From the NCBI GenBank assembly GCA_963817885.1, contig CAWFQE010000004.1, positions 21,419 through 85,418 of the forward strand: 64,000 bases of DNA. The letters run 5' to 3'. The notes under the pieces are model-generated. The model ran no database searches. It saw only the letters and a list, made by a program, of their open reading frames with translations, and had not been told where the DNA came from. This document shows positions 1 through 64,000 of this stretch, piece after piece. How positions within the stretch are numbered: position 1 is the stretch's first letter; the number at the start of each line of letters is the position of its first letter. The stretch comes from an uncultured Acidobacteriota bacterium (GTDB taxonomy: Bacteria; Acidobacteriota; Vicinamibacteria; Vicinamibacterales; JAKQTR01). The position numbers and the translations under genes were made by a program.

Positions 1-138
1 AGCGAGTCCCGCCGAAGCCCCGCCTTCGCTCGGTTCCAAGACGTGCCGAGCATCGGCGCGGGCGGACCGCCAGCCTTCGCTCACCTTCGGCTTACCGCTT
101 TCCTCGGTGAGCTTCGGGTGGCAAGCAGCCACCTTCGC

Positions 139-503
139 TCACCTTCGGGCCTGGTTGTTCGTGTCGGTGAGCGGCGCCAGGATCTTCTCCAGCGCGACAA
201 TGAGTGGTGGAAGATCTTCGGTGACGACCTGCCAGACGATGTCTTCATCCACGCCGAGGTAGTCGTGAACGACCTTGTGGCGCATGCCAACAATCTCGCG
301 CCACGGGATCTCGGGGTGTTCATCGCTGAAATCACTGGACACGAGCCGGCCCGCTTCCCCAATCACCTGAACGAGATGGGTGAGCGCGAGGCGGAGATTC
401 TCGTCCGTTTCGTACGCGTCGTGCCCAGGCCCGTTGCCTTTCCAACCGCTTTCCTCGCCATGTCGAGCATGTGCCCGACGTACACGAGATCACGCGGCGA
501 CAT
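139..503 (-). pseudogene. hepT: HepT-like HEPN (DUF86) toxin of an MntA/HepT TA pair, with one frame break near 420-435
   Basis: ATG at 503 reads MSPRDLVYVGHMLDMARKAVGKATGLG. The conserved continuation DAYETDENLRLALTHLVQVIGEAGRLV...HPEIPWREIVGMRHKVVHDYLGVD (R-x4-H HEPN motif) lies in the frame of track ORF 139..366. The span is 365 nt, not a multiple of 3. The start overlaps the upstream gene's stop by 14 nt. Confidence 0.7.
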
Positions 504-792
504 ACAACGATTCAGCGGCGCTCATGACGTTGTCTCGGATTCGCGGACTCAGGAACTTCGGCGTGACCATGTCGACGCGTCGACCGTGCAGGAGTTCAGA
601 GAACTCGCGTTCGATCGTGACGAAACGCAGGCCTGGAATATGGCCGGGCAGGAATTCGACGAGGACATCCACGTCGCTGTCGGCCCTGAAGTCGTCGCGA
701 AGCACGGACCCGAACAGTGCCAGGCGGGCGATGTGGTGCCGTCGGCAGAACGCCGACACCGCCTCCCGATCGATCGACAGGTGTGGACTCAT
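490..792 (-). CDS. mntA: MntA-like minimal nucleotidyltransferase (antitoxin partner of HepT)
   Basis: Internal Met of track ORF 490..924 gives MSPHLSIDREAVSAFCRRHHIARLALFGSVLRDDFRADSDVDVLVEF. This carries the G-S...D-x-D polymerase-beta NTase motif. It overlaps the hepT start, the usual operon arrangement. Confidence 0.75.
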   Translation of the reverse strand: MSPHLSIDREAVSAFCRRHHIARLALFGSVLRDDFRADSDVDVLVEFLPGHIPGLRFVTIEREFSELLHGRRVDMVTPKFLSPRIRDNVMSAAESLYVAA

Positions 793-1057
793 CGTCTCGC
801 CTCTGGCGTCTATGATAGCGCACGCGTGCATAGGCCTCACCAGGGCGCGGTGCCCGGTGATGCCCAGTGCATCGAGGGTTCGCTCCAATCGATCCGCGGA
901 GGCTGTGGCTGCCGTCTCCAACATGTCTCCACGACCGAGGGAGAATACTTAGGACTGGCGGGGACTGCTGTGCACAACTCGACGCCTGTAACTGCCTGAG
1001 ACTCGAACCCTTAGAGCCAGAAGTCGTACGCCATCAACCAGTTAGAACCAGGTGTTA

Positions 1058-1086
1058 CCAGGGTTCGAAGCCCTCTCTCTCCGCCA
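1058..1086 (+). other. Orphan tRNA 3-prime fragment (T-arm, acceptor strand and CCA); possible att-site scar
   Basis: ccaGGGTTCGAAGCCCTctctctccGCCA has a T-loop TTCGAAG with a flanking stem, a 7-nt acceptor strand, discriminator G and CCA. No matching 5-prime acceptor strand GGAGAGA, D-arm or anticodon arm is found in the preceding 150 nt. Confidence 0.5.
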
Positions 1087-1206
1087 TTCGACTCGGCCCG
1101 AGCAACGTCGAGGGCCTCGCTCATGGCAAGCCAGCCAGGGAGAATGCCCTGAGCGAGGGAGCGAGGCGACCGAGTCGCCCCTCGACTCGCTCGGGGCGAC
1201 CCTGAG

Positions 1207-1452
1207 CTAGGCCGAAGGGCCGAACGGCACGAACTCGCGGCGTCGGGCCAGCAGCTGAACGGCCGTGCCGGGCGCTGCGCGACTCAGGTGCATCTTAGGC
1301 TGCGTCGTCGCCAGGTCCTGGCACCCGGCCAGTTCCTGGATGGCCCGGGGCGGTGCGCCGGGCATCGCCAGGTGAGAGCAAGACGATCGATCGCAGACGA
1401 GATTCTCGCGGCGAGGCTCGAGGGAATTCTCGGTCACGACGGCGTTCGGCAA
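1207..1452 (-). pseudogene. C-terminal remnant of a tyrosine recombinase/integrase
   Basis: CSHLAMPGAPPRAIQELAGCQDLATTQPKMHLSRAAPGTAVQLL parallels the integrase C-terminus (..FCSHLAM.GA..R.IQELAGHxDLxTTQRYMHLSPAA...A..LL). The conserved His is replaced (GC for GH) and the catalytic R-Y is replaced by P-K. There is no room for the N-terminal two thirds before the next gene ends at 1607. Confidence 0.6.
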
Positions 1453-1606
1453 TGCGACGGCCGGGGATGCGATCCTGGATCTTCACCCCTCGTCGCCAGA
1501 TCGTTGAAGGTCGGCCGGAACGGAAGTGGAGGCACGAGGGTTTGTGCTCCAACACGGCCCGGACCTCGCGGCCCGGGCCGTGCAGAGGATTGTCACCGCG
1601 TCTCGA

Positions 1607-4053
1607 CTACTTGAACGAGATTGGGAAGGTGACGCTGGCGCCTGTCAGCGAAGATGTGATCCGGACCGACTTCGGCGGCGTGCACCAGAAGCCGGTGGAG
1701 TTGCCGAGCGTGTTGCTCGGGTTGATGACGCCGGAGGTGTTGGACAGGAGCTGGTCGAACAGCCAGTTGCCCAACGCGTCCACCGGGGCCCTGCCGATCA
1801 CGGGATTGGTCGCAGCCGTCATGGCCGTGCAGACCCCATTCACCTTGAAGGTCGGCGGCGTGGTGATGTCATACGTGATGTTCATCGTCTGGCCGGCGGC
1901 CGGGCTGATGGTGCCGCCCACGGTCCAGCGCCCCTTGCTCTGGGTGTAGATGGCCTTCGCCGGAACGATGGCCTCTGACGTGGAGACGTTGATGGTCACC
2001 GTCGCCGGGGTTGCCGACACCGCGCCCGCACGGTCAATGGCATTGTAGGTGAACGTGTATGGGCCCGCCGCCGTCGCGGCGGGTGGCGTGAAGGTGACCA
2101 CGCCGCCCGCGAACACCGTGCCCGCCACGACGCCCAGGCTGGCGTTGCCGGTCACGATCACGGCGGCAGCGAGGTCGGCGGCGCCGTCCGGATCGGTATC
2201 GTTGGCCAGCACGTTGAGGCTGTTGGCGAATCCGCGCAGCGCGCCGGCCGTGTCGTTGATCGCGACCGGCGGATCGTTCACCGGGGTGATCGTCACCGTC
2301 ACGGAGGCGTCGTTGGAAACCTGCGCCCCCACGGTCACGTGATAGCTGAACGTGTCGGTGCCATTCGCGTTCAGGTTGGGCGTGTAGCTGATGCTGCCGT
2401 CGGGATTGACCACCGCCGTGCCCAGTACGGGCAGGCTCACCACGCTCACGATCCCGCCCGCGACACCCGTGTCATTGGCCAGGACGCTGATGGCGGCGGG
2501 CGTGTCCTCGAGCGTGGTGATCGTGTCGTTCACCGCGACCGGAAGGCTCCCGGCGCCGCCTGCCACGGTGCCCGGGCTCACCTGGAAGTCGTTCGAGCCG
2601 CTGCCGGACGAGAGCACCGTCACCTTGGCCGGCGGGGCGATCAATTGGCCGACGACCAATTGGCCGCTGGCCGGATCGATCGTGCCCAAGCCTTGCACGG
2701 TCAGCGTCTGCGGGACCAGGAGGTCACCCGAGAGCGCCTTGACCGACAGGTTCTGGCTCGCCGGATCATAGAGCGCCTCGCTGATGAAGATCTGGTCGCC
2801 CAGCGGCATCGGCGAGTAGGCCGTGACCGTCTGGCCCACGGCGTTGACCGAGTTCGACTGGACGCAGACCTCGGACGGGACGATCGCCGGATGGCTTTCG
2901 CCGAAGTAGTTCACGCCCGCGGCGAACATCTGGTTGGCGGTGAGGTTGGCGGGCGCGCTGTAGGGCGGCCCGGGGTTGCCGTTCGCATCCAGCGTGGGGG
3001 TGCAGGCCGCATCGAAGTACGAAAGCTGGGTGGCGACGGTGGCCGGCGCCGGGCCGGCAGGGAGCCGTCCCTGGGTGCTCGACGTGGCGTTCGCGTAGAC
3101 ATCAACCGTGGTGGCCGCTGCGGAGCGGGCATAGCTGGCGCGGTTCAGGGAGATGTCACCGGCGATCGCTCCTTCGTAGATCCGGCCCATCATGGTGAAC
3201 GAGGTGCTCTCGAACACGAAGCCGTTCGGGCCCTCGATGCGGAAGATGTTGGCGTTGCGGGTGGTGCCGTCCGCGACCACGTAATCCGGCAGGGGGCTGC
3301 CGGTGATGGGCCCGATGCGGGCGGGATCGGCAATGTACTTCTTGCCGTTCCCAGGATAGAGCGTTGCCCCGCCGGCGGCGACCAGCGCGTCGTAGAACGG
3401 ATCCTGCCCAGGCAGCAGGAGCGGAATCGGCGGAACCTCGGCCCCGCCGGGCGTCGGCGAGGGCAGCAGGAATGGACCGATCCGGCCATTCAGCGCTTTC
3501 GAGAAGTCGATCGCCGCCGCCAGGCCGACATCTTCGGTGAAGAAGAGCCGGTCGCCGGCGATCCTGTCGGCGAAGATGAACTTGCCGACCGGCGTGTAAA
3601 CGGTGTAGGTGCCGTTGTACGGCAGGGGACTGATCTTGATTCGGGTCCGGGCGAACACGACCTGGTCGCCGGGTATGACGTTGAACCCGTTGGCGAAAGA
3701 CGACTCGAGGTCGATGATCAGCATCACCACGCCGTCTGATTGGTGCCAGGGATCGGAACCTTGCGGACGCCGGAGGTGACATTGGCGTAGAAGTTTTCGA
3801 TCGCCCAATTGGTGGGGAAGATCTCGGGCGGGATCCCATTTGGGATGATCGGCAGCAGGCACCACGGGAGTTCAGCCTGGCTCTGAGGGAGACAGTTCTC
3901 CAGGGCCAGGCCGCCCTTGTCCTGATACCAGGTTGGAAACGAATTGGCGGGGTCGATCGGTCCGAAGCGAGCGAGCTGAGCTGATGCTGAAGGCACCGCG
4001 CTGACAGCAACCAGCAGGACGAACAATCCTCCCAACAGGCGAGTTCTTCTCAT
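1607..4053 (-). CDS. Large secreted adhesin-like protein with cadherin-like/Ig-like repeats (one frame break near 3725-3735)
   Basis: ATG at 4053 gives signal peptide MRRTRLLGGLFVLLVAVSAVPSASAQ. Track ORFs 3724..4185 and 1607..3865 join as ..PIPGTNQT / GVVMLIIDLESS... The C-terminal half has repeated VNDxP.A.NDT....NVLANDTDPDG motifs. Confidence 0.7.
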
Positions 4054-4749
4054 GTCCTCGTCTCCAACGGGGTTGTGCCGACCCCGCGGCGAAATGTGAA
4101 GCCGCGGACGCTTCGTCGCGCTTCCGCAGCTTGGAGTCTCTTCCGCAGTGATCGCCGAGCGCCGACCCGGGACGTGCCGACACAAATCACACGCCCACGT
4201 TCCGTGGTCACTGGGGACGAGAAGCTCCGATTGGTTGTGACGGCCCGGCTTTTTTCCAGCGCTCCGCCCGGAGCGGACGATCGCCGTTCATAGCCGAGTG
4301 CCGCCGGTTTTGTTGCCGTGAGCCAATGGAACCGAGCCGCCGATTCCTTGACCCGCCGGGGATGGGCTCTATCAAGAACGCTGCCATGCAGCGGCAGAAA
4401 ATTCGGCCGAGAAAACAGGTCTCTGCGTTCGACTAACGCAATTCGAAAAAAATGTTTTCGGTTCTTGTCAACGGTGGGACGGAGAGTCAATCGTCGCTTG
4501 TGCCGGACACAGACGATCAGTAGACGGATCGGCCAGCCTCTTCGTCAGCCTCGAGCGGGACCAGGTCGGGTTGTTGGTCTACGCCTCGACTTGACGCTGC
4601 AGCCGGGCGCAAGAATAGCGGATCCAGGACCGGGACCTTCCCAGTCACCACTCCTGTTTCGGCTCGTCAGCCGCTGACGTGCCGGAGGCTGCCCGCAAGA
4701 GCCGCGAAGCGGCGACGGCGGGCGATCCGTGCAGCCACGCGACGCACCC

Positions 4750-5994
4750 CTATTTCATCATCTGCGCCACTCGGGTCCAGTCGGTCTGGAGCACCACGGC
4801 GCGATCGACTCTGATCATCGTGTCCAGGTCGCTTCTGCCAAGCTCGCGCGTGAGCATGCCTTCCTTCACCCAGAGCATCAGGTTCCTGAGCGTCGCGCGC
4901 GGAGCGGAGAAGTCGAGGTACGCGGGGTTCACCTCGACGACCGGGCGCGCGCCCTGGGCGCGAGGCCGCGCCAGGTTGAGCATCATCTGCTCGCCTTGCG
5001 GCGCGGTCCGCCACGCCTGCGCGGTCCGATCGGCTTCCGTCATGCCTGAGAGCAGCGCCTCTGCCGCCTTCAGCCGCTTCACGGGCTCGAAGAGGCGGTC
5101 GTCGGGCGACGGATTCGCCGCCTTCCGGTAGTCGTCCTCGCGCCGCTTGTCGATCGCGATCGCGTGCCTGCGCTCCTGCTCGGAGTTCGCCGGGTTCTTC
5201 TGTGACGCGGCGGCAGCCTCGATTTCCTTCCTCCGCTTCTCCTGCGAGGCTGGACTCATGAAGTTCTCGTACTGCTTCTTCCGGCTCTCGAGCGTGCTCC
5301 CGGGGATGAGGGCGTCTTGTCGCGCGCGGACGAGATACGCCTGGATCACACGCTCGTGGCTCACCGGCAGGAAGAGCGGCGGGTTGGACGCCCCCGCGAT
5401 GTAGACGTGGTCTCCATACGCCGGAAATCCCGCGACGTCCCGCAGGCGCTCAGGCTGCTCGAAGAACACGCCCCGCGCGTCCTTCTCCCACGGGTCGCCT
5501 TCGAACTTGGGTATGGCGTTGATCCAGACCCAGAACCCGCCGAACGTGTTGTTCACCCATTGGCCTTTGAGGCGGAATTTCGGCCCGCCGGGTCGGGCGG
5601 CCGGGTCGGGCTCAACGTGCTTGTTCATCCACGGCCACAGGACGATGCTCGCCGAGAGCGCCCACTTCCTGCAGTCGGTGCCGCCGGGCGGCGACACGAG
5701 ATCGACCTGGCTGGCCATCTCCGGCACATGGCCCGCAAGGCCTGCGAGCGCCGGGCTGGCCGCTACGACGGCCGCCACTTCGTCCACCGTCTTGCGCCAT
5801 TGAGCCTGGACGGCTGGCGTGATGCCGCAACGCTGCATCTGATCGCTGGTCAACGTGGCCGGCCTGTAGGCCAGCCACTCGCCGCCGGGCTTGCCGGGAA
5901 CACCTTGCGCCCTGGCCCCCGCGCCAATCAGGAGGAGGGCGAGGCCACAGCTCACGCCGACGAGCGTCTTCGAGCGGAATTTGGGGGGAAGCAT
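4750..5994 (-). CDS. Hypothetical secreted protein
   Basis: Internal Met of track ORF 4750..6159 gives MLPPKFRSKTLVGVSCGLALLLIGAGARAQG, a signal-peptide-like start. The frame is long, uninterrupted and has protein-like composition. I recognise no family. Confidence 0.5.
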   Translation of the reverse strand: MLPPKFRSKTLVGVSCGLALLLIGAGARAQGVPGKPGGEWLAYRPATLTSDQMQRCGITPAVQAQWRKTVDEVAAVVAASPALAGLAGHVPEMASQVDLVSPPGGTDCRKWALSASIVLWPWMNKHVEPDPAARPGGPKFRLKGQWVNNTFGGFWVWINAIPKFEGDPWEKDARGVFFEQPERLRDVAGFPAYGDHVYIAGASNPPLFLPVSHERVIQAYLVRARQDALIPGSTLESRKKQYENFMSPASQEKRRKEIEAAAASQKNPANSEQERRHAIAIDKRREDDYRKAANPSPDDRLFEPVKRLKAAEALLSGMTEADRTAQAWRTAPQGEQMMLNLARPRAQGARPVVEVNPAYLDFSAPRATLRNLMLWVKEGMLTRELGRSDLDTMIRVDRAVVLQTDWTRVAQMMK

Positions 5995-6294
5995 GGAGCG
6001 AATCCTACTCGATCTTGCACCCGCCTGGCGCATGCCCGAGGCTTGCCCCGGGGCCTCGGATTTCTGCAGGAACGAGGCCCAATTCCGCCGACGGGCCAAC
6101 CCCCCCGGCGGCGCCTGCGAGGGACTCGGCCACAGCCCACGCGGCCTTGCGGCGAACACAGCTTGGCGCTAGCCTTGTACGCCCCCCGTTCAGGGTGGTC
6201 GCACCCGATTGCCGACGCCGTTCGGTTCGAACCCAAGGTGCAGACCACGGCCACCACACTTCGCTGCAGCGCCTTTCGCGAAGGAGGGACACGC

Positions 6295-9200
6295 ATGTGC
6301 AGGACGAGACTCATCCTCATGCTGGTCGCGATGGCCCTGGCTTTGGCCTTGCCAGCGGCGGGCCAGACACAGATCACGACAGCCGTCATCCAGGGCGCGG
6401 TCGTGGACTCGAGCGGGGCGGTGCTTCCCGGCGTCGACGTGGAAGTTCGAAACGTCGACACCAACCTCACGCGCAGCCTCGTGACGGATCGGGAGGGCCG
6501 GTTCGTCGCGCTGCAGCTGCCGCCGGGGCGCTACACGCTGACATTCAAGCTGTCCGGGTTCGCGACGCTCGTCCAGGAGGACATCCTGGTCACGGTCGGC
6601 CAGTCGGCGCAGGTCAATCCGATCATGAAGGTCTCGGGCGTGGCGGAGACGGTGACGGTGACCACCGCGCCGCCGACCATCGAGACCTCGCGCACCGCTG
6701 CGGCGATCACGCTCAACCAGGCGACGATCGAAACGACGCCGATCCTCGGCCGCAAGTTCGAAGACCTGCTGACGCTCACGCCCGGCGTCAGCGTCGTCCA
6801 GGGGCCGGATGGCGACGAGATCACGTTCGCCGGCCAGCGCGGGGTGTTCAACAACATCAGCCTCGACGGCGGCGACTACAACAACGGGTTCTTCGGCGAG
6901 CAGATGGGCGGGCAGCGCGCGGCCATCGACATCACGCTCGATGCGGTGAAGGAGTTCCAGGTCGTGGCCACGGGGGCCGCGGCCGAGTTCGGCCGCACGG
7001 CCGGCGGCGTGGTCAACGTCATCACGAAGTCCGGCACCAACGATCCGCACGGCAGGCTGTTCTGGTTCCAGCGGCTCGAGGCCCTGACGTCGAACACCTC
7101 GGACGGCGGAACGCTGACCGACTTCAACCGCAAGCAGTTCGGCGGCACGATGGGCGGCCCGATCAAGCGGGACAAGGCGTTCTTCTTCGTGGCCGTCGAG
7201 GGCATCCGCGAGAAGTTCCTGCCGGGCGAACCTCTCCGCGCCGATCGGGCGCCGCGTGCCCCGTGGCCACGCCGACGATCGCGGCGAACGAGTCGCTGAT
7301 CGGGTCGAACGCGGACTGCCAGCGGCTGGCCCTGCTCAGTTTCTTCAAGACCACCCGCAACCAGGACGAAGGGCAGCCGGTCGCCCACAAGATCAACAAC
7401 AACGCGCTGCTGGCGAAAGTTCGACTGGACGCTGAACGCGAGGAACAACCTGTCGTTGTCGTACAACTTCAACTACTCGAAGAACACGAACCAGACCTTC
7501 GACGTGGCCACCTACGGCAACTCGGCGAACGGCATCGAGGGGCCGTCGAAGATCCACATCCTCAACGTCAACCTGTTCACGACGGTGTCGGCGACCAAGG
7601 TGAACGAGTTCCACGTCACCTACTCGCGCGAAGATCGGCCGCGCTCGGCCGTCACGTCGAACGTGCCGGCCGACACCGGCATCGGCTTCGGCCCGTCGTT
7701 CCGGTTCGGCAACCCGTTCTTCCTCGCGCCGAACGTCGACGAGCTGATCAAGCGCTTCCAGGTGAAGAACAACTTCACGATCATCACGGGCGCGCACACG
7801 ATCAAGACCGGCGCGGAGTGGCTGCACACGAACAACTACCAGGTGTTCCGCGGCTTCTTCGAGGGACGCTACCTGTTCGACAGCGTCACCGGCTTCCTGC
7901 GCTACGCGTCGCCGGCGGCGCCCGGCGGGTTCGGGCCCTACACGGTCGGGTGCTCGAACGGGACGTTATGTCACGGCGCCGGCGTCCTGCCCGGCCGGCA
8001 CGACGACGACGTGGCGGGCCGCTGCTGTTCTACCTGCAGGGCAGCAGCCCTGACGGCATCGCCCGCGACGCGGCCGGCGAGTCGGACATCAACAACGAGG
8101 AGTTCTCGCTCTTCATCCAGGACAAGTGGCAGGTCACGCCGCGGCGTGACGCTGGACTACGGGCTGCGGTGGGACGCGCAGCTCATGCCGAAGACGGTCG
8201 ATCCGAAGACCACGGCGTACGCGACCGTTCCTGAACGACCCGCGGTTCCCGTCGGACGGCACGATCCCCGACCAGTGGAAGCAGTTCCAGCCGCGCCTCG
8301 GGGTGGCCTGGGACGTCAAGGGCGACGGCAAGACGGTGGTCCGCGCGAGCGCGGGCATCTACTACGCCCGGCAGAACATGCTGAGCCAGGTCGGATCGGT
8401 CACGACCAACGGCATCCAGCAGAAGACCGACTACCGCGACGCCACCTTCACCTCGTTCGCCGACATGCCCGTCTGGCCGAACCTGCTGGCGCCGAGCGCC
8501 GTGCCGCCGGGCACGTTCCCGCTCTTCACCGGCGTCCGCGTGTTCGACCGCGACTACAAGAACCCGCGCATCTACAGCTTCAACGCCGGGTTCGAGCAGC
8601 AGCTGGCGCCCGACTGGGCGGCCTACGTCGACTTCACGCTACGCGAAGGGTGTCCACCTGACGCGGTTCCTGAACTACAACGTGCACGGCACCGCGGCGG
8701 CCGCGAACCAGCCGCCCACGCGCGACACGACGACCTACGTCGGCGCGCAACCCGTTCGGGCCGCAGCTCGGCGACGTGTTCGTCACCAACAGCCGGGGCA
8801 AGGGGCTCTACCGGGGCGCCACCTTCGGCGTGCGCAAGCGCTTCTCGAACCAGTACCAGTTCGAGGCCAACTACGTCCTGTCGAAGGACGAAGACGACGA
8901 CTCGAACGAGCGCGACCCGTTCACGGACCGGTCGTTCAACTTCTACGACCTGAGCCAGGACTACGGCCCGTCGGACCGCGACATCCGCCACAAGTTCAAC
9001 TTCTTCACCTATCGCGGAGCTGCCGGGACGGGTGCTGGTCAACGTCCGCATCCAGGCGCGGTCGGCGCAGCCGATCACGACGTCGCCGCGCGTGCTGAAC
9101 AACGTGGACCGCGGCCGCAACTGGGACCGGAAGGACAACGCGTACTTCTCGCTCGACTGGCGGCTGCAGCGGCCGTTCCGGGTGGGCGGGCGCGCCGAGA

Positions 9201-9354
9201 TCATCCCGATCGCTCGAGATGTTCAACACGTTCAACAACGCCAACAACGTGAACCCGCTCTCCACGCCGGCGCTGTTCAACTTCGACGGCTTCCTGCGGC
9301 AGGGCGTCGGCGATCCGCGCCAGGTCGCAGCTCGCGGTGAAGCTCGTGTTCTGA
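6295..9354 (+). CDS. TonB-dependent receptor with N-terminal carboxypeptidase-regulatory-like domain; reading frame broken at least 10 times
   Basis: MCRTRLILMLVAMALALALPAAGQ signal peptide is followed by GAVVDSSGAVLPGVDVEVRNVDTNLTRSLVTDREGRFVALQLPPGRYTLTFKLSGF. Plug-like TPGVSVVQG..FAGQRG follows, and barrel segments (NFNYSKNTNQTF.., DYGLRWDAQ.., IYYARQNML.., RGATFGVRKRFSNQYQFEANYVLSK..) hop among all three frames. The terminal ..RQVQLAVKLVF is followed by a stop at 9352-9354. Confidence 0.8.
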
Positions 9355-9497
9355 TTTTCTGCAGGGGCGGAGCCGCGGGTCGTGGGCGGCCCCCAGGCTC
9401 CGCCCTCACGTGTCGCCGGCGCGACAGCCCCGTCGTCTCGCAGGGGCTGCGTGGCGAGGGCCGCTCGCGGCGACATGGGAGACCGCCCGAGTCGCCT

Positions 9498-10244
9498 CTA
9501 GATCCAAGGCCCGCCGTTCTCCAGTCCGTTGCACGCAGATCCGCCAGGTCCGTGAGGCGTCCGCAGGCTCGAAGCAGCGCGACCTCGCCGCGTCGGGCAC
9601 TTCGCGCGTCCTCGTGCGACCAGCTCAGAGTGGCCGGGACGTGGACGGCCCATCCCCCGAGCTCGAGGACCGGCAGGATGTCCGACTTGACGGAGTTGCC
9701 GACCATCAGGAAACGCCGGGCGTCGACGCCCTGCCGTGCCAGGATCGAGGCGTACACGGCCGCGGTCTTGTTGCTGACGACTTCGACGAACCGAAAGTGA
9801 TCGCGCAACCCGGACCGATCGACCTTGGATGTCTGGTGCAGCAGGTCGCCCTTGGTGATGAGCACCAGCGGGTACGCCGCGGCAAGCGTCGTGACCGCCT
9901 CGCGCGCGCCCTCGAACAGCTCGATCTCTTCGCGTCAGCATCTGCTTGGCCAGGTCGATCAGCCCCTGGATCTCGCCTCCGGCCACCCGGCCCCCGGCGA
10001 GCGCAAGCGCGCTCTCGATGAGCGACAGGATGAAGTTCGACACGCCGTAGCCGTAGTAGGGGATGTTCTGCAGCTCCACCCGATTGACGTGCGCGTCGAT
10101 CTCATCCTCGCTGAGGACGACACCGGCGGAAGCCAGCAGCCGGTAGAACCGGTCGCGCCCCATCCGGTAGCTGCGCTCGTTGTGCCACAACGTGTCGTCG
10201 CCGTCGAACGCAATCAGATCGAACGCCCGCTTCGCCATGTTCAC
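9498..10244 (-). CDS. HAD-superfamily hydrolase, frame-broken; 3-prime end uncertain
   Basis: The N-terminus MAKRAFDLIAFDGDDTLWHNE carries the DxDxT motif. The later conserved part PLVLITKGDLLHQTSKV...FLMVGNSVKSDILPVLELGGWAVHVP sits in track ORF 9005..9865, a different frame. Confidence 0.6.
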   Translation of the reverse strand: MNMAKRAFDLIAFDGDDTLWHNERSYRMGRDRFYRLLASAGVVLSEDEIDAHVNRVELQNIPYYGYGVSNFILSLIESALALAGGRVAGGEIQGLIDLAKQMLTRRDRAVRGRARGGHDACRGVPAGAHHQGRPAAPDIQGRSVRVARSLSVRRSRQQQDRGRVRLDPGTAGRRRPAFPDGRQLRQVGHPAGPRARGMGRPRPGHSELVARGRAKCPTRRGRAASSLRTPHGPGGSACNGLENGGPWI

Positions 10245-10446
10245 ACTCTGTGCAAGTAACGCCCTGAGTACCTATTCTTACCTCAGAAGCCGGCACACTG
10301 GACCGAGGAAAGCCGTCATTTGCTCCATGGCTGGCGGCGTATCGGACGTAGTCCTTGGTCTTCGCGGACTCGATGTCGCCCGGGGCATTCGCGGATTGAT
10401 GTAGCCCGGGGTCTTTAGACCCCGGGTCTGGAGTTTCTACATATTG

Positions 10447-11843
10447 TCACGCCGCAGCGGCATGAGTGAGCCCACGATCGGTGGGCGCGAAGTGGAATTC
10501 TGTCACGAGCTCCGGATGGTCCACGACTTCTTGTCGCAGCAACGTGATCAGGTCGAGGCACGACGGGCGGAGGGCGTGTCGTCGCCACTTCGGCAACGCG
10601 GCGTAGACGGTTCCCCGCTCGGCGCCGAAGGCGACGAGGGCCGCCAACAACAGCGCGCTGTATGCGGCGACCGACAAGGCCGGTTGCTTGGGGACGGCGG
10701 TCGCGTTCCACAACTGCGCCTGCCCGATCCCCAAGGTGTCCTTCTCCTCGCGATGATTGACTTCGATCTGCCAGCGATCGAAATAGATTTGCAGCAGGGC
10801 GTGGGCCCAGCTGGTCTGGTCGGTGGTCAGCAGATACGCGGGCTGTCGATAGTACGTCTTGCCGCTGTGGCGCTTGCGGTACGGCGTCGGCGCGACCACG
10901 AAGAGGCGCAGCGACCGACGGCCGGCGCCGCCTTGCCACAAGAGGGCCGGCACTTCTTGTACCGGATCCGTCGCCGCTTCCCGCCATAACAGAGTTTGGT
11001 CGTCTGCCACGGGATCGTGTCGTCCTGACGCACCTGCTCGGGCGTGAACTTGGTGACATCGTAGACGCGCCGCTCCCCGGTCGGGGCGTGGCGGCAGAGT
11101 TTCGCGTCCCGGCGTGTCCGGCCGATCACCTCGGTGCGGGCGACCTCGGCCCGCAAACACGTCCGATTACAGAAGCTGCCATCGACCGCCAGCACCAAGG
11201 TCTGTCGGGCGCCCCCGGCCAGATCCAGGTCCGTGCGCAGCCCGTGGGCCATCGTGACGAAGCGGGCCGACAGATTGTGGATCTTGACCGCCGCCTTGTA
11301 GGCGATCCAGGCGGCGGGGTCGGCCGTTCGCGGGGGCTTCTTGACGCACGATACCTCCTCGAAGCGGATGGGCAGCGCCCGCGTGTACAACGGGGCGCGC
11401 CTGTGCAGCGGCACCAACACCGAGGCTTGGAGAAAGCGGATCGCGCGGATCAGATTGACATGGAAGGGCGGCGACAGCGGGTCGCGGTGATAGGCCGCCT
11501 GCGGGATACACCGCCCGGTCTTGTGCACCCGCGTGTCATCGACGGCAACGCCGACCAACCGACCGCGGCACAGCGGCCGCGCGCGGGTCAGGATGGCCTG
11601 GAACAGCGCCTGGGGCTCCCAGTGACAGCGCGAGTGCAGGAAGTACTCGGCGCTCCAACTGCGGTGCTGGCCGCCGTGGGTCCAGATGATCCGCGACAAA
11701 CAGCGGCGCCCGAGACACAGCAACGAGCCCACGGCCTGGCGCACGGCGCGCCGATAGGTGCGCCGTTGCGGAAAGACGTCGCGCCACGGGGCGACGATGC
11801 CCAGGAACGTGCCCAGCAACGTCGCCGGCGGCGCGGCGATCAT
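10447..11843 (-). CDS. DDE transposase, IS4-like, split by one frameshift near 10980-11000
   Basis: Track ORFs 10827..11843 and 10447..11160 join around ..IPWQTTKLCYGGK / AATDPVQEVPALLWQGG... The C-terminal part has Y-x2-R-x3-E-x6-K in IYFDRWQIEVNHREEKDTLG, the IS4 YREK signature. Confidence 0.75.
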
Positions 11844-12178
11844 CGCCCCTCCGGGCGCAGCCCAAAGGTATTCTTATCCGGGCGGGTGAAGCGATCACCT
11901 CGCGCCACTTTCTTGGTGAGCGAGGAGACCAGGCTCTCGCGATCCACGGTCACGTGGAACTGGGCCGCGATACGGGTGAGGATCTCCGAGACATGTAAGG
12001 GGCCGCGGGCTTTCTTGAGTACGTCATGCGCCATGTCCACTTGGGACAGACCTTTGCGAACACGCGGCGTCTTCGAGGTGGGCTCCCCGTGGCGCAGGCG
12101 GCGCACGGCTCGCAACTGGGCGTCCAATGAGGCTTCCACAGTGCCGAGAATCAGGTCTTTGAGATCATCGTCGGGCAT
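11840..12178 (-). CDS. Small helix-turn-helix-like protein encoded upstream of the transposase
   Basis: MPDDDLKDLILGTVEASLDAQL...SQVDMAHDVLKKARGPLHVSEILTRIAAQFHV resembles a HARE-HTH-type winged helix. Its stop overlaps the transposase ATG (ATGA at 11840-11843). The family assignment is tentative. Confidence 0.35.
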   Translation of the reverse strand: MPDDDLKDLILGTVEASLDAQLRAVRRLRHGEPTSKTPRVRKGLSQVDMAHDVLKKARGPLHVSEILTRIAAQFHVTVDRESLVSSLTKKVARGDRFTRPDKNTFGLRPEGR

Positions 12179-12295
12179 CGGCGGCTCCTGATGTGACCGC
12201 ACCAGGATGCCACATCAACGTCGGTCTGTCAACACTATATATGACCGACCGACTCAAATGTAGAAACTCCAGGCCCGGGGTCTTTAGACCCCGGG

Positions 12296-12540
12296 TTTGG
12301 GCGGCCTACATCGGAAGGGATCGCGCCGGGCGCCAGCGGTGTCCGCCGGGTCTAAAGACCCGGCCCACATCGGAAGAAGGGGCCTACACCTGAAGGTGCT
12401 ACCGCTCTGATTGATGTCGCCCGGGGAGTTCGCGGACTCGATGTAGCCCGGGGTCTTCAGACCCCGGGATCGAGCGTGCGCCAGCCGTGTCCGCCGGGTC
12501 TAAAGACCCGGCCGACATTGGAAGGGATCGCGCGGGCCGC
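12296..12540. repeat. Cluster of REP-like hairpins (GTAG/CTAC-flanked palindromes)
   Basis: gtgtccgccgggtctaaagacccggcc.acat.ggaag occurs twice, at about 12338 and about 12486. gatgtcgcccgggg.gttcgcggactcgatgtagcccggggtcttcagaccccggg at 12411-12468 repeats the sequence at 10372-10426. Confidence 0.7.
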
Positions 12541-12544
12541 TCGC

Positions 12545-13729
12545 CTATTTGCCTATCACCAGGATCGTGAACGAGCCCGGGATCGCCAGGCCCTGCCCGC
12601 CGCGACCGCCGGCCGGCGGCGGCGTGGGGGCCGGCCCGCGCTCGACGCTCATGGTCAGGAGATGCTGCGTCTTGGGATCGAACGTCAGCGTCCGCGCGCC
12701 CATCATCGTCTGCAGATTCTGCTCGACTTCGAAGCTGGCCGGGCTCGTCTCCTTGACGACGGTCAGCGTGCCGTTTCCGTGCGTGCTGAAGGCTTCCAGC
12801 GTCACCGGGTTGAAAAATGCGCCGTCGGAGCCGCCAGCGAGCGGCAGCCTCGTGATGATCTTGCCGTCCACGGCACTGAGGATGACCATCACCGGCTTGG
12901 GCGGCTGCGCGGGTTGTGCCGGAAGTGCGACTGTTGCGGCCGCCGGCTCGGCGGGCCGTGGTGTCGGGGCGGGCGGAGCAGGCACCGGGCCTGAAGCAGC
13001 GCACGCCGCGAACAGCACGCGGTTCTTCGCGTCCAGGGCGAGCCCGTTACACCGTCCTGCCTCGCCGAACGGATAATGCGCGGTCGCCTTCATCGTCCTG
13101 GCGTCGACCACGGTCACGCTCCCCTGCGGGTCCTGCATGACAACGTAGAGCGTGCCTTTGCCGTCGGACACGCCCTGCTCGGGCACACCGCCCAGATTGA
13201 TCGTGCCGAGCACGGCGCCGTCCTTGGCATCGATCACCGTCGCGTCCTTCGTCGGATGACTGAAGACGTAGATGCGCTCGTTGAAGGCATCGAACAGGAT
13301 GCCGTCCGGCTGGGCGGCGCCCACGTCGATCTTCTTGATGAGCGTCAGCGTCTTCGTGTCGAACATGCAGACGGGCTTGCTGCTCGAGAAGCCATGGCCC
13401 GACTTCGGGTCGACTGCCACCCCGTTGCCCCCCGTGTCGAGGATTTCTCCGAGCAGCTCGAGCGTGTCGAGATTGAAGACGGTGATTCGGCCGGCCCCCG
13501 CCGGCCTGGCCGGCGCGGTGTCGGTCGCGGGAACGGCGCGCGAGCCGCCTCGCGGGATGTACAGCCGGCGTGCGGCGGAGTCGGCGTAGATGTAATCGAA
13601 ACCGCCCTCGCCGCCGACCTTCGCAGAACTGAGCACCTTGTACGGACCGGCGGATCCGGCCTGGCCGGCCAGAAGGGCCGGCGTGACGAGCGCGATGACA
13701 ACCGCGGATACCAGGCAGAATCGGCGCAT
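12545..13729 (-). CDS. Secreted YncE/YVTN-type beta-propeller repeat protein with a proline-rich insert
   Basis: Signal peptide MRRFCLVSAVVIALVTPALLAGQ. Blade-like segments recur (..GGFDYIYADSAARRLYIP.., ..GNGVAVDPKSGHGFSS.., ..PDGILFDAFNERIYVFSH.., ..CNGLALDAKNRVLFAAC..). The frame is intact at 394 aa. Confidence 0.55.
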   Translation of the reverse strand: MRRFCLVSAVVIALVTPALLAGQAGSAGPYKVLSSAKVGGEGGFDYIYADSAARRLYIPRGGSRAVPATDTAPARPAGAGRITVFNLDTLELLGEILDTGGNGVAVDPKSGHGFSSSKPVCMFDTKTLTLIKKIDVGAAQPDGILFDAFNERIYVFSHPTKDATVIDAKDGAVLGTINLGGVPEQGVSDGKGTLYVVMQDPQGSVTVVDARTMKATAHYPFGEAGRCNGLALDAKNRVLFAACAASGPVPAPPAPTPRPAEPAAATVALPAQPAQPPKPVMVILSAVDGKIITRLPLAGGSDGAFFNPVTLEAFSTHGNGTLTVVKETSPASFEVEQNLQTMMGARTLTFDPKTQHLLTMSVERGPAPTPPPAGGRGGQGLAIPGSFTILVIGK

Positions 13730-14037
13730 GGCGAGCCTCCTCGGAATGTGAACGCGAACGGCCGCTGGTCGGAGCGTGGCCGCGCGATTGGGTCGAGCTG
13801 GAGTCCAGATCCTTTTATTAGAGCACGCTCATCTGAAGATTCGATGAACGGCCGTTCGGAGTCGGACGGGCCAGCTTCGTGGTGCCCATTCGCCGTCCGG
13901 CGCAGGCGTCCGGAGCAGGATCGAGCAGCCCCAACATGCCCCGGATCTACAGCTTGCGACTCTGATAGTGTCTACGAGGCAACCAGAGGGGAAAAGAGCG
14001 ATGGAGCGCCTGTCGGGTGCGCCAGAGAAGGGGGCTG

Positions 14038-14443
14038 CATGAACGTACGATCCGGGATCCTCGCGGTGGCCGCGTGTGCGTTCGTGTTCAATGGATGCGC
14101 AATCGCCAATCGGATGAGCGGGGTCACTGAAAGCCGGGCGATCCAGAAGATCGGTGAATCGGCCCAGGCGACCGTCCTCCAGGTGTGGGACACCGGGGTC
14201 ACCGTCAATAACGACCCGGTCATCGGGCTCAGAGTGGCCGTGGAGCGCGCCGGTCAGCCCCCGTACGAGGCCACCATCAAGAAGAGCCTCGTATCGCGGG
14301 TGCACATCCCTCTGTTTCAAGCCGGATCGCGCGTTCCCGTGAAGGTCGATCCCAAGGATCCCAACCGCGTTGCGCTCGATATGTACAAGTACCTGATGCC
14401 GCCCTGGTCGGCAAAGAAATCCATCGCTTCTGAGTCGCCATAG
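14038..14443 (+). CDS. Small lipoprotein
   Basis: MNVRSGILAVAACAFVFNGC has a lipobox-like FNGC. Only the 3-prime part of track ORF 13076..14443 looks coding; the 5-prime part is antisense to the beta-propeller gene. Confidence 0.5.
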
Positions 14444-14458
14444 TGGTACCTGTGAACA

Positions 14459-15001
14459 GTGCCCCCACACTCAATGTCCAGTCGGGTGTTTGTCGCCGTG
14501 ATGGTGCTGGCGCTCGGATCGTTGCCGGCCCGCGCAGCGGACCGCATCGAGAAGGCCGGCACCGTCCTCCAGATCGCGTTGCCGGTCGCGGCGTCCGTGC
14601 TGACCATCGGCCACCGCGACGCCGCCGGAGCCCTGCAACTGGCGATCTCGATTGGCGTGAGCGAAGCCATCACCCTGGGGCTCAAGCACGCAGTCAACGA
14701 AACGCGGCCCAACGGCGGGAACTTCTCGTTTCCTTCGGGCCATACGTCGCTGTCCTTCACGTCGGCCGAATTCATGCGCAGGCGCTACGGCTGGGCTTTT
14801 GGCGCGCCTGCCTACGCCGTGGCGGCCTTCGTGGGCTACAGCCGCGTGGAATCCCGCCAGCACTACGCCCACGACGTCATCGCCGGGGCTGGAATCGGCT
14901 TCCTCAGCAGCTCTCTCTTCACGAAGAAGTTCAGAGGGATGACAGTCAGCGCGACTGGAGATTCGAAAAGCTTCCGCATCACCATGACTCGCAGATGGTA
15001 G
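14459..15001 (+). CDS. PAP2-family phosphatase
   Basis: Three PAP2 motifs are present: KHAVNETRP, PSGH, and SRVESRQHYAHDV (SR-x5-H-x3-D). Confidence 0.8.
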   Translation: MPPHSMSSRVFVAVMVLALGSLPARAADRIEKAGTVLQIALPVAASVLTIGHRDAAGALQLAISIGVSEAITLGLKHAVNETRPNGGNFSFPSGHTSLSFTSAEFMRRRYGWAFGAPAYAVAAFVGYSRVESRQHYAHDVIAGAGIGFLSSSLFTKKFRGMTVSATGDSKSFRITMTRRW

Positions 15002-15034
15002 ACAGGCCGCCCCTTTCGCGGGCGTTCACAGTCG

Positions 15035-15916
15035 ATGGGACATATGACTGACATGATACGTAAGGCCGCGATCTCGTTCGTCATGGCGTGGGTGGCGGTG
15101 GCGATCTTCGCCACCGGCGCGTCGGCCCAGGGCCATTTCGACTTCGGTTTCCATTACGGGCCGTGGAACATCAACCTGCTCAAGCCGACCATCGAGCACA
15201 TCGTCCAGGATTTTGGCGATCAGATCACGCAGAAGGAGCTGGACCGGATCAGGAGCCTCTATCCGGGCATCGATTTCTCGGTCGTGACGACCAGGACGCA
15301 GGTCGACTTCGATTCGAGCGGGAGCAACTACGGATTCGAAGTGCGCTGGTACCCGCAGGGCGAGAGCGGATCGTTCAGCATCGGCCTCGCCGCCGAGAAG
15401 AGTTCATTCAAGGTCGGCCTGCCCAGCGTCGCGAGCGCACTCTCGCTGACCGATCCGAGGACGCACCTGCCCTGGAGCCTGTCCGCGACGGCTACCGGCT
15501 CGGTCGAGACGAGGCCGCTGGCCGCGATGCTGTCGTTCCGCTGGGACATCGTTCCGTCGGCCTGGCTCCACCCCTACCTCACGCTCGGCCTGGGCGCCGC
15601 GGGCGTTGGCGCATGGGAACAGACCGCGCTTGCCTACTCCTACCAGGGCGTCTTGCAGGTGCCCGGGGGAATCACGGCGACGATCACCGAGTCGAGCAAC
15701 AAGACGCTGCTGCAGCTCAAGCAGGAGTACGACCAGAAGGTCGCAAACGGCGACCGGGATCCGGGAGCGAAACCCTTCGACTACCCGACCATCTTCCCCT
15801 TGCTGCAGCTCAACGTGGGCCTCAAGGCGAAGGTGGCCCCCATGGTCTACGTGCTTCTCGACGGCGGCGTGCTCGACGGATTCGCCTTCCGCGGCGGGAT
15901 CTCCATCCGACCATAG
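15035..15916 (+). CDS. Hypothetical secreted, possibly outer-membrane beta-barrel protein
   Basis: The signal-like segment AISFVMAWVAVAIFATGASAQG is followed by alternating-hydrophobic, aromatic-rich sequence ending ..GFAFRGGISIRP. I recognise no family. Confidence 0.4.
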   Translation: MGHMTDMIRKAAISFVMAWVAVAIFATGASAQGHFDFGFHYGPWNINLLKPTIEHIVQDFGDQITQKELDRIRSLYPGIDFSVVTTRTQVDFDSSGSNYGFEVRWYPQGESGSFSIGLAAEKSSFKVGLPSVASALSLTDPRTHLPWSLSATATGSVETRPLAAMLSFRWDIVPSAWLHPYLTLGLGAAGVGAWEQTALAYSYQGVLQVPGGITATITESSNKTLLQLKQEYDQKVANGDRDPGAKPFDYPTIFPLLQLNVGLKAKVAPMVYVLLDGGVLDGFAFRGGISIRP

Positions 15917-16079
15917 GGGCGACCCTTGCGGTCGCCCGTCGCCCCCCTTCCTTCTCGAAACAGTTGTCAACAGGGCCCGGGACGAAGTACAAGCAACGGA
16001 CCGGCCTTCGTATGGCTGCGCAGCCGTTACGCGATGCCGGCACACCCGCCCGATCGCACGGCCAGGAGATTCGATCATC

Positions 16080-18308
16080 ATGACGACCCGGAAGACTGGC
16101 GTTCCAAACTGGCGTACCGGCCTTGCGCTCATCGCAACGCTTGGCATCCTGCCGGTCAGCGCCGACGCCCAGGACCGCCTGAAGACCATGCCGGGCTACG
16201 ACCGGTTCCAGAAGATGAGCAAGGAGGTCGCCGGGGCGGTGACACCGGGCGCGCTCAACGTGACGTGGAGCGACGGCGGTACGACGTTCGACTATACGAA
16301 GGGCGGCAGGCTCTATCGATTCGACCTTGTGACCAGGCAGACGACCGATCTCGGCGAGGCCCCGGAGCAGCCCGGCCGGTCAGGGGCGCCAGGCGGGAGA
16401 GGCGGACAGGCGGGCGGTCCGGCACGCGGCAGACAGAACGCTTCGGCCGATTCGCCGGACCAGAAGCTGAAGGCCTTCTATCGTGACCGCAACCTGTTCC
16501 TGAGCGATGCGGGCGGTGCCAACGAGTCCGCCATCACGACCGATGGCAAGGGCGATCCCGAGCGCATCAAGTACGGCACGGCCAGCTGGGTCTACGGCGA
16601 GGAGCTCGACCAGACGACGGCCATGTGGTGGTCACCCGACAGCAGGAAGCTCGCCTACTACCGGTTCGACGAGAAGCAGGTGTCCGACTACATCCTGCAG
16701 ATGGACCAGACGAAGCTCTACAGCAGGATCGACGTCGAAGCGTACCCGAAAGCCGGTCAGCCCAACCCGGTTGTCGATCTGTTCGTGTACGACGTCGCCA
16801 GCGGCAAGAGCGTCAGAATCGACGTGCGAGACGGCAAGCCGTTCGACAACAGCGTGGTCGGTCACTACGTGTACCGCGTCGCCTGGTCGCCCGACGGCAA
16901 GGAACTCCTGTTTCACCGCACCAACCGCCGGCAGAACATCCTGGAGTTCGTGGCCGCCGACCCGCAGACAGGCACCTGCCGGGTGATCCTGCACGAGGAA
17001 TGGCCCACCGCCTGGGTCGAGAACAGTCCGACGCTGATGTTCCTGAAGGACGGCAGACGCTTCATCTGGGCGTCGGAGCGGACCGGCTGGAGGAACTACT
17101 ACCTCTACGACCTGAGCGGAAAGCTCCTCGCCACGCTCACCAATTACACGACCTTCGAGGCCGGAGACATCGTCAAGGTCGACGAAGCGAAAGGCGTCGT
17201 CTTCCTGATGGCGCGCGACGGCGACAACCCGCTGAAGATGCAGCTGCACCGCGTCGGGCTCGATGGCAAGGGCGACGTCCGATTGACGGATCCGGCCTTC
17301 AACCACTCGGTGGGCAGCTGCCTCGAACGGCCGGGCGGGCCCGCAGCAGGCCGCGGCGGCCGTGGCGGCGGCGGAACCTGCGGCATCGCGCCCGACGACC
17401 GGTTCGTCGTCGACGTCTACCAGACCCACGACAGCCCTCCCGCCACCCGATTGATCGACGCGGCGACCGCCAAGCCTGTCATCGAGCTGGCTTCGAGCGA
17501 CCTCAGCAAGTTCAACAGCCTCGGCTTGAAGAAGGCCGAGATGTTCACCTACAAGGCCGCGGACGGCAAGACGACGCTGCGGGGAATCATCAGTTTCCCG
17601 TCGGACTTCGATCCGGCGAAGAAGTACCCCGCGCTCGTGCAGGTCTATGGAGGGCCGGCCTTTTCGAGCAACACGGCACGCGAGACATTCGTCGCGCCCA
17701 ACCCGATGGCCGAGTACGGCTTCCTCATCATCAACCTCGACTCGAGGTCCATCCTCGGCCTCGGCAAGCGCACGCTCGACAGCCTGTATCTGAAGCTCGG
17801 CGAAGTCGAGATGGACGACATGGCCGAGGGCATCAAGGCGCTGTGGAGCCGTCCGTACTTCGACAAGGACCGCGTCGGGATCTTCGGGACCTCGTATGGC
17901 GGGTATTCATCGCTGATGTGCGTGCTCAGGCACCCCGAGGCGTTCCGGGCCGGCGCGGCCTCGTCTCCGCCGACCGCCTGGTACCACTACGACACGATCT
18001 ACACCGAGCGCTACATGTGGATTCCCCAGGAGAACAAGGCCGGCTACGAAACGGGGAACGCGATGGCGTATGCTGACAAGCTCAACGGCCGGCTGCTCAT
18101 CTATTACGGAACGGCCGACAACAACGTGCATCCGACCAACTCGATGCAGCTCATCCAGGCGCTGCAGCGGGCCGGAAAGAGCTTCGAGGTCCAGGTCGGG
18201 CCCGACGCCGGGCACTCGGGCGTGAACCAGCAGCGGATGATGGAATTCTTCATCGAGAATCTTGTGATCAACAAGCCGGCTCCCGCACCTTCGGCCAGCC
18301 AGCAGTAG
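16080..18308 (+). CDS. Dipeptidyl-peptidase IV / prolyl oligopeptidase family S9 serine peptidase
   Basis: ATG at 16080 (MTTRKTGVPNWRTGLALIATLGILPVSADAQ). DPP-IV N-terminal propeller features are present (WSPDSRKLAYYRFDE, YPKAGQPNP). The catalytic GTSYGGY (GxSxGG) and a C-terminal D/H region (GTADNNVH..AGHSG) follow. Confidence 0.85.
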   Translation: MTTRKTGVPNWRTGLALIATLGILPVSADAQDRLKTMPGYDRFQKMSKEVAGAVTPGALNVTWSDGGTTFDYTKGGRLYRFDLVTRQTTDLGEAPEQPGRSGAPGGRGGQAGGPARGRQNASADSPDQKLKAFYRDRNLFLSDAGGANESAITTDGKGDPERIKYGTASWVYGEELDQTTAMWWSPDSRKLAYYRFDEKQVSDYILQMDQTKLYSRIDVEAYPKAGQPNPVVDLFVYDVASGKSVRIDVRDGKPFDNSVVGHYVYRVAWSPDGKELLFHRTNRRQNILEFVAADPQTGTCRVILHEEWPTAWVENSPTLMFLKDGRRFIWASERTGWRNYYLYDLSGKLLATLTNYTTFEAGDIVKVDEAKGVVFLMARDGDNPLKMQLHRVGLDGKGDVRLTDPAFNHSVGSCLERPGGPAAGRGGRGGGGTCGIAPDDRFVVDVYQTHDSPPATRLIDAATAKPVIELASSDLSKFNSLGLKKAEMFTYKAADGKTTLRGIISFPSDFDPAKKYPALVQVYGGPAFSSNTARETFVAPNPMAEYGFLIINLDSRSILGLGKRTLDSLYLKLGEVEMDDMAEGIKALWSRPYFDKDRVGIFGTSYGGYSSLMCVLRHPEAFRAGAASSPPTAWYHYDTIYTERYMWIPQENKAGYETGNAMAYADKLNGRLLIYYGTADNNVHPTNSMQLIQALQRAGKSFEVQVGPDAGHSGVNQQRMMEFFIENLVINKPAPAPSASQQ

Positions 18309-18382
18309 CGGGCCGCCGGCGCGGATTGCCACAACCGGGGAGGAGGAGCGGGTTCGCCCGCCCTCGAACAGGGAGGCCAGTC

Positions 18383-19120
18383 ATGACCACGCGGCATCTG
18401 CGAATTTCCGCACTCATCGCTATCGGGTCGGCCTGCGCGCTGGTGATTGGGGGCCTGGGCGTTTCGGCCCAGCAGCTCACCGCCGACCAGGTGGTGGCCA
18501 GGTGCGCCGACGCGATGGGCGGAATGGCGAAGATCAGCGCCGTGAAGACGCTGCGGGTCACGACGTCCTATCCTGAGCGCGCCATCCCGGTCGTGCAGGA
18601 GATCATGCGGCCCAACCTCATGAGGACCGAGTCCGCCTATGTGCTCGTGTTCGACGGCACGCGCGGCTGCTTCACGAAACAGCCGGCGGCTCCCGCCGGC
18701 GAGAAGCCGCGGGCCGCATGCGCGCCCGCCCCTGAAGTGAAGAATTTCGAGGTCGACATCGCCCGGATCTTTCCCGCGTTCTTCGACAACAAGCCCGAGT
18801 ACCTCGGAACCGACAAGGTCGGGACAACCGCTGTACACAAGCTTCGCGTGGCGCTGCCGCTCGGCGCCGCCATGACGTACTTCATCGACGCCAAGACCTT
18901 CCTTCCGCTCAAGGCGACGGCCGAGGTGACGATGAGCGGGAAACCGTTCACGCCGGAATACGCGTTCGCCGACTACGGGACGACCGGCGGAGTGAAGTTC
19001 GCCCACAGCGTCACGTACACCTTCGGAACCGAGGCGCCAATCAAGGCGACGGTGACGAAGATCGAAGTCAACGTGCCGCTAGCACGCGATCGGTTCGTCA
19101 TTCCGGAGGGGATCAAGTAG
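18383..19120 (+). CDS. Secreted LolA-like / lipoprotein-sorting-family-like protein
   Basis: GGGAGG lies 6 nt upstream of the ATG at 18383. Signal peptide MTTRHLRISALIAIGSACALVIGGLGVSAQQ. The family call rests on overall resemblance only. Confidence 0.4.
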   Translation: MTTRHLRISALIAIGSACALVIGGLGVSAQQLTADQVVARCADAMGGMAKISAVKTLRVTTSYPERAIPVVQEIMRPNLMRTESAYVLVFDGTRGCFTKQPAAPAGEKPRAACAPAPEVKNFEVDIARIFPAFFDNKPEYLGTDKVGTTAVHKLRVALPLGAAMTYFIDAKTFLPLKATAEVTMSGKPFTPEYAFADYGTTGGVKFAHSVTYTFGTEAPIKATVTKIEVNVPLARDRFVIPEGIK

Positions 19121-19168
19121 CGGTCCGGTCCTTCCGAAGGCCGCCGCCAGGACACGACGCCAGGCTGC

Positions 19169-20777
19169 TCAGGAACCCGCTTCGAGGTTCTGCTCGAGCA
19201 GCCCGGCGTATCGTCGCAACATCCACACGATCCGTTCGAACACCGTCGTCAGCTTCAAGCAGCAGGGCCTTCTCGGCGGCCGGCAGCTCCTGCTCGGGGG
19301 CGAGGTAGAGGTTGCGGATGCGGCCCATCATCTCCGATCGGTCGCCGCAGATCTCCTGGAGCATGCTGATGTCCTCGCGGCTCTGGGCGACGGCCGCGTC
19401 GTTGGTGAGCAGCAGGAACAGGTCCAGCGACTCCACGAAATTGCCCGTCAACGCATCGATCTTGGCGCCCCGCGTCACGCCCTGCACGCTCACGGCGAGC
19501 TGGTGGAGCGAATCCTCGACCAGCGCGAGCAGGCTGAAGCGGCCGTGGACATTACTCAACCGTTCCGCGGTCCTCGCGGCGAGGTGTTTTCCGACCAGCG
19601 CGTTGTAGTAGTGCTCGATTTCAGCGAACAGAGTGAGGAAGCCGCGATGCAGCGCAGGCGCATCGACCGTCTGCGCCAGGCGGTTCTCGGGGCGCAGCAG
19701 TTCCAGGTGATCACGCAGACGGGCAGCCACCCGGGCCTGCTCCTTCTCGAGCAGGTCGATGGCTGTTTCGGGCTCGCCCAGCGCATCGTGGTTGATGTAC
19801 TTCGGGACCGACAGATCCTCGACGGTGGAGGGCGGCCAGGTCCGCACCAGGAAACGCTCGAGCGGCCCGGCGACCAGGATCCCGATGACGAACATCGTGG
19901 CGTTGAAGCACAGGTTGACCAGTGCGACCTGGAGCGGCACGTGGGTCGAGACGTGCCCGACCAGCGCGCCGATGAGCGGCACGCGCCCGATGTACTCGAG
20001 ATAGTAAAGACCCACGAAGAGCGCGGCCCCGGCCGTCTTGAAGAGATCCTGGAACCCCGAGATCTGGCGCCCGGTGCCCGTCCGGCCGTGCGAGAGCAGG
20101 ATGCGAACGAGCGTCGATCCGAGATTCGCGCCGTAGACCATCATCATCGCGTCCGGCAGGCTGAGCAACTGGGCGCCTGACAGGGCCACCGTGATGAGCG
20201 CGACCGCGGTCGTCGACTGGGCGAGAAACGACGCCAGCGTTCCGAGCAGGAAGGACTCCGCGCTGGACCCGTGCCCGGCCCGGACGAATTCCTGGAACCA
20301 CAGCGACCTCTCGACTCCCGACGCGCCGAGCGTCATCAGGTCGCTTCCGTAGAGCAGCAGGCCCAGGCCGAGCGCGATGGATGTCAGCGAGCGCCAGTGG
20401 AACTCGCTCGACACCGAGTAGACGATGCCCGAGAGACCGACCAGGTAGAGCACCGCGACGCGGATATCGAGCGCCCCGATGAAGACCAGCGCCGTCGTCC
20501 CGACGTTGGCGGACGCCACGATCGGAAGCGCCTGCCTGACTGTGATCATCCCGCTCGTGGTCATGCTCCCGAGCACGACGGTGACGGCCGACGCGCTCTG
20601 CATCACGGCCCCGGACAGCACGCCCAGCACGGTGCACGAGGCGATGTTCTTGGTGGATCGCCGGATGAGCGTCCGTAGACGGCGCGATCCGCTCGCCTGG
20701 AACCCGGTGCTGACCAGTTCCAGGCCGAGAAAGAAGACACCGAGGCCGGCGACGAGCAGGGCCACGATTTCGCGCAT
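19169..20777 (-). CDS. Na/Pi cotransporter-family protein with PhoU-like C-terminal region (one frame break near 19255)
   Basis: MREIVALLVAGLGVFFLGLELVSTGF... has repeated NaPi-II-type membrane segments. The expected C-terminus LKLTTVFERIVWMLRRYAGLLEQNLEAGS-stop (stop 19169-19171) is one frame off from the track ORF tail. Confidence 0.7.
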
Positions 20778-21024
20778 GAAGGGGCAGGATGCAGCATCGC
20801 GGCCGGTGGCGTCAACTGACCGTCCGGGAACCCGCCGCCGTCCGGCCCGGCCTTCTTCGGCAGGCCTCGGACCAGGCGACAAGACTCGCCTTCGGAGAAT
20901 AGAATGCCGTAACGGCCCGATCAGCCAGGCCGCTCACTCGGAACCGTGTTCCCGGAGTGCTTCTTCACGCGGGCGCCACGCGGCTGGGGACGCCGGAGGT
21001 GGTCGTTTGGCCGGAGGACGACGA

Positions 21025-22089
21025 ATGGCAATCGATTTGCGAAGTGATACCGTCACGCTGCCTTCACCCGAGATGCGGCAGGCCATGCTCGAGGCCGAGC
21101 TGGGCGACGACGTGTTCGGCGAGGATCCCACGGTGAACCGGCTCGAGAAGGTGGCGGCGGAGGTCACCGGGAAAGAGGCGGCGCTGTTCGTCACGAGCGG
21201 CACGATGGGCAACCTGGGATCGCTGCTGGCCCACTGCACGCGGGGCCAGGAAGTGATCGTCGGCGACGAATCGCACATCTGGAACTACGAGAACGGATCG
21301 GCGTCGGCGCTGGGCGGCCTGGTCCTGCACACGGTTCGGACCAGCCCGGACGGGACCATGCCGCTCGACGCCCTCGAGGCGGCCATCCATCTGCCCGCGC
21401 ACCATTATCACTACTATCATTTCGCGCCGCCCGGCGTGATCTGCCTGGAGAACACGCACAACCGGTGCGGCGGCCGGATTGTCCCGCCCGACTACTTCGC
21501 AGCCGTCGCGGATCTCGCCGCACGCCACGGCGTGCCGGTCCACCTCGATGGCGCGCGGCTCTTCAATGCGGCGGTCGCGGCGGGGCGCCCCGTGACCGAC
21601 TGGACCCGGCACGTGTCCTCGGTGCAGCTGTGCCTGTCGAAAGGGCTGGCGGCGCCGGTCGGATCGATGATCTGCGGATCGGCGGAGTTCGTGGACCGGG
21701 CACGGCGGGCGCGCAAGATGCTCGGCGGCGGCATGCGGCAGGCCGGCGTGATCGCCGCGCCAGGCCTGATCGCGCTGACGCAGATGGTGTCGCGGCTCGC
21801 CGAGGATCACCGCAACGCGAAGATTCTGGCCGATGGCGTCCGCTCGCTGCCCGGGGTCAGGCTCGATCCGCCCGAGGTCGACACGAACATCGTCGTCTTC
21901 CAAGTGGCGAACGCCGCCCAGGCCGAGTCGTATTCCGCCGCACTGGACGCGCAGGGCGTCCGGGTGTCGGACTTCGGGGCCGGGCGGCTTCGGATGGTGA
22001 CGCACTACGGCATCAGCGCGGAGGACTGCCGCAAGGCCGTCGACGTGATGCAGCGCGTGTGGTCGATGCAGGCGGCGGCGACGCACTGA
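21025..22089 (+). CDS. ltaE: Low-specificity L-threonine aldolase (beta-eliminating lyase family)
   Basis: MAIDLRSDTVTLPSPEMRQAMLEAELGDDVFGEDPTVNRLE..FVTSGTMGNL..ENTHNRCGG..LSKGLAAPVGS with the PLP lysine context. The start is internal to track ORF 20479..22089. Confidence 0.85.
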   Translation: MAIDLRSDTVTLPSPEMRQAMLEAELGDDVFGEDPTVNRLEKVAAEVTGKEAALFVTSGTMGNLGSLLAHCTRGQEVIVGDESHIWNYENGSASALGGLVLHTVRTSPDGTMPLDALEAAIHLPAHHYHYYHFAPPGVICLENTHNRCGGRIVPPDYFAAVADLAARHGVPVHLDGARLFNAAVAAGRPVTDWTRHVSSVQLCLSKGLAAPVGSMICGSAEFVDRARRARKMLGGGMRQAGVIAAPGLIALTQMVSRLAEDHRNAKILADGVRSLPGVRLDPPEVDTNIVVFQVANAAQAESYSAALDAQGVRVSDFGAGRLRMVTHYGISAEDCRKAVDVMQRVWSMQAAATH

Positions 22090-22111
22090 AGCGGCGAGCG
22101 CGGCGGATCTG

Positions 22112-22282
22112 GCCGGGTCTTTAGACCCGGCGGGTCCGGCGGCTCTGAAGAGCCGCCCTACATCAGATGAGCCGCCCTCCACCAGGCGGGAGCGTTCGGC
22201 TGTAGGCCGGGGCTTCAGCCCCGGCGGGTCCGGCGGCTCTGAAGAGCCGCCCTCCATCAGATGGGCCGCCCTCCACCAGGCG
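22112..22282. repeat. Two tandem ~90-nt REP-like units, each with two adjacent hairpins
   Basis: Hairpins gccgggtctttagacccggc (22112-22131) and ggcggctctgaagagccgcc (22138-22157) are followed by ctacatcagatg.gccgccctccaccaggcg. The unit repeats from 22202 with gtag + gccggggcttcagccccggc + ggcggctctgaagagccgcc. Confidence 0.75.
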
Positions 22283-22336
22283 AGCGAAGCGCCCCCAAGC
22301 CCCTGATAGAGCGGCAGGGCAAGAAGAGGTAGTCGC

Positions 22337-22684
22337 ATGAATCCTGTGGATTGGATCGAGCGGTTTCCCGGCGCCATTACCGTCTGCGATCGGCAGGGCG
22401 TCGTGCTCGACATGAACGACAAGTCCGCCGCGACGTTTGCCGGCGACGGCGGACGCGCCCTGATCGGCCGCAGCATGCTCGACTGCCATCCGGACCCCGC
22501 TCGCGGCAAGCTGGAAGAATTGCTGGCCAATCCGCGCGTCAATGCGTACACGATAGAAAAGAACGGCGTTCACAAGCTCATCTATCAGGCCCCTTGGTAC
22601 AAGGATGGCGCCTGCCAGGGCCTCGTCGAACTCTCACTCGTGATCCCGGCCGAGATGCCGCATTTCATTCGCGAGCCGCGGTGA
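22337..22684 (+). CDS. Small stand-alone PAS-domain protein
   Basis: FPGAITVCDRQGVVLDMNDKSAATFAGDGGRALIGRSMLDCHP...YTIEKNGVHKLIYQAPWYKDGACQGLVELSL has a PAS-fold-like pattern. The frame is intact at 115 aa. Confidence 0.6.
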   Translation: MNPVDWIERFPGAITVCDRQGVVLDMNDKSAATFAGDGGRALIGRSMLDCHPDPARGKLEELLANPRVNAYTIEKNGVHKLIYQAPWYKDGACQGLVELSLVIPAEMPHFIREPR

Positions 22685-22717
22685 TCACCGCCTGCCACCC
22701 CTCATCCAGGTGACGTC

Positions 22718-23530
22718 ATGACTCTTCTTGAAGAACCCGAGCCGTCGAGTTCCTCGAAACGCTTGCTGCTCGTCGGGATCCTGCTCGTGGTGGCCGCCGC
22801 CGTGGGGGTCGCGATCTGGATGTTGTCGGCGCCGTCAGCGCCCGCATCGAAGACCGCAGCCGCGCCAATAGCTGAACGGCCCAGAGCCGTGCCGGCGCCG
22901 CCCGTTCTCGCAACGGCGCCGAAGGCCGAAGAGGCCCCGTCGCCCGAGCCGCGGCGGGCGAAGGGCGGCAAGGCGCCAGCCAGGTCCGCTGCGCCTCCGG
23001 CCGCACCGACGGCCGGGACGCTGCAGTTCGACAGCGACGTTGCCGGGGCCAGCGTGTTTCTCGATCGTGAGTACAAGGGCGTGACGCCCTTGACGATCGA
23101 GGGTGTCGCCCCCGGGTCACACAAGGTCAACGTGTCGGCGGATGGCTACGACGGGTATGCGGATACGGTGGAGGTGGCGGCCGGGCCCAACGCCGTGCTC
23201 GTCAGGTTCAAGGAAGTGAAGCTCAACGAGTCGATTCCCGTCGCGCACAAGCATGCGATCGGGTCGTGCAGCGGCCGGCTGGTGGCCGACACGACGGGGA
23301 TCAGGTACGAAACCTCGAAGGCCGACGACGCGTTCAAGTCGCCGTTCGCGAAGATCGAGACCTTCGAGGTCGATTACCTGAAGAAGAACCTGCGCATCAA
23401 GCTGCGGGGCGGACGCACGTACAATTTCTCGAACGAGAACGCGGACACGCTGTTCGTCTTCCACAAGAACGTCCAGGCCGCCAGGGCGAAACTCGCCAAG
23501 GAAGGCACCGCGCCCGCGCCCGTCATGTAG
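22718..23530 (+). CDS. Membrane-anchored PEGA-domain protein
   Basis: An N-terminal TM segment LLLVGILLVVAAAVGVAIWML is followed by an Ala/Pro-rich linker and a PEGA-like segment (VFLDREYKGVTPLTIEGVAPGSHKVNVSADGYDGYADTVEV). Confidence 0.65.
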   Translation: MTLLEEPEPSSSSKRLLLVGILLVVAAAVGVAIWMLSAPSAPASKTAAAPIAERPRAVPAPPVLATAPKAEEAPSPEPRRAKGGKAPARSAAPPAAPTAGTLQFDSDVAGASVFLDREYKGVTPLTIEGVAPGSHKVNVSADGYDGYADTVEVAAGPNAVLVRFKEVKLNESIPVAHKHAIGSCSGRLVADTTGIRYETSKADDAFKSPFAKIETFEVDYLKKNLRIKLRGGRTYNFSNENADTLFVFHKNVQAARAKLAKEGTAPAPVM

Positions 23531-23531
23531 C

Positions 23532-23927
23532 TCAGGCGACCACGGTTCTGACTTCGAAGCGCGGCGGGTGCTCGAGGTGCTTCTTGACCGCGCACTGATC
23601 GGCGGCGCGGATGAGCGCGTCGTAGTACTTCGCCGGGAACTCGGGCGGCACCTGGATGTCGAGCGCCACCTTCCCGATCATGCCCGTCGCCGGATCGGGC
23701 TCGACACGCTGGTGAATCCGGATCCCGTCGGTCGACAATCCTCGTTGCGTGCAGAAGCCGAGCACGTAGATTCCCGCGCACGTGCCAATCGAGGCCAGGA
23801 ACACCGAGAAGGGCGTCGGCGCGGAGTTCTCACCGCCGCCTCGCACCGGCTGATCCGTGTGAACGACGTGCTGCCCGACCTGGGCGTCGACCTTGGCGCC
23901 CCCCGGAAACGTAATCGTCATATCCAT
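23532..23927 (-). CDS. OsmC-family peroxiredoxin-like protein
   Basis: MDMTITFPGGAKVDAQ...GGGENSAPTPFSVFLASIGTCAGIYVLGFC..ADQCAVKKHLE carries the two conserved Cys contexts of the OsmC/Ohr fold. Confidence 0.7.
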   Translation of the reverse strand: MDMTITFPGGAKVDAQVGQHVVHTDQPVRGGGENSAPTPFSVFLASIGTCAGIYVLGFCTQRGLSTDGIRIHQRVEPDPATGMIGKVALDIQVPPEFPAKYYDALIRAADQCAVKKHLEHPPRFEVRTVVA

Positions 23928-24027
23928 AAGAGTCCTCGAACTTCCAGAAGATCGGCTGTCCAGCCGCAAGACCGGAAGGTCTCTGCTCGAAGGATGCACG
24001 GCGCGCCCGAAAGGTGACAGATCGGGA

Positions 24028-27000
24028 TCAGGGCTCCACTGGCCTCCGTTCCGGCGCGAACCACTGGTAGAGCGTCGGCAATACCAGCAAGGTGAGCGCG
24101 GTCGACGTCACGAGGCCCCCGATCACGACGACGGCCAGGGGGCGCTGCACCTCGGAGCCGGGCCCGTTCGCGAAGACCATCGGGATCAGGCTGAGGATGG
24201 AAATGCTGGCGGTCATCAGCACCGGGCGAAGCCGCGCCTCGCAGCCGATCCGCACGGCGTCCGCGACGCTGGCGCCGTTGTCCCGAAGGTCCGAGATGTA
24301 CGAGATCAGCACGACGCCGTTCAGCACCGCCACGCCGAAGAGCACGATGAAGCCCACCGAGGCGGGGACCGACAGGTACAGGCCCGATACGAGCAGCGCG
24401 AAGACGCCACCGACCATGGCGAAGGGCAGGTTGACGAGCACCAGGCCGGCCAGCCAGACCGAGTCGAAGGTGAAGAGCAGCAGCAGGAACACCAGGCCCA
24501 CCACGACCGGGGTGATGATCATGAGCCTCGAGGTCGCCTGTTGCTGGTTCTCGAATTGTCCCCCCCAGCTCGAGTAGTAACCCGGGGGCAGCTCCACGCC
24601 CTGCGCGATGCGCTGCTGCGCTTCCTTGACGAAGCTGCCGATGTCGCGCCCGACCACGTTCAGCTCGATCCCGATCCGCCGCTGGCCGTTCTCGCGGCTG
24701 ATCTGGGTCGGTCCTTCGACCGCCTTCAGGTCGGCCAGCTGGCTGAGCGACGCCCGATACCCGCCCGGCACGTCAATCAGCAGGGCGCCGAGCGCCTCGA
24801 TGGACTCCCGGCGCTGGTCGGGGTAGCGCAGCGCGATGTCGAACGCCCGGTTCTGCTGATACAGGCGTGACAACGGCTTGCCGGCGATCGCCAGCTCGAT
24901 GACCCGGAGCACGTCGCCCGTGTTCACGCCGTAGCGTGCGACCTTGTCTCGATCCACCGTGACCGTCAGGTACGGCTGCCCGGCCAGCCGCTCCACGACC
25001 AGGTCGGCGCTGCCGCGGATGGTCCCGAGCACGGCCGCCATCTCGCCCGCCTTCCGCCTCAAGACGTCGGTGTCATCGCCGAACAGCTTGAGAATCACCT
25101 GGGCCTTGGTCCCGGCGACCAGCTCATCGATGCGGCATTGAATCGGCTGGCTGAAGCTGAAGACCATCCCGGGAATGTCCGCGAGCGAGTCGCGCATCTT
25201 CCCGGTCAGCTCCTCGCGGGAGCGGGCGCTGGTCCACTGATCGCGGGGTTTGAGGACGCCTACGAACCCCGTCTTGTCGATGCCGCGGGCTTCGATCGCC
25301 ACGCCCGTCTGTCCGGTTCGCGACACCACCGTCTCCAGCTCGGGGAAGCGCTTGAGACGCCGCTCCACCTCGCCCGCCGTCTGCATCGCATGCTCGAGCG
25401 ACACACCGGGAATCAACTGGACGTCCATGTCGAACGCGCCTTCGTCCATCGCGGGGACGAACTCGGTCCCCAGGTGCGGCACGACGCCGATGGCTGCCAC
25501 CAGGGCGGCCGCCGCGGCCGACACCACGACGAAGCGGCGCCGCAGCGCGATGTCGAGCAGCGGCAGGTAGAGCCGCCTGGCCAGGGACAGGAGGGGGCTT
25601 TCCTTGTGAACCGGCCTGAGCGCCACCAGGCACACCGATGGAATGACGAACACCGAGAGGAGGAGCGACGACAGCAGCGCCAGGGCCACGGTGTACACCA
25701 GCGGGGAGAACATCTTGCCCTCCATCCCCTGCATGGTGGCGATGGGGATGAAGGTGACGGCGATGATGAGCTGGCCGAAGATGCTCGGCTTCTGGACTTC
25801 CACGGCGGCCCGAAGCACCGTGGTCAGCTTTCGGTCTTTGTCCGGCTGCATGGCGAGGTGCCGCTGGACGTTTTCCACCTGGATGATGGCGGCGTCGAGG
25901 ATCATGCCGATCGAGATCGCCAGGCCGCCGAGCGACATGAGATTCGCGTTCAGGCCCGTATACCGCATGATGATGAAGGTCAGCAGGGCGGACAGGGGCA
26001 GCGCGACGATCACGACGAGCGCCCCGCGCACGCTGCGCAGCAGCAGGAACAGAATCACCAGCGCCAGGATCGATCCTTCGGCGAGCGCCTCGAGCACGGT
26101 CGCGATGCTGTTCCCGACGATCTCCGAACGCTCGTAGTAGGGGACCATCCGCACGCCGTCGGGCAGCATGTGGTTCGCATTGATCTCGCGAACCTTGGCC
26201 TCGACGTTGCTGACCACCTCCCGGCTGTTCTCGCCGCGCAGCATCATCACGATGCCGCCGACGACTTCACGTTGCCCGTCCTGCTGGGCGGCCCCCTGGC
26301 GGATCGCATGATCGATGCGGACCTCGCCGATGTCGCGTATCGACACCGGCGTGCCGCGCTCCGCCTTGAGGACGATCTTGCGAATATCGTCCTCCGAGCG
26401 GATCAGCCCCACGCCCCGGATGATGTGCTGCTCGGAGGCGCGCGACACGACGTTGCCGCCGACATTCGAGTTGTTGGCGCGGATCGCGTTGGCGACCGTA
26501 TCGACCGACAGGTCGTACTTCAGCAGCTTGTCGGGGTCCACCAGCACCTGGTACTGTTGCAGGAACCCGCCGAACGAGTTGATCTCCGTGACGCCGGGAA
26601 CGCTCTTGAGCAGCGGCGTGACCATCCAGTCCTGGATGGTGCGAAGCTGGGTGAGCGCGGCAACCTGATCCGCCGCGGCATCCGTCCTGTCGCTCTGGAG
26701 CGTGTATTGGTAGATCTCGCCCATCGCCGTCGCGATGGGTCCCATCTCGGTCTCCACGCCCTCGGGCAGCGTCCGCTCGGTCTCGGACACCCGCTCATGC
26801 ACCTGTTGCCGTGCGAAGTAGATGTCCACATCGTCATGAAACACGAGCGTTACCACCGAGAGCCCGTATTTCGTCACCGATCGCATCATGACGAGGCCGG
26901 GGAGGCCGCGCATCGAGTTCTCGAGCGGGTACGTCACGAACTGCTCGATCTCGAGCGGCGACATGCCCGCCGCGGTGCTGACGACCTCGACCTGGATGTT

Positions 27001-27129
27001 CGTGACGTCGGGGAAGGCGTCGATCGGGATCGTGCGGACGGCGTACGCGCCCAGCAGTACGATCACCAGGACCGCCAGGCCGACGATCAGGCGGTTCCGG
27101 AGGGACAGTGCCATCAACCGTTCAAGCAT
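24028..27129 (-). CDS. czcA: CzcA/CusA-type heavy-metal efflux RND inner-membrane pump
   Basis: The frame is intact at 1033 aa. MLERLMALSLRNRLIVGLAVLVIVLLGAYAVRTIPIDAFPDVTNIQVEV... shows the typical HME-RND N-terminus and 12-TM architecture. Confidence 0.9.
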   Translation of the reverse strand: MLERLMALSLRNRLIVGLAVLVIVLLGAYAVRTIPIDAFPDVTNIQVEVVSTAAGMSPLEIEQFVTYPLENSMRGLPGLVMMRSVTKYGLSVVTLVFHDDVDIYFARQQVHERVSETERTLPEGVETEMGPIATAMGEIYQYTLQSDRTDAAADQVAALTQLRTIQDWMVTPLLKSVPGVTEINSFGGFLQQYQVLVDPDKLLKYDLSVDTVANAIRANNSNVGGNVVSRASEQHIIRGVGLIRSEDDIRKIVLKAERGTPVSIRDIGEVRIDHAIRQGAAQQDGQREVVGGIVMMLRGENSREVVSNVEAKVREINANHMLPDGVRMVPYYERSEIVGNSIATVLEALAEGSILALVILFLLLRSVRGALVVIVALPLSALLTFIIMRYTGLNANLMSLGGLAISIGMILDAAIIQVENVQRHLAMQPDKDRKLTTVLRAAVEVQKPSIFGQLIIAVTFIPIATMQGMEGKMFSPLVYTVALALLSSLLLSVFVIPSVCLVALRPVHKESPLLSLARRLYLPLLDIALRRRFVVVSAAAAALVAAIGVVPHLGTEFVPAMDEGAFDMDVQLIPGVSLEHAMQTAGEVERRLKRFPELETVVSRTGQTGVAIEARGIDKTGFVGVLKPRDQWTSARSREELTGKMRDSLADIPGMVFSFSQPIQCRIDELVAGTKAQVILKLFGDDTDVLRRKAGEMAAVLGTIRGSADLVVERLAGQPYLTVTVDRDKVARYGVNTGDVLRVIELAIAGKPLSRLYQQNRAFDIALRYPDQRRESIEALGALLIDVPGGYRASLSQLADLKAVEGPTQISRENGQRRIGIELNVVGRDIGSFVKEAQQRIAQGVELPPGYYSSWGGQFENQQQATSRLMIITPVVVGLVFLLLLFTFDSVWLAGLVLVNLPFAMVGGVFALLVSGLYLSVPASVGFIVLFGVAVLNGVVLISYISDLRDNGASVADAVRIGCEARLRPVLMTASISILSLIPMVFANGPGSEVQRPLAVVVIGGLVTSTALTLLVLPTLYQWFAPERRPVEP

Positions 27130-27156
27130 GTGCGGGTGCCTCTTGCCAGGTGGAAG

Positions 27157-28377
27157 TTACTCGCCGGCCAGCGTCGATTTCAGGAGTTCGGCCTTCAAGT
27201 TGTACGCCCCGGCGACGACGACGGTTTCAGAGCCGTTCAGACCTCTCGACACGGCCCGCCGGACGCCGACACGATCGCCGACTTCCACCGGCCTCGCCAC
27301 GAAGGTGTCGGCCCCCTCACGAACGAACACCACCGACTCGCCCCCGATCGTCTGGACGGCATCCTGGGGCACGGTGAGCACGTTGCGGGAACGGACCGCA
27401 TCCGGCAACTCGCCCTGGATGTACATGTTGGGCTTGAGCAGCCGGCCTTCGTTGCGGACCAGGACCCGCACCTTGACCGTGCGCGTCTTCTCGTCCACGC
27501 TATCGCCCACCTGGTCCACCACGCCCCGCCAGACGCGGTCCGGGTAGATGCTGCTCGTGACTCGCACGTCGCGGCCGCGCGCGACGTGCGGCAGGTCGGC
27601 CTCCCGGGCATCGAGAAGCGCCCAGAGCGTGGAGAGATCGGAGACCGTGAGCAGCATCTTCTCGGGCTCGATGTGTTGCCCGGTGATCACCTCGCGCTCG
27701 ACGACGTGGCCGGCGATCGGGGAAGTCAGCGAGAGATACGGCTCGGCGAGATCATCCATCGCCGTGGCGCCGTCGTTCGGCCGTCGAGCCTGGCGGATCA
27801 GTCGATCCACCGCCGCCTGGTCGAGCCCGTAGGAGTGAAGATTCGACTCGGCCACCGCGAACTGGCTCGAGGCGTTCTCGAACTCTGTCCGCCGCCGCAG
27901 GTGCTCTTTCCGGTCCATCGCCTCCTGCTTCAGGAGGATCTCCGCCCGTTCGAATTCGCGCCGCGCCAGCTCGAGGGTCGCGCCCGCCTGCAGGTACGCC
28001 GTCTTCGCCTGCGCGAGGGCCGGGGCATGAAGGATCACCAGCACCTGATCCCGCCGGACTTCGTCGCCGACCTGCGCCCCGATGAACGTCACCTTGCCGT
28101 CGAGCAGTGAGGTGATCTGAGCGGTATGGCGAGGATCGAGAGCCAGAACGCCGGGGATGCTGATCGCCCCCGAGACATCAGCGCGTGTCGCCTGGGCGAC
28201 GTCGATGCCCCATTTCTTCTGGACCTCTTGGCTGGCGCGAACCGTGTTCCGTTCATCGGTTCCTGCAGGCGCCTTCGCCTCTGGCGGCCCGGCTTTCTGG
28301 ACCGCGTATTCAGCGGGCTTGCACGCGACGCTGGCGATGAGGCCGAAGAGCGCGATGCCAATCCACTGCCTGTTCAT
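27157..28377 (-). CDS. czcB: Efflux RND periplasmic adaptor (membrane fusion protein)
   Basis: Lipoprotein-like start (IALFGLIASVAC). Barrel-sandwich and coiled-coil MFP pattern is present. It sits between the czcC-like and czcA-like genes. Confidence 0.85.
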   Translation of the reverse strand: MNRQWIGIALFGLIASVACKPAEYAVQKAGPPEAKAPAGTDERNTVRASQEVQKKWGIDVAQATRADVSGAISIPGVLALDPRHTAQITSLLDGKVTFIGAQVGDEVRRDQVLVILHAPALAQAKTAYLQAGATLELARREFERAEILLKQEAMDRKEHLRRRTEFENASSQFAVAESNLHSYGLDQAAVDRLIRQARRPNDGATAMDDLAEPYLSLTSPIAGHVVEREVITGQHIEPEKMLLTVSDLSTLWALLDAREADLPHVARGRDVRVTSSIYPDRVWRGVVDQVGDSVDEKTRTVKVRVLVRNEGRLLKPNMYIQGELPDAVRSRNVLTVPQDAVQTIGGESVVFVREGADTFVARPVEVGDRVGVRRAVSRGLNGSETVVVAGAYNLKAELLKSTLAGE

Positions 28378-29666
28378 GGAAGTTCCTTTCGAGGCGCCGC
28401 CGCGGGTGAGCCAACGGCTGCTTCGTACTGAAACATGCTGATCCGGTAGTCGAAACGGGCCCGGTTCTGTGTGCGCAGCGCCTCACGCAGCGCGCGCTCG
28501 GCGTCCAGGTAGTCGATGAGCGTGGCCGCGCCGCTGCGGTACGACGCAAGGACGATGTCGCGGGCCTCGCGTGCGCTCTTGAGGTACTCGCCCTCCACGT
28601 ACACGACGCGGCGCCGGCTGACGTCGACGGCGTTGAGCGCCTGTTGCACATCGAGCGAGACGCGAGTCTGGACATCCGCCAGGCGTGCGGCCGCCTGCTG
28701 CCGCTCGGCGCCGGCCCGCGCCACGCCCGCCTCGTTTCGGTTGAAGAGCGGGAGCGGCACGCCGAAGGTGACGATCAGCCCGTTGACGCCAAAATCACGC
28801 TTGACGCCGGCGCCGATTGAAAAGGTCGGCGTGCGAAGCGCGCGCTGGAGGCGGGTTGCGGCCTCGGATTGCTCCAGTTCCCGGCGGACCGCGTCAAGGT
28901 CGGGACGGCTGGCCAGCGCCTGGCTGACCGCAGAGGCCGCAGGCTCCGCGGCGGCGGCACCCGCCGGGGTCGTCGACGCCGGCAGCAGCGCGTCACTCGT
29001 GTCGAACGGCTGGTCGAGCGGCTCCGCGTGAAGCTGCGCGAGCAGTGCACTGCGGGCGTTCCTCAGCGCGAGCTCCGTCGTGAAGGCGTCGTCGGCGAAC
29101 CGAAAGCGTTCCACCTGCAGGCGCCGCATCTCGACACCGGACAGTTCGCCCTGCTCGTACCGCGCGCGGTTGAGCGCCAGCACCTTGTCGATGTCCTCGA
29201 GCGAGGCGCGTGCCACCTCATCGTCCGCCTTCGCCAGGACCGCCTGCATGTAGGCCAGGCGAACGTCGAAGATCAGCTGGCGCCTGGCGTCACGCGCCCA
29301 GGCCCGCGAGGCGTCGGCGCCGCGCTGCGCCTGCTCGGTCCGGATGCGCCGGCGCCCTCCCGGTTCGAACTCCTGCTCGATGCTGACGGCCAGTTCCTGG
29401 CTGTTGAGGAACGACGCGTGATCCTGCTGCGACAGGGGAATCCCTTCGGATCCGAACGCCAGGACAGGGTTGGGCCGCTTCCGGGCCCCGGCGACGTCAG
29501 CTTCCGATACGGCGACCGTTTGTTCCGCGACAACCAGTTGCGGGCTGCGCGCCTCGGCGATGCGAACGGCGTCTTCAAGCGAGAGCCTGGAGGGCACGGC
29601 GGGACCCTGGGCGTAGAGAGTCGCGCCAATTGCCGCTCCAAGGACTCCGATCCACATACTTCTCAT
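28374..29666 (-). CDS. czcC: TolC-family outer-membrane efflux protein
   Basis: 430 aa with a signal peptide and a duplicated OEP-type helical repeat. The stop overlaps the czcB start (28374-28377). Confidence 0.85.
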   Translation of the reverse strand: MRSMWIGVLGAAIGATLYAQGPAVPSRLSLEDAVRIAEARSPQLVVAEQTVAVSEADVAGARKRPNPVLAFGSEGIPLSQQDHASFLNSQELAVSIEQEFEPGGRRRIRTEQAQRGADASRAWARDARRQLIFDVRLAYMQAVLAKADDEVARASLEDIDKVLALNRARYEQGELSGVEMRRLQVERFRFADDAFTTELALRNARSALLAQLHAEPLDQPFDTSDALLPASTTPAGAAAAEPAASAVSQALASRPDLDAVRRELEQSEAATRLQRALRTPTFSIGAGVKRDFGVNGLIVTFGVPLPLFNRNEAGVARAGAERQQAAARLADVQTRVSLDVQQALNAVDVSRRRVVYVEGEYLKSAREARDIVLASYRSGAATLIDYLDAERALREALRTQNRARFDYRISMFQYEAAVGSPAAAPRKELP

Positions 29667-29729
29667 GGGAGTAGGGCCGGTCCGGGGGCGATGAATTGTG
29701 TTGGAACCTGGAAGAGCAGCTGCGGCGGG

Positions 29730-30053
29730 CTATTGCGGGGGTCGGTAGAGCCGATGCGGGTCGCCGGCGGGCATCTGGGGGTTCAGATCCAGGGTGAGCG
29801 TGCCGGCCGGCGTGAGGCCGGCGGCTTCGGCCGGCACAACGGCCGCCACCGAAACGCCGTGGCAGAAGCAGTGGTCGGGCGCGTCAGTCGTCGTGCCGAC
29901 GCTGTTGTCGACGCTCATCCGGCTGTCGGCTCCGGTGGATATCGGTTCGAAGTCGGACGCAAAAATGCCGTGCGCTCCGAGATCGCATCCAATCCAGAGC
30001 AGCATGAGGAACGTCAGGGTTCTGAGTGGGGCGTGACGCTGAAGCCGGACCAT
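29730..30053 (-). CDS. Small exported Cys/His protein at the head of the czc operon
   Basis: A hydrophobic N-terminus LRTLTFLMLLWIGCDLGAHG is followed by the motif PDHCFCHGVS. It lies 64 nt upstream of czcC on the same strand. Function is not established. Confidence 0.4.
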   Translation of the reverse strand: MVRLQRHAPLRTLTFLMLLWIGCDLGAHGIFASDFEPISTGADSRMSVDNSVGTTTDAPDHCFCHGVSVAAVVPAEAAGLTPAGTLTLDLNPQMPAGDPHRLYRPPQ

Positions 30054-30140
30054 CTACTTGCCAGGACTCTAGCACGGGTCCAAGGCCCGGCGCCAGAATT
30101 CACGCCTCGAGCCGCCGGCCGCGAGCCGTCGGTCATGGGA

Positions 30141-30296
30141 GATTGATGTAGGGCGGCTCTTGAGAGCCGCCGGATTCGCCGGGTCTTTAGATTCATGTAG
30201 GGCGGCTCTTGAGAGCCGCCGGACTCGCCGGGTCTTTGGATTGATGTAGGGCGGCTCTTTAGAGCCGCCGGACTCGCCGGCCCTGAAGGGCCGGCG
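30141..30296. repeat. Three tandem 49-bp REP-like units
   Basis: GTAG heads at 30148, 30197 and 30246 give an exact 49-nt period. Each is followed by the hairpin ggcggctct[tgag/ttag]agccgcc and then cgg.ctcgccgggtcttt. The last unit ends in gccggccctgaagggccggc. Confidence 0.8.
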
Positions 30297-32339
30297 CTAC
30301 TTCCCGGCCAGTTTCCTGGCGCGATCCTGCGCGTCGCGATAGCGGGAGGAACCGGCCGGGACCTTGAGATACGCGTTCCTGGCGTCCGCGTAGGCAGAGA
30401 GCCTGCGCTCGTAGACCTCGCCCGCCTTGAACCACGCGTCCAGCTTCGTCTGAGGGAACTGCGTGCCCAGGTTCGCGTAGATCCCGGCGGCCTGGCGGTA
30501 CAGTTTCAGGTCCTCGTACATTTCTCCCATCCGCCACATCGCCGGCTCGGACGCCTGGTTGCCCGGGGCGCGTTCGACCAGCAGGCGCCGCGTCATGAGG
30601 GAGGCCGGCACGGTGATGCCGAGCGTCGGATCGAGCTCTTTCAGCCTGGCCTTGTCCTCGAGCGCGATCTTCGTGTTCATCGCGGGAACAAACCAGCTCG
30701 AGGACGGGAACTCCTCGCCGATGATGGCGAGCCGTTTGCGGATCTCGGCGTCGCCGGCCCTGGTTTTCTCGAGCAGCCGGCATTCGTTGAAGAGGGCCGC
30801 GGCAATGCGCGGATCACTCCGGTAGCGCTTCGTCACGTCCTCGTAGGTTACGATGGCGTCCTGCGGGCGGCCCTCGCGTTCCTGAACCTGTGCCAGCAGC
30901 AGGAAGGCGTCCAGCCCGGATGGCGTCTTGTCGTACAACGCCAGGAAGGCCCGAAGATCGTCGACCGCGGTTCCCGACCGCCCGGCTTCGATGGAGGCCT
31001 TGATCGGCGCAAGCGCCCGGGCGGCATCCTCGTTGAGCTTCGGGGTCGCTTTCAGGTTCGGCGGCGGGGTCGACATCGTGTCCGGCACCCGCGAGCCCGT
31101 CGCGGGTTTCCCGCTGACGGGCGCCGTGGCTGCAATCGGAGCGGACGAGGGCGCAGGACTGGTGGCCCCTGGTGAGGCCTGGGCGATATCGGTCGCGGGA
31201 CTTGCCGGCGCCGTTTCTGCCGGACGCTCCGGCGCCGCCGCGACGGGAGGCACCGGTACCGAAGCGGCGGGATCGGCCGCGCGTTTGGGCGCCGTGCCTT
31301 TGCCGGACGAAGCGGGATCGGCTGCCGGTGTCTGAACCGCCTCGGGCGAGGCCGCATCCGGCGACGGCGCACGTCCGCGCAGGAACCCGACTATCGCTCC
31401 AATCACGATCAGGAGGATGACGGCACCGCCGGCGATCATCAGCATCCGGCTTCGCGGCGGCGCCTGGATGTTGCCGTCGGCAGGCGCCTCTTTGAACAGC
31501 CGCCCGCCCGAGAGCCGCTTCAACTCGCTGATGAGCTGGTAGTCCTCGACCTCCTCGACCTTGTCGAGCTCCTCCAGGAACTTGGCGACCGAGGCGTATC
31601 GCTGGCCGGGATCCGAGGCCAGGCATTTCAGCACGATCGGATCCAGCTCCAGCGGCAATTGCCGGTTGAGTTCGCTCGGCAGGTTGAACTTGCCCGACGG
31701 AACCGTGCCCGTGAGCGCCTCGTAGCACACCACGCCGAGCGAGTAGATGTCCGCGCGCTCGTCCGGGGCGCGGCCGTCGCGGGCTTCGGGCGCCCAGTAG
31801 GGCAGCGTGCGAAGGTCCGACAGCGCCGCCGTCACGGTTCCCGTTTCGGCCGAGGGGGCCCTCATGTGTGACTGCGCGAACGCCTTGAGCTTGATGGCGG
31901 ACAGATCCTTGGCCACCAGGATCGCGTTCGGGTTCAGGCTGCCGTGGATGACCCCGTGCTCGTGCGCGAAGGCGAGGCCCTTGGCCGCTTCCCGGACCAC
32001 GTGGATCGCGGCGGCCAGCGTCAGCCGGTCCGTCGTCAGCCGGCCGGCGAGGGTGGTGCCGTCCACGTACTCCATGACCACGTAGAGCTGATCGCCGTCC
32101 TGGCCGTGGTCGATCACCCGGAGGATGTTCGGGTGGGAGAGGTTCTCGAGGACTTCGTGCTCGTGCGCGAACCGGGCGACCCGTTCGACCTTGCGCTGCG
32201 AGCGCGGCGACAGCACCTTGATGGCGACCAGGCCCGCGTTCTGGTTCCGGCGCGCCTTGTAGACGGGGCCTCGCGACCCGGTGCCGGCCACCCCCAGGAT
32301 CTCGTACGGGCCGATGCGGTGCGGATCTTCAGGCGGCAT
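30297..32339 (-). CDS. Ser/Thr protein-kinase-like protein (predicted pseudokinase), TM segment, C-terminal TPR-like domain
   Basis: ATG at 32339 (MPPEDPHRIGPYEILGVAGTGSRGPVYKARR). The VAIK lysine is present (LVAIKVL). The HRD box reads VIHGSLNPNAIL and the DFG box reads KLKAFAQS. A TM segment MLMIAGGAVILLIVIGAIVGF follows, then a TPR-like C-terminus. Confidence 0.75.
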   Translation of the reverse strand: MPPEDPHRIGPYEILGVAGTGSRGPVYKARRNQNAGLVAIKVLSPRSQRKVERVARFAHEHEVLENLSHPNILRVIDHGQDGDQLYVVMEYVDGTTLAGRLTTDRLTLAAAIHVVREAAKGLAFAHEHGVIHGSLNPNAILVAKDLSAIKLKAFAQSHMRAPSAETGTVTAALSDLRTLPYWAPEARDGRAPDERADIYSLGVVCYEALTGTVPSGKFNLPSELNRQLPLELDPIVLKCLASDPGQRYASVAKFLEELDKVEEVEDYQLISELKRLSGGRLFKEAPADGNIQAPPRSRMLMIAGGAVILLIVIGAIVGFLRGRAPSPDAASPEAVQTPAADPASSGKGTAPKRAADPAASVPVPPVAAAPERPAETAPASPATDIAQASPGATSPAPSSAPIAATAPVSGKPATGSRVPDTMSTPPPNLKATPKLNEDAARALAPIKASIEAGRSGTAVDDLRAFLALYDKTPSGLDAFLLLAQVQEREGRPQDAIVTYEDVTKRYRSDPRIAAALFNECRLLEKTRAGDAEIRKRLAIIGEEFPSSSWFVPAMNTKIALEDKARLKELDPTLGITVPASLMTRRLLVERAPGNQASEPAMWRMGEMYEDLKLYRQAAGIYANLGTQFPQTKLDAWFKAGEVYERRLSAYADARNAYLKVPAGSSRYRDAQDRARKLAGK

Positions 32340-33609
32340 CTGCTTCAAACACCATGATCGTGCCGCCGATCGCAATGCGGTCGAGCGGATTCAGGCTGCA
32401 GCGATCGACCTTCACGCCGTTGACCAGCGTGCCGAAGCTGCTGCCGAGGTCCTCGATGAGAAACCCGCCGCCGGCCCAGCTGATCCGCGCGTGCTCCTTG
32501 CTGGCCTGCGCGTCGTTCAGCTGGATGTCGCAGGTCGGGGCGCGTCCGATCGTCGACGGCCGATCCGAGAGCCGGATGGTGAGGCCGGCGCCGGCCCCGT
32601 CGCTCACGTAGAGGCGCGCGCGTGGCTCGGCCGCGCCGTCGGCCTGCGCCCGCGCCCGCGGAGCGACCTCGATGGTGCGAATCGGGTACGGGATCGTGAT
32701 GCCATTGCGCTTGAACGATTCCCAGATGCGGGCGCGCAGGTCGCTCTTGATCCGATCCACGTCGGCGATGTCCTTGATCCAGACGCGAAGTTCGTACTGG
32801 ATGGCGCTGTCCTGGTAGTCGCGGACCTGCACGTCGGGCGACGGCTTTTCGAGCGTGCCGTCGACGCCCGGGCACGCACTCGAGCAGGGCGCGGCGGACC
32901 CGGTACGGCGGCGCCGAGTAGTGCGCGCCGATCCAGACCCGCGCCATGTGCATCGGGTTCGGGTAGTAGTAGTTGAGAATCCGCTCTTCCGAGATCTTGC
33001 CGTTGGGCAGGATCAGGTTGTCGTTGTCCCTGGTCCGCAGGTGCGTCGTCCGCCACGTGATCTCGACGATGCGTCCCTCGACGTCGCCGACCTTGATCCA
33101 GTCGTTGATCCGGAACGGCTTCTCGATCGCGATGACGACGCCGGCGATGAGGTTGCGTGAGGATCGGCTGGAGCGCCAGGCCGAGGACGAGCGAGGTGAC
33201 CGCGCTCGTCGCAAACAGCGGCGCCAGGCTGATGTCCTGGTAGACGAGCTTGAGGATGATGAATCCCGCCACCACGTAGATGACGCCCTGCGTGACCGGG
33301 GCCAGCAGCGGCGGCAGCTGCACGCCCCGGTTGGCGCGCAGGTGGATGTCGAAGATGTAGATGCCGACCAGCCGCAGGACGACGATCACCGCCAGGAACG
33401 CCAGCAGCGCCGTGAAGACCTGCTCCGAGTCGGGCAGCAGGGTGACGCCCGAGAGCTTGTAGACAGCCAGGCCGGCCGCGACCGCGGCGACAATCAGGAC
33501 GAACGTGAGCTGGCGGACGATGGAGAAGCGATCGGCGCAGGTAGAAGACGGCCCCGATGATCAGGACCGTCACGCCCAGCGACGCCGTCAGCGCGAGGAG
33601 GGTCGGCAT
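32329..33609 (-). CDS. MscS-family mechanosensitive channel with C-terminal FHA domain (at least 3 frame breaks)
   Basis: The conserved sequence hops across track ORFs 33013..33609, 32604..33389, 32345..33214 and 32329..32832. MscS core: NLIAGVVIAIEKPFRINDWIKVGDVEGRIVEITWRTTHLRTRDNDNLILPNGKI. FHA: STIGRAPTCDIQLNDAQASKEHARISWAGGGFLIEDLGSSFGTLVNG. Confidence 0.7.
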
Positions 33610-33656
33610 GGTAATCAGCGTCGGGATTATACATCGCGACGCTGAACGGCCGGAGC

Positions 33657-33899
33657 AGGTTACAGGTTACAGGTTACAGGTTACAGGTTACAGGGTGCAC
33701 GCTGTCAGGTTACAGGCCACGGGCTGTGGGCCACCAACGGGACACGATGTGTTTTGACCATGGCCCAAAGCCTGTAGCCTGCAGCGTGCATCGTGCTGCC
33801 TGTAGCCTGCAGCGTGCATCGTGCTGCGTGTAGCCTGCAGCGTGCATCGTGCTGCGTGTAGCGTGCGTTCTGTAACCTGTAACCTATAACCTGTAACCT
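33657..33899. repeat. Intergenic element with complementary heptamer-array arms and an internal 28-nt tandem repeat
   Basis: (AGGTTAC)x5 at 33657-33691. The complementary arm (GTAACCT/ATAACCT)x4 is at 33872-33899. tgtagcctgcagcgtgcatcgtgctgc[c/g] starts at 33773, 33801 and 33829, with a partial copy at 33857. Confidence 0.85.
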
Positions 33900-34761
33900 A
33901 CTTCATGATCGTCGCCTTCACCTCGATGGTGATCTTCCGGTCGCTCAGCGCGTCGGAGGATTGCGCAACGACCAGCGGCACACCGCTGTCCAGGACGACC
34001 GCGAGGCTTTCCGAGACCGAGGTGTTGCCGCCCGGGATTCCTTCCGCCGGCGGATCGTCGAGGAGGTTGTACTCCAGCGTGAAGTCGACCCAGATCTTGT
34101 TGCCTTCAACCGAGGGCCTGACATCGATCGACAACGGGGCCTGGCGCCGTTCCGTTGATGGTCCCACCTTCTGGAAATACGACGCGTTGGTGCGAATCCG
34201 GCTGAACTCCCCGCTCCCGATCGTCATCGCCATCGACTTCTTCGTCGGCGGCTTGCTCCCGAGCTGATCGGTGATGGTGAATTCGACTTTGACCGCGATC
34301 ATCTTCCGGGGCTCCGCCCTGACGACTTTCGGGGCCGCCTGCGCAACGGCAGCTGGCGCTGGTACCGGCATCGCGACCTTGGGGGCCTGCCCGGGAGCCG
34401 GCGGGGGCGGCGGTGGCGGCGGCACCTGATCGTCGGCCACATCGGGAGGAGCTGGCGGCTCCATCGCGATTTCCGGCCTCACCGTTGCACGAGGCGACAT
34501 CGGCGCCTGTGCGGGCCTCGGCATTGGCGGCGTCGGCGCGACCTGCGGCACGGCAGCGAACCGGGCCGGGGCAGGCGCGGGCATGACCGGCATCGGTGCC
34601 ATGGCGGGACTCGGCAAAGTGGCCAGCGTCGCCGGCATCACGGCAGGGGCCCCTGTGGGCGCGGGCGGTGCCGTTGCGGGGACCGGCATCTGGGCCAGAG
34701 CGAGCGCAGGCAGAAGTATCAGGGCAACAGCGGCGAACATGACGAAACGTGGAGCTTTCAT
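33898..34761 (-). CDS. Secreted proline/alanine-rich protein with a beta-rich C-terminal domain
   Basis: Signal peptide MKAPRFVMFAAVALILLPALALAQ, a ~130-aa Pro/Ala-rich tract, then IAVKVEFTITDQLGSKPP...KITIEVKATIMK. Its start overlaps the stop of the upstream gene. Confidence 0.5.
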   Translation of the reverse strand: MKAPRFVMFAAVALILLPALALAQMPVPATAPPAPTGAPAVMPATLATLPSPAMAPMPVMPAPAPARFAAVPQVAPTPPMPRPAQAPMSPRATVRPEIAMEPPAPPDVADDQVPPPPPPPPAPGQAPKVAMPVPAPAAVAQAAPKVVRAEPRKMIAVKVEFTITDQLGSKPPTKKSMAMTIGSGEFSRIRTNASYFQKVGPSTERRQAPLSIDVRPSVEGNKIWVDFTLEYNLLDDPPAEGIPGGNTSVSESLAVVLDSGVPLVVAQSSDALSDRKITIEVKATIMK

Positions 34762-35402
34762 CGGAGTTCTCTCCTTTGCGGCTCACCCGAGCCGGCGGTC
34801 GTGGGCGAAATCGGGATCGGGGCAATGTCCGGGATGGGCGCGATATCGATGTCGGTGATGGCGATCTCGGCCGGGTCAATCGATCTCAGGGCAATGGGCG
34901 CCGGGGGCGGGAGCGGCGCAGGGCCCCGCGCGACGGTTTCGGATTCGGCTGTCGCCGCGCCAGCCGCGCGGCGGTTCGTGGAGGTGCCGTTCGTCCCTGC
35001 CACGTGCGGCCCCGCCTGAGCCGCCTCAGCGCCGGTTGCGGCCAATTGCGACTCGGGCGACGTGCCGGCCGAGTGCCCCGGCATTGCAGCCTGGTGTGTC
35101 GCTTCAGCAGCCTGGCCTGTCGGCGATGCAGCCGGGCGCGACGTATTCGTGGCCTGCTCGGGCTGATGCGTCGGCCGCGCCTGTCTCGCCAGCCAGAGCC
35201 CGGTTCCCAGGGCGAGTACGAGCATCGCCAGCGCGCCGGCCCACGCCAGGCGCCCGATCGGCCGCCGGCCGCGCTCAGGCGCCGCGAGCCGATCCATCAG
35301 CCTGGCCCTGAACGAGGGGTCCACGTCGCGGTCCACCATCTCGCGCGCGACCTGGTCGATGGCCTCGTCGAGTTGCCGCTCCGTCAGATTCCTGTCACCC
35401 AT
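34758..35402 (-). CDS. Putative anti-sigma factor (single-pass membrane protein)
   Basis: It sits immediately after, and overlaps, an ECF sigma gene. A short cytoplasmic N-terminus is followed by one TM segment (LAWAGALAMLVLALGTGLWLA) and a low-complexity periplasmic tail. Confidence 0.4.
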   Translation of the reverse strand: MGDRNLTERQLDEAIDQVAREMVDRDVDPSFRARLMDRLAAPERGRRPIGRLAWAGALAMLVLALGTGLWLARQARPTHQPEQATNTSRPAASPTGQAAEATHQAAMPGHSAGTSPESQLAATGAEAAQAGPHVAGTNGTSTNRRAAGAATAESETVARGPAPLPPPAPIALRSIDPAEIAITDIDIAPIPDIAPIPISPTTAGSGEPQRRELR

Positions 35403-35961
35403 GGCCGTATCCCAGCCTGCCGAGCCTGACCTTCAACTGCTTGCGCGCCTCGGACATGCGCCATTTCACGGTCCCGACCGGGATGCCGAGCATCCGCGGC
35501 GATCTCCTCGTAGGTGTAGTCGCCGGTGGACGCCGAGCAACAAGCGTGTCGCGCAGTTTCGGCGGCAGCGCCGCCAATCAGCCGACTCAGGTGGCCGCCT
35601 CAGCTCGCCGTCGATCAGGGTCTGTTCCTGCGTCCGTCCCAGGGCCATCGGATCCCAGCCTGTGTCCGCGTCCGGCGGCGACGAAACGCCTCATCAGCGT
35701 CCTGACGCTGCGCCGCCGGGTCAGGGCCTTGCGCCACGCGATCGAGAGCAGCCACGTCTTGAAGCTCGACTCGTCCCGGAACGACGACAGGTGGCGATAG
35801 GCGGCGATGAAGGCCTCCTGGGCCACTTCTTCGGCATCCTCGGTCGACCCGGTGGCGGCGAGCGCGGCGCGATACACCGCCCGACGGTGCCGGTCGACCA
35901 GCTCGCCAAAGGCGGCAGACTCGCCCGACCGGGCCCGCTCGACCAGCGCCGAATCGCTCAC
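35395..35961 (-). CDS. ECF (group 4) sigma-70 factor, reading frame broken several times within ~150 nt
   Basis: Region 2: FGELVDRHRRAVYRAALAATGSTEDAEEVAQEAFIAAYRHLSSFRDESSFKTWLLSIAWRKAL. Region 4 pieces (LPPKLRDTL / STGDYTYEEIAA / MLGIPVGTVKWRMSEARKQLK) are found in three different frames. A GTG start at 35961 is proposed. Confidence 0.7.
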
Positions 35962-36028
35962 ACTTCCAATAGACACAGGTGGGGAGATGTTGGTTGGTAC
36001 TTTGAAAGGATGCAAGGCCCCGGAATTC

Positions 36029-36275
36029 CGGCTCGCGGCTCGCGGCTGGCGGCTGGCGACGCGCAGAACGCGCTGACCGACGGCCTGGACGCGTAACCCA
36101 TGTCCTGGCGCCGCACGCTCAACGCCCGGCCTCCATTTGACGGTCGCCTCCCGTGATTCGTGGAGACCGGGGTCCTCGGACCCCGGGAGCTCCGCCGGCC
36201 GAGCAGGCGGGCGACTGCGCTGGCCGCGCTCTGGCCGCCAGCCGCCAGCCGCAGCCGTAAGCCCCAAGCCCCTGT
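36029..36275. repeat. Intergenic element with complementary heptamer-array arms (GGCTSGC / GCCGCCA)
   Basis: Left arm ggctcgcggctcgcggctggcggctggcg at 36029-36057. Right arm gccgccagccgccagccgcagccgtaagccccaagcc at 36236-36272. The reverse complement of the right arm contains ggctggcggctggcggc. A hairpin gaccggggtcctcggaccccgg lies inside. Confidence 0.75.
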
Positions 36276-36321
36276 TGTTGATCGCCCCTCCGGCACGCTA
36301 CACTCAACTGTTGGACGATGA

Positions 36322-36460
36322 GGCTTGGCGAATCGCACTGCGGCCCGGACCCTGTGCAATCTCGAATTTGTGAACCGTGTCAGGGCCGGAAGGCAGCAGC
36401 ACTCAGCAGATCCCGCGATGTGCCGCAGGACCATCCGGGCCGCAGTGGGGTTCGCCAGGC
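36322..36460 (+). ncRNA. ffs: Signal recognition particle RNA (4.5S-type)
   Basis: The conserved domain-IV core gtcagggccggaaggcagcagc matches the E. coli 4.5S GUCAGGUCCGGAAGGAAGCAGC. The 5-prime arm ggcttggcgaatcgcactgcggcccgga pairs with the 3-prime arm tccgggccgcagtggggttcgccaggc. The position directly upstream of dnaX-ybaB-recR is a common synteny. Confidence 0.8.
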
Positions 36461-36525
36461 TAGGGGCTAGGGACTAGGCGCTAGGGGCTAGGGACTAGGC
36501 GCTAGGCTAGGCGCTGGGCGCGGTT
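36459..36525. repeat. Heptamer tandem array (CTAGGNN) abutting the SRP RNA 3-prime end
   Basis: ctagggg ctaggga ctaggcg ctagggg ctaggga ctaggcg ctagg ctaggcg ctgggcg. This amounts to two copies of a 21-nt unit plus degenerate heptads. Confidence 0.8.
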
Positions 36526-36743
36526 GGTCGGGGCCTTGGACCCGAAGCGGGTGAGTAGCCGATGATCCCACTCGCCTGCGGCCGACAGCCGACAACCGAT
36601 CCGATGACCGGACGCCGAGTTCCGACAGCCTGGAGCCTGAACCTGGTAGCCCGAAACCAGAAACAACCCGTAGCCTGAATTCGGCAGCCTGAGGCGTTAC
36701 AAGGCCTCCAGCCGCCAGCCTCCAGCCGAGAGCCGTTTCGCCC

Positions 36744-38593
36744 ATGTCCTATACCGTCATTGCCCGGCGCTGGCGCCCGCAGAAGCTCGATGATGTCGTG
36801 GGTCAGCGCGCGGTCACCCAGACCTTGCGCAACGCCGTCACCCGCGGGCGCATCGCCCAGGCCTTCGTGTTCGCCGGGCCGCGCGGCGTCGGCAAGACCA
36901 CGACCGCGCGCATCCTCGCCCGCATGCTCAACTGCGTGGACGGGCCGACCGCCGACCCCTGCGGAACGATGCGAAGCCTGCGTCGAGATTGCCGACGGCG
37001 CGCGACATGGACGTCCTCGAGATCGACGCCGCCACGCACACCGGCATCGACAACGTGCGCGAGGTCATCATCTCGGGCCTGGCCATCATGCCGGTCCGCG
37101 ACCGCTACAAGGTGTTCATCATCGACGAGGTCCACCAGCTCTCGGCCTCGTCGTTCAACGCCCTGCTCAAGTCGATCGAGGAGCCGCCGCCGCACGTCGC
37201 CTTCATCATGGCGACCACGGCGCCCGACAAGATCCCGGACACGATCGTGTCCCGGGCGCAGCTGTTCGAGTTCCGCACGATTTCGAGCGGCGCGATTGCC
37301 GACCAGCTCAGAAGAATCGCCGAGAACAGGGATCCCCGGTCCGTCCCGACGTTCACGGCGAGTCGGAACCCCTCGAACAGGCGCGAATCACCGTGTCGGA
37401 CGAGGCGCTGGCGCTCATCGCCCGCGCGGCCGAAGGCAGCATGCGCGACGCCGAGACGGCCTTCGATCAGGTGATCGCCTTTGCCGGCACCACGATCACG
37501 ATCGAGGACGTGGCGACGGTGCTCGGCCTGGTCGGGCGCGATCTGCTCTTCGACATCCTGACGGCGGTGGCCGACGAGAACGCGCCTGCCGCCTTCGAGC
37601 TGGCCGGCCGCGCCGTGGAGTCGGGCTACGACCTCCGCATGCTGTGCCGCGAGCTGTCGCGCCTGGTGCGGGACGTGATGGTGCTCAACGTCGATCCGTC
37701 GCGGATGGAGGATGGGGAGATCGCGCCGGAAGGCGATCGCCCGCGCCTGGCGGCGTTGATGCCGCGCTTCTCGCGCGAGGATCTGCTGAGGGCGTTCGAT
37801 CAGCTGACGCGCGCCGAGCTGGACATCCGGAACTCGACCGAGCCGCGCCACCAGCTCGAGATGGCGCTGCTGCGATGGATGCACCTGCGCAAGCTGGCGC
37901 CGCTCTCCGAGATCATCGCCGGCCTGCAGGGCGGCGGGAGCCCGCGGCGGCTCCCCGAGTACGCCGGGCCGGCCAGGGCCAGCGCCCGGGCCCGGCCGCG
38001 CCGTTGCCGGGACCGCGCCGCCCGGCGAGACGGCGAGACCCCCGGCGTCGACAGCCGCTCGCGTGGCGGAGGTCCGGGCGTCGCGCGCGGCAGCGCCGGC
38101 GACCTCACCAGCCTCCGCCCCGGCCCCCGCGCCAGAGAGAGCCCAGCGCGACGCGGAACCGGCGCCGGTCGACGGGCGGAACGCCGGTGGCCTGAAGGAG
38201 CGCCTGCTCGGCGAGATCCAGCGCAGCCGCGCCGTCCTCTACGGAACCGTTGTCGCGCAGGCCCAGCGCATCGAGGTGACGGCCGACCGCGTGACGTTCA
38301 CCTTCTCGCCGACGCACCGGATCCTGGCCGACCAGGTGACACAGCAGAAGGCCTGGATCGAGAGCCTGGCCACGGGCCTCGCGGGCCGGCCCATCACGGT
38401 GGCCTCGGCGGTAGGCGATGCCGCCGCTCCGCGCGAGCCGGTGTCCGGCACGCTCGGACCCGCCAGTGGCGCATCCAGGGGGCCTGAGCCGGCCGACCTG
38501 AAGGCCGAAGCCCTCGCGAACCCTGCCGTGCAGGCGCTTCTCGAAATCTTCCCGGTCGAGATCCGGGGCGTCGAGGAAGTCGAGCCACAATGA
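36744..38593 (+). CDS. dnaX: DNA polymerase III subunit gamma/tau, reading frame broken at least 5 times
   Basis: [64 protein letters not shown]. Next come [61 protein letters not shown], and [20 protein letters not shown]... The C-terminal domain ends ..[18 protein letters not shown]. These segments lie in different frames (track ORFs 36744, 36760, 36989, 38063). Confidence 0.85.
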
Positions 38594-38888
38594 ACATCCA
38601 GCAGATGATGAAGCAGGCGCAGCGGATGCAGGAGCAGATGCAGCGCCAGATGGCGGAAATGCGAGTCGAGGCCACCGCCGGCGGCGGCATGGTCACCGTC
38701 GTGGTCAGCGGCAGCAAGGTGCTCGCAGTCGATCACCATCGATCCCGGAGTGCGTGTCGAAAGAAGACGTCGAGATGCTCCAGGACATGGTGGTGGCCGC
38801 GATCAACGACGCCTTCCGCAAGGTGGACGAGCAGCTGCAGAGCCAGCTCGGCGGCATGATGGGCGGGATGAAGATACCGGGCATGTAA
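38590..38888 (+). CDS. ybaB: YbaB/EbfC nucleoid-associated protein (two frame breaks near 38730 and 38757)
   Basis: [45 protein letters not shown], then ITIDPGV, then [42 protein letters not shown]-stop, in three frames. The ATG overlaps the dnaX stop. Confidence 0.8.
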
Positions 38889-38903
38889 AATGGACCGGCC
38901 ATC

Positions 38904-39500
38904 ATGTCCCAACCCGAATCACTGACCCGACTCATCGAGCAGCTCCAGCGCCTGCCCGGCATCGGCCGCAAGAGCGCCCAGCGCCTCGCGTTCCACATCC
39001 TGCGCACGCCGCGCGAAGAGGCCGATCGTCTGTGCGAGGCCGTGCGCGACGTGAAGGACCGGGTCACCTACTGCTCGAACTGCAACAACGTCACCGACGT
39101 CGATCCGTGCGCGCTCTGCACCGATGACACCCGCAATCGCCGCCTCATCTGCGTCGTCGAGGAGCCGCAGAACGTGTACGCCATCGAGCGCAGCCGCGAC
39201 TTCAACGGCGTCTACCACGTGCTGATGGGCGCCCTGTCGCCGCTCCAGGGAATCGGTCCCGACGAGCTGCGGATCAAGGGCCTGCTGAAGCGGGTGGCCG
39301 ACGACGGCGCCGACGAGATCATCCTCGCCACCAACCCCAACGTCGAAGGTGAGGCGACGGCGATCTATCTCGCCCGCCTCTTGAAGCCGCTCGGCGTCAG
39401 GGTCACACGCATCGCCATGGGCGTTCCGGTCGGCAGCGATCTCGAGTACGCCGACGAGATCACGATGCACAAGTCTCTCGAGGGGCGACGGGAGGTTTAG
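38904..39500 (+). CDS. recR: Recombination protein RecR
   Basis: [24 protein letters not shown] (HhH), zinc-finger C-x2-C...C-x2-C ([17 protein letters not shown]), and a Toprim region [16 protein letters not shown]. The frame is intact at 198 aa. Confidence 0.95.
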
Positions 39501-39504
39501 CCGC

Positions 39505-40125
39505 ATGCTTCCTGGATCGATTCAGGTGCCGGCCTCCATCGTGTTGCTCGCCGGCGGGGTCGTCGCCTGCTTCGCGGGCTATCGCCTCTTCAAGACCGTC
39601 CTCGGGATCTACGGCTTCATCCTCGGCGCGCTCATCGGCAGCTCCATGATGGCGGCCAGCAATACCTGGGCGCTCATCGCCGGGGCGATCGGGGGCGGCG
39701 TGGCAGGCGCCGTGATCCTGATCGCCGCCTACTTCTTCGCGGTGGCGCTGGTCGGGGCCGGGGTCGGCGCGCTCATCGTCAACCTCGCGTGGAAACCGTT
39801 CGGCGGTGACCCGCACTGGATCGCGGTGGTCGCGTGCGCGGCGCTCGGCGCGCTCGCCGCGATGAAATTCCAGCGGCACGTCATCATCGCCGCCACCTCC
39901 TTCGCAGGCGGGTGGACCATGCTGGTCGGCGGGGCGGCGCTGGTGCTGAAACCCGCGTCGCGGGCGGCCTCCGCCGGCGGCGATGTCTGGATGGTCTATC
40001 CCAACACGCCGCCTGCCGGATCCACCTGGGTCTATGTCGCCTGGATCGTGGTCAGCCTGATCGGGATGTACGTGCAGCTGCACACGAGCGGATCCAGGAA
40101 GCGGGCCAGGAACAAGAAGCAGTAA
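39505..40125 (+). CDS. Integral membrane protein (DUF4203/TMEM198-like)
   Basis: Six or seven Gly/Ala-rich TM segments (FAGYRLFKTVLGIYGFILGALIGS...). The frame is intact. The family call is tentative. Confidence 0.45.
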   Translation: MLPGSIQVPASIVLLAGGVVACFAGYRLFKTVLGIYGFILGALIGSSMMAASNTWALIAGAIGGGVAGAVILIAAYFFAVALVGAGVGALIVNLAWKPFGGDPHWIAVVACAALGALAAMKFQRHVIIAATSFAGGWTMLVGGAALVLKPASRAASAGGDVWMVYPNTPPAGSTWVYVAWIVVSLIGMYVQLHTSGSRKRARNKKQ

Positions 40126-40165
40126 CCCGGCCCCGGCGTGGGCCGGAACCTGGGGCGGCTGACAC

Positions 40166-40966
40166 GTGAAGCTGTTCCTTCCGAAAGAACACGGAGCCTA
40201 TGCCCAGCTCGGCGCGCCGCTCGCGGCGGCCCTGCTGGCGGGCGGCTGGAACAACCAGGCGAGCCTGGCGTTCGCGCTGGCGTCCGTGTCGGCGTTCCTG
40301 GCGCACGAAGCGCTGCTCGTGTTGACGGGCCAGCGAGGCACGCGCGCCATGCGGGAGGACGGGCGCACCGCGCAAGGATGGCTCGCGGCCTTCACCGTGC
40401 TCATGTTCGCGAGCGGGGCGCACGGCATCTTCTACATGCCCGCCCCCGCACGCGCCTGCATCCTGATCCCCGCCGGCCTGGCGGTGCTGATGAGCGTCTT
40501 CTGCCTCACGCGCACCGAGCACTCCGGGCCCGGAGAAATGGTGGCCGCCGTCGCGCTGGCATCGGCGTGCCTGCCGGTGACGCTCGCCGCCGGCCTCACG
40601 CTCGTCGCGGGACTGACCATGTGGGCCGTGTTCGCGGCGGGCTTCCTCATCTTCACCATGACGGTGCGCGCGGTGACCGCGCGCATCCGCCGCCCCGGCG
40701 ACTGGTGGGCGGGGTACCGCGCGGCCGCCCTGGCGGTCGTGGTCCTCGCCGCGGCAGGGGCCCTCGCCTCTTCCGGACGCCTCAATGCCTACGCGCTTGC
40801 CGCGGCGTCATTGTTCGGCGTGCTCGCGATTCCGCTTGCGATCGTGCGGCCCGGGCCCCGTCACCTCAGGCTGATCGGCTGGGTGCTTGCAGCCGTCTCG
40901 GCGTGTGCGACAATCCTGCTGGCGCTTGCGGCCCGCCTGTCCTCCCTCGCCGGCCCGCAATCGTGA
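40166..40966 (+). CDS. YwiC-like family membrane protein
   Basis: MKLFLPKEHGAYAQLGAPLAAALLAGG is the typical YwiC-like N-terminus (PKEHGAW/Y). Multiple TM segments follow. Confidence 0.55.
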   Translation: MKLFLPKEHGAYAQLGAPLAAALLAGGWNNQASLAFALASVSAFLAHEALLVLTGQRGTRAMREDGRTAQGWLAAFTVLMFASGAHGIFYMPAPARACILIPAGLAVLMSVFCLTRTEHSGPGEMVAAVALASACLPVTLAAGLTLVAGLTMWAVFAAGFLIFTMTVRAVTARIRRPGDWWAGYRAAALAVVVLAAAGALASSGRLNAYALAAASLFGVLAIPLAIVRPGPRHLRLIGWVLAAVSACATILLALAARLSSLAGPQS

Positions 40967-41020
40967 ACGCGCCGACGGGCCGCTCGCGGGTCGAGGGCCC
41001 CGGGCGCATCAGGGGTTGAA

Positions 41021-42335
41021 CATGACCGCAGGCGACACGATCATCGAAGCCCGCCAGGTCGAGAAGTACTACGAGCAGCCCGACGGCCATCGGGTGCAGG
41101 TGATTGCCCCCACCGACCTGTCGATTTGTGCAGGCGCCATCATCGCGCTGCTCGGCCCGTCGGGATCGGGCAAGTCCACGCTGCTCCGCATGCTGACCGG
41201 CCTCGCGCGGCCCTCGGCGGGGACCGTGTTCTGGCACGGCCAGCCCGTGTCCGTCACGCGGCCCAACGCCGCGATCGTCTTCCAGAGCTTCGCCCTCTTT
41301 CCCTGGCTGACCGTCTTCGAGAACGTCGAGGCCCCGCTCAAGGCCCTTGGCGTGTCGCCGCTCCAGCGGCAGAAGCGCTCGTTCGGCATCCTGGACACGG
41401 TCGGGCTCGACGGGTTCGAGGCGGCGTATCCGAAGGAGCTCTCCGGCGGAATGAAGCAGCGGGTCGGCTTCGCGCGCGCGCTGGTCGTCGAGCCCGAGGT
41501 CCTGTTCATGGACGAGCCGTTCTCGGCACTGGACGTGCTGACGGGCGAGAACCTCAAGGGGGAGCTGCTCGACCTGTGGCTCGAGAAGAAGGTTCCGACG
41601 CGCGCCATCTTCATCGTGACGCACAACATCGAGGAAGCGGTGTGGCTGGCCGACCGCGTGGTCGTCATCGGCCGCAATCCTGCCCGCATCCGTGCCGACT
41701 TCACGATCGACCTGCCGCAGCCTCGCGACAGGAAGTCGCAGCGCTTCCTCGAGCTGGTCGACCTGGTCTACAAGGTGCTGACCCGCCCTTCCGACGATCA
41801 GGTGGTGACCTCGGGCGCAGCGGCCGTTTCAGCCTCTGCCGCCGCGGCCCCGCCGAGATACCCGATGCTTCCTCATTCGCGTCCCGGGGGCATGGCGGGC
41901 TTTCTCGAAATCCTGGCCGACAAGGGAGGCAAGGAGGACGTGCCGGATCTCGCCGCGGAGCTGGGCATGTCGGCCGCCGACCTGCTGCCCACCCTCGAGG
42001 CCGGCGCGCTGCTCGGGTTCCTGCGCGTGCAGGAGGGCGACGCCGAGCTCACGCCTTCGGGCCGCGCCTTCGCTGAAGCCGATCTCCTGACGCGCAAGTC
42101 GCTCTTCCGCGACGCCGCCCGGGCGCACATCGTCCTGCTCCGCCAGATCGAATCCGGCCTGCGCGCGAAGTCGAACCGGACGCTCGAGGCCGAGTTCTTC
42201 CTCGACATCCTCGACGATCATTTCAGCCCCGAGGAGGCGCGGCGCCAGCTCGACACGGCCATCCACTGGGGCCGCTACGCGGAAATGTTCGACTACGACG
42301 CCGACACGGGCCGGCTGCTGCTGACCGAGAGCTGA
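41021..42335 (+). CDS. ABC transporter ATP-binding protein (NitT/TauT-like) with C-terminal AAA-associated domain
   Basis: Walker A GPSGSGKST, signature LSGGMKQRVGFARAL and Walker B VLFMDEPFSALD. The C-terminal segment PHSRPGGMAGFLEILADKGGKEDVPDLAAELGMSAADLLPTLEAGALLGF... is typical of the AAA-associated extension. Confidence 0.8.
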
Positions 42336-44068
42336 TGCGCGTGGCGCCGAGGTCCTTTCTTCCGTTCGGCCGTCCGGCGCTCACCCGGACAATGGCGGCC
42401 GACCTGCTCGTCCTGGGCGTGGGACTGGCGGCTCTGTACGCCGTCAGCGTGCTCGGCAGGAACTGGCTCGGGCCGCTTCAGCCCTCGTTCGAGATCTCCC
42501 TGTCGCCGTCCGCGCTTCCGCTCTACGCGGCTTACTCGCTGCTGCGGCTGCTCATGGCCTACGTGCTGAGCCTGCTGGTGGCCATCGGGTATGGCTACCT
42601 CGCCGCAACCAGCGCCCGGGCCGAACGCGTGTTGATCCCGGTTCTCGACGTGTTGCAGTCGATCCCGGTGCTCAGCTTCCTGCCGGGCGTGATGCTCGCC
42701 ATGGTCGGGATGTTCCCCCGAAGCGAGCTGGGCGTCGAACTCGGCTCAATCCTCCTCATCTTCACCGGGCAGGTGTGGAACATCGCCTTCAGTTTCTACG
42801 GGTCGATGAAAGCGATTCCGCGCGAACTGCGCGAGGCGGCCACGGTGTACCGCCTCGGCCGCTGGCAGCGGTTCACCGAGCTCGAATTGCCGTTCAGCGC
42901 CATCGGGCTCGTCTGGAACTCCATGATGTCGGTTGCCGGCGGCTGGTTCTTCCTGATGGCCTGCGAGAGCTTCGTCCTGCGGCACCGGGATTTTCGGCTG
43001 CCCGGCCTCGGTTCGTACCTCCAGGCGGCCGCGATCTCGGGAGATCCGCGGGCCATCCTCTGGGGACTGGGGACCATGGTCGGACTGATCGTGCTGCTCG
43101 ACGTCCTGATCTGGCGGCCCGTGGCGACCTGGGCCGATCGGTTCAAATTCGAGCAGGTCGAAGCATCCGAGTCGAGCGGGTCGCTCGTGCTGGGCGTGCT
43201 GCGAAGCTCCCGGCTGTTGCGGGCGTTCGAGCGGCGCGTGATTCAGCCGCTTTCCGAGCGATGGCTCGCGCGGCTCGTCCGCCGGAGCGCCCGCACGTCG
43301 CGGGCGCCCGCGACCGGCCGGCGGTCGTGGATTCCGATGATCGTGGCGATGCCCGCCTGTGTCGTCACGGCTTATGGTGCGGTGAAGGCGATCGTCCTGA
43401 TGACGACGTTGCCGGAGACCGCCCTGATCGATATTCTCTCCGGGACCGCGGCGACATTCGCGCGGGTGCTTGCCGCGCTCCTGATCGGCGCCCTCTGGAC
43501 GGTGCCGGTCGGCGTGATGATTGGCCTGAATCCGCGCCTGGCGCGCGTGGCGCAGCCGCTCGCGCAGATTGCCGCGTCGGTGCCGGCAACGGCCTTGTTT
43601 CCGATCGTGCTCCTGATGCTGGTCCGTGCCGGCGGCGGGATGGGCCTGGCCGCGCTCATCCTGATGCTGCTCGGCACGCAGTGGTACATCCTGTTCAACG
43701 TCATCGCGGGCGCGATGTCGATCCCGTCCGATCTGAAGGAGTCCGCCGACGTCTTCCGCATTCGCGGGCTGGCCCGATGGCGGGTGCTGATTCTGCCGGG
43801 CATCTTTCCGAACCTCGTCACCGGCCTGGTGACCGCGGCCGGCGGCGCGTGGAATGCCAGCATCGTTGCCGAGTACTTCCATTTCAAAGGTGACGTGTAC
43901 TGGACGGCGGGCCTGGGCGCCACCATCAGCCGCGCCAGCGACCGCGGGGATTTCGCCACGCTGGTCGCAGCCACGCTGGTGATGGCCGTCGTCGTCGTGA
44001 CGTTCAACCGGGTGGTGTGGAAGCGGCTGTTCGGCCTGGCGAAGGATAGATATTCACTGCAGACGTGA
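42335..44068 (+). CDS. ABC transporter permease with duplicated membrane domain
   Basis: The frame is intact at 577 aa. Two permease-like halves each carry an EAA-loop-like motif (PRELREAATVYRLGRWQRF; PSDLKESADVFRIRGLARW). The start overlaps the ATPase stop. Confidence 0.75.
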   Translation: MRVAPRSFLPFGRPALTRTMAADLLVLGVGLAALYAVSVLGRNWLGPLQPSFEISLSPSALPLYAAYSLLRLLMAYVLSLLVAIGYGYLAATSARAERVLIPVLDVLQSIPVLSFLPGVMLAMVGMFPRSELGVELGSILLIFTGQVWNIAFSFYGSMKAIPRELREAATVYRLGRWQRFTELELPFSAIGLVWNSMMSVAGGWFFLMACESFVLRHRDFRLPGLGSYLQAAAISGDPRAILWGLGTMVGLIVLLDVLIWRPVATWADRFKFEQVEASESSGSLVLGVLRSSRLLRAFERRVIQPLSERWLARLVRRSARTSRAPATGRRSWIPMIVAMPACVVTAYGAVKAIVLMTTLPETALIDILSGTAATFARVLAALLIGALWTVPVGVMIGLNPRLARVAQPLAQIAASVPATALFPIVLLMLVRAGGGMGLAALILMLLGTQWYILFNVIAGAMSIPSDLKESADVFRIRGLARWRVLILPGIFPNLVTGLVTAAGGAWNASIVAEYFHFKGDVYWTAGLGATISRASDRGDFATLVAATLVMAVVVVTFNRVVWKRLFGLAKDRYSLQT

Positions 44069-44127
44069 ACTGTACAAAGATCGGGGCGCGAGAACCGCCT
44101 CGCGCCCCGGTGTCGTTCGCGCGTCTT

Positions 44128-47101
44128 CTAGAACCTGAACCCGAACGCGATGCGGAACGTGCGGCCGCCGGTCTGAGACTGGAAGGGCACGGGGTAGTTC
44201 TTCGGACCGGTCGCCTGTCCGTAGAGCGAACCGAGAATGTACCCGGTGTGCAGCCCCATCGCGTCAACGGGGCTGTTGGGGTCCTGCTTCACCGTGGTGT
44301 TCCAGGAGATCAGCGGCTGGTTGTTGCCCAGGTTGTAGACATCGAACTTCACCCAGGGACGCAGGCTCTGGATGATGGGGATGTCGTAGTTGAGCGACGC
44401 ATCGACCAGCGCGTAGCCCTTGAAGCTCTGCGAGCCGCGGGCACCGAAGTACACCGACTGGCTGCTGGGCGAGTCAGGGTAACCCTCCTGGGCGAGCAAC
44501 GCCGTCTGGATATCGGTCAGGGGCTGGCCCGCTGCCACCAGGCTGTAGGTCAGGCCCGAATCGGCGCGCAGCAGTCCCGACAGGCTCAGCCTGCCGGCCT
44601 TGTGCATGTCGAGGGTGTAGGACGACCAGAGGCGCACTTTCGTCTGCTGGTAGTCGTACAGCTTTCCGGTCGGGTAGTTCCGGTCTGCCTGGTAGATGCT
44701 CGGCAGCCCGTTCGCGCCCGGATAGTCGCCGAAGGGCGAACTGATCCCAGGCTGGTTCGGGTTCTCACCCTGGAAGTTCCCGTCGTTCTTCAGCTGGTAG
44801 GTCACGGTGGCTCCCACGGTCCAGAGCGGGAGGAACCGGTAATTGGCCTGGAAGACCAGCGCCTGGTAGTCGCGCTTCGGCACGCTCGTGTTCTTGAACA
44901 CGATGTTGGTGAACGTGCCGAAGTCCTGGCCATTCTGGACGACGTCGGTCGTGCCGTTCGCGATGTCGATGAAGTCCTCGATGAAGTTGCTCATCCGCCG
45001 CCAGACATAGGCGACTTCAGCCGAGCCCTTGCCACCGAGATCCCCGCCGGCCGACACGGTGAACTCCTTGGTGATCGGCGACGACAGGCCTTTCGCCATG
45101 GACACGTTGGCGGTCGGGAAGCTGCCAAACACGATGCCGTAGTTCGCCGGATCGAGTCCCGGAGCGAAGCTGCGGCCCTGTCCCGCGGGTCCGTTGTAGA
45201 TTCCGACCGTGAGGGCCGGATTGCCCACGGGGCTGTTGGCGCCAACCTGCGCTTCGTTGTAGCGGCCGGCATAGTGGCCGTAGGTCACGTGGAAGACCAG
45301 CTTGCTGTTCCCCAGCGGAGACACTGCCGCCGCGAGGCGCGGCACGATGGTGTCGGTCTTCACGCCCTGGATGCCGCCGGTCGACATGCCGTTGACGTGC
45401 TCGTATCTCGCGCCGAGGTCGAACGACAGCATGTTGTTCACCATCCAGTGGTCCTGGAGGAACACGGACTGGGTGTCAACGTGCAGGCTGGCACCGCGCG
45501 TGGCAATCCAGTGCTGCGTCTGCGTCTCGCCCGGCGAGAAGATCGGGATCAGGTACCCGTTCGCGTCGTACACCGGGCTTCCGTCCGGATTGGTGACGAA
45601 GTCGGTGACGAACACGTAGCTGGTGGGGGACTGCGAGTTGCCACCGTTGCGCTGGCTCCGGAACCACTCGTACCCGAGCTTGAAGTCGTGGCGTCCGGCG
45701 CCCTGGACGTTGTAGGACAGGCTGCCGGTCGCCTGCTGGTTGTCGCGATCCTCGGGGTCGGTCGCGTCGAAGTACGGCGCGTTGTAGGCCCAGTTGCCAT
45801 CGCCCAGCGCCAGCGTGAAGAACGGCGAATCCTGCATGGCGGTACTGGTTCCCCCGGCGTTCTGGAACGAGAAGTGCCGCCGCGAGTACCTGCGCCTCGG
45901 CGAACACGTTGGACGCGAGGATCCCGCGCCAGTTCGCGCCCAGGGTCCAGTTCGGCTGCTGCTCGCTCAGGAGCGTGTGGGGGTCGATCTCGTAGCCACC
46001 GATCGCCGGCTGGTTGGTGATGTTGGTCGGCGCGTCGATGAAGCTCAACGTGAAGGTGTGATCGTTGTTGGGGCTGCCCGTCAGCTTGATCTCACCACGC
46101 TTGTTGTCGTTTCCGGTGCTATACGCGATGCCTGTTTCCGGGAACGTATTCGCCGTGGTGGTCTTCGCCAGTCGGCCGGCTCCGAAGAACCACACCCGGT
46201 CCTTCACGAGCGGGCCGCCAAAGGTGCCCTCCCAGATGTCGTTCACCTTGCTGGTGACCTTGACGTTGTGCGCCGTTTCGTACGGCGTCAGCGTGCTCCA
46301 GGTCGGGTCGGTGAGGTTCAGCCGGAGGCTGCCCGAGAACCGGTTGCTTCCGCTCTTGGTGATGGCGTTGACCACGCCGCCCGAGAAGCGGCCGTACTCG
46401 GCGGGAATCCCCGAGGTGAGCACCTGGGTCTCCTGCACCGCGTCCTCGATGAAGACGTTCTGCGGCGAGCCGAACAGGTTGTCGTTGACGTCCACGCCGT
46501 TGACCATGAACAGGTTGTCGTAGGCGAACGACCCATTGATGTTCAACTGGCGCGCGTTGGGCGCCGTGCTCTCGGTGACCGACGCCGCCAGATTGGCGAT
46601 GCCCTCGATGTCGCGCCGGCTCGCCAGCAAGGCGATGTCCTCGTGTTTCAGGTTGCTGCCGATCACCGGGGTCGTCACCATCGTCGGCGCCTCCGCCGTG
46701 ACCTGGACGACCTCCTGGACATTCGCCAGCGACATGACGATTGAAACCTCGGCGACCCCGCCGAGTGGGACCTCGACCTGCTTCTCGATCGTGGCCATTC
46801 CGCTCATCGTGAACGTGACCGTGTAGGTGCCGGGTGGCAGGCCGCGGAAGAGGAACGTTCCGTCGCTGGCGGTGACCGCCGTGCGTTCGCCCTGCAGGAC
46901 GGACGACTTGATGTTGACGGTCGCGCCTGGAAGCGAGAGCTTGTCGGCCGTCGTGACCGTGCCGCGGAGGATCCCGGACTGGGTGCCCTGAGCCAGCGCC
47001 GGAAGGGCAGCACAGGCGAGAATCAGGGATGAGAGAACCAGGGTGCGCAGCCACGCGCCGAGACGGTCCGGCTGTGGCCGGTGCCGAAGGAGAGACACCA
47101 T
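44128..47101 (-). CDS. TonB-dependent receptor with carboxypeptidase-regulatory-like N-terminus (one frame break near 45893)
   Basis: GILRGTVTTADKLSLPGATVNIKSSVLQGERTAVTASDGTFLFRGLPPGTYTVTFTMSGM is followed by a plug and a barrel ending ..GGRTFRIAFGFRF. Track ORFs 45476..47101 and 44128..45837 join as ..NVFAEAQ / YSRRHFSFQNAGGTSTAMQDSPFF... Confidence 0.85.
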
Positions 47102-47370
47102 CTTCTACCTCCCACCAGGCGGATATGCCTGGCGTCGAATTGGAATTTTTCTGGCCCCCAACCGACGTCCTCATACTCAAATGGTGTGCCATTGGCAGCC
47201 GCCAGAAGAGTCGCGGTTTTCGGTGACTAATTAAGTCGGAAATCCAAGTTCCTGAATCGGGGACAGGCCGGACAATACAAACGGCTGGATCTCCAGCATG
47301 CGCAAGGATTAAGCGCGAGCCGGAGTGGGGGAACCCGCAGGCTTGTTCCTTCGTAGGTTACCTGGCGTCA

Positions 47371-47461
47371 GGCTTGGGGGCTAAGGCTTGGGGCTTCCGG
47401 CCTGGGGCTTGCGGCCAGCGCCTGGGCACCGCCCTTAGCCCTGAGCCTCAAGCCCCTAGCC
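47371..47461. repeat. Back-to-back heptad-periodic arms (..GGC periodic, then ..AGCC periodic)
   Basis: ggcttgggggctaaggcttggggcttccggcctggggcttgcggcc (47371-47416) faces gcccttagccctgagcctcaagcccctagcc (47431-47461). The right arm overlaps the stop of the ABC-2 permease gene. Confidence 0.6.
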
Positions 47462-48227
47462 TATCGCCTTCTTCCTGAACTGCTTCAGCCCGAGCCAGAT
47501 GAACAGGGCGTTGAACCCGAGCAGGCCCCCAAAGACGATGGGGCCGGAGAGGTGCGGGAACTGAGGCGCGAGCGCGCTGCGGAACCCCTCGCTCGCGTAG
47601 ACGAACGGATTCACGAGGACGGCCTTCTGGAGCACGGGGAAACTCGCCAGCGCGCTCCACGGGTAGTACGTGCAGCCCAGGAAGATCATCGGTCCGACGA
47701 TCAGGCTGAACATGATGCCGATGTGCTGCTGCCCGAGCGAGCAGCCGAGCGTCAGCCCCACGGCTGCAGCCATCGACGCCACCAGGATCGACAGCGCGAG
47801 CGAGCTCGAAGGGGTGCGCGAAGCTGATCTGCACGCCGCTGCCGAGCACCACGAGCGCCGTCGGGATGACGACGGCCCCGGCGACCAGCGCCTGGAGACT
47901 GCCGGCCACGACCTTCTCGATGGCGACGAACTCGATCGCCATCGGCGCGAGCAGCCGATCCTCGATCTCCTTCGAGAACTGGAAGTCGGCGATCATCGGA
48001 AACGCCACCGCCTGCAGGCCCGACAGCAGCATGCTGATCGCGATGATCCCCGGCAGCAGCAGGCTCTTGTACTCCGGGGGCATCATGCCGCTGGTCGTCA
48101 TCACCCGGCCGAACACGAACACGAACAGCATCGGCTGCACCAGGTTCTGGAGCAGCAGCGGGAGGAAGTTGCGGCGCGCCACGCGCCCGTCGCGGCCGAG
48201 CATGGCGAAGAAGGCGCTGAGGTTCAT
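47456..48227 (-). CDS. ABC-2 type transporter permease (one frame break near 47800)
   Basis: MNLSAFFAMLGRDGRVARRNFLPLLLQNLVQPMLFVFVFG... continues after the shift as ..ASMAAAVGLTLGCSLGQQHIGIMFSLIVGPMIFLGCTYYP.. (track ORF 47456..47782). The start overlaps the ATPase stop. Confidence 0.7.
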
Positions 48228-49255
48228 CCGCGCAGGCTCCTTCCCGTGTGGTGCAGGAACAAATTCTCGAGGCTCGGCTCGGAGATGTGGACGTCGTGAA
48301 TGGTGGCCCCCGCCGCGCTCGCCGCGGAGACAATCTGCGGGATGAGCGTGCCGCCCTGGTCGGCGAACAGATCGACCCCGCCGGGCGGCTGGGCTTTCAC
48401 TTCGGTCACGCCGGCAATCTGCGCGAGGCGCGCGGTCAACCCGTCGCTCACCTCGTCGAACGACAGCCGCAGCAGGAAGCCCCCGGGCACCGACCGCTTC
48501 AACTCCGCGGGCGAGCCCATCGCGATCACGCGCCCGTGGTCGATGATCGCGAGCCGGTGGCACAGCGCGTCGGCTTCCTCCATGTTGTGCGTCGTCAGGA
48601 GGACGGTGTGGCCGCTCCGGTTGAAGTCCGCGATGAGGTCCCACAGCATCAGGCGCGTCTGGGGATCGAGCCCGGTGCTGGGCTCGTCGAGAAACAGCAC
48701 CTGGGGATCGTGCATCAGCGCCCGGGCGATCGAGAGGCGCTGCATCATGCCGCCCGAGAAGCCGGTCACCATCTGATCGGCGCGATCGGTGAGCTTGAAG
48801 CGATCGAGCAGTTCAGCCGCCCGGGCCCGGGCGTCGGCGGCCGGGATCCCGAAATAGGCCGCGTGGAACATCAGGATCTCGCGCGCCGTCAGCGCGAAGT
48901 CCAGGTTCGGTTTCTGCGGCACGACGCCGATCAGGCGCTTGACCGTCGAGTGATCGCGCCACACGTCCAGGCCGCCGATGAACGCCTTCCCGCCGGTCGG
49001 GCGGATGCGCGTGGTGAGCACGCCCACCGTGGTGGACTTGCCGGCGCCGTTCGGGCCGAGCAGGCCGAAAATCTCGCCGGGACTGACCTCGAGCGAGACG
49101 CCATCGAGCGCCACGACCTCGTATTTCTTCTTCTCGCGGCGCTTGAAGAACTTCACGCCCGTCATCGGCCCGCCGCGCACGATGGCGCCGGCAGGCGGCG
49201 GAGAGGTGTAGATCTTGCGGAGAGAGTCGATGCGGATGCCGACGTCCATGGGCAT
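48224..49255 (-). CDS. ABC transporter ATP-binding protein (DrrA/ABC-2 type)
   Basis: Walker A GPNGAGKST, signature FSGGMMQRLSIARAL, Walker B VLFLDEPSTGLD and H-loop LLTTHNMEEA. The frame is intact at 343 aa. Confidence 0.85.
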   Translation of the reverse strand: MPMDVGIRIDSLRKIYTSPPPAGAIVRGGPMTGVKFFKRREKKKYEVVALDGVSLEVSPGEIFGLLGPNGAGKSTTVGVLTTRIRPTGGKAFIGGLDVWRDHSTVKRLIGVVPQKPNLDFALTAREILMFHAAYFGIPAADARARAAELLDRFKLTDRADQMVTGFSGGMMQRLSIARALMHDPQVLFLDEPSTGLDPQTRLMLWDLIADFNRSGHTVLLTTHNMEEADALCHRLAIIDHGRVIAMGSPAELKRSVPGGFLLRLSFDEVSDGLTARLAQIAGVTEVKAQPPGGVDLFADQGGTLIPQIVSAASAAGATIHDVHISEPSLENLFLHHTGRSLRG

Positions 49256-49530
49256 AGGTTATAGGTTACAGGTTACAGGTTACAGGGGACAGGTTACAGG
49301 GGACAGGTCACAGGCTATTGGTTGACCGCTGCCCTTGCCAGGCCGTAGCGCGACAGCGCGAAGGTGGGAGCCGTGAGCCGTGAGCGTTGTGCCGCGCGCA
49401 ATGCCGCCCTGCGCGGTGACTGCACCCCGGGTCGAGAGCCCTGAGAATTTCTTGTCGTCGTAAACGCCGCCTTGCGAGTGCATCATCGGCCGTTCACCCT
49501 GTAACCTATAACCTGTACCCTGTAACCTCT
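49254..49530. repeat. Intergenic element with complementary heptamer-array arms (A[TC]AGGNN / ..CCTGTAA)
   Basis: About 10 heptads ataggtt ataggtt acaggtt acaggtt acagggg acaggtt acagggg acaggtc acaggct attggtt at 49254-49323. The complementary arm accctgt aacctat aacctgt accctgt aacctct is at 49496-49530. The element fills the divergent intergenic region. Confidence 0.85.
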
Positions 49531-49562
49531 CCTCCCCGGCGTCCGTGTATGATCCCCCTACC

Positions 49563-51183
49563 ATGCGTATCAGGAATCTGCTGGTCACAGTGTCAATTGC
49601 CGTCGTTCTCGCAGCGGGTGCGGCCGGCTCGATGAGAGCCGCAGCCCAGGCTCGCTCGGCCCAGGCACCCCCCGCGGCGCCGTCGAAGACGCCGCCGCCC
49701 TTCCAGGTCGAGGAAGCCCGGATCTCGGACATCCACGCCGCCATGAAGGCCGGCCGCCTCACGTGCCGGGCTCTCGTTCAGGCTGTACCTGCGGCGCATC
49801 GAGGTCTACGACAAGAACGGCCCGTCCATCAACGCGATCGTCGTCACGAACCCCGACGCGCTGGCGCAGGCCGATGAGCTCGATCGCCGGTTCGCGCAGG
49901 GCGGCCTGGTCGGGCCGCTGCACTGCGTGCCGGCCATCGTGAAGGACAACTTCGAGACCATTGGCCTGCAGAGCGCGAATGGTTCGCTGTCGCTCGAAGG
50001 ATATGTCGCGTCGAAGGACGCCTTCGAGGTCCGGAAGATCAAGGAGGCCGGCGCGATCGTGCTCGCCAAGTCGAACATGGCGGAGTGGGCGTTCACGCCC
50101 TACGAGACGGTCAGCTCGATCCTGCCGGGCTACACCAGGAACCCGTACGCGCTGGATCGCGTCACCGCCGGGTCGAGCGGGGGCAGCGCCGCGGCGGTGG
50201 CCGCCAGCTTCGGCGCGATCGGCCTTGGCAGCGACACCGGCAACTCGATTCGCGGCCCCTCGTCGCACCAGGCGCTGGTCGGCATCCGATCGACCATGGG
50301 CCTCACGAGCCGCGCCGGGGTGTTTCCGCTCAACCTGCTCGCCGACATCGCGGGCCCGATGGCGCGCACGGTCGATGATGCCGTCGCGGTGTTCCAGGTT
50401 GTCGTGGGTGAGGATCCGGATGATCCCGCGACGGCGGCCTCGCACGGCCGGGCGCCCGAGAATTATGCCGCGTCGCTCGTTCGTGACGGCCTGAAGGGCG
50501 CGCGCATCGGCGTCTTGCGCGACGCGTACGAACGCGGCACGACGGATCCCGAGATTGCGGCGGTCTTTGCCACCGCCCTCGACGACATGCGCCGCGCCGG
50601 CGCCGTCATCGTCGATCCCGCGGGCGTGAAGGGCCTCGACCAGATTCGCCGGGCGCAGAATGCGGGCCCGTGCATGGGGTTCAAGTACGACCTCAACAGG
50701 TTCCTTGCCGCGCGGGGCGATAACGTGCCGGTGAAGACTCTCGCCGAGATCGTCAAGTCCAGGCGCTTCCACCCGACCGTTCAGCGACGCCTCGAGCAGG
50801 CCGAGTCGGGGCCCGAGAACGGCCCGGACACGCCAGGCTGCAAGGCCGAGATGGCGTACCGCGAGCAGGTGCGCGCTGCGGTCACCAGCACCATGGACGA
50901 GCTGAAGCTGGACGCGTTCGTGTATCCGACCTGGAGCAATCCGCCGCGGCTCATCGGCGATCTGAACTCGCCCCACGGCGACAACAGCCAGTTCTACTCG
51001 CCGACCACCGGGTTCCCGGCCATCCAGGTGCCGATGGGCTACACGCGCGGCGGCCTGTTGCCGGCCGGCGTGACCTGGTTCGGCCGGGCGTGGTCCGAGG
51101 CCACGCTCATCAGACTGGCGTACTCGTATGAGCAGGCCACCCGGCACCGGCATCCGCCGCCCACGACGCCGCCGATACGGTGA
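49563..51183 (+). CDS. Secreted amidase (amidase-signature family), one frame break near 49793
   Basis: MRIRNLLVTVSIAVVLAAGAAGS signal, then ..ISDIHAAMKAGRLTCRALVQ / AYLRRIEVYDKNGPSINAIV... The AS signature GGSSGGSAAAVAASFGAIGLGSDTGNSIRGPS lies in track ORF 49927..51183. Confidence 0.8.
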
Positions 51184-51398
51184 CAAACACGGCTGGCGGC
51201 TGGCGGCTAACGGCCGGAAGCCGCGCACAACGTCGACGAAGTGTCACCTATGTCCTGAGAATGATCTGTCACCTATGTCCTTGACCGAACGGGCTCCGGG
51301 GCGTGCGCCGAGCCTCGAGCCTTTAGCCCCAGGCCTTTAGCCCCAAGCCTTTAGCCCGTTTCTGCGCTAGACTTACCCGTTCCGGGAGGAAACCAATA

Positions 51399-52607
51399 AT
51401 GCGCAAGATTGTTGTGATGACGTTCGCGGCGGCAATCGCCGCTTCAGCGCTCCATGTCTCGGTTCAAGCTCAGGCTCCTGCGGCGCCGGCCCAGGTGGCT
51501 GCTCCTGACGATCCGATCCGGACGCTGGTCTCGCGGCTCGACCTCGCGAAGTACAAGGACACCATCAAGGGGCTGACCAGGTTCGGCGACCGGCGGCAGG
51601 GCACCGATCGCAACAAGGCCGCGGTCGACTGGATCGAGGCGCAGCTCAAGAGTTACGGCTGCACCAACACCGAGCGGGTCAAGTACGACTTCCAGCCTCC
51701 GCCTCCGCGTCCGCCCGCCGCAGCCGGAGCAGGCCGGGGCGGCCGGGGCGGCGGCACTCCTCAAAAAGGGTTGCGCGGGCCGACCGGCGCCAACAACGAT
51801 CCGATGAAGCAGCCCGACGAGAAGGTGCGCGCGCTGGATTCGCAGCCGACCACGCCGGGCGCCCGCGAAGAGGTGTTCTGCACCAAGATTGGCACCACGC
51901 GCCCGAACGAGATGGTCATCGTCGCCGGGCACATGGACGGCATCGGCTACGCCGAGGCTGCCAATGACGACGGGTCGGGCACCGCGCTGGTGATGGAGCT
52001 GGCTCGGGTCTTCAGCGCGCCTGGCGTCCAGACCGACGCCTCGATCCGCTTCATCCTGTGGAACAACGAAGAGACCGGCCTGAACGGCGCGCACGCCTAC
52101 GTCGACCAGCGCCGCGAGCTGCAGGGGAAAGAGGAGCCGGCGGGATCCGGCAAGTATCCCGAGCCGAAGTGGCTGGCGATGATCCAGCACGACATGATGC
52201 TGTGGGACCACGGCATGCCGCTCGCTGACGGCAAGCTGCCGCCCGAGCAGCGGCCCGAGGCGGACGTGAACGTCGAGTTCGCGGGCGTGTCGAAGATGGC
52301 GAAGGAGTCGGCCGACCTGGCGTGGACGATGCGGGCGGTCAACGATCGCTATGCCACCGACTACCCGGTCACGGTCGGCAATCGCATGTCGAACACCGAT
52401 TCGCAGCCGTTCCAGGACTTCACGCCGACCGTGAGCCTGCGCGAGCTGGAGCGCCTGTCGCAGGTCGGATCGGGCTGGGATCCCAACTGGCACCAGCCGA
52501 CCGACATGTTCGCGACCTACAGCGACAAGGATTTCAAGCTCGGCCTCAACGCCGCGCAGACGACGATGGCGACCGTGGCGCAGATCGTCGGGCTGAAAGT
52601 TAAGTAA
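51399..52607 (+). CDS. M28-family metallopeptidase (aminopeptidase-like), secreted
   Basis: A signal peptide is present. Zinc-ligand contexts: VIVAGHMDGIGYAEAANDDGSGTALVMELARV, ILWNNEETGLNGAHAY, and the later WHQPTD. The frame is intact at 402 aa. Confidence 0.75.
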   Translation: MRKIVVMTFAAAIAASALHVSVQAQAPAAPAQVAAPDDPIRTLVSRLDLAKYKDTIKGLTRFGDRRQGTDRNKAAVDWIEAQLKSYGCTNTERVKYDFQPPPPRPPAAAGAGRGGRGGGTPQKGLRGPTGANNDPMKQPDEKVRALDSQPTTPGAREEVFCTKIGTTRPNEMVIVAGHMDGIGYAEAANDDGSGTALVMELARVFSAPGVQTDASIRFILWNNEETGLNGAHAYVDQRRELQGKEEPAGSGKYPEPKWLAMIQHDMMLWDHGMPLADGKLPPEQRPEADVNVEFAGVSKMAKESADLAWTMRAVNDRYATDYPVTVGNRMSNTDSQPFQDFTPTVSLRELERLSQVGSGWDPNWHQPTDMFATYSDKDFKLGLNAAQTTMATVAQIVGLKVK

Positions 52608-52686
52608 GTCGCCGGCGGGCGGCTCGCGGCCCTTCGACTCGCCAAGCTCGCTCAGGGCAGGCTGGCGGCTGACGTGTCACATGGAG

Positions 52687-52732
52687 GCCGGGGCTTCAGC
52701 CCCGGCGAGTCTGGCGGCTCTGAAGAGCCGGC
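52687..52732. repeat. REP-like double hairpin
   Basis: gccggggcttcagccccggc (52687-52706) followed by ggcggctctgaagagccgg (52713-52731). These are the same two hairpin types as at 22202-22251. Confidence 0.7.
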
Positions 52733-52973
52733 TCGCTCCGGCGAGCGTGCGTGTCATGAGCCCGGGACTGTCAGCCTCGCCGCTGGTCTGGCGCTGGATT
52801 CGCGGCCCTTCGGCTCGCGTGCTCTGGTGCCGCCTTCCGTCGCGGCACCAGGGCATCGCCGCATTTGACCCGGCCTCCTCCGATTCGCCAGAATCACTCG
52901 AGAGGCCCCGGGCGCCCCGATGGCCGTCCGGGCCGGTCGTTCGTCCCGATTACCATTCGACCAAAGGATTGCC

Positions 52974-53657
52974 ATGCGACTGCTCCCCCTCGTAATCGCG
53001 TTGCTGCTCTCTGTTCCAGCGGAGGCGCAGATGAACGTGGACAACATCCATTGGCTCGGCCACGCGTCGTTCCGCATCCAGGACGGCGCGACCATCATCT
53101 ACATCGACCCGTGGAAGATCAGCGCGGGCGCCCCGAAGGCGGACGTCGTGCTCATCACGCACGGCCACTACGATCACTTCTCGCCGGAGGACCTCGCGAA
53201 GATCGAGAAGCCCGGCACCGTGTTCGTGGCGCCGGCCGATGTCGCGGCCAAGCTCACGGGCAGGAAGGTGCTGGTCGCCACACCCGGAGAGAGCCTGCAC
53301 GCCGGGGCCCTCGCGGTGACGGCGGTCCCCGCCTACAACATGAACAAGCAGTTCCACCCCAGGTCGAACAACTGGGTCGGCTACGTCGTGACCCTGTCGA
53401 CGGGCCAGCGCATCTATCACAGTGGCGACACCGACGCGATCCCCGAGATGAAGGCGCTGAAGGTGGACGTGGCGATGATGCCCTGCGGCGGCACCTACAC
53501 GATGACGGCGGCCGAGATGGCCGAGGCGGCAAACGGGTTCAAGCCCGCGATTCTCATCCCGATGCACTGGGGCGACATCGTCGGCTCGAAGGCCGACGCC
53601 GAGACCGTGGCGAAGATCTTCAAGGGGAAGACCGTCATCAAGACGGTGGAGAAGTAG
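52974..53657 (+). CDS. Secreted MBL-fold metallo-hydrolase
   Basis: MRLLPLVIALLLSVPAEAQ signal. VVLITHGHYDHF carries the HxHxDH motif, and later HSGDT and IPMHWG occur. The start is internal to track ORF 52920..53657. Confidence 0.75.
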   Translation: MRLLPLVIALLLSVPAEAQMNVDNIHWLGHASFRIQDGATIIYIDPWKISAGAPKADVVLITHGHYDHFSPEDLAKIEKPGTVFVAPADVAAKLTGRKVLVATPGESLHAGALAVTAVPAYNMNKQFHPRSNNWVGYVVTLSTGQRIYHSGDTDAIPEMKALKVDVAMMPCGGTYTMTAAEMAEAANGFKPAILIPMHWGDIVGSKADAETVAKIFKGKTVIKTVEK

Positions 53658-53826
53658 GGACGCGGTCGAGGGTCGACCGGCGCCTGAGGGCGCGGGCACC
53701 AGCCACCGAAGTCCAGTCAAAGCCCGGGTGCGGGTACTGGTCTCGTCTCGTGCTCGAGGAAGACTACCGGCCTCCGCATAATCCGAGGGGACGCCCGAAG
53801 CCTTGGCGACCGCGGGAGGACTCGCG

Positions 53827-54405
53827 ATGAGAAAGGTGATCCTCTTCGTCCAGGTTTCCCTGGACGGCTTCTTCGAGGGACCGAAGAAGGAGCTCGACTG
53901 GAACATGGTCGATGACGAGCTCCACGCCTACTTCAACGAGGAGCTCAAGGCGATGGGCGCCTTCCTGAGCGGACGCGTCACCTACGAGCTCATGGCCGCA
54001 TACTGGCCGACCGCCGACGCCAACCCCGGGAGCCCTCCTTTCGTGAAGGAGTTCGCCCGGATCTGGCGGGAGATGCCCAAGGTGGTCTATTCGAAGACCC
54101 TCACCTCGGCGGGGTGGAACACCACGATCGCCCGGGACGTGGTGCGGGAAGAGGTCGAGTCGCTCAAGCTGCGGGCCCGTGGGGATCTCGTGGTCGGGGG
54201 AGGGGACCTGGGCGCGGCCTTCATGGCCAAGGACCTGATCGACGAGTACCGGATCTACGTCCACCCGATCCGGATCGGGGAGGGGAAGCGCCTATTTCCC
54301 CCGTCGAAGGAGAAGGTCCTGCTGCGCCTCGCGGAGACCCGGACGTTCGGGAACGGGGTCGTCCTTCTCCGGTACGAACGACTCCGGCCCGGTGGGGGGA
54401 GCTAG
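53827..54405 (+). CDS. Dihydrofolate-reductase-like (RibD C-terminal domain) family protein
   Basis: MRKVILFVQVSLDGFFEGPKKELDW...GAFLSGRVTYELM...DLVVGGGDLGAAFMAKDLIDEYRIYVHPIRIGEGKRLF is the typical pattern of this family. Confidence 0.75.
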   Translation: MRKVILFVQVSLDGFFEGPKKELDWNMVDDELHAYFNEELKAMGAFLSGRVTYELMAAYWPTADANPGSPPFVKEFARIWREMPKVVYSKTLTSAGWNTTIARDVVREEVESLKLRARGDLVVGGGDLGAAFMAKDLIDEYRIYVHPIRIGEGKRLFPPSKEKVLLRLAETRTFGNGVVLLRYERLRPGGGS

Positions 54406-54515
54406 ACGACCACCCGGGCGCGCCGCCGTTTGACGGTGCGTGCCCGATTCGCTAATATCGATGGTCTGGCCTCTGACAGTTACGGCTGTCCGAGGCCGCG
54501 CGATCTGGCCAATAT

Positions 54516-54590
54516 TCCTCAGTAGCTCAATGGCAGAGCATCCGGCTGTTAACCGGAGGGTTGCAGGTTCGAGTCTTGCCTGAGGAGCCA
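54516..54590 (+). tRNA. tRNA-Asn (anticodon GTT)
   Basis: Cloverleaf by hand: acceptor TCCTCAG/CTGAGGA, D-arm GCTC-AATGGCA-GAGC, anticodon arm TCCGG-CTGTTAA-CCGGA, variable GGGTT, T-arm GCAGG-TTCGAGT-CTTGC, discriminator G, encoded CCA. Confidence 0.9.
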
Positions 54591-54813
54591 ATCCTTTCAA
54601 CAACTTCCAAGCATCAGCTTCGCGCCATCCCCCGACTTTGCCCTTTTTCGTGCCCGGTTCTATTGGTGTTGTTGAGAAGGCGTCGAAGTCAACCGGATGC
54701 TCGCAGACTTCGCGGTCTTGCCGTCAACCGGCGCCCTGGCAATCAGTTGACCTGAAAGGACATTGTCGCGAGGCGAAGGTGGAGGCGGTGCCGCTGTTGC
54801 CGCTCGTTGACGC

Positions 54814-55647
54814 TTACAGAACACTCAATAGCTTCTGCACAAGCTCGAACGCGCGCCGTGCCTGCATGGCGCGTTCGTTCCCGTCGCTCGAATCGTGGAA
54901 GACCGCAAGCTGTCGCGGCCCGTAGAAGTCGACGGACTGGAACTTCTCGCGCAGGATCCGAATCCCCTCCACCACCAACGCATCATCGGAACGCGATCGC
55001 CAGTCATCGCCGACAACCGTGATCGCGTTCGGGAACTCGTCCAGGCAGTAACAGATGTCGTACACGTCTTTCGGTTTGTCTCTGCCGTTGACCGCATGCG
55101 CCTTCATGATGATGAAATCGGGGAGCGACGCGACTCGCAGGTGCACGGTGTTCGATGCACCTGAGATCATCGGACCCTCGAACTCGACGATCGCGGGGCG
55201 GCGGAGCGCGGCGGCGCATGAAGGAACCTGCAGAACCCTGAAGTCGCCGACAAGCTTCGGGCGATTCTTCTTCATCTTCACGTCGGCGGGTGCCAGGAAC
55301 TCAACGTCCACCCGGACGGGCGCCTCGGCGTCCTTGAGGTCGACCGTCGTTACGAGCTGGAACGTCTTGTCGCCCTTTTCATAGCGGCCGGTGTCGAACA
55401 AAAGCCCCAAGAGCTCCGCGTATCGTCCGTCGGCGAGCTTCTGCGCGTCGAGCGCGAGATCGACGTCGATGCTCCCGACGTGCGCCGTCCCCGGCGCGGG
55501 GATGATGAGATCGGGCACCCACCCCCCAACCACGACGATCGCATCGCGGAACGAACCCAGCACCTGGGCAACGTCGACGAGTACACGGCGAGCCGCCTCA
55601 ACCTGCCGGTTGGTGTAATCGCCTTCGTAGAGTGGTTCGTGGCTCAT
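54814..55647 (-). CDS. AbiEii/AbiGii-like nucleotidyltransferase (type IV TA toxin family)
   Basis: ATG at 55647 (MSHEPLYEGDY) overlaps the upstream stop (ATGA). NTase motif VVVGGWVPDLI...GSIDVDLAL. C-terminal family motif IIMKAHAVNGRDKPKDVYDICYCL (K..A...R...K/RD.YD). Confidence 0.65.
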   Translation of the reverse strand: MSHEPLYEGDYTNRQVEAARRVLVDVAQVLGSFRDAIVVVGGWVPDLIIPAPGTAHVGSIDVDLALDAQKLADGRYAELLGLLFDTGRYEKGDKTFQLVTTVDLKDAEAPVRVDVEFLAPADVKMKKNRPKLVGDFRVLQVPSCAAALRRPAIVEFEGPMISGASNTVHLRVASLPDFIIMKAHAVNGRDKPKDVYDICYCLDEFPNAITVVGDDWRSRSDDALVVEGIRILREKFQSVDFYGPRQLAVFHDSSDGNERAMQARRAFELVQKLLSVL

Positions 55648-56786
55648 GCCTTGACCGCCGCCCAAGCTGGCTTCAGCCGTTGCCGCAGAATCGCTTCCGC
55701 GGCCTCCTCGCCGCGAGCGCCGGCGTGAACGACATCGACGTAGGTCTGTACCGGGTTCGTGCACGACAGCCGATTGACGCCGGCGTCCGGCCTGTAGAGG
55801 ACCCCCGGATCACCGGGGAGCAGCACGATCACGTTCTCGCCAGAGTCCACGCGCTTTGCTTCCACCGTTGATTCGAATTCCTGCTCTATTCCCGGTTGCA
55901 TGTAGAGCCAGGTGCGGGGCTGCCGGACTGCTGGCGCCTGCAGATCCGCGGCTGAAAAGACCGCGTAGGAAAGGCGTCCGAGGCCTCCCGGGTCAATGGC
56001 TCGCAGTCGGTCTCGAAGAGCGGACCCCTGCAAGAGCGTGAAGTAGGGGCGTCGCTCGTGGCGCTCGAATCGATACGCGGATCGCCACGCCTGCAGCAGT
56101 CCGTCGAAGTCGTGAACGCAAAAGCCGCGATTGGGCATGGGCTCGAGGAACGCCTGGTCGCGCAAGTGCTGAACGACCTTGTTGACGAGCGCAAGGCTCG
56201 GCGCAGGAACACGCGGAACAAGGTCCGCGAAGTGCGCAACCATGTCGCGCTGAGTCCACCGGCGGCCGGCGTTCTCCGGCGCCAGTAGCGCACGAACCAC
56301 GCGGGCGGCTTCGGGGGTGCCCAGGTTCGCGCCCGACCGCCGCGAGATCTTGACCGGCTCTTTCCCCGAATGATCGATGTGCAGGAGGCCCGGTACGTCA
56401 AGGCGACAGTTGCCCGCCGAGTCGTACCAGCTCCAGCCCCGCTCGCGACACAGGGCCGCCATCCGCGGAGACACGCGCGGCATTGCGAGGACCCTCGCGC
56501 AGACGGCATCCTCGCTAGCGGAGCAAGGGCGATCGGCAATACTGGAGAACTGGACCGGTTGGAAACTGAGACTCTTACACTCGACCCAGAGCACCGCGTT
56601 TCCGCGCCCAGGCACGCTTCCGGAAACGCGCAAGTCCCAGCCAGGCTGCGTCCTTGGCGCTGACGCTACGGACCAGTTCTTCAGCCATGAAACCTCGCCC
56701 AGCAGATTCTGCAGGGTCTCTGCGAGTTGTCGCTCCAGGGCCGATCCATGGATCTGCTCTATGTTCACGACTGAGCCATTGTTCAC
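55644..56786 (-). CDS. AbiEi-like antitoxin/regulator with an N-terminal PD-(D/E)xK nuclease-like extension
   Basis: GTG start at 56786. The N-terminus has GWDLRV...AVLWVECKS (D...E-x-K pattern). A central winged-helix-like segment follows (RVVRALLAPENAGRRWTQRDMVAHF...LVNKVVQHLRDQAFLE). The C-terminus ..VIVLLPGDPGVLYRPD...CTNPVQTYVDVVHAGARGEEAAEAILRQ is typical of AbiEi-family C-terminal domains. Confidence 0.6.
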   Translation of the reverse strand: MNNGSVVNIEQIHGSALERQLAETLQNLLGEVSWLKNWSVASAPRTQPGWDLRVSGSVPGRGNAVLWVECKSLSFQPVQFSSIADRPCSASEDAVCARVLAMPRVSPRMAALCRERGWSWYDSAGNCRLDVPGLLHIDHSGKEPVKISRRSGANLGTPEAARVVRALLAPENAGRRWTQRDMVAHFADLVPRVPAPSLALVNKVVQHLRDQAFLEPMPNRGFCVHDFDGLLQAWRSAYRFERHERRPYFTLLQGSALRDRLRAIDPGGLGRLSYAVFSAADLQAPAVRQPRTWLYMQPGIEQEFESTVEAKRVDSGENVIVLLPGDPGVLYRPDAGVNRLSCTNPVQTYVDVVHAGARGEEAAEAILRQRLKPAWAAVKA

Positions 56787-56816
56787 AACATTGTGAACAT
56801 ATCACGTGTAGTGAAC
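56763..56816. promoter_or_regulatory. Nested inverted GTTCAC/GTGAAC half-sites overlapping the AbiEi-like start codon (candidate operator)
   Basis: GTTCAC at 56763. The palindrome GTTCACA-acat-TGTGAAC spans 56781-56798. GTGAAC at 56811. The outer half-sites sit 18 nt from the inner ones on each side. The region is visibly AT-richer than its surroundings. Confidence 0.5.
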
Positions 56817-57007
56817 ACAATTCAAATACTGCCTATATTCGGCGCGATCCATGCTCTGGAAGAGCTGCTCGAGACGACGCCCGGGCGGCCGTTGACAGCG
56901 CGCGCCTCCGCGCGTGCCGAGGCGTTCCTCGCGGTTGTGCTACTACGATTACTAGCGCACAACATCATTGTGTGTAGTATAGGTCATGGACACAACGGCG
57001 GAGCGTC

Positions 57008-58528
57008 ATGGCCTACGTCCGTAAACGCGGCAACCAGCTGGCCATCGTTCACGGGGAGCGGGAGCCGGGAACCGGTAAGGTGCAGCAGCGGATCCTGTTT
57101 ACCATTTACTCCAAGGCCGAGGCCCTCGAGATCCTCGGCCGCGGGAAGAACCAAGGCCGCTGGAACTTCGAGGGACTGTTTCGACAGCAGTTCACCGACG
57201 TCAAGGTCGACTGGAACGACATCCGGCGAGGGATCGAGGAGAACCTGGACTCCCTGCCAGATCTTCATGAGTACCGCTCGGAACGTCTGCGCGGGCGGTT
57301 CCGCGACGATCTGTGCACCTTCACGAAGCAACTCATACTTGCCGATCCACAGGATCTGATTTCCTCGGCCCATCTCATCACGGAGCATCGGCACGAGCTC
57401 GAGTACTTGACGGACCTCATTGCCTGGCGTCTCAAGCTGCGGGACCAGGAGCCCACCGAGTGGAACGAGGACAACCTGTTCTACTGGCGCTTCGCCTTGC
57501 AGGGCCGATCCGTGCCGCCAGACACGGAGGAACACGCTGCCGGCTTGTACGAGCGCGGCGAATACGACAAGGCCGACGCCGTCTTCCGGCTGCTGGTCGA
57601 CTGCTTTGATGGGTATGCCGAGGGCTACAACTACCTGGGTCTTATCGCCTACCAGCAGGGCAAGCTCGAGGAGGCGGTCGCGCGCTTCGAGAAGACCACC
57701 GAGCTTGGGCGCAAGTCCTTCCCTGCTCGCATTCCCAAGAAGCGCTACTGGAGTGACCACACCACGCGGCCCTACATGCGCGGCCTGCGGAACCTCGCTT
57801 TGACGCTCAACGAGGCCGGCAGGTACGACGAGGCAGTGACGGTCTGCAATCGCCTCCAGAACGAGTGCGGGGACGACTTCAGCGCGGCCTCCCACCGTGC
57901 AGCCATCTACCTCAACATGGGGAAGTGGGAGCAGGCCGCGGACTTCGCGAAGCGCTCGGGTGGCGATCTGGATCCCGCAGCTGGGTTCGTGGAGGCGTTC
58001 GCGCTCTTCGAGCTCGGGCGCGTCGAAGAAGCTCTCCCCGCGTTCGTACGCGCAGCGCTCAGTTCGCCGCGCGCCGCGCGCATGCTGGTCGGCGAGCGAA
58101 CGGCGGCGCCCAAGTGCTCCGAGGACGCCGAGGACCACAATACCGGCGTCTCCGAGCGCCGGCGACTGCGCGCCTACCTCGAGGATCAGCCTCGGAACGC
58201 GAAGAAGTTCTTCCGCGCTCTGGTCCGCGATCCGCGTGTGGCCAAGTTGCTCGATCAGAGCACGGCGGTCGTCCGGCGCTGGCACGAGGAGCACCATACG
58301 GGTGACCGCTCGGCCTTCGATCAGATGACGCTGGATCCGCTCGCGCGCGTTCGCTGCGGCGGAGGGGCGGAAGCTGCTCGACCTTCTCCCTCGTTCTGCG
58401 AAGTCGACACCACGATCGGCTCCACGCGACCCGAAGTGAGAGCCTCAGCGACCGAACGCCGATCTCGAACGACTATCTTGGGTGCGCTCGGGCACTGCCA
58501 CGAAGAGAAACCGTCGCGACGAACATGA
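57008..58528 (+). CDS. Protein with integrase Arm-type-like N-terminus and TPR repeats; the last ~70 codons are doubtful
   Basis: MAYVRKRGNQLAIVHGEREPGTGKVQQRILFTIYSKAEALE resembles the N-terminal Arm DNA-binding domain of tyrosine integrases (.RKRGN.W......G....F.TK.EA). TPR-like repeats follow (YAEGYNYLGLIAYQQGKLEEAVARFEKTTELG; LRNLALTLNEAGRYDEAVTVCNRL; AAIYLNMGKWEQAADFA). The tail from about 58320 is Arg/Ser/Gly-rich and not protein-like. Confidence 0.55.
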   Translation: MAYVRKRGNQLAIVHGEREPGTGKVQQRILFTIYSKAEALEILGRGKNQGRWNFEGLFRQQFTDVKVDWNDIRRGIEENLDSLPDLHEYRSERLRGRFRDDLCTFTKQLILADPQDLISSAHLITEHRHELEYLTDLIAWRLKLRDQEPTEWNEDNLFYWRFALQGRSVPPDTEEHAAGLYERGEYDKADAVFRLLVDCFDGYAEGYNYLGLIAYQQGKLEEAVARFEKTTELGRKSFPARIPKKRYWSDHTTRPYMRGLRNLALTLNEAGRYDEAVTVCNRLQNECGDDFSAASHRAAIYLNMGKWEQAADFAKRSGGDLDPAAGFVEAFALFELGRVEEALPAFVRAALSSPRAARMLVGERTAAPKCSEDAEDHNTGVSERRRLRAYLEDQPRNAKKFFRALVRDPRVAKLLDQSTAVVRRWHEEHHTGDRSAFDQMTLDPLARVRCGGGAEAARPSPSFCEVDTTIGSTRPEVRASATERRSRTTILGALGHCHEEKPSRRT

Positions 58529-58959
58529 TACCCTGGAGCGCGAGATCGAGCTCGCCCTCAGTCCCGGTGGCTTCATTTCCGACCGCGCGTGCTTTTCGTT
58601 CGGGAGCGAGCTCGAGGAAACGGCAACGAAGATCGCGACGCTCACAGACAGCTCGGGTTCATAGCGGGCTTCGAGCGGCTCGCCGCAGGTGCGCGCCACC
58701 GACCAGAACGGTCATTTCTCGATCGGGCCAAAGCGCGCTGGCCCAGACGTTGATCTGGACGACGTCGAAGGTGTCTGGCCGCGGTTCGCAAGGCGGCTGA
58801 TCTCGCGCACTCCTGCGGCACCGGGTGTGATGAGTCGCCCGCCGCTGGACCGCGCCGCGGCCGACGTTCCGGGCACCAGCACGACCGGGCGGCGTCTGTT
58901 ATCTCTCTCTCTGCGAGCCGATCACCGCTCGCACACGACAGGATGCAAAGCACGAGATC

Positions 58960-60801
58960 ATGAACAACGATGATTTGCTCCCGTCGCCGTGGGCCCGGCC
59001 GGCGACGCTCCGCGCCGCACTTGAGGAGCGCTACAACGGCGAAGCGCTCCGCCGGCTCGCGCAGGCGCTGGGTGTGGCCGGGCCGACCCGCAAAGCGGAT
59101 CTGGCGGCGGCCATCGCGGCGGCGGTCTTAGGTCCGGACCCCAGCAGTCCTCGGCCGAAAGATGTCTTCGCCAGACTGACCGATATCGAAAAGGCGGCGG
59201 TGGCCGAAGCGCTCTGCGACGAGAACCACACCTTCGACGCGCCACGGTTTCGCGCCAAGTACGGATCGGTGCCGGTCTGGTCCTCGCCACGGGGCACGCG
59301 CGAAGGCAAAACGCTGCTCGGCGTGTTCCTGATGCCGGGCAAGTTCGATCGCGAGCCGGACGAACCGTTCATCCCCGCCGATCTGGCCACCCGCTTGCGC
59401 CAGTTCGTGCCGGAGCCTCGCAAGGAAGCGCTCGGTTGTCTCACCGAACCGGTGCCGGTGAACGATGGTCCGCCGCTCACGGTCGTCGACACCGAACAAG
59501 CGGCCACCCGGGAGGTCTTCGGCGTGCTGCGGTTGGTGGACATGGGCAAGATCCAGGTCAGCGCCCAGACGCGTCGGCCGTCGGCCAAGGGAATGGCTGC
59601 TGTCAGGGAGGTGCTGGTCGGCGGCGACTTCTATCCGTCGGAGGAGAGGCAACACGGGTGGGAGCAAGAGATCGGGTCGATTCGGGCGTTTGCCTGGCCG
59701 CTCCTCGTGCAGGCGGCTGGCCTTGCCTCGGTCGCCGGCTCGAAGCTTGCCCTGACCTCTGCGGGACGCAGGGCCCTGACGCAACCAGCGGCCGAGACGC
59801 TGCGGCACGCGTGGAAGAAGTGGGTCGACACCTCGATCTTCGACGAGTTTTCCCGGGTGGACGCCATCAAGGGACAGAGCGATCGCAAGCGTCTGACGTC
59901 TGTCGCCGGTCGGCGGCACGCGATCGCCGACGCGCTGGCGGAGTGCCCGGTGGGAGCGTGGATTGCGATCGGTGAGCTGTCGAGGCACATGCGCGCGACC
60001 GGCAACACCTTCGAGGTTGCGCACGATCCGTGGAAGCTGTACATCGCGGAGATGCAGTACGGAAGTCTGGGCTACGACGGCAGCCACGCCTGGGGGATCC
60101 TGCAAGAGCGCTACATGATGGCGCTGCTGTTCGAATACGCAGCCACGCTGGGCCTGGTGGATGTCGCCTATGCGGCTCCTGAAGGCGCGAGAAGAGACTT
60201 CCGGTCCATGTGGGGAACCGATGATCTGGCCTTCTTGAGTCGGTACGACGGGTTTTCCTGCCTGCGACTCACCGGCCTCGGCGCGTTCTGTCTCGACGTC
60301 GCCGACAACCTCGAGACGACAGCGATCGCACCGACGAGCCGCGTGAGCGTTCTGCCGAGTCTCGACATCGTAGCGGATTCCGGACCGTTCGACCCGGGCG
60401 ACGAAACGTATCTGTCTACCTTCTGCGTGAGGCGCGGCGACGGCTTCGGCCTCGATCGTGCCACTGCCCTGGCGGCCATCGAGAAGGGGCACCGCGCGAG
60501 CGATCTGGTCCGTTTCCTCGAGGAGGCGTGTGGCGATGCACTCCCGGACTGTGCGCGGACGTTTCTCGCAGACCTGGAGCGCCGGGCGGCGATGCTCTCT
60601 GTCGCGGGTCATGCCCTGCTGATCGAATGCGCGGACCCGGACCTTGCTTCCCGTCTCGTCCGCGACACGAAGACCAGGCACCTGTGCACCGTGGCGGAGA
60701 ACGGGAGCATCATCGTTCCAGCGGAATCGGAGGTGGCCTTCAGGCGAGCCGTGCAGGCGCTCGGCTATCCGTTGCTCTCCGGCACGCGGGGGCGTGACTG
60801 A
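58960..60801 (+). CDS. SAP/HeH-like N-terminus plus XPB/Ssl2 N-terminal (helicase-associated) domain protein, without a helicase core
   Basis: The frame is intact at 613 aa. The N-terminus ALRRLAQALGVAGPTRKADLAAAIAAAVLG is SAP/HeH-like. The C-terminus ..VRFLEEACGDALPDCARTFLADLERRAAMLSVAGHALLIECADPDLASRLVRDTKTRHLCTVAENGSIIVPAESEVAFRRAVQALGYPL resembles the XPB damage-recognition-type module. No Walker motifs were seen. Confidence 0.5.
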   Translation: MNNDDLLPSPWARPATLRAALEERYNGEALRRLAQALGVAGPTRKADLAAAIAAAVLGPDPSSPRPKDVFARLTDIEKAAVAEALCDENHTFDAPRFRAKYGSVPVWSSPRGTREGKTLLGVFLMPGKFDREPDEPFIPADLATRLRQFVPEPRKEALGCLTEPVPVNDGPPLTVVDTEQAATREVFGVLRLVDMGKIQVSAQTRRPSAKGMAAVREVLVGGDFYPSEERQHGWEQEIGSIRAFAWPLLVQAAGLASVAGSKLALTSAGRRALTQPAAETLRHAWKKWVDTSIFDEFSRVDAIKGQSDRKRLTSVAGRRHAIADALAECPVGAWIAIGELSRHMRATGNTFEVAHDPWKLYIAEMQYGSLGYDGSHAWGILQERYMMALLFEYAATLGLVDVAYAAPEGARRDFRSMWGTDDLAFLSRYDGFSCLRLTGLGAFCLDVADNLETTAIAPTSRVSVLPSLDIVADSGPFDPGDETYLSTFCVRRGDGFGLDRATALAAIEKGHRASDLVRFLEEACGDALPDCARTFLADLERRAAMLSVAGHALLIECADPDLASRLVRDTKTRHLCTVAENGSIIVPAESEVAFRRAVQALGYPLLSGTRGRD

Positions 60802-60989
60802 GGCCGGGTCGTTCGACGGCGGCGCGCGACGTTGCCCTTCTCTTGCCCTTTCGGTGCACCAAACGCCGGCAAACGGCCGCAACGAGCGGCACAACGCGAA
60901 GGCCGAAATCCGGGCGTCTCCGGGGGCTGGGATGCGAGATCCGGCAGCCCCGGGCAAACCGACGCAAAGCGCGGCTAACGACGCTTTTT

Positions 60990-61119
60990 CCGCCTGTTAA
61001 CCGGAGGGTTGTCCGCCTCCGCTCGCCACGCTGAAGGTACGGCGAGCTACGGCGAGACCACGCCGTAGCTCCGTCTGCGGAGCGAAGGCGGGCAGGTTCG
61101 AGTCCTGCCTGAGGAGCCA
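60990..61119 (+). other. Partial direct copy of the tRNA-Asn 3-prime half, interrupted by an 80-nt hairpin insert (candidate att scar or tRNA-like element)
   Basis: ccgcCTGTTAACCGGAGGGTTG (60990-61011) and GCAGGTTCGAGTCCTGCCTGAGGAGCCA (61092-61119) match tRNA-Asn positions from the anticodon loop onward. Positions 61012-61091 are an insert with an 11-bp perfect stem (gagctacggcg/cgccgtagctc). No matching D-arm or 5-prime acceptor strand lies upstream. Confidence 0.7.
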
Positions 61120-61328
61120 ATCCCCTTTCTATTCAATCACTTCCACCGGTCAGCTGCGCTCACAACCATCCGGTCGCGAGAATCAGCATAAGTCATTCGT
61201 ATGCAGTTAGTTACGGCCGCGCCGCCGGGCCGCAGTGAATAATCGTGAACAATTCCGCGACCTCTTTACTGTCGTGTGTGTTGGGAGCATATTACTAATA
61301 GTGATAACGGGAACGAGGTGCCCTATGG

Positions 61329-61622
61329 ATGCGCGTTATCGCCAAGAAGACATTGCGTGACTTCTGGGACGTCCACCCTGACGCGGAAGAACCACTGCTC
61401 GCGTGGTACCGCGAAGTGGAACACGAGGACGGGGACACGCCCGCGAAGGCGAAGCAGAAGTACGCGAGTGCGAGCATCGTCGGAGACAACCGCGTTGTCT
61501 TCAATATCAAGGGCAACACGTACCGACTGGCCGTGAAGATCAACTACGCATATCGCGTTGTCTACATCCGGTTCGTGGGGACGCACGCGGAGTACGACGA
61601 GATCGACGTTAAGGAGATTTGA
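61329..61622 (+). CDS. higB: HigB-type (RelE-superfamily) mRNA interferase toxin
   Basis: MRVIAKKTLRDFWDVHPDAEEPLLAWYREVE...ASIVGDNRVVFNIKGNTYRLAVKINYAYRVVYIRFVGTHAEYDEIDVKEI matches the HigB_toxin family pattern almost position by position. Confidence 0.85.
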   Translation: MRVIAKKTLRDFWDVHPDAEEPLLAWYREVEHEDGDTPAKAKQKYASASIVGDNRVVFNIKGNTYRLAVKINYAYRVVYIRFVGTHAEYDEIDVKEI

Positions 61623-61624
61623 GC

Positions 61625-62845
61625 ATGAGCAAGATCAAAGCGATTCGGAACGACGCTGATCACGAGAAGGCGCTCGCCCGCATCGACGCGCTCATGGATG
61701 CTGATGCCGGTACGCCGGAAGGAGACGAACTCGACGTGCTGACTGACCTGGTCGAGCACTACGAGGAGAAGTCCGTTCCGATGGGGTTTCCGAGTGCGAT
61801 CGCCGCGATCGAGTTTCGGCTGGAGCAAGGAGGGCTGAACCCGCGAGATCTCGTCCCGTTCATCGGCAGCCGCGCCAAGGTGTCGGAAGTGCTTTCGGGC
61901 AAGAGACCGCTGACGATGCCGATGGCGCGCGCCCTTCACGAACATTTGGGGATCCCTGCAGATGTGCTCTTGCAGGGTTCAGGCGCGAAGTACGCAGAGC
62001 CGGCACGAGACCTCGACTGGGACCGCTTTCCGCTGAAAGCGATGGCGAGTCTCGGCTGGATTCCCAAGAGCCGCAATGTCCGATCGCGCGCCAAGGCTGT
62101 CATCACTGATCTGATCCGAAGGGCGGGAGGCGCCGAAGTTGCCGGCGCGGTCCTTTACCGCAAGAGTCAACACGTGCGAGCCAACGCCAAGACCGATTCG
62201 TATGCGCTCAGAGCGTGGTGCTGGAAGGTCCTCGCCGATGCCGATAAATGCCGCCCACGCGTGGGATACAAGCCGGGAACGGTCACCGTGGAGTTTCTCC
62301 GCGAACTCGCGCGACTGAGCTGGTCGGCCGAAGGGCCCCGGTTGGCCAAGGAGTACCTGGCGAAGCATGGCGTTCCCCTCGTTGCGGTTCCGCACCTGCC
62401 CAGGACGTACCTGGATGGCGCGGCACTCAAGCTGGCCGATGGGACACCGGTGATCGGACTCACGCTTCGCTACGACCGCGTTGACAACTTCTGGTTCTGC
62501 CTGCTGCACGAGCTCGCCCACGTCGGCCGTCACATGGATACAGACGGCGAGGCTTCCTTCGTTGACGACCTGACGCTCCGCAACGTCGAGGGAGGCCGCG
62601 AGGACCCGACCGAGGTTCAAGCAGATGAGTGGGCGGAGGAGGCGCTGATCCCTCGAGCCCTTTGGGAGACGAGCGCGGTGCGCAAGCGGCCGACTCCAAT
62701 GGCGGTGATCAGCCTGGCGAACGTCCTGCAGATCCACCCCGCGATCGTTGCCGGGCGGGTGCGCCACGAGCGCAGGAACTATCGACTGTTGTCGCAGTTC
62801 GTAGGCACCGGCCAGGTGCGGGTCCATTTCAACATGGCCGCTTGA
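61625..62845 (+). CDS. higA: HigA-type HTH antitoxin fused to an ImmA/IrrE-family (DUF955) zinc metallopeptidase domain
   Basis: The N-terminal ~130 aa is MSKIKAIRNDADHEKALARIDALMDA..GTPEGDELDVLTDLVEHYEEKSVPM...LVPFIGSRAKVSEVLSGKRPLTMPMARALHEHLGIPADVLL, a complete HigA with XRE HTH. The C-terminal ~270 aa contains FWFCLLHELAHVGRH (HExxH) plus a downstream E (EVQADEWAEEALIP). Confidence 0.75.
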   Translation: MSKIKAIRNDADHEKALARIDALMDADAGTPEGDELDVLTDLVEHYEEKSVPMGFPSAIAAIEFRLEQGGLNPRDLVPFIGSRAKVSEVLSGKRPLTMPMARALHEHLGIPADVLLQGSGAKYAEPARDLDWDRFPLKAMASLGWIPKSRNVRSRAKAVITDLIRRAGGAEVAGAVLYRKSQHVRANAKTDSYALRAWCWKVLADADKCRPRVGYKPGTVTVEFLRELARLSWSAEGPRLAKEYLAKHGVPLVAVPHLPRTYLDGAALKLADGTPVIGLTLRYDRVDNFWFCLLHELAHVGRHMDTDGEASFVDDLTLRNVEGGREDPTEVQADEWAEEALIPRALWETSAVRKRPTPMAVISLANVLQIHPAIVAGRVRHERRNYRLLSQFVGTGQVRVHFNMAA

Positions 62846-62935
62846 ATGCAGCGGAGCCTGAATGCGGCTCCAAGCGACGCTCCGAGTGGCTGATTCCTCG
62901 ACTTCACCTGGGAGGGCCTCGATGGCGGGCCTGAG

Positions 62936-63781
62936 GTGATGCGGAAAGGACGCAAGGGGCATCACCCTGGGAGGAGGAATGGTCAGGTCTCACCATTCGG
63001 CCTGCCGTGGGGCACGTACCGGACGGCAATTGCGGTGGAAGACCAGCCGTTGGTGAATCCTCGGCAGGACTTCGAGATCAAGGAGAATGGCCAGGCGACA
63101 TTGCTTCTGGATCTTCAGCCGGACCCGCGCCACATTGTGTTCACTGGTCCCCTCACGAGTCGGGTCAAGGAAGTTGTTGATTCCTCCACTATCGAGGCTA
63201 GGCCAGCTTCTGAGTGGCTGACTGATCCAGCGGTGCGCCCGAGCCGGCGCGCGTGCCTGCTGAACATTCTCGCCAAGGCGTCCTGTTTCCCATCGCGGTC
63301 CTATCCGTTCATCTCCCACATTCAGAGCAACTTTCTGGCCGCCCCCGATCGGATCTATGCGACGGTCGACTCCGAGCTGCAGCCGATGCTCGCGAAGCTC
63401 GCGGATGATCCCCGCAAACCGATCTACCACGAAGGCAGGCCGACATCCGCGTGCCACAAACGCCTGCTCGAAGTCGTGAAGCAGAAGGGACTTCCCGGCG
63501 CTGCCGCGGCGTACAAGCCGCTCGACAGTTATCGTCAAGAAGGCGGACCCTGTCTTCAGTTCGTCGTCGCCGATCCGGACGGCGTCGAAGCTCCGTCCTA
63601 CGCCGATATCGACATCGATCTCGGCAACCCTCTTCAGGATCTGGCCGGTCTTATCGTGCATGCTGGTGAAGTCTTGAGCGGAAGGCTGACTGACCACCTG
63701 GCTTTGCGCAAGACGCTCGGGAAGAACAGGCAGGTGGCTCAGTTCCTCTGTTATGACGTCGTCTCCGGGGCGCCCGCCTAG
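62936..63781 (+). CDS. Hypothetical protein, no recognisable family
   Basis: The frame is intact at ~280 aa with protein-like composition, 90 nt downstream of higA-immA on the same strand. GAGG precedes the ATG at 62939. Confidence 0.45.
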   Translation: MMRKGRKGHHPGRRNGQVSPFGLPWGTYRTAIAVEDQPLVNPRQDFEIKENGQATLLLDLQPDPRHIVFTGPLTSRVKEVVDSSTIEARPASEWLTDPAVRPSRRACLLNILAKASCFPSRSYPFISHIQSNFLAAPDRIYATVDSELQPMLAKLADDPRKPIYHEGRPTSACHKRLLEVVKQKGLPGAAAAYKPLDSYRQEGGPCLQFVVADPDGVEAPSYADIDIDLGNPLQDLAGLIVHAGEVLSGRLTDHLALRKTLGKNRQVAQFLCYDVVSGAPA

Positions 63782-63908
63782 ACGATGCGGGTGCGAGTTC
63801 GCCACAGCCTCGTCACCTTTCCATGTCCCAAAGGTGGTCGACAATCACGGGAGCGGCCAGCTTTGGGTCACAGGGTAGTAGGTGGCCGACAGGCGGGATC
63901 GAAGAGGG

Positions 63909-64000
63909 CATGCTGCCCGTGCTGAAGTTCAAGAAGTCCCTGTTTGCCGAAATGCTCGACGGCGGCGAGCGGGAACCGTTCCTCGGCGGCAGCCGGTTGA
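63909..64000 (+). CDS. 5-prime end of an ORF truncated by the window edge
   Basis: The ATG at 63909 reads MLPVLKFKKSLFAEMLDGGEREPFLGGSRL.. with no stop before the window ends. It is too short to classify. Confidence 0.2.

Follow-up and report, generated by a model that had tools for sequence, protein, structure and literature searches.

A convergent pair of heptanucleotide repeat arrays between two genes of a probably Acidobacteria-like bacterium

What kind of element fills an intergenic gap that consists almost entirely of two facing arrays of a seven-nucleotide word and its complement? The question is raised by the gap between a gene of 287 amino acids and an MscS-FHA channel gene in the 64,000-nt stretch of DNA that we analysed (the window), where arrays of AGGTTAC and of its complement face each other at 33657-33899. 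The initial annotation of this DNA, which was made from its letters, read such gaps either as a product of selection for a long hairpin or as a MITE-like family, and knew of no described element of this form. The present analysis shows that the element is a convergent pair of heptanucleotide SSR arrays, of the class called long SSR, STRR-like or heptameric SSR, and not a mobile element.

Anatomy of the gap at 33657-33899

The features of the gap, and the other window elements built on the same plan, are collected in Table 1. Both arms that had been described are present in the sequence, the left one with its five perfect AGGTTAC units and with degenerate units at 33707-33720, and the right one as four GTAACCT units, one of which is mismatched and reads ATAACCT. 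The degenerate units belong to an inner left array, which slips its phase by 1 nt at 33706, and the first two units of this array are mirrored by AGAACGC ACGCTAC adjoining the right arm. The right side, 33770-33899, is a single array of 18.5 units, with T at position 4 in 18 of 18 units and with C at position 2 and G at position 5 in 17 of 18 each. Tandem Repeats Finder called 33770-33866 as period 28 (3.5 copies, 97% matches) and also as period 7 with 13 copies, and its further period-7 calls had 5.6 copies at 100% and 4.3 copies at 91%. Hence the 28-nt repeat that had been taken for a separate core does exist as a higher-order repeat of 3.5 copies, but each copy is four degenerate heptads in the register of the right arm, so that the whole element consists of two heptad arrays that converge on a 35-nt centre. 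A local 8-bp hairpin is predicted to be possible in each 28-mer, and the GTAG head and stem noticed earlier are both there, but GTAG arises in phase from GCCTGTA and the G that follows it.

The two-unit 14-mer, with up to two mismatches allowed, has 18 matches in the window against 0.03 expected, and the arms form an inverted repeat of 49 nt at 82% complementarity or of 40 nt at 90%. The element is therefore a head-to-tail tandem of 7-nt units beyond chance, in non-coding DNA where period 7 is over-represented, as in long SSRs. Its flanks read CCGGAGC before the first AGGTTAC and ACTTCAT after the last GTAACCT, without a direct repeat. It does not take up the whole gap as was first thought, because the 47 nt adjoining the downstream start codon lie outside it, bound it, and carry the conserved TGTATAAT box. 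This box is the probable promoter of the MscS-FHA gene itself, and a consensus promoter scan gave no full -35/-10 match for that gene.

Table 1. Coordinates of the element, its flanking signals and the window elements of the same plan
Feature	Position	Strand	Description
MscS-FHA channel gene start codon	33607..33609	-	downstream gene; split into four frames in the window
TGTATAAT box, -10-like	33626..33633	-	sole block of the gap conserved across the window, L122 and L123
Outer left arm	33657..33691	+	five perfect AGGTTAC; minus (sense) strand is (GTAACCT)5, upstream of the probable MscS-FHA promoter box
Inner left array	33692..33734	+	degenerate G-rich heptads AGGGTGC ACGCTGT (c) AGGTTAC AGGCCAC GGGCTGT GGGCCAC
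Unrepeated centre, 35 nt (CAACGGGACACGATGTGTTTTGACCATGGCCCAAA)	33735..33769		small apical hairpin in the predicted fold
Inner right array	33770..33871	+	14.5 degenerate heptads, consensus RC[CG]TG[CT]A, in register with the outer right arm
Outer right arm	33872..33899	+	GTAACCT GTAACCT ATAACCT GTAACCT; minus (sense) strand is (AGGTTAC)4 straight after the stop codon
Stop codon TAG of upstream 287-aa gene (33898-34761, minus)	33898..33900	-	overlaps the first heptad unit
CGGCTSG / CCAGCCG-armed element	36026..36272		same plan; fold z -4.1 / -4.9
Convergent arrays, arms weakly complementary	36458..36734		fold z -1.5 / -0.3
Short convergent arrays	47370..47460		GGCTTGG-type units, then AGCCCNN-type
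Second AGGTTAC/GTAACCT-armed element	49250..49528		unrelated core; between divergent genes; fold z -4.4 / -3.3
Convergent arrays, arms weakly complementary	51190..51357		(CGGCTGG)~3 straight after a stop codon; (AGCCTTTAGCCCCA)~3 before the next gene

The predicted RNA fold reaches -154 kcal/mol on the plus strand (z -9.6 against shuffles) and -143 kcal/mol on the minus strand (z -8.9), the DNA folds have z of -9.2 and -8.5, and overall the element lies at z of about -9 to -12, far beyond its shuffles. Because the fold of the plus strand, which is not the sense strand, is a little more stable than that of the minus strand, there is no RNA-specific signature in it. A consensus scan of 33400-34100 found no intrinsic terminator, and the stem is followed by CUGCUCCGGCC and not by a U-run. 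Rfam 15, at both gathering and permissive thresholds, gave no family at the element (the best was MIR1144, with 24.9 bits against a gathering score of 90), and over the whole window it matched only the SRP RNA and one tRNA.

Recurrence, turnover and polarity of the arrays

The arm/core/arm plan occurs in six intergenic gaps of the 64 kb, with the units AGGTTAC, CGGCTGG, GGCTAGG and GGCTTGG. The initial annotation had seen it at three loci and thought that each used a heptamer of its own; the recurrence is real, but 49250-49528 is armed with AGGTTAC as well, and 36458-36734, 47370-47460 and 51190-51357 are three further cases. Complementarity within a copy and a strong potential to form a hairpin are likewise confirmed, and further examples of the layout exist both in the window and in relatives. 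Selection for a hairpin is nevertheless not supported as a general rule, because a fold significantly beyond shuffles is limited to three of the six, the other three being no better than their shuffles; complementarity of the arms is poor in three of the six, and the lengths of paired arms show no significant correlation (rho 0.37, p 0.18). What is invariant is the 7-nt period and a polarity that we call G-first. Non-coding tandem repeats in the window are predominantly of period 7, with 12 runs against one for period 10 and none for periods 4, 5, 8 and 11, when periods that are not multiples of 3 are counted. Heptad arrays also adjoin start codons that have no visible Shine-Dalgarno sequence: the left arm of 49250-49528 begins right beside the ATG (49255) of an ABC-ATPase gene, and in 36458-36734 about nine GGCTAGG units start 14 nt past the SRP RNA while AGCCTNN/CCAGCCT units stand just ahead of the dnaX start. 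A separate REP-like family, with GTAG and a hairpin, is present in the window, and its sequence differs from that of the 28-mer.

Relatives carry comparable arrays in the orthologous gap after the 287-aa gene. In L122, a JGI metagenome contig, about six AGGTTAC units and about four CCTGTAA units enclose a different core of 70 nt, and the stop codon likewise abuts the first heptad. The arms are GGGGTTC and GAACCCC in L127, and AGGCTTC and GCCTGRA around a 9-nt loop in L124, while L121, L125 and L126 have other G-rich heptads that begin at or shortly past the stop codon, and L123 has an 11-bp GC hairpin alone with zero heptads. Thus the position and polarity of the arrays persist while the sequence of the unit turns over, and the same is seen in the cluster of dnaX, SRP RNA and the ECF sigma operon, where nearly every gap in the lineage holds arrays whose units change fast and whose position and polarity are conserved. 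The alternative of three loci only, without conservation, is therefore contradicted both by the six gaps of the window and by the relatives.

The strains L120 and L121 are 97.5-99% identical, and their GGGGCTC array differs by exactly one 7-nt unit. These two differ elsewhere by many indels of 1-2 nt and by one of 6 nt, and the sole indel inside a heptad array is the one of 7 nt, which points to slippage and not to transposition. At the gap studied here no copy-number polymorphism was seen; the window and L122 do differ in copy number there, but these two are distant.

Arrays occur at 0.16 per kb in the window and at 0.05-0.72 per kb in the relatives, and unselected metagenome contigs hold 7 arrays in 744 kb, this background being 120 metagenome loci that were found by a conserved C-terminal coding 17-mer and none of which is orthologous (tblastn returned nothing). 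The motif GGYT is present in 23 of the 33 array units of the clade, against about 10% expected. AGGTTAC is common among heptads and not singular: (AGGTTAC)3 has 22 matches in viral contigs against 11, 1 and 0 for three controls of the same composition. The unit recurs in many phyla, and heptad arrays occur in more than 119 genome records. A scan of JGI metagenome contigs for the 26-nt core of the 28-mer gave no exact match.

The polarity of the arrays follows a simple rule. All 17 complementary pairs found in a set of 120 loci and in the window are G-first, and in 128 of 162 intergenic arrays from many phyla (128:34, p = 5e-14, on crude gene calls) the 5' end of the G-rich strand is turned toward the nearest ORF edge, from which it lies a median of 10 nt away. 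Stop edges (73:20) and start edges (55:14) both obey the rule, which is strict whatever the orientation of the genes and which also holds in the spacer 36026-36272, upstream of both flanking promoters. A G-first pair of TTGGTCA, the STRR2 unit, is found in locus L085; STRR heptamers of cyanobacteria were reportedly described by Mazel and colleagues in 1990.

Kinship with known repeats

Elements of this form are in fact described, in Xanthomonas and Nostoc as convergent heptamer pairs (PMC4692102) and in Geobacter metallireducens as paired sites (PMC2700814). Rehm et al. 2015 (PMC4692102) reported G-rich heptameric SSRs, GGGAATC in Xanthomonas and GGGGA(C/T)T in Nostoc PCC 7120, with 70-75 convergent inverted pairs per Xanthomonas genome that are capable of forming stem-loops. 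These repeats lie mostly <50 bp from an ORF, with their G-rich 5' end at the nearest ORF in any orientation, and their positions are conserved between species while length and sequence vary, with no tie to gene function or to mobile elements. The arrays described here agree with them in the tandem 7-nt units, the intergenic excess, the G-first convergent pairs, the rule of distance and strand, and the variation of length and sequence at conserved positions. They differ in that several unit families coexist in one genome, in that the arrays are longer and degenerate inward, with a 28-nt higher-order repeat in one arm, and in that the host belongs to another phylum, probably an Acidobacteria-like one, judged by one named homologue at 58% identity. 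Long SSRs with units of 5-11 nt, of which heptanucleotides are the most abundant class, were surveyed by Mrazek, Guo and Shah 2007, and according to the summaries in PMC4679880 and PMC4692102 they are over-represented in large, high-G+C genomes of non-pathogens, with polymerase slippage as their proposed origin. The surveys, in these summaries, list arrays, and the summaries do not mention a paired arm/core/arm layout or a polarity such as is seen here.

The TAACTGA repeats of marine Beggiatoaceae, cyanobacteria and Bacteroidetes (MacGregor 2015, PMC4679880) stand a few nucleotides upstream of starts without canonical ribosome-binding sites and are scattered across phyla, like the present heptad arrays, whose C-rich arm resembles TAACTGA when read on the sense strand (TAACCTG). 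Unlike the present arrays, they have a single dominant unit in 2-6 copies and are almost all direct and unpaired (169 direct sets against 1 indirect). In Geobacter metallireducens (PMC2700814), the tandem heptanucleotides GGGACCG and MTYCTGA were annotated as 'global regulator binding sites', and these too are multicopy, mostly paired and drawn as strand-switching loops; in contrast to the arrays here, their copy number is fixed at four or five, some lie inside genes, and the regulatory annotation came without any test.

Two classes of dispersed element share part of the layout. MITEs are intergenic and have terminal inverted repeats around a core of ~150-200 bp, whereas in the present case the copies have no core in common, the flanks show no target-site duplication, and nothing points to insertion polymorphism. 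REP, BIME and REPIN sequences are intergenic, form hairpins, often stand as inverted pairs and fill gaps as the present element does, and they stabilise the 3' ends of mRNA and attenuate transcription. However, REPs are near-identical dispersed copies of 20-40 nt with a GTAG head and an imperfect palindrome, tied to RAYTs, whereas the arms here are microsatellites whose unit and copy number are specific to the locus, and the 28-mer was found at 33657-33899 alone.

Origin of the element and competing explanations

What is observed is the build of the element, its recurrence, its turnover in relatives, the one-unit slippage and the polarity rule; to explain them we favour with moderate confidence the account in which a pair of heptad SSR arrays arose by 7-nt slippage on a terminator-type inverted repeat and may act as a putative 3'-end hairpin of the upstream transcript. 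That the element was built by such slippage is itself probable. The seed would have been an inverted repeat just past the stop codon of the upstream operon, a state that the plain hairpin of L123 may have retained at the orthologous position. Both arms would then have lengthened in steps of 7 nt by slipped-strand mispairing, one of them amplifying in addition a block of four heptads that became the 28-mer, until the spread was presumably halted where sequence is constrained, namely by the stop codon at one end and by the downstream gene's promoter box at the other. The arms would be complementary because both descend from one inverted repeat and kept the same unit family, and this shared descent would allow a transcript that crosses the gap, or single-stranded DNA, to fold into a hairpin with arms of ~35-50 bp. 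The likeliest effect, if there is any, would be that a 3'-end hairpin of the upstream transcript terminates or insulates that transcript, or shields it from exonucleases, ahead of the MscS-FHA promoter, by analogy with the REP/BIME hairpins of enterobacteria. Against this account stand the missing U-run and terminator, the lack of an RNA-specific signature in the fold, and the poorly complementary arms and uncorrelated arm lengths noted above. Against it stand also the elements between divergent genes (49250-49528) or divergent promoters (36026-36272, which has the ECF-sigma promoter motif on one side and the SRP RNA promoter on the other and hence lies upstream of both), because one transcript should not hold both of their arms.

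Neutral slippage alone does not account for the strict G-first polarity, nor for the presence of GGYT in 23 of the 33 array units of the clade. Head-to-head addition of G-rich repeats at a break, in the manner of a telomere fusion, would yield G-first pairs, and we found no support for it; we know of no bacterial enzyme for telomere-like repeat addition. Mutational skew linked to transcription or to replication was also considered as a cause of the polarity and rejected, since neither is mirror-symmetric about the gap.

It is rather unlikely, in our estimate, that the heptads are selected binding arrays, that is, phased GGYT/ARCC sites for a putative protein with a footprint of ~7 nt on single-stranded RNA or DNA, for which cold-shock/OB-fold proteins, ribosomal protein S1, the Rho N-terminal domain, CsrA or a DNA-binding regulator would be candidates. 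The footprint of a cold-shock domain is 7 nt. Polarity would then reflect function, for example with C-rich, G-poor arrays at ORF entries as loading sites for Rho or S1 and with G-rich arrays after stops, and its strictness in either gene orientation, its persistence together with position in orthologous gaps despite the turnover of units, the excess of GGYT, the recurrence of AGGTTAC in many phyla and the heptads that abut starts without a Shine-Dalgarno sequence all speak for such sites. Moreover, MacGregor proposed S1, Csp or CsrA for the TAACTGA repeats just upstream of starts (PMC4679880), and deletion of heptamer repeats altered the regulation of a reporter in Nostoc (bioRxiv 10.1101/2022.06.06.494920). 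However, a binding protein was identified neither in the cited papers nor here, the unit sequences are very diverse, unit and copy number vary freely among relatives, and the GGYT core could stem simply from common descent of the arrays of the clade. In addition, the arrays at 36026-36272 would be absent from RNA, given that they lie upstream of both promoters. We also regard as unlikely the wider proposal that convergent G-first arrays are intergenic boundary elements actively maintained across phyla, either as phased sites at ORF entries that load a single-strand-binding factor whose footprint is 7 nt (Csp, S1 or Rho-like), or as the product of a dedicated polar process that adds or copies repeats.

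A MITE-like or REPIN-like mobile element, with the heptad arrays as its modular terminal inverted repeats and a transposase or a RAYT acting on them in trans, is very improbable. The arm-core-arm build with similar total lengths of 243-279 bp, the terminal inverted repeats (40 nt, 90% complementarity), the GTAG head and 8-bp stem of the 28-mer and the occurrence of a true REP-like family in the window are what this reading has in its favour. However, the cores of 33657-33899, 49250-49528 and L122 cannot be aligned, the flanks of 33657-33899 lack a target-site duplication, orthologous gaps offer no clean empty site, and in the relatives arms made of other units abut starts, stops and promoters at orthologous positions. 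The only length difference between strains inside a heptad array is one 7-nt unit, the JGI contigs contain no exact match to the 26-nt core of the 28-mer, and the reading of the 28-mer as a REP is rejected because its GTAG and stem are in phase with the heptad array.

A G-quadruplex or i-motif element, as was proposed for the GGGAATC and GGGGAYT repeats, is more improbable still: the repeat class and polarity are the same (PMC4692102) and the (GGCTAGG)n array at 36458-36521 holds at least four G3-4 tracts, but the unit here, unlike those of Rehm et al., has no G3 tract, so that this reading does not apply. AGGTTAC offers only GG and the inner units G or GG, which falls short of four G3 tracts and would give at best a weak two-tetrad quadruplex in competition with the predicted hairpin of -143 to -154 kcal/mol, and many units across phyla lack G-tracts. 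We give scarcely any credence to collapsed or mis-polished low-complexity sequence, which the initial annotation had also considered and which the frameshifts in essential genes of the window (at least three frames in dnaX, four in MscS-FHA), typical of an indel-prone long-read assembly, might suggest, because an AGGTTAC-armed element stands at the orthologous position of the independent contig L122, the same gaps carry heptad arrays in six further independent assemblies, such arrays occur in more than 119 genome records, and the independent assemblies of L120 and L121 agree on their arrays save one unit. Given the many frameshifts of the window in comparison with relatives, errors at the level of the assembly could still underlie the exact copy numbers and the 1-nt slip of phase at 33706.

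The element is thus a new example of the gene-flanking heptanucleotide repeats known from Xanthomonas, cyanobacteria and Geobacter, and structured gaps of this kind are heptanucleotide microsatellite pairs that should not be annotated as MITE, REP, small RNA or CRISPR-like. If the arrays were boundary elements after all, their persistent position and polarity, the GGYT core of the clade and the rule in the promoter-flanked spacer would be the first comparative evidence for it. The arrays are likely to be hypervariable markers for strain typing, of modest practical value, and the plain hairpin of L123 together with the arrays of the other relatives forms a natural comparative series for termination, translation initiation and antisense control.

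Architecture and folding of the array pair

The element at 33657-33899 consists of two convergent heptad arrays of ~78 and ~130 nt flanking a unique centre of 35 nt, and the complementary arms described in the initial annotation are present at its two ends. The feature is genuine and departs strongly from chance: a two-unit probe allowing at most 2 mismatches gave 18 matches in the window against 0.03 expected. As an inverted repeat, the two arms are 90% complementary over 40 nt, or 82% over 49 nt. Tandem Repeats Finder returned a 28-nt period at 33770-33866 (3.5 copies, 97% matches), and listed the same interval also as 13 copies of period 7. When split into heptads, 33770-33899 reads in a single unbroken register (GCCTGTA, GCCTGCA, GCGTGCA, TCGTGCT, 3.5 times; then GCGTGCG, TTCTGTA, ACCTGTA, ACCTATA, ACCTGTA, ACCT), with T at position 4 in 18 of 18 heptads and C at position 2 and G at position 5 in 17 of 18 each. 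Because of this single register, the 28-nt repeat is a higher-order repeat of four degenerate right-array heptads; it is present as annotated, but not as an independent unit, and its supposed GTAG head is only the junction between GCCTGTA and the G of the next heptad. From outside to inside, the G-rich strand reads (AGGTTAC)n, AGGGTGC, ACGCTGT on the left and (AGGTTAC)n, AGAACGC, ACGCTAC on the right, and this common order makes the arms true mirror copies rather than two independent arrays.

Predicted folding of the region was far stronger than that of dinucleotide-shuffled sequence, both for RNA (z = -9.6 and -8.9 for plus and minus strands; -11.7 and -9.2 with slightly different limits) and for DNA (z = -9.2 and -8.5). 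Five further sites in the window likewise have a G-rich left array and a C-rich right array of heptads, so that the plan does recur, but not always with a different heptamer, since 49250-49528 again has AGGTTAC arms. The cores of 33657-33899 and 49250-49528 are unrelated, and target-site duplications were absent from this pair. Only 33657-33899, 36026-36272 and 49250-49528 folded significantly above shuffles; the other three elements did not (z between -0.3 and -2.7). Selection for a hairpin is therefore not supported as a general rule; what the six have in common is periodicity and polarity, not base-pairing.

Features of the window and of the orthologous promoter boxes
Feature	Position	Strand	Details
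Left arm, outer	33657-33691		AGGTTAC x5, all perfect
Left array, inner	up to ~33734		degenerate units
Right arm, outer	33872-33899		4 reverse-complement units, 1 with mismatch
Gene X (287-aa protein)	33898-34761	minus	stop codon TAG shares two bases with first heptad
MscS-FHA channel gene	32338-33609	minus	downstream of element; ATG 33609; identified via intact orthologues; in four frames
TGTATAAT box	33626-33633	minus	L122 1069-1076; L123 10923-10930
Sigma-gene promoter motif	~35972-36000	minus	GTACCAACC-N~14-CTGTGTC, upstream of ECF sigma gene
Element	36026-36272		arms CGGCTSG / CCAGCCG
Small bacterial SRP RNA	36342-36444		69 bits; heptad-array elements on either side
Element	36458-36734		arms GGCTAGG / AGCCTNN, CCAGCCT
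dnaX	36744-38584		ATG at 36744; in at least 3 frames
Element	47370-47460		G-rich left / C-rich right heptads
Element	49250-49528		AGGTTAC arms
Element	51190-51357		G-rich left / C-rich right heptads
REP-like GTAGGGCGGCTCTTSAGAGCCGCC sites	22138-22255	minus	intergenic gap
REP-like GTAGGGCGGCTCTTSAGAGCCGCC sites	30148-30269	plus	intergenic gap
tRNA-Asn (GTT) gene	54516-54590

Several other features were seen in the window. At 49249-49258, an AGGTTAC array begins directly beside ATG 49255, a candidate start of an ABC-transporter ATPase gene (or 6 nt from the alternative ATG 49249), so that there is no space for a Shine-Dalgarno sequence; dnaX likewise lacks a clear one. The (GGCTAGG)~9 array begins 14 nt past the SRP RNA 3' end, and a G-quadruplex is conceivable there because it has at least 4 tracts of G3-4. 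A REP-like family (GTAGGGCGGCTCTTSAGAGCCGCC, with a GTAG head and an 8-bp hairpin) is separate from the heptad arrays; its five copies, against 0 expected, make up one repeat of 94 nt (x1.8) and one tandem repeat of 49 nt (x2.9).

Flanking genes and the orthologous gap in relatives

Both flanking genes lie on the minus strand. Gene X, whose 287-aa product has no Pfam match, is the last of a cluster of ECF sigma factor, probable anti-sigma protein and gene X itself. The 47 nt between the left arm and the MscS-FHA ATG include TGTATAAT, which is kept 20-40 nt upstream of that start in three relatives with otherwise unalignable gaps and is likely the -10 element of the MscS-FHA promoter. CGCRRTGTATAATC, the sole conserved block of the gap after gene X (window and the relatives' contigs L122 and L123), is read as a putative -10 box of this promoter. 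The arrays run up to a stop codon at one edge and a conserved promoter box at the opposite edge.

Syntenic contigs of relatives were reached via the 287-aa protein, and all have the order dnaX, SRP RNA, ECF sigma, anti-sigma, gene X. After gene X, L123 has an 11-bp GC hairpin alone and no heptads; L124 has (AGGCTTC)~3, a 9-nt loop and (GCCTGRA)~3; L127 has (GGGGTTC)4-5 with GAACCCC-type partner units; and L121, L125 and L126 have other G-rich heptads beginning at the stop codon or at most 14 nt from it. In L122, an independent JGI assembly with 77% protein identity, TGA is followed by (AGGTTAC)~6, a differing 70-nt core and (CCTGTAA)~4 (fold z = -4.0). This one gap thus spans a plain hairpin, short heptad hairpins and the long form of the window. 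The dnaX-SRP-sigma gaps show the same behaviour: in most relatives, arrays adjoin the dnaX start, the SRP promoter (TTGATC-N16-TACACT, also kept in L123) and the sigma promoter motif; the units vary, and the polarity is always G-first, with the 5' end of the G-rich strand at the gene edge. The sigma motif is conserved at orthologous sites in L121 and L123-L127 and resembles an autoregulated promoter of the ECF type, and in most relatives C-rich arrays stop just upstream of it.

Full units differ among clade arrays (AGGTTAC, GGCTGGA, GGCTAGG, AGGCTTC, GGGGTTC, CAGGGCT), and GGYT is found on the G-rich strand of 23 of the 33 arrays in the window and L121-L127 (~10% expected). Length also differed by a whole unit in one comparison of strains: in L120 and L121, two assemblies of near-identical strains (97.5-99% identity), a GGGGCTC array (L120 position 42, L121 position 46) differs by exactly one 7-nt unit, a direct case of unit-step polymorphism. 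(GGCTAGG)9 of the window corresponds to one GGCTAGA in L121. Array copy numbers are to be taken with caution because the window has numerous frameshifts relative to relatives; comparison with the intact orthologues in L122 and L123 suggests that the split MscS-FHA and dnaX frames are due to an assembly prone to indels and do not mark pseudogenes. L120 and L121 likewise differ by many 1-nt indels.

Heptad arrays in other phyla and in the literature

An exact (AGGTTAC)3 search, one genome per species, gave at least 119 loci, with hosts among the matches listed in Acidobacteriota, Gemmatimonadota, Chloroflexota, Bacteroidota, Nostocales, Planctomycetota and candidate-phyla-radiation bacteria (e.g. 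Yanofskybacteria, Saccharimonadales). In viral contigs it had 22 matches against 11, 1 and 0 for three composition-matched control heptads, and so is commoner than these, yet not unique. This spread may be due to convergence, to transfer or to slippage that favours this particular sequence. With a general period-7 detector, 17 of 17 complementary pairs (~14 independent) were G-first, including pairs of TTGGTCA and TAGGGAA. Based on crude gene calls, the G-rich strand had its 5' end towards the nearer ORF edge in 128 of 162 intergenic arrays (p = 5e-14, median 10 nt; stop edges 73:20, start edges 55:14). Pairs often occupy the entire gap, chiefly between co-directional genes and also in convergent and divergent gaps. 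Unselected metagenome contigs had just 7 period-7 arrays over 744 kb, and the enrichment is thus lineage-specific.

In many large genomes rich in G+C, long simple-sequence repeats are most often heptanucleotide repeats, with polymerase slippage as the proposed cause (Mrazek et al. 2007, summarised in PMC4679880 and PMC4692102). Rehm et al. 2015 (PMC4692102) described GGGAATC arrays in Xanthomonas and GGGGAYT arrays in Nostoc, which are intergenic, chiefly <50 bp from an ORF, have the 5' end of their G-rich strand at the nearest ORF regardless of its orientation, and keep their position between species while varying in length; 70-75 convergent inverted pairs occur in each Xanthomonas genome, and a functional role was not found. 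MacGregor 2015 (PMC4679880) reported TAACTGA arrays directly upstream of start codons, the Geobacter metallireducens genome paper (PMC2700814) paired tandem heptanucleotide sites, and a Nostoc preprint (bioRxiv 10.1101/2022.06.06.494920) regulatory effects upon deletion of heptamer repeats. Because arrays and convergent pairs were already published, the initial statement that no such element had been described is incorrect.

Origin and possible effect

The element consists of heptanucleotide SSR arrays in a convergent pair, and its seed was probably a pre-existing terminator-type inverted repeat, both arms of which would have been extended through slippage; growth on both arms of one inverted repeat would explain why they stay complementary. 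The effect, if any, would most likely be that of a 3'-end hairpin of the upstream operon, just before the next promoter. A role at the RNA level alone is disfavoured by the lack of a terminator U-run at 33657-33899, its folding without strand preference, the poor pairing of three elements and the position of 36026-36272 upstream of both flanking promoters. This reading does not account for why polarity is so strictly G-first, for the GGYT core that the arrays share or for the period-7 preference. The main rival, which we consider less probable, takes the heptads as phased putative binding sites of a factor with a footprint of ~7 nt. The element at 33657-33899 belongs to a published, functionally unexplained class of heptanucleotide repeats, to which the present analysis adds the comparative series of gaps and a check, across phyla, that the polarity rule applies.

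Follow-up and report, generated by a model that had tools for sequence, protein, structure and literature searches.

The segment between positions 54516 and 61123 of the window (the whole 64,000-nt stretch of DNA analysed here) is probably a decayed, composite islet that has lost its integrase and descends from tRNA-Asn-targeting tyrosine-integrase elements of soil Acidobacteria (Vicinamibacteria-like). Loss of an integrase that leaves a few defence-type genes behind is a common and already understood situation. The original prediction had recognised a tRNA-bounded island with accessory cargo and had left room for an unrecognised integration mechanism; our results support most of the former and make the latter superfluous.

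The only tRNA-Asn(GTT) gene detected in the stretch by ARAGORN and Rfam is intact, occupies 54516-54590 on the + strand (Rfam tRNA, 67.2 bits) and is preceded by a promoter-like TTGACG/TAATAT at 54430-54458. A direct copy of its 3' half, which does not include the 5' half, is located 6.4 kb downstream. Consistent with the predicted partial copy in the same orientation, CTGTTAACCGGAGGGTTG is present exactly twice in the window, at 54546-54563 and 60994-61011, and the match widens to 22 of 23 bases when started at 54541/60989; GCAGGTTCGAGTC[T/C]TGCCTGAGGAGCCA is also present twice, at 54563-54590 and 61092-61119. Neither repeat is expected by chance, and the tRNA 5' half has no second occurrence anywhere in the window, as had been stated. 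The repeated core runs from the anticodon loop onward (54546-54590), and the tRNA gene together with the adjoining P' arm forms attL. The displaced fragment consists of one piece with the anticodon stem-loop and variable region (60989-61011, + strand, 22/23 bases matching) and a second with the T-arm, acceptor 3' strand and CCA, then ATCC (61092-61123, + strand, one mismatch), whose end reads CCAATCC. Past CCA, both copies continue with AATCC and a block identical at 21 of 28 bases, a score equalled by ~1% of shuffles or random windows. This similarity of ~40 nt had been noticed previously (as ~45 nt), and the block is likewise kept in the alignment of the att family described below. The sole mismatch of the displaced copy to the left of the anticodon loop disrupts the anticodon stem, which fits an unconstrained P arm. 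Moreover, its T-stem is perfect thanks to its one mismatch at a position where the live tRNA has a G-U pair, which fits that part of the live gene being element-derived. This pattern of mismatches fits integration better than duplication and, with the repeats, supports the proposal that site-specific integration into the 3' region of a tRNA gene left this structure. Neither an empty tRNA-Asn site nor an excised circle was found, and the relatives are not syntenic around the tRNA.

The two repeated pieces are thus real, but the earlier description overlooked what separates them: contiguous in the tRNA, they lie 80 nt apart in the copy, divided by a GC-rich insert (61012-61091, + strand) that is unique in the window. 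The insert is predicted to form hairpins, and the fold of the fragment region that includes it (60985-61123) has a z-score of −2.8. It is not present in the otherwise homologous junction of contig L120, where the tRNA fragment is uninterrupted, while contig L109 carries a homologous insert between GGGTTG and the T-loop. Given this similar position, the insert may be more than a chance insertion.

Both ends of the islet share homology with the arms found in an att family of tRNA-Asn-targeting elements in soil Acidobacteria. About 16 metagenome contigs have a common layout in which the motif TTGCCCTTnTCnTGCCC is followed by ~150 nt, the tRNA sequence from anticodon loop to CCA, AATCC, ~43 nt and the motif again. 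In the window, the P'-type arm (54591-54704, + strand) can be aligned to the P' arms of L095 and of over 10 metagenome contigs. It contains in order AATCC, TTCAACAACTT, the motif TTGCCCTTTTTCGTGCCC (54638-54655) and the block CCGGATGCTCGC (54693-54704); this final block includes the inverse complement of tRNA bases 54536-54545. The P-type arm at the right end of the islet (60827-60988, + strand) has ~80% identity to L120 over 186 nt and weaker similarity to L107, and harbors a second copy of the motif, TTGCCCTTCTCTTGCCC (60832-60848). The window, L095 and L109 each have the 17-nt motif in both arms, and the P arm of L120 has a variant of it with one mismatch; the motif lies ~160 nt ahead of the core in L109 and, in that variant form, in L120. 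The point at which P' homology stops differs from contig to contig, and the arms adjoin unrelated genes in many contigs.

A complete tyrosine integrase is present in three of the contigs examined: in L106 and L114 (E 4.4e-31), as in L125, a full Phage_integrase ORF adjoins the core and reads through it. In these intact relatives, the integrase is directly beside the core on the P' side and on the opposite strand, and its 3' end runs into the att site; there the integrase's own 3' coding end takes the place of the P' arm and contains the motif. This integrase belongs to a family of more than 1100 members. C-terminal integrase remnants were identified in the P' arms of L099, L103, L107, L109/L110 and L120, and most other family contigs, the window included, retain no integrase. 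Searching the 64-kb window by tblastn with the family's integrase recovered no homologue; only the tRNA-encoded stretch was matched, and the P' arm held no protein-level remnant beyond it, so the proposal that an integrase was deleted rests on arm homology to the relatives. No recombinase or Phage_integrase domain was detected in any island ORF or in the ORFs of the spacer at 58391-58959. Both lines of searching bear out the claim that the island is without a recombinase. Among the relatives' loci examined, no relaxase, conjugation or mobilisation genes were seen, nor were phage genes seen alongside these elements. Because intact members of the att family carry an ordinary tyrosine integrase abutting the core, no new or unrecognised integration mechanism is needed to explain the missing recombinase.

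The left part of the cargo comprises an AbiEii-like nucleotidyltransferase toxin gene (54814-55647, minus strand; Pfam PF08843, E 4.5e-7, 30.5 bits against a cut-off of 22.5; PADLOC AbiEii) and a gene for an AbiEi-like antitoxin and regulator (55644-56786, minus strand; Pfam PF09952 AbiEi_2, E 2.6e-6, 28.2 bits against a cut-off of 21). The AbiEii ORF is open to 55764, and the ATG at 55647, which overlaps the AbiEi stop, is its likely start. The two genes are adjacent and overlap at 55644-55647; both exceed their Pfam cut-offs, while the PADLOC match is to AbiEii only. By these matches, the pair has the one-operon gene arrangement of an AbiE (type IV toxin-antitoxin/abortive infection) system, and the Pfam searches confirm the original identification of an AbiE-like pair beside a protein with TPR repeats. 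The predicted AT-richer patch between the divergent genes was also recovered (56787-57007): its GC content of 0.575 is the lowest in the island, and it contains a promoter-like site on the + strand (56812-56839).

The TPR gene (57008-58528, + strand; Pfam TPR families) encodes a protein with a predicted N-terminal β3-α domain. Its family homology is limited to 57008-58390 (members have ~470 residues, and homologues span 87% of the query), and its DNA homology to L095 also stops at 58390; the stop codon has been lost and the tail is unrelated. The junction spacer (58391-58959) has no recognisable gene, with no Pfam match for its ORFs and no similarity to related loci. The AF2 model of the TPR protein (pLDDT 81) matched only TPR proteins in Foldseek. 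Arm-type (AP2-like) integrase N-terminal domains consist of a three-stranded β-sheet packed on a helix. The N-terminus of the TPR protein is modeled with strands at 2-7, 10-18 and 25-33 and a helix at 36-42 (pLDDT 77-86), agreeing in predicted shape with the Arm-type domain that had been proposed. However, support from sequence profiles is absent: no Pfam family (E up to 1) and no PHROG was matched, and PDB profiles returned a single match, to ribosomal L24e (E = 1). DNA identity to L095 is 81% across a single module made up of AbiEii, AbiEi and the TPR gene; in L095, which is not syntenic with the window, this module follows a partial tRNA copy. AbiEii has 82% amino-acid identity, and AbiEi 82% identity, with the L095 counterpart. 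The TPR gene stands divergently beside an AbiE-like pair in three of five contexts (the window and two of four other distinct ones), and is also found away from att junctions.

The second cargo gene (58960-60801, + strand) encodes a 613-residue protein with a SAP-like N-terminus, without a helicase core, and with more than 2000 homologues. Its Pfam Helicase_C_3 score (27 bits) is below the cut-off. Foldseek searches with its AF2 model (pLDDT 82) retrieved TFIIH p52 chains, namely 6trs_A (annotated p52) and 8ebs_D (E 6.5e-6) and 6nmi_D, the latter two assigned to p52 by us, together with chains aligned over ~170 residues, among them 8ebv_A (E 1.4e-5), which we take to be XPB. The protein is therefore predicted to have a fold like that of TFIIH p52 and the XPB N-terminal domain, in line with the earlier SAP/XPB-N-like assignment. 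Neither in the window nor in four other distinct contexts was an XPB-type helicase partner seen adjacent to the gene, and its neighbours differ across those four. Together with the association of the TPR gene with AbiE, this contradicts the suggestion of a conserved TPR/XPB-N-like gene pair; the 613-residue gene is an independent single-gene insertion, separate from the AbiE-TPR module.

The island had been thought to end at 61119, but foreign-type DNA with lower GC goes on to the end of the window. A truncated P'-like sequence (61120-61165, + strand), which has the first conserved block only and not the motif, marks the left end of a following islet. Next come PD-Lambda-2 gene A, which is HigB-like (61329-61622, + strand; PADLOC PD-Lambda-2_A, E 1.4e-40; Pfam HigB_toxin), and gene B, with an HTH plus an M78 peptidase (61619-62845, + strand; PADLOC PD-Lambda-2_B, E 3.3e-143). 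PD-Lambda-2 systems have three genes, A, B and C; the next ORF after gene B (62936-63781) matched no PADLOC or Pfam model. GC content is 0.57-0.65 from the tRNA copy through the window end. Island-type DNA thus runs on beyond the tRNA copy, which makes the islet a single member of a tandem array of decayed islets; PD-Lambda-2 is the cargo of the next, and the right end of the array lies outside the window. Similar arrangements are seen elsewhere: L095 (three fragments) and L109 have tandem partial tRNA-Asn copies with no adjoining integrase, L125 has two tRNA fragments, one of which abuts the integrase, and small tRNA-Asn islets without an integrase are present in two other species (L002 and L009).

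Based on these data, we infer the following order of events. An element whose attP joined a P arm, the stretch of tRNA-Asn that runs from the anticodon loop to CCA, and a P' arm would have recombined with the tRNA gene, with the crossover most likely in or just past the anticodon loop. The tRNA would thereby have been rebuilt from element DNA (attL, tRNA plus P') and the host 3' half displaced to the far end (attR, P plus fragment). The integrase gene was presumably then deleted in the window, with ~115 nt of P' left, and the remaining cargo would be the AbiEii/AbiEi/TPR module in common with L095 plus the separately inserted p52/XPB-N-terminus-like gene. The displaced fragment may later have been interrupted by the 80-nt GC-rich hairpin element, and the DNA to the right of the islet, with PD-Lambda-2, opens with another truncated P' arm.

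It is conceivable, although we think it unlikely, that the islet is still a mobile, functional CIME-like cassette, which an L106-type integrase elsewhere in the genome or incoming would excise, exchange or co-transfer via the attL and attR arms with their 17-nt motif. Both arms are kept and recognisably homologous to those of relatives, the 18-nt stretch from the anticodon loop through the variable region is identical in both copies, integrase-free att junctions are the majority among family contigs, and the concept is established for CIMEs (PMC5704250). However, the attR fragment is interrupted by 80 nt and contains a mismatch that breaks a stem, the variable endpoints of P' homology are such as random decay would give, the TPR stop codon is lost beside a 570-nt spacer without a recognisable gene, and among the listed integrases at least 55% identical to that of L106, none is from a contig of 359,212 nt, the length of the window's source contig. 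A somewhat less likely reading takes the segment as the left part of a larger element, with the tRNA copy at 60989-61123 as an internal relic and an integrase that could lie past 64000, outside the window. The island-type genes and lower GC that run on to the window end and the internally placed integrase of the L125 array would agree with this, but family integrases adjoin the core at its P' end, and both P' positions of the window (54591 onward and 61120 onward) are without one; moreover, no close family integrase from a contig like the 359-kb source is among the matches listed. Quite doubtful is the proposal that att junctions are kept since an Mx8-like integrase acting in trans still exchanges integrase-less islets at tRNA-Asn, with the TPR β3-α domain as a possible arm-site accessory factor.

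We regard as very improbable a non-canonical recombination system within the island, in which, for example, the Arm-like N-terminus of the TPR protein binds the 17-nt arm motifs and recruits a host recombinase. The predicted β3-α domain, the motif in both arms and the position of the TPR gene near att junctions in the window and L095 would suit such a system, yet that N-terminus lacks a profile match to arm-binding domains, the gene also occurs away from att junctions, the motif falls inside the integrase coding end of intact elements, and a conventional integrase accounts for the family. Least probable, and already strongly disfavoured, is an ancient tandem duplication of tRNA-Asn whose second copy decayed, leaving ordinary chromosomal genes between. 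The similarity past CCA in both copies could be read in this way; however, the flanks of both copies are widespread att-family arms found beside unrelated genes in many contigs, a non-syntenic contig also has the AbiE-TPR module after a partial tRNA copy, and the 5' half is absent.

The decayed islet is reminiscent of the Islander tDNA islands with an anticodon-centred attP (PMC4383910). In those islands, element DNA restores an intact tRNA gene, the far end carries a displaced piece of the tDNA 3' part in direct orientation, the repeated stretch begins at the anticodon loop, and tandem arrays occur at one tDNA. A full tDNA and a same-orientation fragment, here split by 80 nt, lie on one replicon, and the size of ~6.5 kb (54591-61119) is within the 2-200 kb range. 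Unlike Islander islands, whose definition requires an integrase gene inside each (PMC4383910), it has no tyrosine integrase between the tDNA and the interrupted fragment. The islet resembles a CIME (cis-mobilizable element) of the kind derived from ICEs and IMEs in accretion tandems (PMC5704250): integration and transfer genes are gone while attL and an interrupted attR are kept, in tandem with other decayed elements at a tRNA gene 3' end. It differs in that none of the relatives examined showed conjugation or mobilisation genes, which leaves descent from an ICE or IME as a candidate origin only, and in host phylum (Acidobacteriota) and att family. The integrase ORF of L106, L114 and L125 runs through P' into the tRNA-like core, so integration must alter the integrase C-terminus; this recalls the attP-within-int arrangement of Myxococcus phage Mx8 and SSV-type integrases, noted by Islander (PMC4383910), although here only the very 3' end overlaps, tRNA-Asn serves as the target, phage genes were not seen, and the window is without the integrase. 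Like the tycheposon-shaped islands of Prochlorococcus (bioRxiv 10.1101/2020.12.28.424599), the locus lies beside a tRNA gene, was built by successive integrations and is littered with partial tRNAs and degenerated elements, with cargo that is often defence-related; tycheposon hallmark genes (replication modules) were not seen here, and lineage and integrase family differ. In Klebsiella pneumoniae, asparagine tDNAs are integration hot-spots and recurrent targets of different islands (PMC4891358). Those islands have their own integrases and virulence cargo, and their elements and hosts are unrelated to ours.

These results define the att-site architecture of a large integrase family (>1100 members) of poorly studied soil Acidobacteria. 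To our knowledge, this family has not previously been described. The missing recombinase is no pointer to a new integration mechanism, and the island is not worth pursuing as one. The gene pairing is corrected, as the TPR gene travels with AbiE and not with the XPB-N-like gene, and two widespread, uncharacterised proteins of defence islands, the TPR and the 613-residue protein, are flagged. In these genomes, tRNA-Asn gathers arrays of small defence islets; if these were exchanged in trans, Acidobacteria would have a tDNA-anchored, integron-like array of cassettes that carry defence genes.

The only tRNA gene in the window is a tRNA-Asn(GTT) at 54516–54590 (+), identified by ARAGORN and scoring 67 bits with Rfam. 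Two pieces of its 3′ half are repeated ~6.4 kb downstream in direct orientation, confirming the observation on which the original prediction of a tRNA-bounded island was built. The segment from anticodon loop to variable region (54541–54563 vs 60989–61011, stem-loop included) is identical at 22 of 23 bases and contains the exact 18-mer CTGTTAACCGGAGGGTTG, while the segment from T-arm to CCA (54563–54590 vs 61092–61119) has a single mismatch; less than one chance occurrence would be expected for either piece. As predicted, the 5′ half has no second copy in the window, and the likeness extends past CCA, with AATCC in both copies followed by a block identical at 21 of 28 positions, a score equaled in ~1% of shuffles. 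The two pieces are contiguous in tRNA-Asn but 80 nt apart in the displaced copy, which had been missed; the intervening insert (61012–61091) is GC-rich, has predicted hairpins and is unique in the window. An Rfam search over 53500–62500 matched the tRNA alone, leaving the split fragment and the insert without a match. The left part of the displaced copy carries a stem-breaking change and the T-stem of the copy is perfect, whereas the live tRNA-Asn has a G-U pair in the T-stem. This mismatch pattern agrees with the proposed integration footprint and would fit strand exchange within the anticodon loop or immediately beyond it.

A metagenome scan that combined the 3′ end of the tRNA with the motif lying downstream of it returned 24 contigs, about 16 of which share one architecture: the motif TTGCCCTTnTCnTGCCC, ~150 nt, the tRNA-Asn core from anticodon loop to CCA, AATCC, ~43 nt, a second TTGCCCTTnTCnTGCCC, and further conserved blocks. 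The tRNA at the att site is intact in two contigs only, the others being attP-like or internal array junctions. The left end of the window island aligns to the P′ arm of this family up to 54704, and its right end (60827–61012) shares ~80% identity with the P arm in one contig, L120, in which the tRNA fragment is uninterrupted. Three comparison sequences (L106 and L114, with a Pfam Phage_integrase match at E 4.4e-31, and L125, reached via the integrase family) encode a full tyrosine integrase on the opposite strand, immediately adjacent to the core. The integrase ORF extends through P′ into tRNA-like sequence, similar to Mx8 and SSV, in which an integrase ORF running into the att core is a known arrangement (PMC4383910). 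This integrase family numbers over 1100 members, and several integrase-less contigs retain ~50 C-terminal integrase codons in P′. No integrase homologue was found anywhere in the 64-kb window, and both the att pattern and the split-fragment pattern were absent from viral contigs. P′ does not stop at one abrupt outer limit that could mark a defined cassette end: in six contigs the similarity runs on past the block at which the window departs from them.

Within P′, the block CCGGATGCTC (54693–54702) is the exact inverse complement of the tRNA bases GAGCATCCGG (54536–54545), located immediately 5′ of the anticodon loop. The attL site therefore carries a 10-bp inverted repeat, GAGCATCCGG/CCGGATGCTC, on both sides of the core, and the CCGGATGCTC block is kept in most integrase-less family members. 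GC-rich hairpins recur beside tRNA-Asn 3′ remnants in the window (61012–61091) and in the related sequences L109 (143–280), L095 (12900–12975 and 15235–15294) and L116 (1–36). L109 has a homologue of the 80-nt insert at a similar position, between GGGTTG and the T-loop; there, as in the window, the hairpin separates the GGGTTG of the variable region from the T-arm. In L095, L109 and L116, related hairpins with GCGAAGGCGGr at their end adjoin TGAGGAGCC directly, sometimes as tandem units of ~100 nt. The hairpin sequence might represent either a small repeat element or an arm of another integrase class.

The cargo begins with AbiEii (54814–55647, −) and AbiEi_2 (55644–56786, −), both above the Pfam cut-offs, in accord with the AbiE-like pair first proposed. 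Divergent from them is the TPR protein gene (57008–58528, +), followed by a spacer of ~570 nt without a recognisable gene (58391–58959); a check of the spacer for a hidden gene gave no Pfam match. The last gene of the island (58960–60801, +) encodes a 613-residue protein with a Helicase_C_3 match below threshold. As anticipated, domains of recombinases, transposases and relaxases are absent from all island ORFs, and none of the island proteins matched PHROGs. Modeled with AlphaFold (pLDDT 82), the 613-residue protein is TFIIH p52-like over most of its length, with likeness to the XPB N-terminal domain spanning ~170 residues. Given this resemblance, the earlier label "XPB-N-like" is fair, although the helicase core is absent. 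The N-terminus of the TPR protein, originally described as Arm-type, is modeled as three strands and a helix (pLDDT 81), the shape of arm-type domains; homology to them is not backed by any of the sequence-profile searches. In a Foldseek search with the whole protein, TPR matches swamped any Arm-like domain signal.

Comparison with L095, reached via its TPR homologue, pointed to a composite origin. This sequence is 81% identical in DNA to window 54538–58390, a stretch comprising the tRNA 3′ half, AbiEii, AbiEi and TPR; in L095, three partial copies of tRNA-Asn, all in direct orientation, stand between different gene sets, and an intact tRNA is lacking. The homology stops where the TPR gene ends: the stop codon is TGA in L095 (7875–7905) and TCG in the window (58360–58400), where the ORF gains an unrelated tail. 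It picks up again past the 613-residue gene, at CTGAG and the motif, and the motif-proximal TGACTGAG of L095 recurs in the window precisely where the 613-residue gene terminates (60797–60830). These junctions suggest a 2.4-kb insertion at the TPR stop position. Because homology ends at the TPR gene and resumes after the 613-residue gene, the latter and the spacer are, on sequence comparison, DNA that was inserted secondarily into an AbiE-TPR islet.

The original prediction also raised a functional TPR/XPB-N-like pair. Four other distinct contexts were compared for each gene. The neighbors of the 613-residue gene are unrelated in its four, and the TPR gene lies divergently beside an AbiE-like pair in the window, L095 and L096/L097, but not in L122/L123 or L124. 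With neighbors varying for both genes, the pair is unsupported. The sole TPR-type link near homologues of the 613-residue protein is a weak 27% match of the TPR protein to an upstream gene in L083. In L082/L083 (5282–13000), a homologue sharing 60% identity with the 613-residue protein lies directly downstream of a tRNA-Gln gene, in an integrase-less, toxin-antitoxin-rich stretch with an ERCC4 nuclease, HicAB and HepT/MNT.

The window comes from a Vicinamibacteria-like acidobacterium. An empty site was sought by a genome scan with the protein of the RibD_C-family gene that immediately precedes the tRNA (53733–54405), which yielded 10 other species-level acidobacterial MAGs with 86–94% DNA identity in this gene. 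The RibD_C gene alone is shared, neither flank being conserved; lacking left-flank synteny, these 10 MAGs define no attB or empty tRNA-Asn site. The gene lies on the 5′ side of tRNA-Asn in the window and on its 3′ side, convergent, in two of them (L002 and L009), which suggests rearrangement or mobility of the RibD_C gene itself. In these two MAGs, tRNA-Asn is followed by small integrase-less islets (1.5 kb at L002 9048–10658; 3.6 kb with a sulfatase at L009 10643–14315), bounded by a direct repeat of ~30 nt from T-loop to CCA. Since the repeats start in the T-loop, a second integrase class, with T-loop crossover, likewise uses tRNA-Asn.

On the right, the foreign DNA does not end at the tRNA copy as had been supposed: PD-Lambda-2 genes A and B directly follow it (PADLOC E 1.4e-40 and 3.3e-143), and GC is 0.57–0.65 from the copy to the window end vs mostly 0.66–0.70 upstream of the tRNA. 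These genes and the ORF that follows occupy 61329–63781. This 281-residue ORF (62936–63781) matched nothing in Pfam, PADLOC or PHROG and may be a divergent third PD-Lambda-2 component. Upstream of the HigB-like gene (PD-Lambda-2 gene A), AGTGAATAATCGTGAACAATT (61234–61257) is very similar to tandem GTGAACAAT repeats in L095 (3985–4008 and 15054–15075), which start a ~100-nt arm before two tRNA fragments; AGTGAATAATCGTGAACAATT could be an operator or arm-type site.

The islet may still be movable in trans, as both of its arms survive. However, three features look like decay: an attR in two pieces, damage to the TPR gene, and P′ homology that stops at different points from contig to contig. The initial interpretation is partly supported. 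At a tRNA-Asn hot-spot, the island forms one decayed and composite islet of a tandem array and has no integrase of its own. It is comparable to a CIME of the ICE/IME literature (PMC5704250), and also to the degenerated, partial-tRNA-containing remnants described from tycheposon islands (bioRxiv 10.1101/2020.12.28.424599). The island belongs to an already known kind, and its significance is modest.

What the first reader, a model, noticed from the sequence alone, without database searches (positions are those of the whole stretch)
60990..61119. tRNA-Asn 3-prime-half copy carrying an 80-nt highly structured insert exactly at the variable-loop/T-stem junction
Between ..GGAGGGTTG and GCAGGTTCGAG.., which are contiguous in the real tRNA, lies tccgcctccgctcgccacgctgaaggtacggcgagctacggcgagaccacgccgtagctccgtctgcggagcgaaggcgg. 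It folds by eye into a long arm. The outer stem is ccgcct/aggcgg plus cgctc/gagcg. The inner stem is a perfect 11-bp gagctacggcg/cgccgtagctc with a 6-nt loop, and tacggcgag is duplicated. The copy's T-stem (GCAGG/CCTGC) pairs better than that of the functional gene (GCAGG/CTTGC). This could be an att scar later hit by a tiny insertion. It could also be the product of a second integration event, or a tRNA-like RNA with a giant extra arm. It is not the position of known bacterial tRNA introns, which sit in the anticodon loop.
Basis: seen in the sequence. Interest (0 to 1): 0.55.

Follow-up and report, generated by a model that had tools for sequence, protein, structure and literature searches.

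The report
Island-end tRNA scar carrying palindromic insert
The split tRNA-Asn copy is the leftover end-repeat of a small defence-gene island, and the 80-base hairpin inside it looks like a pair of the bacterium's own selfish palindromic repeats that has been inherited with this island end, not a new kind of tRNA.

Summary
Positions 27-48 of the tRNA-Asn(GTT) gene (54516-54590) recur at 60989-61011 and positions 49-76 at 61092-61123. Exactly 80 strongly self-complementary bases (61012-61091) lie between them. The copy is the distal direct repeat of a 6.4-kb integrase-less island (AbiE, a TPR protein, a p52-like protein). A second island follows, starting with a PD-Lambda-2 defence system.

The insert is unique in the window and in about 460 kb of related DNA, and has no match in the phage and plasmid collections. 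It is not private to this genome, though. A homologous insert sits at the same junction, downstream of homologues of the same 613-aa gene, in two other metagenomic lineages (L027/L028, and a degraded copy in L016). Other relatives have an uninterrupted scar.

The insert consists of two GTAG-tailed hairpin units placed tail to tail inside a short GC palindrome. This is the layout of REP dimers, and the window holds at least ten other GTAG-type REPs.

My best reading (about 0.5) is a REP-like palindromic doublet that entered this island lineage's att region long ago and is a DNA-level passenger. No 5' tRNA half exists, and ARAGORN and Rfam find no RNA gene there. A functional tRNA-like RNA is therefore unsupported but not excluded.

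The parts
54516..54590 (+). Intact tRNA-Asn(GTT) gene. It is the proximal repeat (attL side) of island 1.
   Evidence: ARAGORN; Rfam RF00005 67.2 bits; sequence.
54591..60988 (.). Island 1 (6.4 kb, no integrase found). It holds AbiEii 54814-55764(-), AbiEi 55644-56786(-), a TPR protein 57008-58528(+), and a 613-aa TFIIH-p52/XPB-N-terminal-like protein 58960-60801(+).
   Evidence: Pfam; PADLOC; AlphaFold pLDDT 82.5 and Foldseek E 3e-6 to p52/XPB chains. No recombinase family matched any ORF tested.
60989..61011 (+). Left piece of the partial tRNA copy: anticodon arm plus variable loop (tRNA positions 27-48/49). Identity is 22/23.
   Evidence: (D10). The single mismatch is at the last base of the 5' strand of the anticodon stem.
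61012..61091 (.). The 80-nt dyad-symmetric insert, a REP-dimer-like module.
   Evidence: Folds. Unique in the window. Model R1 finds homologues only in L016 and L027/L028.
61013..61018 (+). Outer palindrome, 5' arm CCGCCT. It pairs with 61086-61091 (AGGCGG).
   Evidence: Conserved in L016 (CCCGCCTCC/GGAGGCGGG) and L027 (CCGCC/GGCGG).
61021..61050 (-). Left GTAG unit, read on the - strand: GTAG (61050-61047) + CTCGCC + 13-nt loop + GGCGAG. This is hairpin H1 (61021-27/61041-47).
   Evidence: GTAG + 6-bp stem, loop 13; folds.
61048..61067 (.). Central hairpin H2: TACGGCG/CGCCGTA with loop AGACCA. It is formed by the two GTAG tails facing each other, and in this genome it extends to 11 bp (61044-61071).
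   Evidence: pair probability 0.9995. The 3' arm CGCCGTA is identical in L016.
61065..61083 (+). Right GTAG unit: GTAG (61065-68) + CTCCG + TCTG + CGGAG. This is hairpin H3 (61068-73/61078-83).
   Evidence: GTAG + stem 5, loop 4; folds.
61092..61123 (+). Right piece of the partial tRNA copy: T-arm, 3' acceptor strand and CCA, plus AATCC. Identity is 31/32, and the T-stem is fully Watson-Crick.
   Evidence: (D2).
61124..61180 (+). Flank that resembles the flank downstream of the tRNA gene (54591-54640). I read it as the left arm of a second, related island.
   Evidence: Alignment (columns 160-200).
61329..62845 (+). Start of island 2: PD-Lambda-2_A (HigB-like, 61329-61622) and PD-Lambda-2_B (61619-62845).
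   Evidence: PADLOC E 1.4e-40 and 3.3e-143; Pfam HigB_toxin.

Best explanation
The locus is the distal direct repeat (an attR-type junction scar) left by integration of a genomic island into the 3' part of tRNA-Asn. The island has since lost its integrase, or never had one, and now carries defence and toxin-antitoxin genes. A second island follows it.

The 80 nt that split the scar at the variable-loop/T-stem junction are a REP-like palindromic doublet. It consists of two GTAG-tailed stem-loops placed tail to tail, nested in a short GC palindrome.

Inferred history: the module entered the att region of this island lineage once, by the kind of single-strand, duplication-free insertion ascribed to REP/REPIN elements moved by RAYT (IS200-like) transposases. 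It has since been inherited with the island end. It persists because it lies in dead DNA, or lies 5' of the crossover point, so the functional tRNA was never disrupted.

It acts at the DNA level, if it acts at all. It is not part of a tRNA.

Shown: the scar, the island context, the anatomy of the insert, its uniqueness in the DNA searched, and its presence at homologous sites. Inferred: the REP/RAYT origin, a single ancestral insertion, and the lack of function.
For: (1) Scar and island. The tRNA gene and a partial copy in the same orientation lie 6.4 kb apart. Identity starts in the anticodon arm. The flanks downstream of the gene and of the copy are similar.

(2) The two tRNA pieces abut exactly, with no target duplication beyond one ambiguous G.

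(3) Anatomy. The units are GTAG+CTCCG/TCTG/CGGAG on the + strand and GTAG+CTCGCC/13 nt/GGCGAG on the - strand, with their tails facing each other. This matches the published description of GTAG REPs: stem 5-13 bp, loop 2-20 nt. It also matches 'TT dimers' (GTAG inside), heterodimers, dimers that fold separately or as one large stem-loop, and REPs nested in small CCGSSCC...GGSSCGG palindromes (PMC3733652).

(4) The host genome is REP-rich. At least ten GTAG units with 8-9-bp stems and 4-nt loops lie at 10.4, 12.3-12.5, 22.1-22.3, 30.1-30.3 and 52.7 kb. GTAG-plus-hairpin occurs 37 times against 10-20 in shuffles.

(5) Homologous inserts at the same junction next to homologues of the 613-aa gene. 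L027/L028 match at E 5e-15. L016 gives a local alignment score of 37 against a shuffle mean of 16 (sd 2.6), and 48.7 bits, E about 1e-8, with the covariance model.

(6) L016 holds a further inverted copy of the GCC..GCCGTAGCGCGGT unit 54 nt downstream of the module (I1). So the GTAG unit does recur as a repeat.

(7) In L027/L028 both GTAG tails are mutated (GTGG, AGAG) and the fold is weak (z -1.4 to -1.8). This is what a decaying passenger would look like.

(8) No RNA gene is called there.
Against: No second copy of this particular unit was found. This covers the 64-kb window, 460 kb of fetched relatives, the phage and plasmid collections, one genome per GTDB species searched for the exact inner hairpin, and protein space via spurious ORFs. 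REP families normally have tens to hundreds of copies.

I could not search the rest of this genome. No RAYT gene was seen in the window, though that test was weak.

The stems (5-6 bp) are shorter than those of the window's abundant REPs (8-9 bp).

Window and L016 keep the same four-helix layout through four double compensatory changes. This hints at selection on structure rather than neutral passage.

The tRNA-derived flanks are almost perfect in this genome. That fits a recent integration whose attP already carried the module better than it fits an old insertion into a dead scar.
Confidence: 0.5

Rival explanations
1. The module is an integral, possibly functional part of this island family's attachment site. 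The island's attP carried [anticodon-arm remnant]-[80-nt module]-[T-arm core]. Crossover happens in or next to the T-arm, so the tRNA is rebuilt without the module, and the module always ends up in attR.
For: The left tRNA piece and the start of the module are conserved between the window and L027 (18/18 and about 14/15). The T-arm immediately to the right differs by 7 of 19 bases, two of them as compensated pairs. The downstream genes also differ (PD-Lambda-2 versus a DUF6036 protein). This is the pattern expected if everything left of the T-arm travels with the island and everything right of it comes from the resident site. The copy in this genome is nearly undecayed. The four-helix layout is conserved between the window and L016.
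Against: No integrase or other recombinase is in island 1. The adjacent 613-aa protein has a TFIIH-p52/XPB-N-terminal-like fold, not a recombinase fold. Related island ends have an uninterrupted scar (L021-L026, L042) or none within reach (L043-L048). No free attP was seen. The module is decaying in L027/L028. Four of the seven differences between those two contigs fall within 36 nt of it.
Confidence: 0.2
2. It is an unrelated one-off insertion, such as filler DNA or a palindrome born by template switching or slippage from att-derived sequence. Its resemblance to REPs is coincidental, and it has been inherited vertically in a dead scar.
For: It is single-copy everywhere I could search. It has an internal 10-nt tandem duplication (TACGGCGAG twice). 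The insert starts with TCCGCCT, the same 7 nt that start the left tRNA piece. Its last 22 nt match tRNA positions 27-48 in register at 13/22, and only 0.08% of window 22-mers do as well (D2, 90).
Against: Gapped local alignment of the insert against tRNA 1-48 is not significant (p about 0.2). Two intact GTAG tails, each followed at once by a perfect hairpin, in a genome full of GTAG REPs, is a specific match. The L016 unit recurs in inverted copy. The compensatory changes argue against pure neutrality.
Confidence: 0.2
3. It is a functional structured RNA: a cloverleaf-like domain fused to a tRNA T-arm, 3' acceptor strand and CCA. It could act as a tRNA mimic, for example as a decoy or sensor for the island's tRNA-acceptor-modifying AbiEii/MenT-type toxin, or as a regulator of the neighbouring defence genes.
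For: The fold is strong on the + strand. The window and L016 share an outer stem plus three adjacent hairpins, with 4 double compensatory changes. All 4 single transitions in the central hairpin of L016 and L027 give G-U on the + strand (about 1 in 16 by chance). DUF1814/AbiEii-family toxins modify tRNA 3' ends (PMC7450476, PMC10435456). An AbiEii gene is in island 1, and a weak AbiEii-like nucleotidyltransferase follows the L027 copy.
Against: There is no 5' acceptor strand, so no acceptor helix can form. No promoter-like site lies in 60700-61400. The module scores equally on both strands (46.6-48.9 bits), which is typical of a DNA palindrome. The T-arm and the third hairpin are decaying in L027/L028. 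Rfam and ARAGORN are negative. Only three lineages are available, and the pair counts are inflated by a model-fitted alignment that includes reverse-strand rows.
Confidence: 0.07

Closest known systems
tRNA-gene fragments (attR scars) flanking integrated genomic islands, including tandem island arrays at one tRNA
   Same: One complete and one partial tRNA copy lie in the same orientation at the two ends of an island. Identity runs from the anticodon arm to the 3' end. A second island with a related left flank follows. PMC9897764 describes such partial genes as a routine product of integration.
   Different: The island has no integrase. The fragment is split by an 80-nt structured module, and homologous island ends in other lineages share that module.
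GTAG-type REP elements as tail-to-tail (TT) dimers / REPIN-like doublets mobilised by RAYT transposases
   Same: A GTAG tail is followed directly by a GC-rich stem-loop. Two units lie in inverted orientation with the GTAG tails inside. The pair is a heterodimer that can fold either as separate hairpins or as one long hairpin. It is extragenic, has no target duplication, and is nested in a small GC palindrome. The host genome carries many GTAG REPs.
   Different: Only one copy of this sequence type was found anywhere I could search. The stems are shorter than those of the genome's abundant REPs. No RAYT was seen. The site is inside a tRNA-derived scar.
PATE/MITE derivatives of IS200/IS605 (subterminal hairpins, insertion 3' of a short target, no duplication)
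   Same: It is small, has a hairpin close to each end, leaves no target-site duplication, and has the same 4 nt (GTTG) to its left in all three lineages.
   Different: No cognate IS was seen, and there are no further copies. The shared GTTG is equally well explained by common descent of the three loci.
Class II tRNAs with long variable arms, and intron-containing or split tRNA genes
   Same: Extra structured sequence sits between the variable region and the T-stem of a tRNA-derived sequence.
   Different: There is no 5' half. The 80 nt far exceed the 10-21 nt of known variable arms. Bacterial tRNA introns are group I introns in the anticodon loop (general knowledge). An intact tRNA-Asn gene sits 6.4 kb away.

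Membership tests
attR-type tRNA fragment of an integrated island | Partial copy of the 3' part of a tRNA gene, in the same orientation as an intact copy of that gene, within island distance | tested here: met
   22/23 plus 31/32 identity to the tRNA-Asn gene 6.4 kb upstream on the same strand.
attR-type tRNA fragment of an integrated island | Accessory or mobile gene content between the repeats | tested here: met
   AbiEii/AbiEi, a TPR protein and a p52-like protein lie between the repeats. Homologues of the 613-aa gene sit in BREX and toxin-antitoxin islands elsewhere.
attR-type tRNA fragment of an integrated island | An integrase gene inside the island | tested here: not met
   No recombinase family matched any island ORF. 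The window ends at 64000, so island 2 was not fully inspected.
GTAG REP / REPIN | Terminal GTAG followed by an imperfect palindrome (stem 5-13 bp, loop 2-20 nt) | tested here: met
   Two units: stem 5-6 bp with loop 4, and stem 6-7 bp with loop 13. Criteria are from PMC3733652.
GTAG REP / REPIN | Two units in inverted orientation forming a larger hairpin (dimer/REPIN) | tested here: met
   The tail-to-tail arrangement has both a long-arm fold and a separate-hairpin fold within 2 kcal/mol of each other.
GTAG REP / REPIN | Many dispersed copies of the same unit in the genome | tested here: not met
   There are no other copies in the 64-kb window or in 460 kb of related loci. L016 has one extra inverted unit. 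The remainder of the genome was not available.
GTAG REP / REPIN | A cognate RAYT (IS200-like Y1 transposase) gene in the genome | not testable with these tools
   Only 64 kb of the genome is held. tblastn with remembered RAYT and IS200 sequences gave nothing, which is a weak test.
tRNA / tRNA-like RNA gene | Cloverleaf with an acceptor stem formed by the 5' and 3' ends, detectable by tRNA models | tested here: not met
   ARAGORN finds no gene there. Rfam finds nothing at gathering score. The best sub-threshold hit is tRNA-Sec at 17.6 bits against 47. No TCCTCAG partner for the 3' acceptor strand lies upstream.
Integron attC site | R'' RYYYAAC and R' GTTRRRY core sites bounding the palindrome | tested here: not met
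   By reading the sequence, the flanks GTTGTCC and GTTCGAG do not fit GTTRRRY.

The most novel reading that the evidence does not exclude
The module plus the adjoining T-arm, acceptor strand and CCA is a conserved functional unit of this island family. It could be a transcribed tRNA-mimic RNA that interacts with the islands' tRNA-end-modifying AbiEii/MenT-type toxins or other defence proteins. Alternatively it could be a folded-DNA recombination site used by a recombinase that is not a classical integrase. Either would be a new class of island-borne element built from a tRNA fragment and a REP-like cloverleaf.
Probability: 0.07. Interest if true: 0.8.

Novelty: new member of a known kind. Interest (0 to 1): 0.3.

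Why it matters
This case is mainly useful for annotation. A split tRNA fragment can look like an exotic tRNA, yet here it is an island boundary colonised by a palindromic repeat. It marks the junction of two defence islands at a tRNA-Asn hotspot in a Vicinamibacterales-like acidobacterium.

The one unusual point is that the palindromic module is shared, at the same nucleotide junction, by homologous island ends in other lineages, and that its helices are kept through compensatory changes. If further genomes confirm this, the module could serve as a marker for this island family. It would also be a modest test case for whether REP-like elements become fixed parts of attachment sites.

Tried and rejected
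- Exact inner hairpin (loop as N) in one genome per GTDB species: only a chance terminator-like hairpin in Adlercreutzia. This also showed that the window's genome is not in that collection.
- Metagenome scan for GGAGGGTTG-N60-90-GCAGGTTCGAGTC: 14 loci, none homologous. They were neighbouring tRNA genes, coding sequence, or tandem att-remnant arrays.
- Three viral-contig scans: only chance matches.
- Phage and plasmid blastn: only T-arm hits.
- Exact-protein look-ups for four window proteins: not on record.
- Protein-space trick, translating the minus-strand ORF across the insert: no word hits. The only HMMER hits were BNR-repeat proteins matching 'RSADGxxxWS' by chance.
- 'The insert is a decayed tRNA 5' half or stacked scars': gapped alignment is not significant for the window. 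The exact 48|49 abutment makes a clean insertion more parsimonious. The in-register 13/22 match of its 3' end remains unexplained.
- 'The neighbouring 613-aa protein is the recombinase or a hairpin nuclease': its fold is TFIIH-p52/XPB-N-terminal-like.
- Integron attC, group II intron domain V and split-tRNA readings: rejected on sequence features.
- Six further contigs with homologues of the 613-aa gene (L043-L048) have no scar within reach.

Full report
**1. Observation**

The window holds one tRNA gene, tRNA-Asn(GTT), at 54516-54590 (ARAGORN; Rfam 67.2 bits).
- 60989-61011 equals tRNA positions 27-48 (22/23).
- 61092-61123 equals positions 49-76 plus AATCC (31/32).
- Exactly 80 nt (61012-61091) lie between them, with a one-G ambiguity in the boundary.

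The 80-mer folds far better than shuffles on both strands. As RNA, z is -4.1 to -4.5. As DNA, z is -5.1.

There are two near-isoenergetic folds:
- an outer stem closing three directly adjacent hairpins (-43.9 kcal/mol).

The second fold is the minimum-energy fold on the reverse strand and in the wider 138-nt context.

**2. Context**

The 6.4 kb between the gene and the copy encode four proteins:
- AbiEii and AbiEi;
- a TPR protein;
- a 613-aa protein with a weak Helicase_C_3 match.

No integrase or other recombinase family matched any of these ORFs. A model of the 613-aa protein (pLDDT 82.5) resembles TFIIH p52 and the XPB N-terminal domain (Foldseek E 3e-6). It is not a recombinase.

After the copy come PD-Lambda-2_A (HigB-like, E 1.4e-40) and PD-Lambda-2_B (E 3.3e-143). 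About 45 nt after CCA are similar downstream of the gene and downstream of the copy.

The locus is therefore a tandem pair of defence islands at a tRNA-Asn hotspot. The copy is the junction scar between them. Homologues of the 613-aa protein come from Vicinamibacterales-type metagenome bins, so the host is probably an acidobacterium of that order.

**3. Is the insert a repeated mobile mini-element?**

No second copy was found in any of these searches:
- the window;
- one genome per GTDB species, for the exact inner hairpin (the single hit is a chance hairpin);
- viral contigs;
- phage or plasmid records;
- 460 kb of fetched related DNA, by nhmmer;
- 166 kb of that DNA, by a covariance model built from the window's insert;
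- protein space, via spurious ORFs.

The window's own genome is in none of the DNA collections, so the rest of that genome could not be searched.

**4. Homologous sites**

Contigs encoding close homologues of the 613-aa protein were fetched.

*L027/L028 (protein 80% identical).* The gene is followed by CTGTTAACCGGAGGGTTG, then a 73-nt insert starting TCCGCCTTCGCTCGC, then a T-arm and CTGAGGAGCCA. The match to the window is 74% over 127 nt, E 5e-15. The junctions are the same. The surrounding intergenic DNA does not align, and the downstream gene is different.

*L016 (77% identical; a BREX and toxin-antitoxin island).* It has a degraded version: GTTG | CCCGCCTCCG...CGCCGTAGC...CGGAGGCGGG | GAGGTCCG..CCTGCC.
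- Local alignment score is 37, against a shuffle mean of 16 (sd 2.6).
- The covariance model gives 48.7 bits, E about 1e-8.

*Other relatives.* L021-L026 (76%) have an uninterrupted tRNA-like fragment 17 nt after the gene. L042 has an uninterrupted fragment at the island's other side. L043-L048 have none within reach.

The insert is therefore not a private accident of this genome. It belongs to one branch of a family of island ends.

**5. Structure conservation**

L016 folds (z -5.4) into the same outer stem plus three abutting hairpins. Relative to the window:
- the first and third hairpins each carry two double compensatory changes;
- the central hairpin carries two wobble changes;
- the covariance-model alignment marks all but one pair as canonical.

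L027/L028 keep the outer stem, the first hairpin and most of the central one. Their third hairpin is degenerate and their fold is weak (z -1.4 to -1.8).

The formal pair count gives 93.9% of cells paired and 0 of 500 shuffles as good, with slid controls at 39-51%. This is inflated. The alignment was fitted to the model, and it includes reverse-strand rows that place the third hairpin on the first hairpin's columns.

The model scores both strands alike. The object is a dyad-symmetric DNA module.

**6. Anatomy points to REPs**

Each half of the module is a GTAG tetranucleotide followed at once by a hairpin:
- + strand: GTAG-CTCCG-TCTG-CGGAG;
- - strand: GTAG-CTCGCC-13 nt-GGCGAG.

The two GTAG tails face each other and pair to form the central hairpin.

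This is the format of GTAG-type REPs and of their tail-to-tail dimers. The published description also covers heterodimers, alternative folding, and nesting in small GC palindromes (PMC3733652). REPINs are defined as two inverted REPs mobilised by RAYTs (PMC3337134, abstract).

The same window carries at least ten GTAG REPs with 8-9-bp stems and 4-nt loops. In L016 the GCC..GCCGTAGCGCGGT unit recurs in inverted copy 54 nt away. In L027/L028 both GTAG tails are mutated.

Against membership:
- this sequence type is single-copy in everything I could search;
- its stems are shorter than those of the abundant REPs;
- no RAYT was seen (a weak test).

**7. How it most likely came about**

The exact abutment of tRNA positions 48 and 49, without any duplicated core, rules against a second site-specific integration. 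It fits a duplication-free insertion of a small palindromic element.

Two histories remain.

*(a) Insertion into the dead scar in an ancestor, followed by inheritance.*

*(b) Insertion into the island's attP, 5' of a T-arm crossover, so that every integration deposits the module in attR while rebuilding an intact tRNA.* History (b) is favoured by three points:
- the left piece and the start of the module are conserved between the window and L027, while the T-arm and the downstream genes differ;
- the copy here is nearly undecayed;
- the single T/C difference at T-stem position 62 between the gene and the copy is consistent with an exchange upstream of that position.

History (b) is weakened by the absence of any recombinase and by related ends that lack the module. 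I cannot separate (a) from (b) with the data at hand.

**8. RNA reading**

No 5' acceptor or D-arm partner exists. No promoter-like site was found in 60700-61400. tRNA and Rfam models are negative. The T-arm in L027/L028 is decaying, and 4 of the 7 differences between those two contigs fall within 36 nt of the module.

Two hints remain:
- the compensatory changes;
- the fact that all four single transitions in the central hairpin give G-U on the + strand (about 1 in 16 by chance).

AbiEii-family toxins modify tRNA 3' ends (PMC7450476, PMC10435456), which makes a tRNA-mimic idea conceivable. It remains unsupported.

**9. Verdict**

The scar-plus-insertion interpretation is right in outline. The insert is best read as a REP-like palindromic doublet inherited with this island end.

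Novelty is low to moderate: an ordinary att scar combined with an ordinary class of repeat. The one non-trivial feature is the shared, structurally conserved module at homologous island ends. Interest is 0.3.

Noticed in passing
window 10401-10442, 12258-12524, 22111-22282, 30140-30300, 52686-52763: There is a dense population of GTAG-type REP elements. Each has GTAG plus an 8-9-bp GC stem and a 4-nt loop, often followed by a second hairpin. They occur as tandem 49-nt units and as inverted pairs. This implies an active or recently active REP/RAYT system in this genome.
   Followed up: partly
window 33642-33909 and 49248-49535: Arrays of a 7-nt repeat (AGGTTAC / CAGGTTA) occur in inverted arrangement, twice in the window and 15.6 kb apart, flanking short unique segments. 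Their nature is unknown.
   Followed up: no
window 61329-63781: The HigB-like gene and the 408-aa gene match PD-Lambda-2_A (E 1.4e-40) and PD-Lambda-2_B (E 3.3e-143). The following 281-aa ORF (62936-63781) matched nothing and may be a divergent third component.
   Followed up: partly
window 58960-60801: The 613-aa 'helicase-associated' protein has a fold like TFIIH p52 and the XPB N-terminal domain (pLDDT 82.5; Foldseek E 3e-6). More than 2000 homologues were found. In the loci I fetched, they lie in toxin-antitoxin or BREX islands near tRNA scars. This may be an uncharacterised gene associated with defence islands.
   Followed up: partly
window 57008-57520: The N-terminus of the TPR protein (MAYVRKRGNQLAIVHGE...) looks like the arm-type DNA-binding N-terminus of phage integrases, but no catalytic domain follows and no family matched. 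This resemblance is from memory only.
   Followed up: no
L027 2781-2816 versus L028: Two near-identical contigs from different samples differ at 7 of 3964 positions. Four of those differences lie within 36 nt spanning the insert's centre and the T-arm. This may be a local mutation or recombination hotspot at the palindrome.
   Followed up: partly
L013 11089-11690 (also L004, L006, L011): In freshwater metagenome contigs, a tRNA-Arg(TCG) gene is followed by 2-4 tandem 123-nt hairpin-rich units. Each unit ends in the tRNA's last 28 nt. This is an array of att remnants of a different family.
   Followed up: partly
L017 5282-5355 and 7926-7969: In a Vicinamibacterales genome bin, a tRNA-Gln(CTG) gene is followed by a 2.6-kb ERCC4/HicAB islet and an uninterrupted 44-nt tRNA fragment. 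A second island follows, holding a 60%-identical homologue of the 613-aa gene.
   Followed up: partly
window 36342-36444: A bacterial small SRP RNA gene (Rfam 69.3 bits).
   Followed up: no
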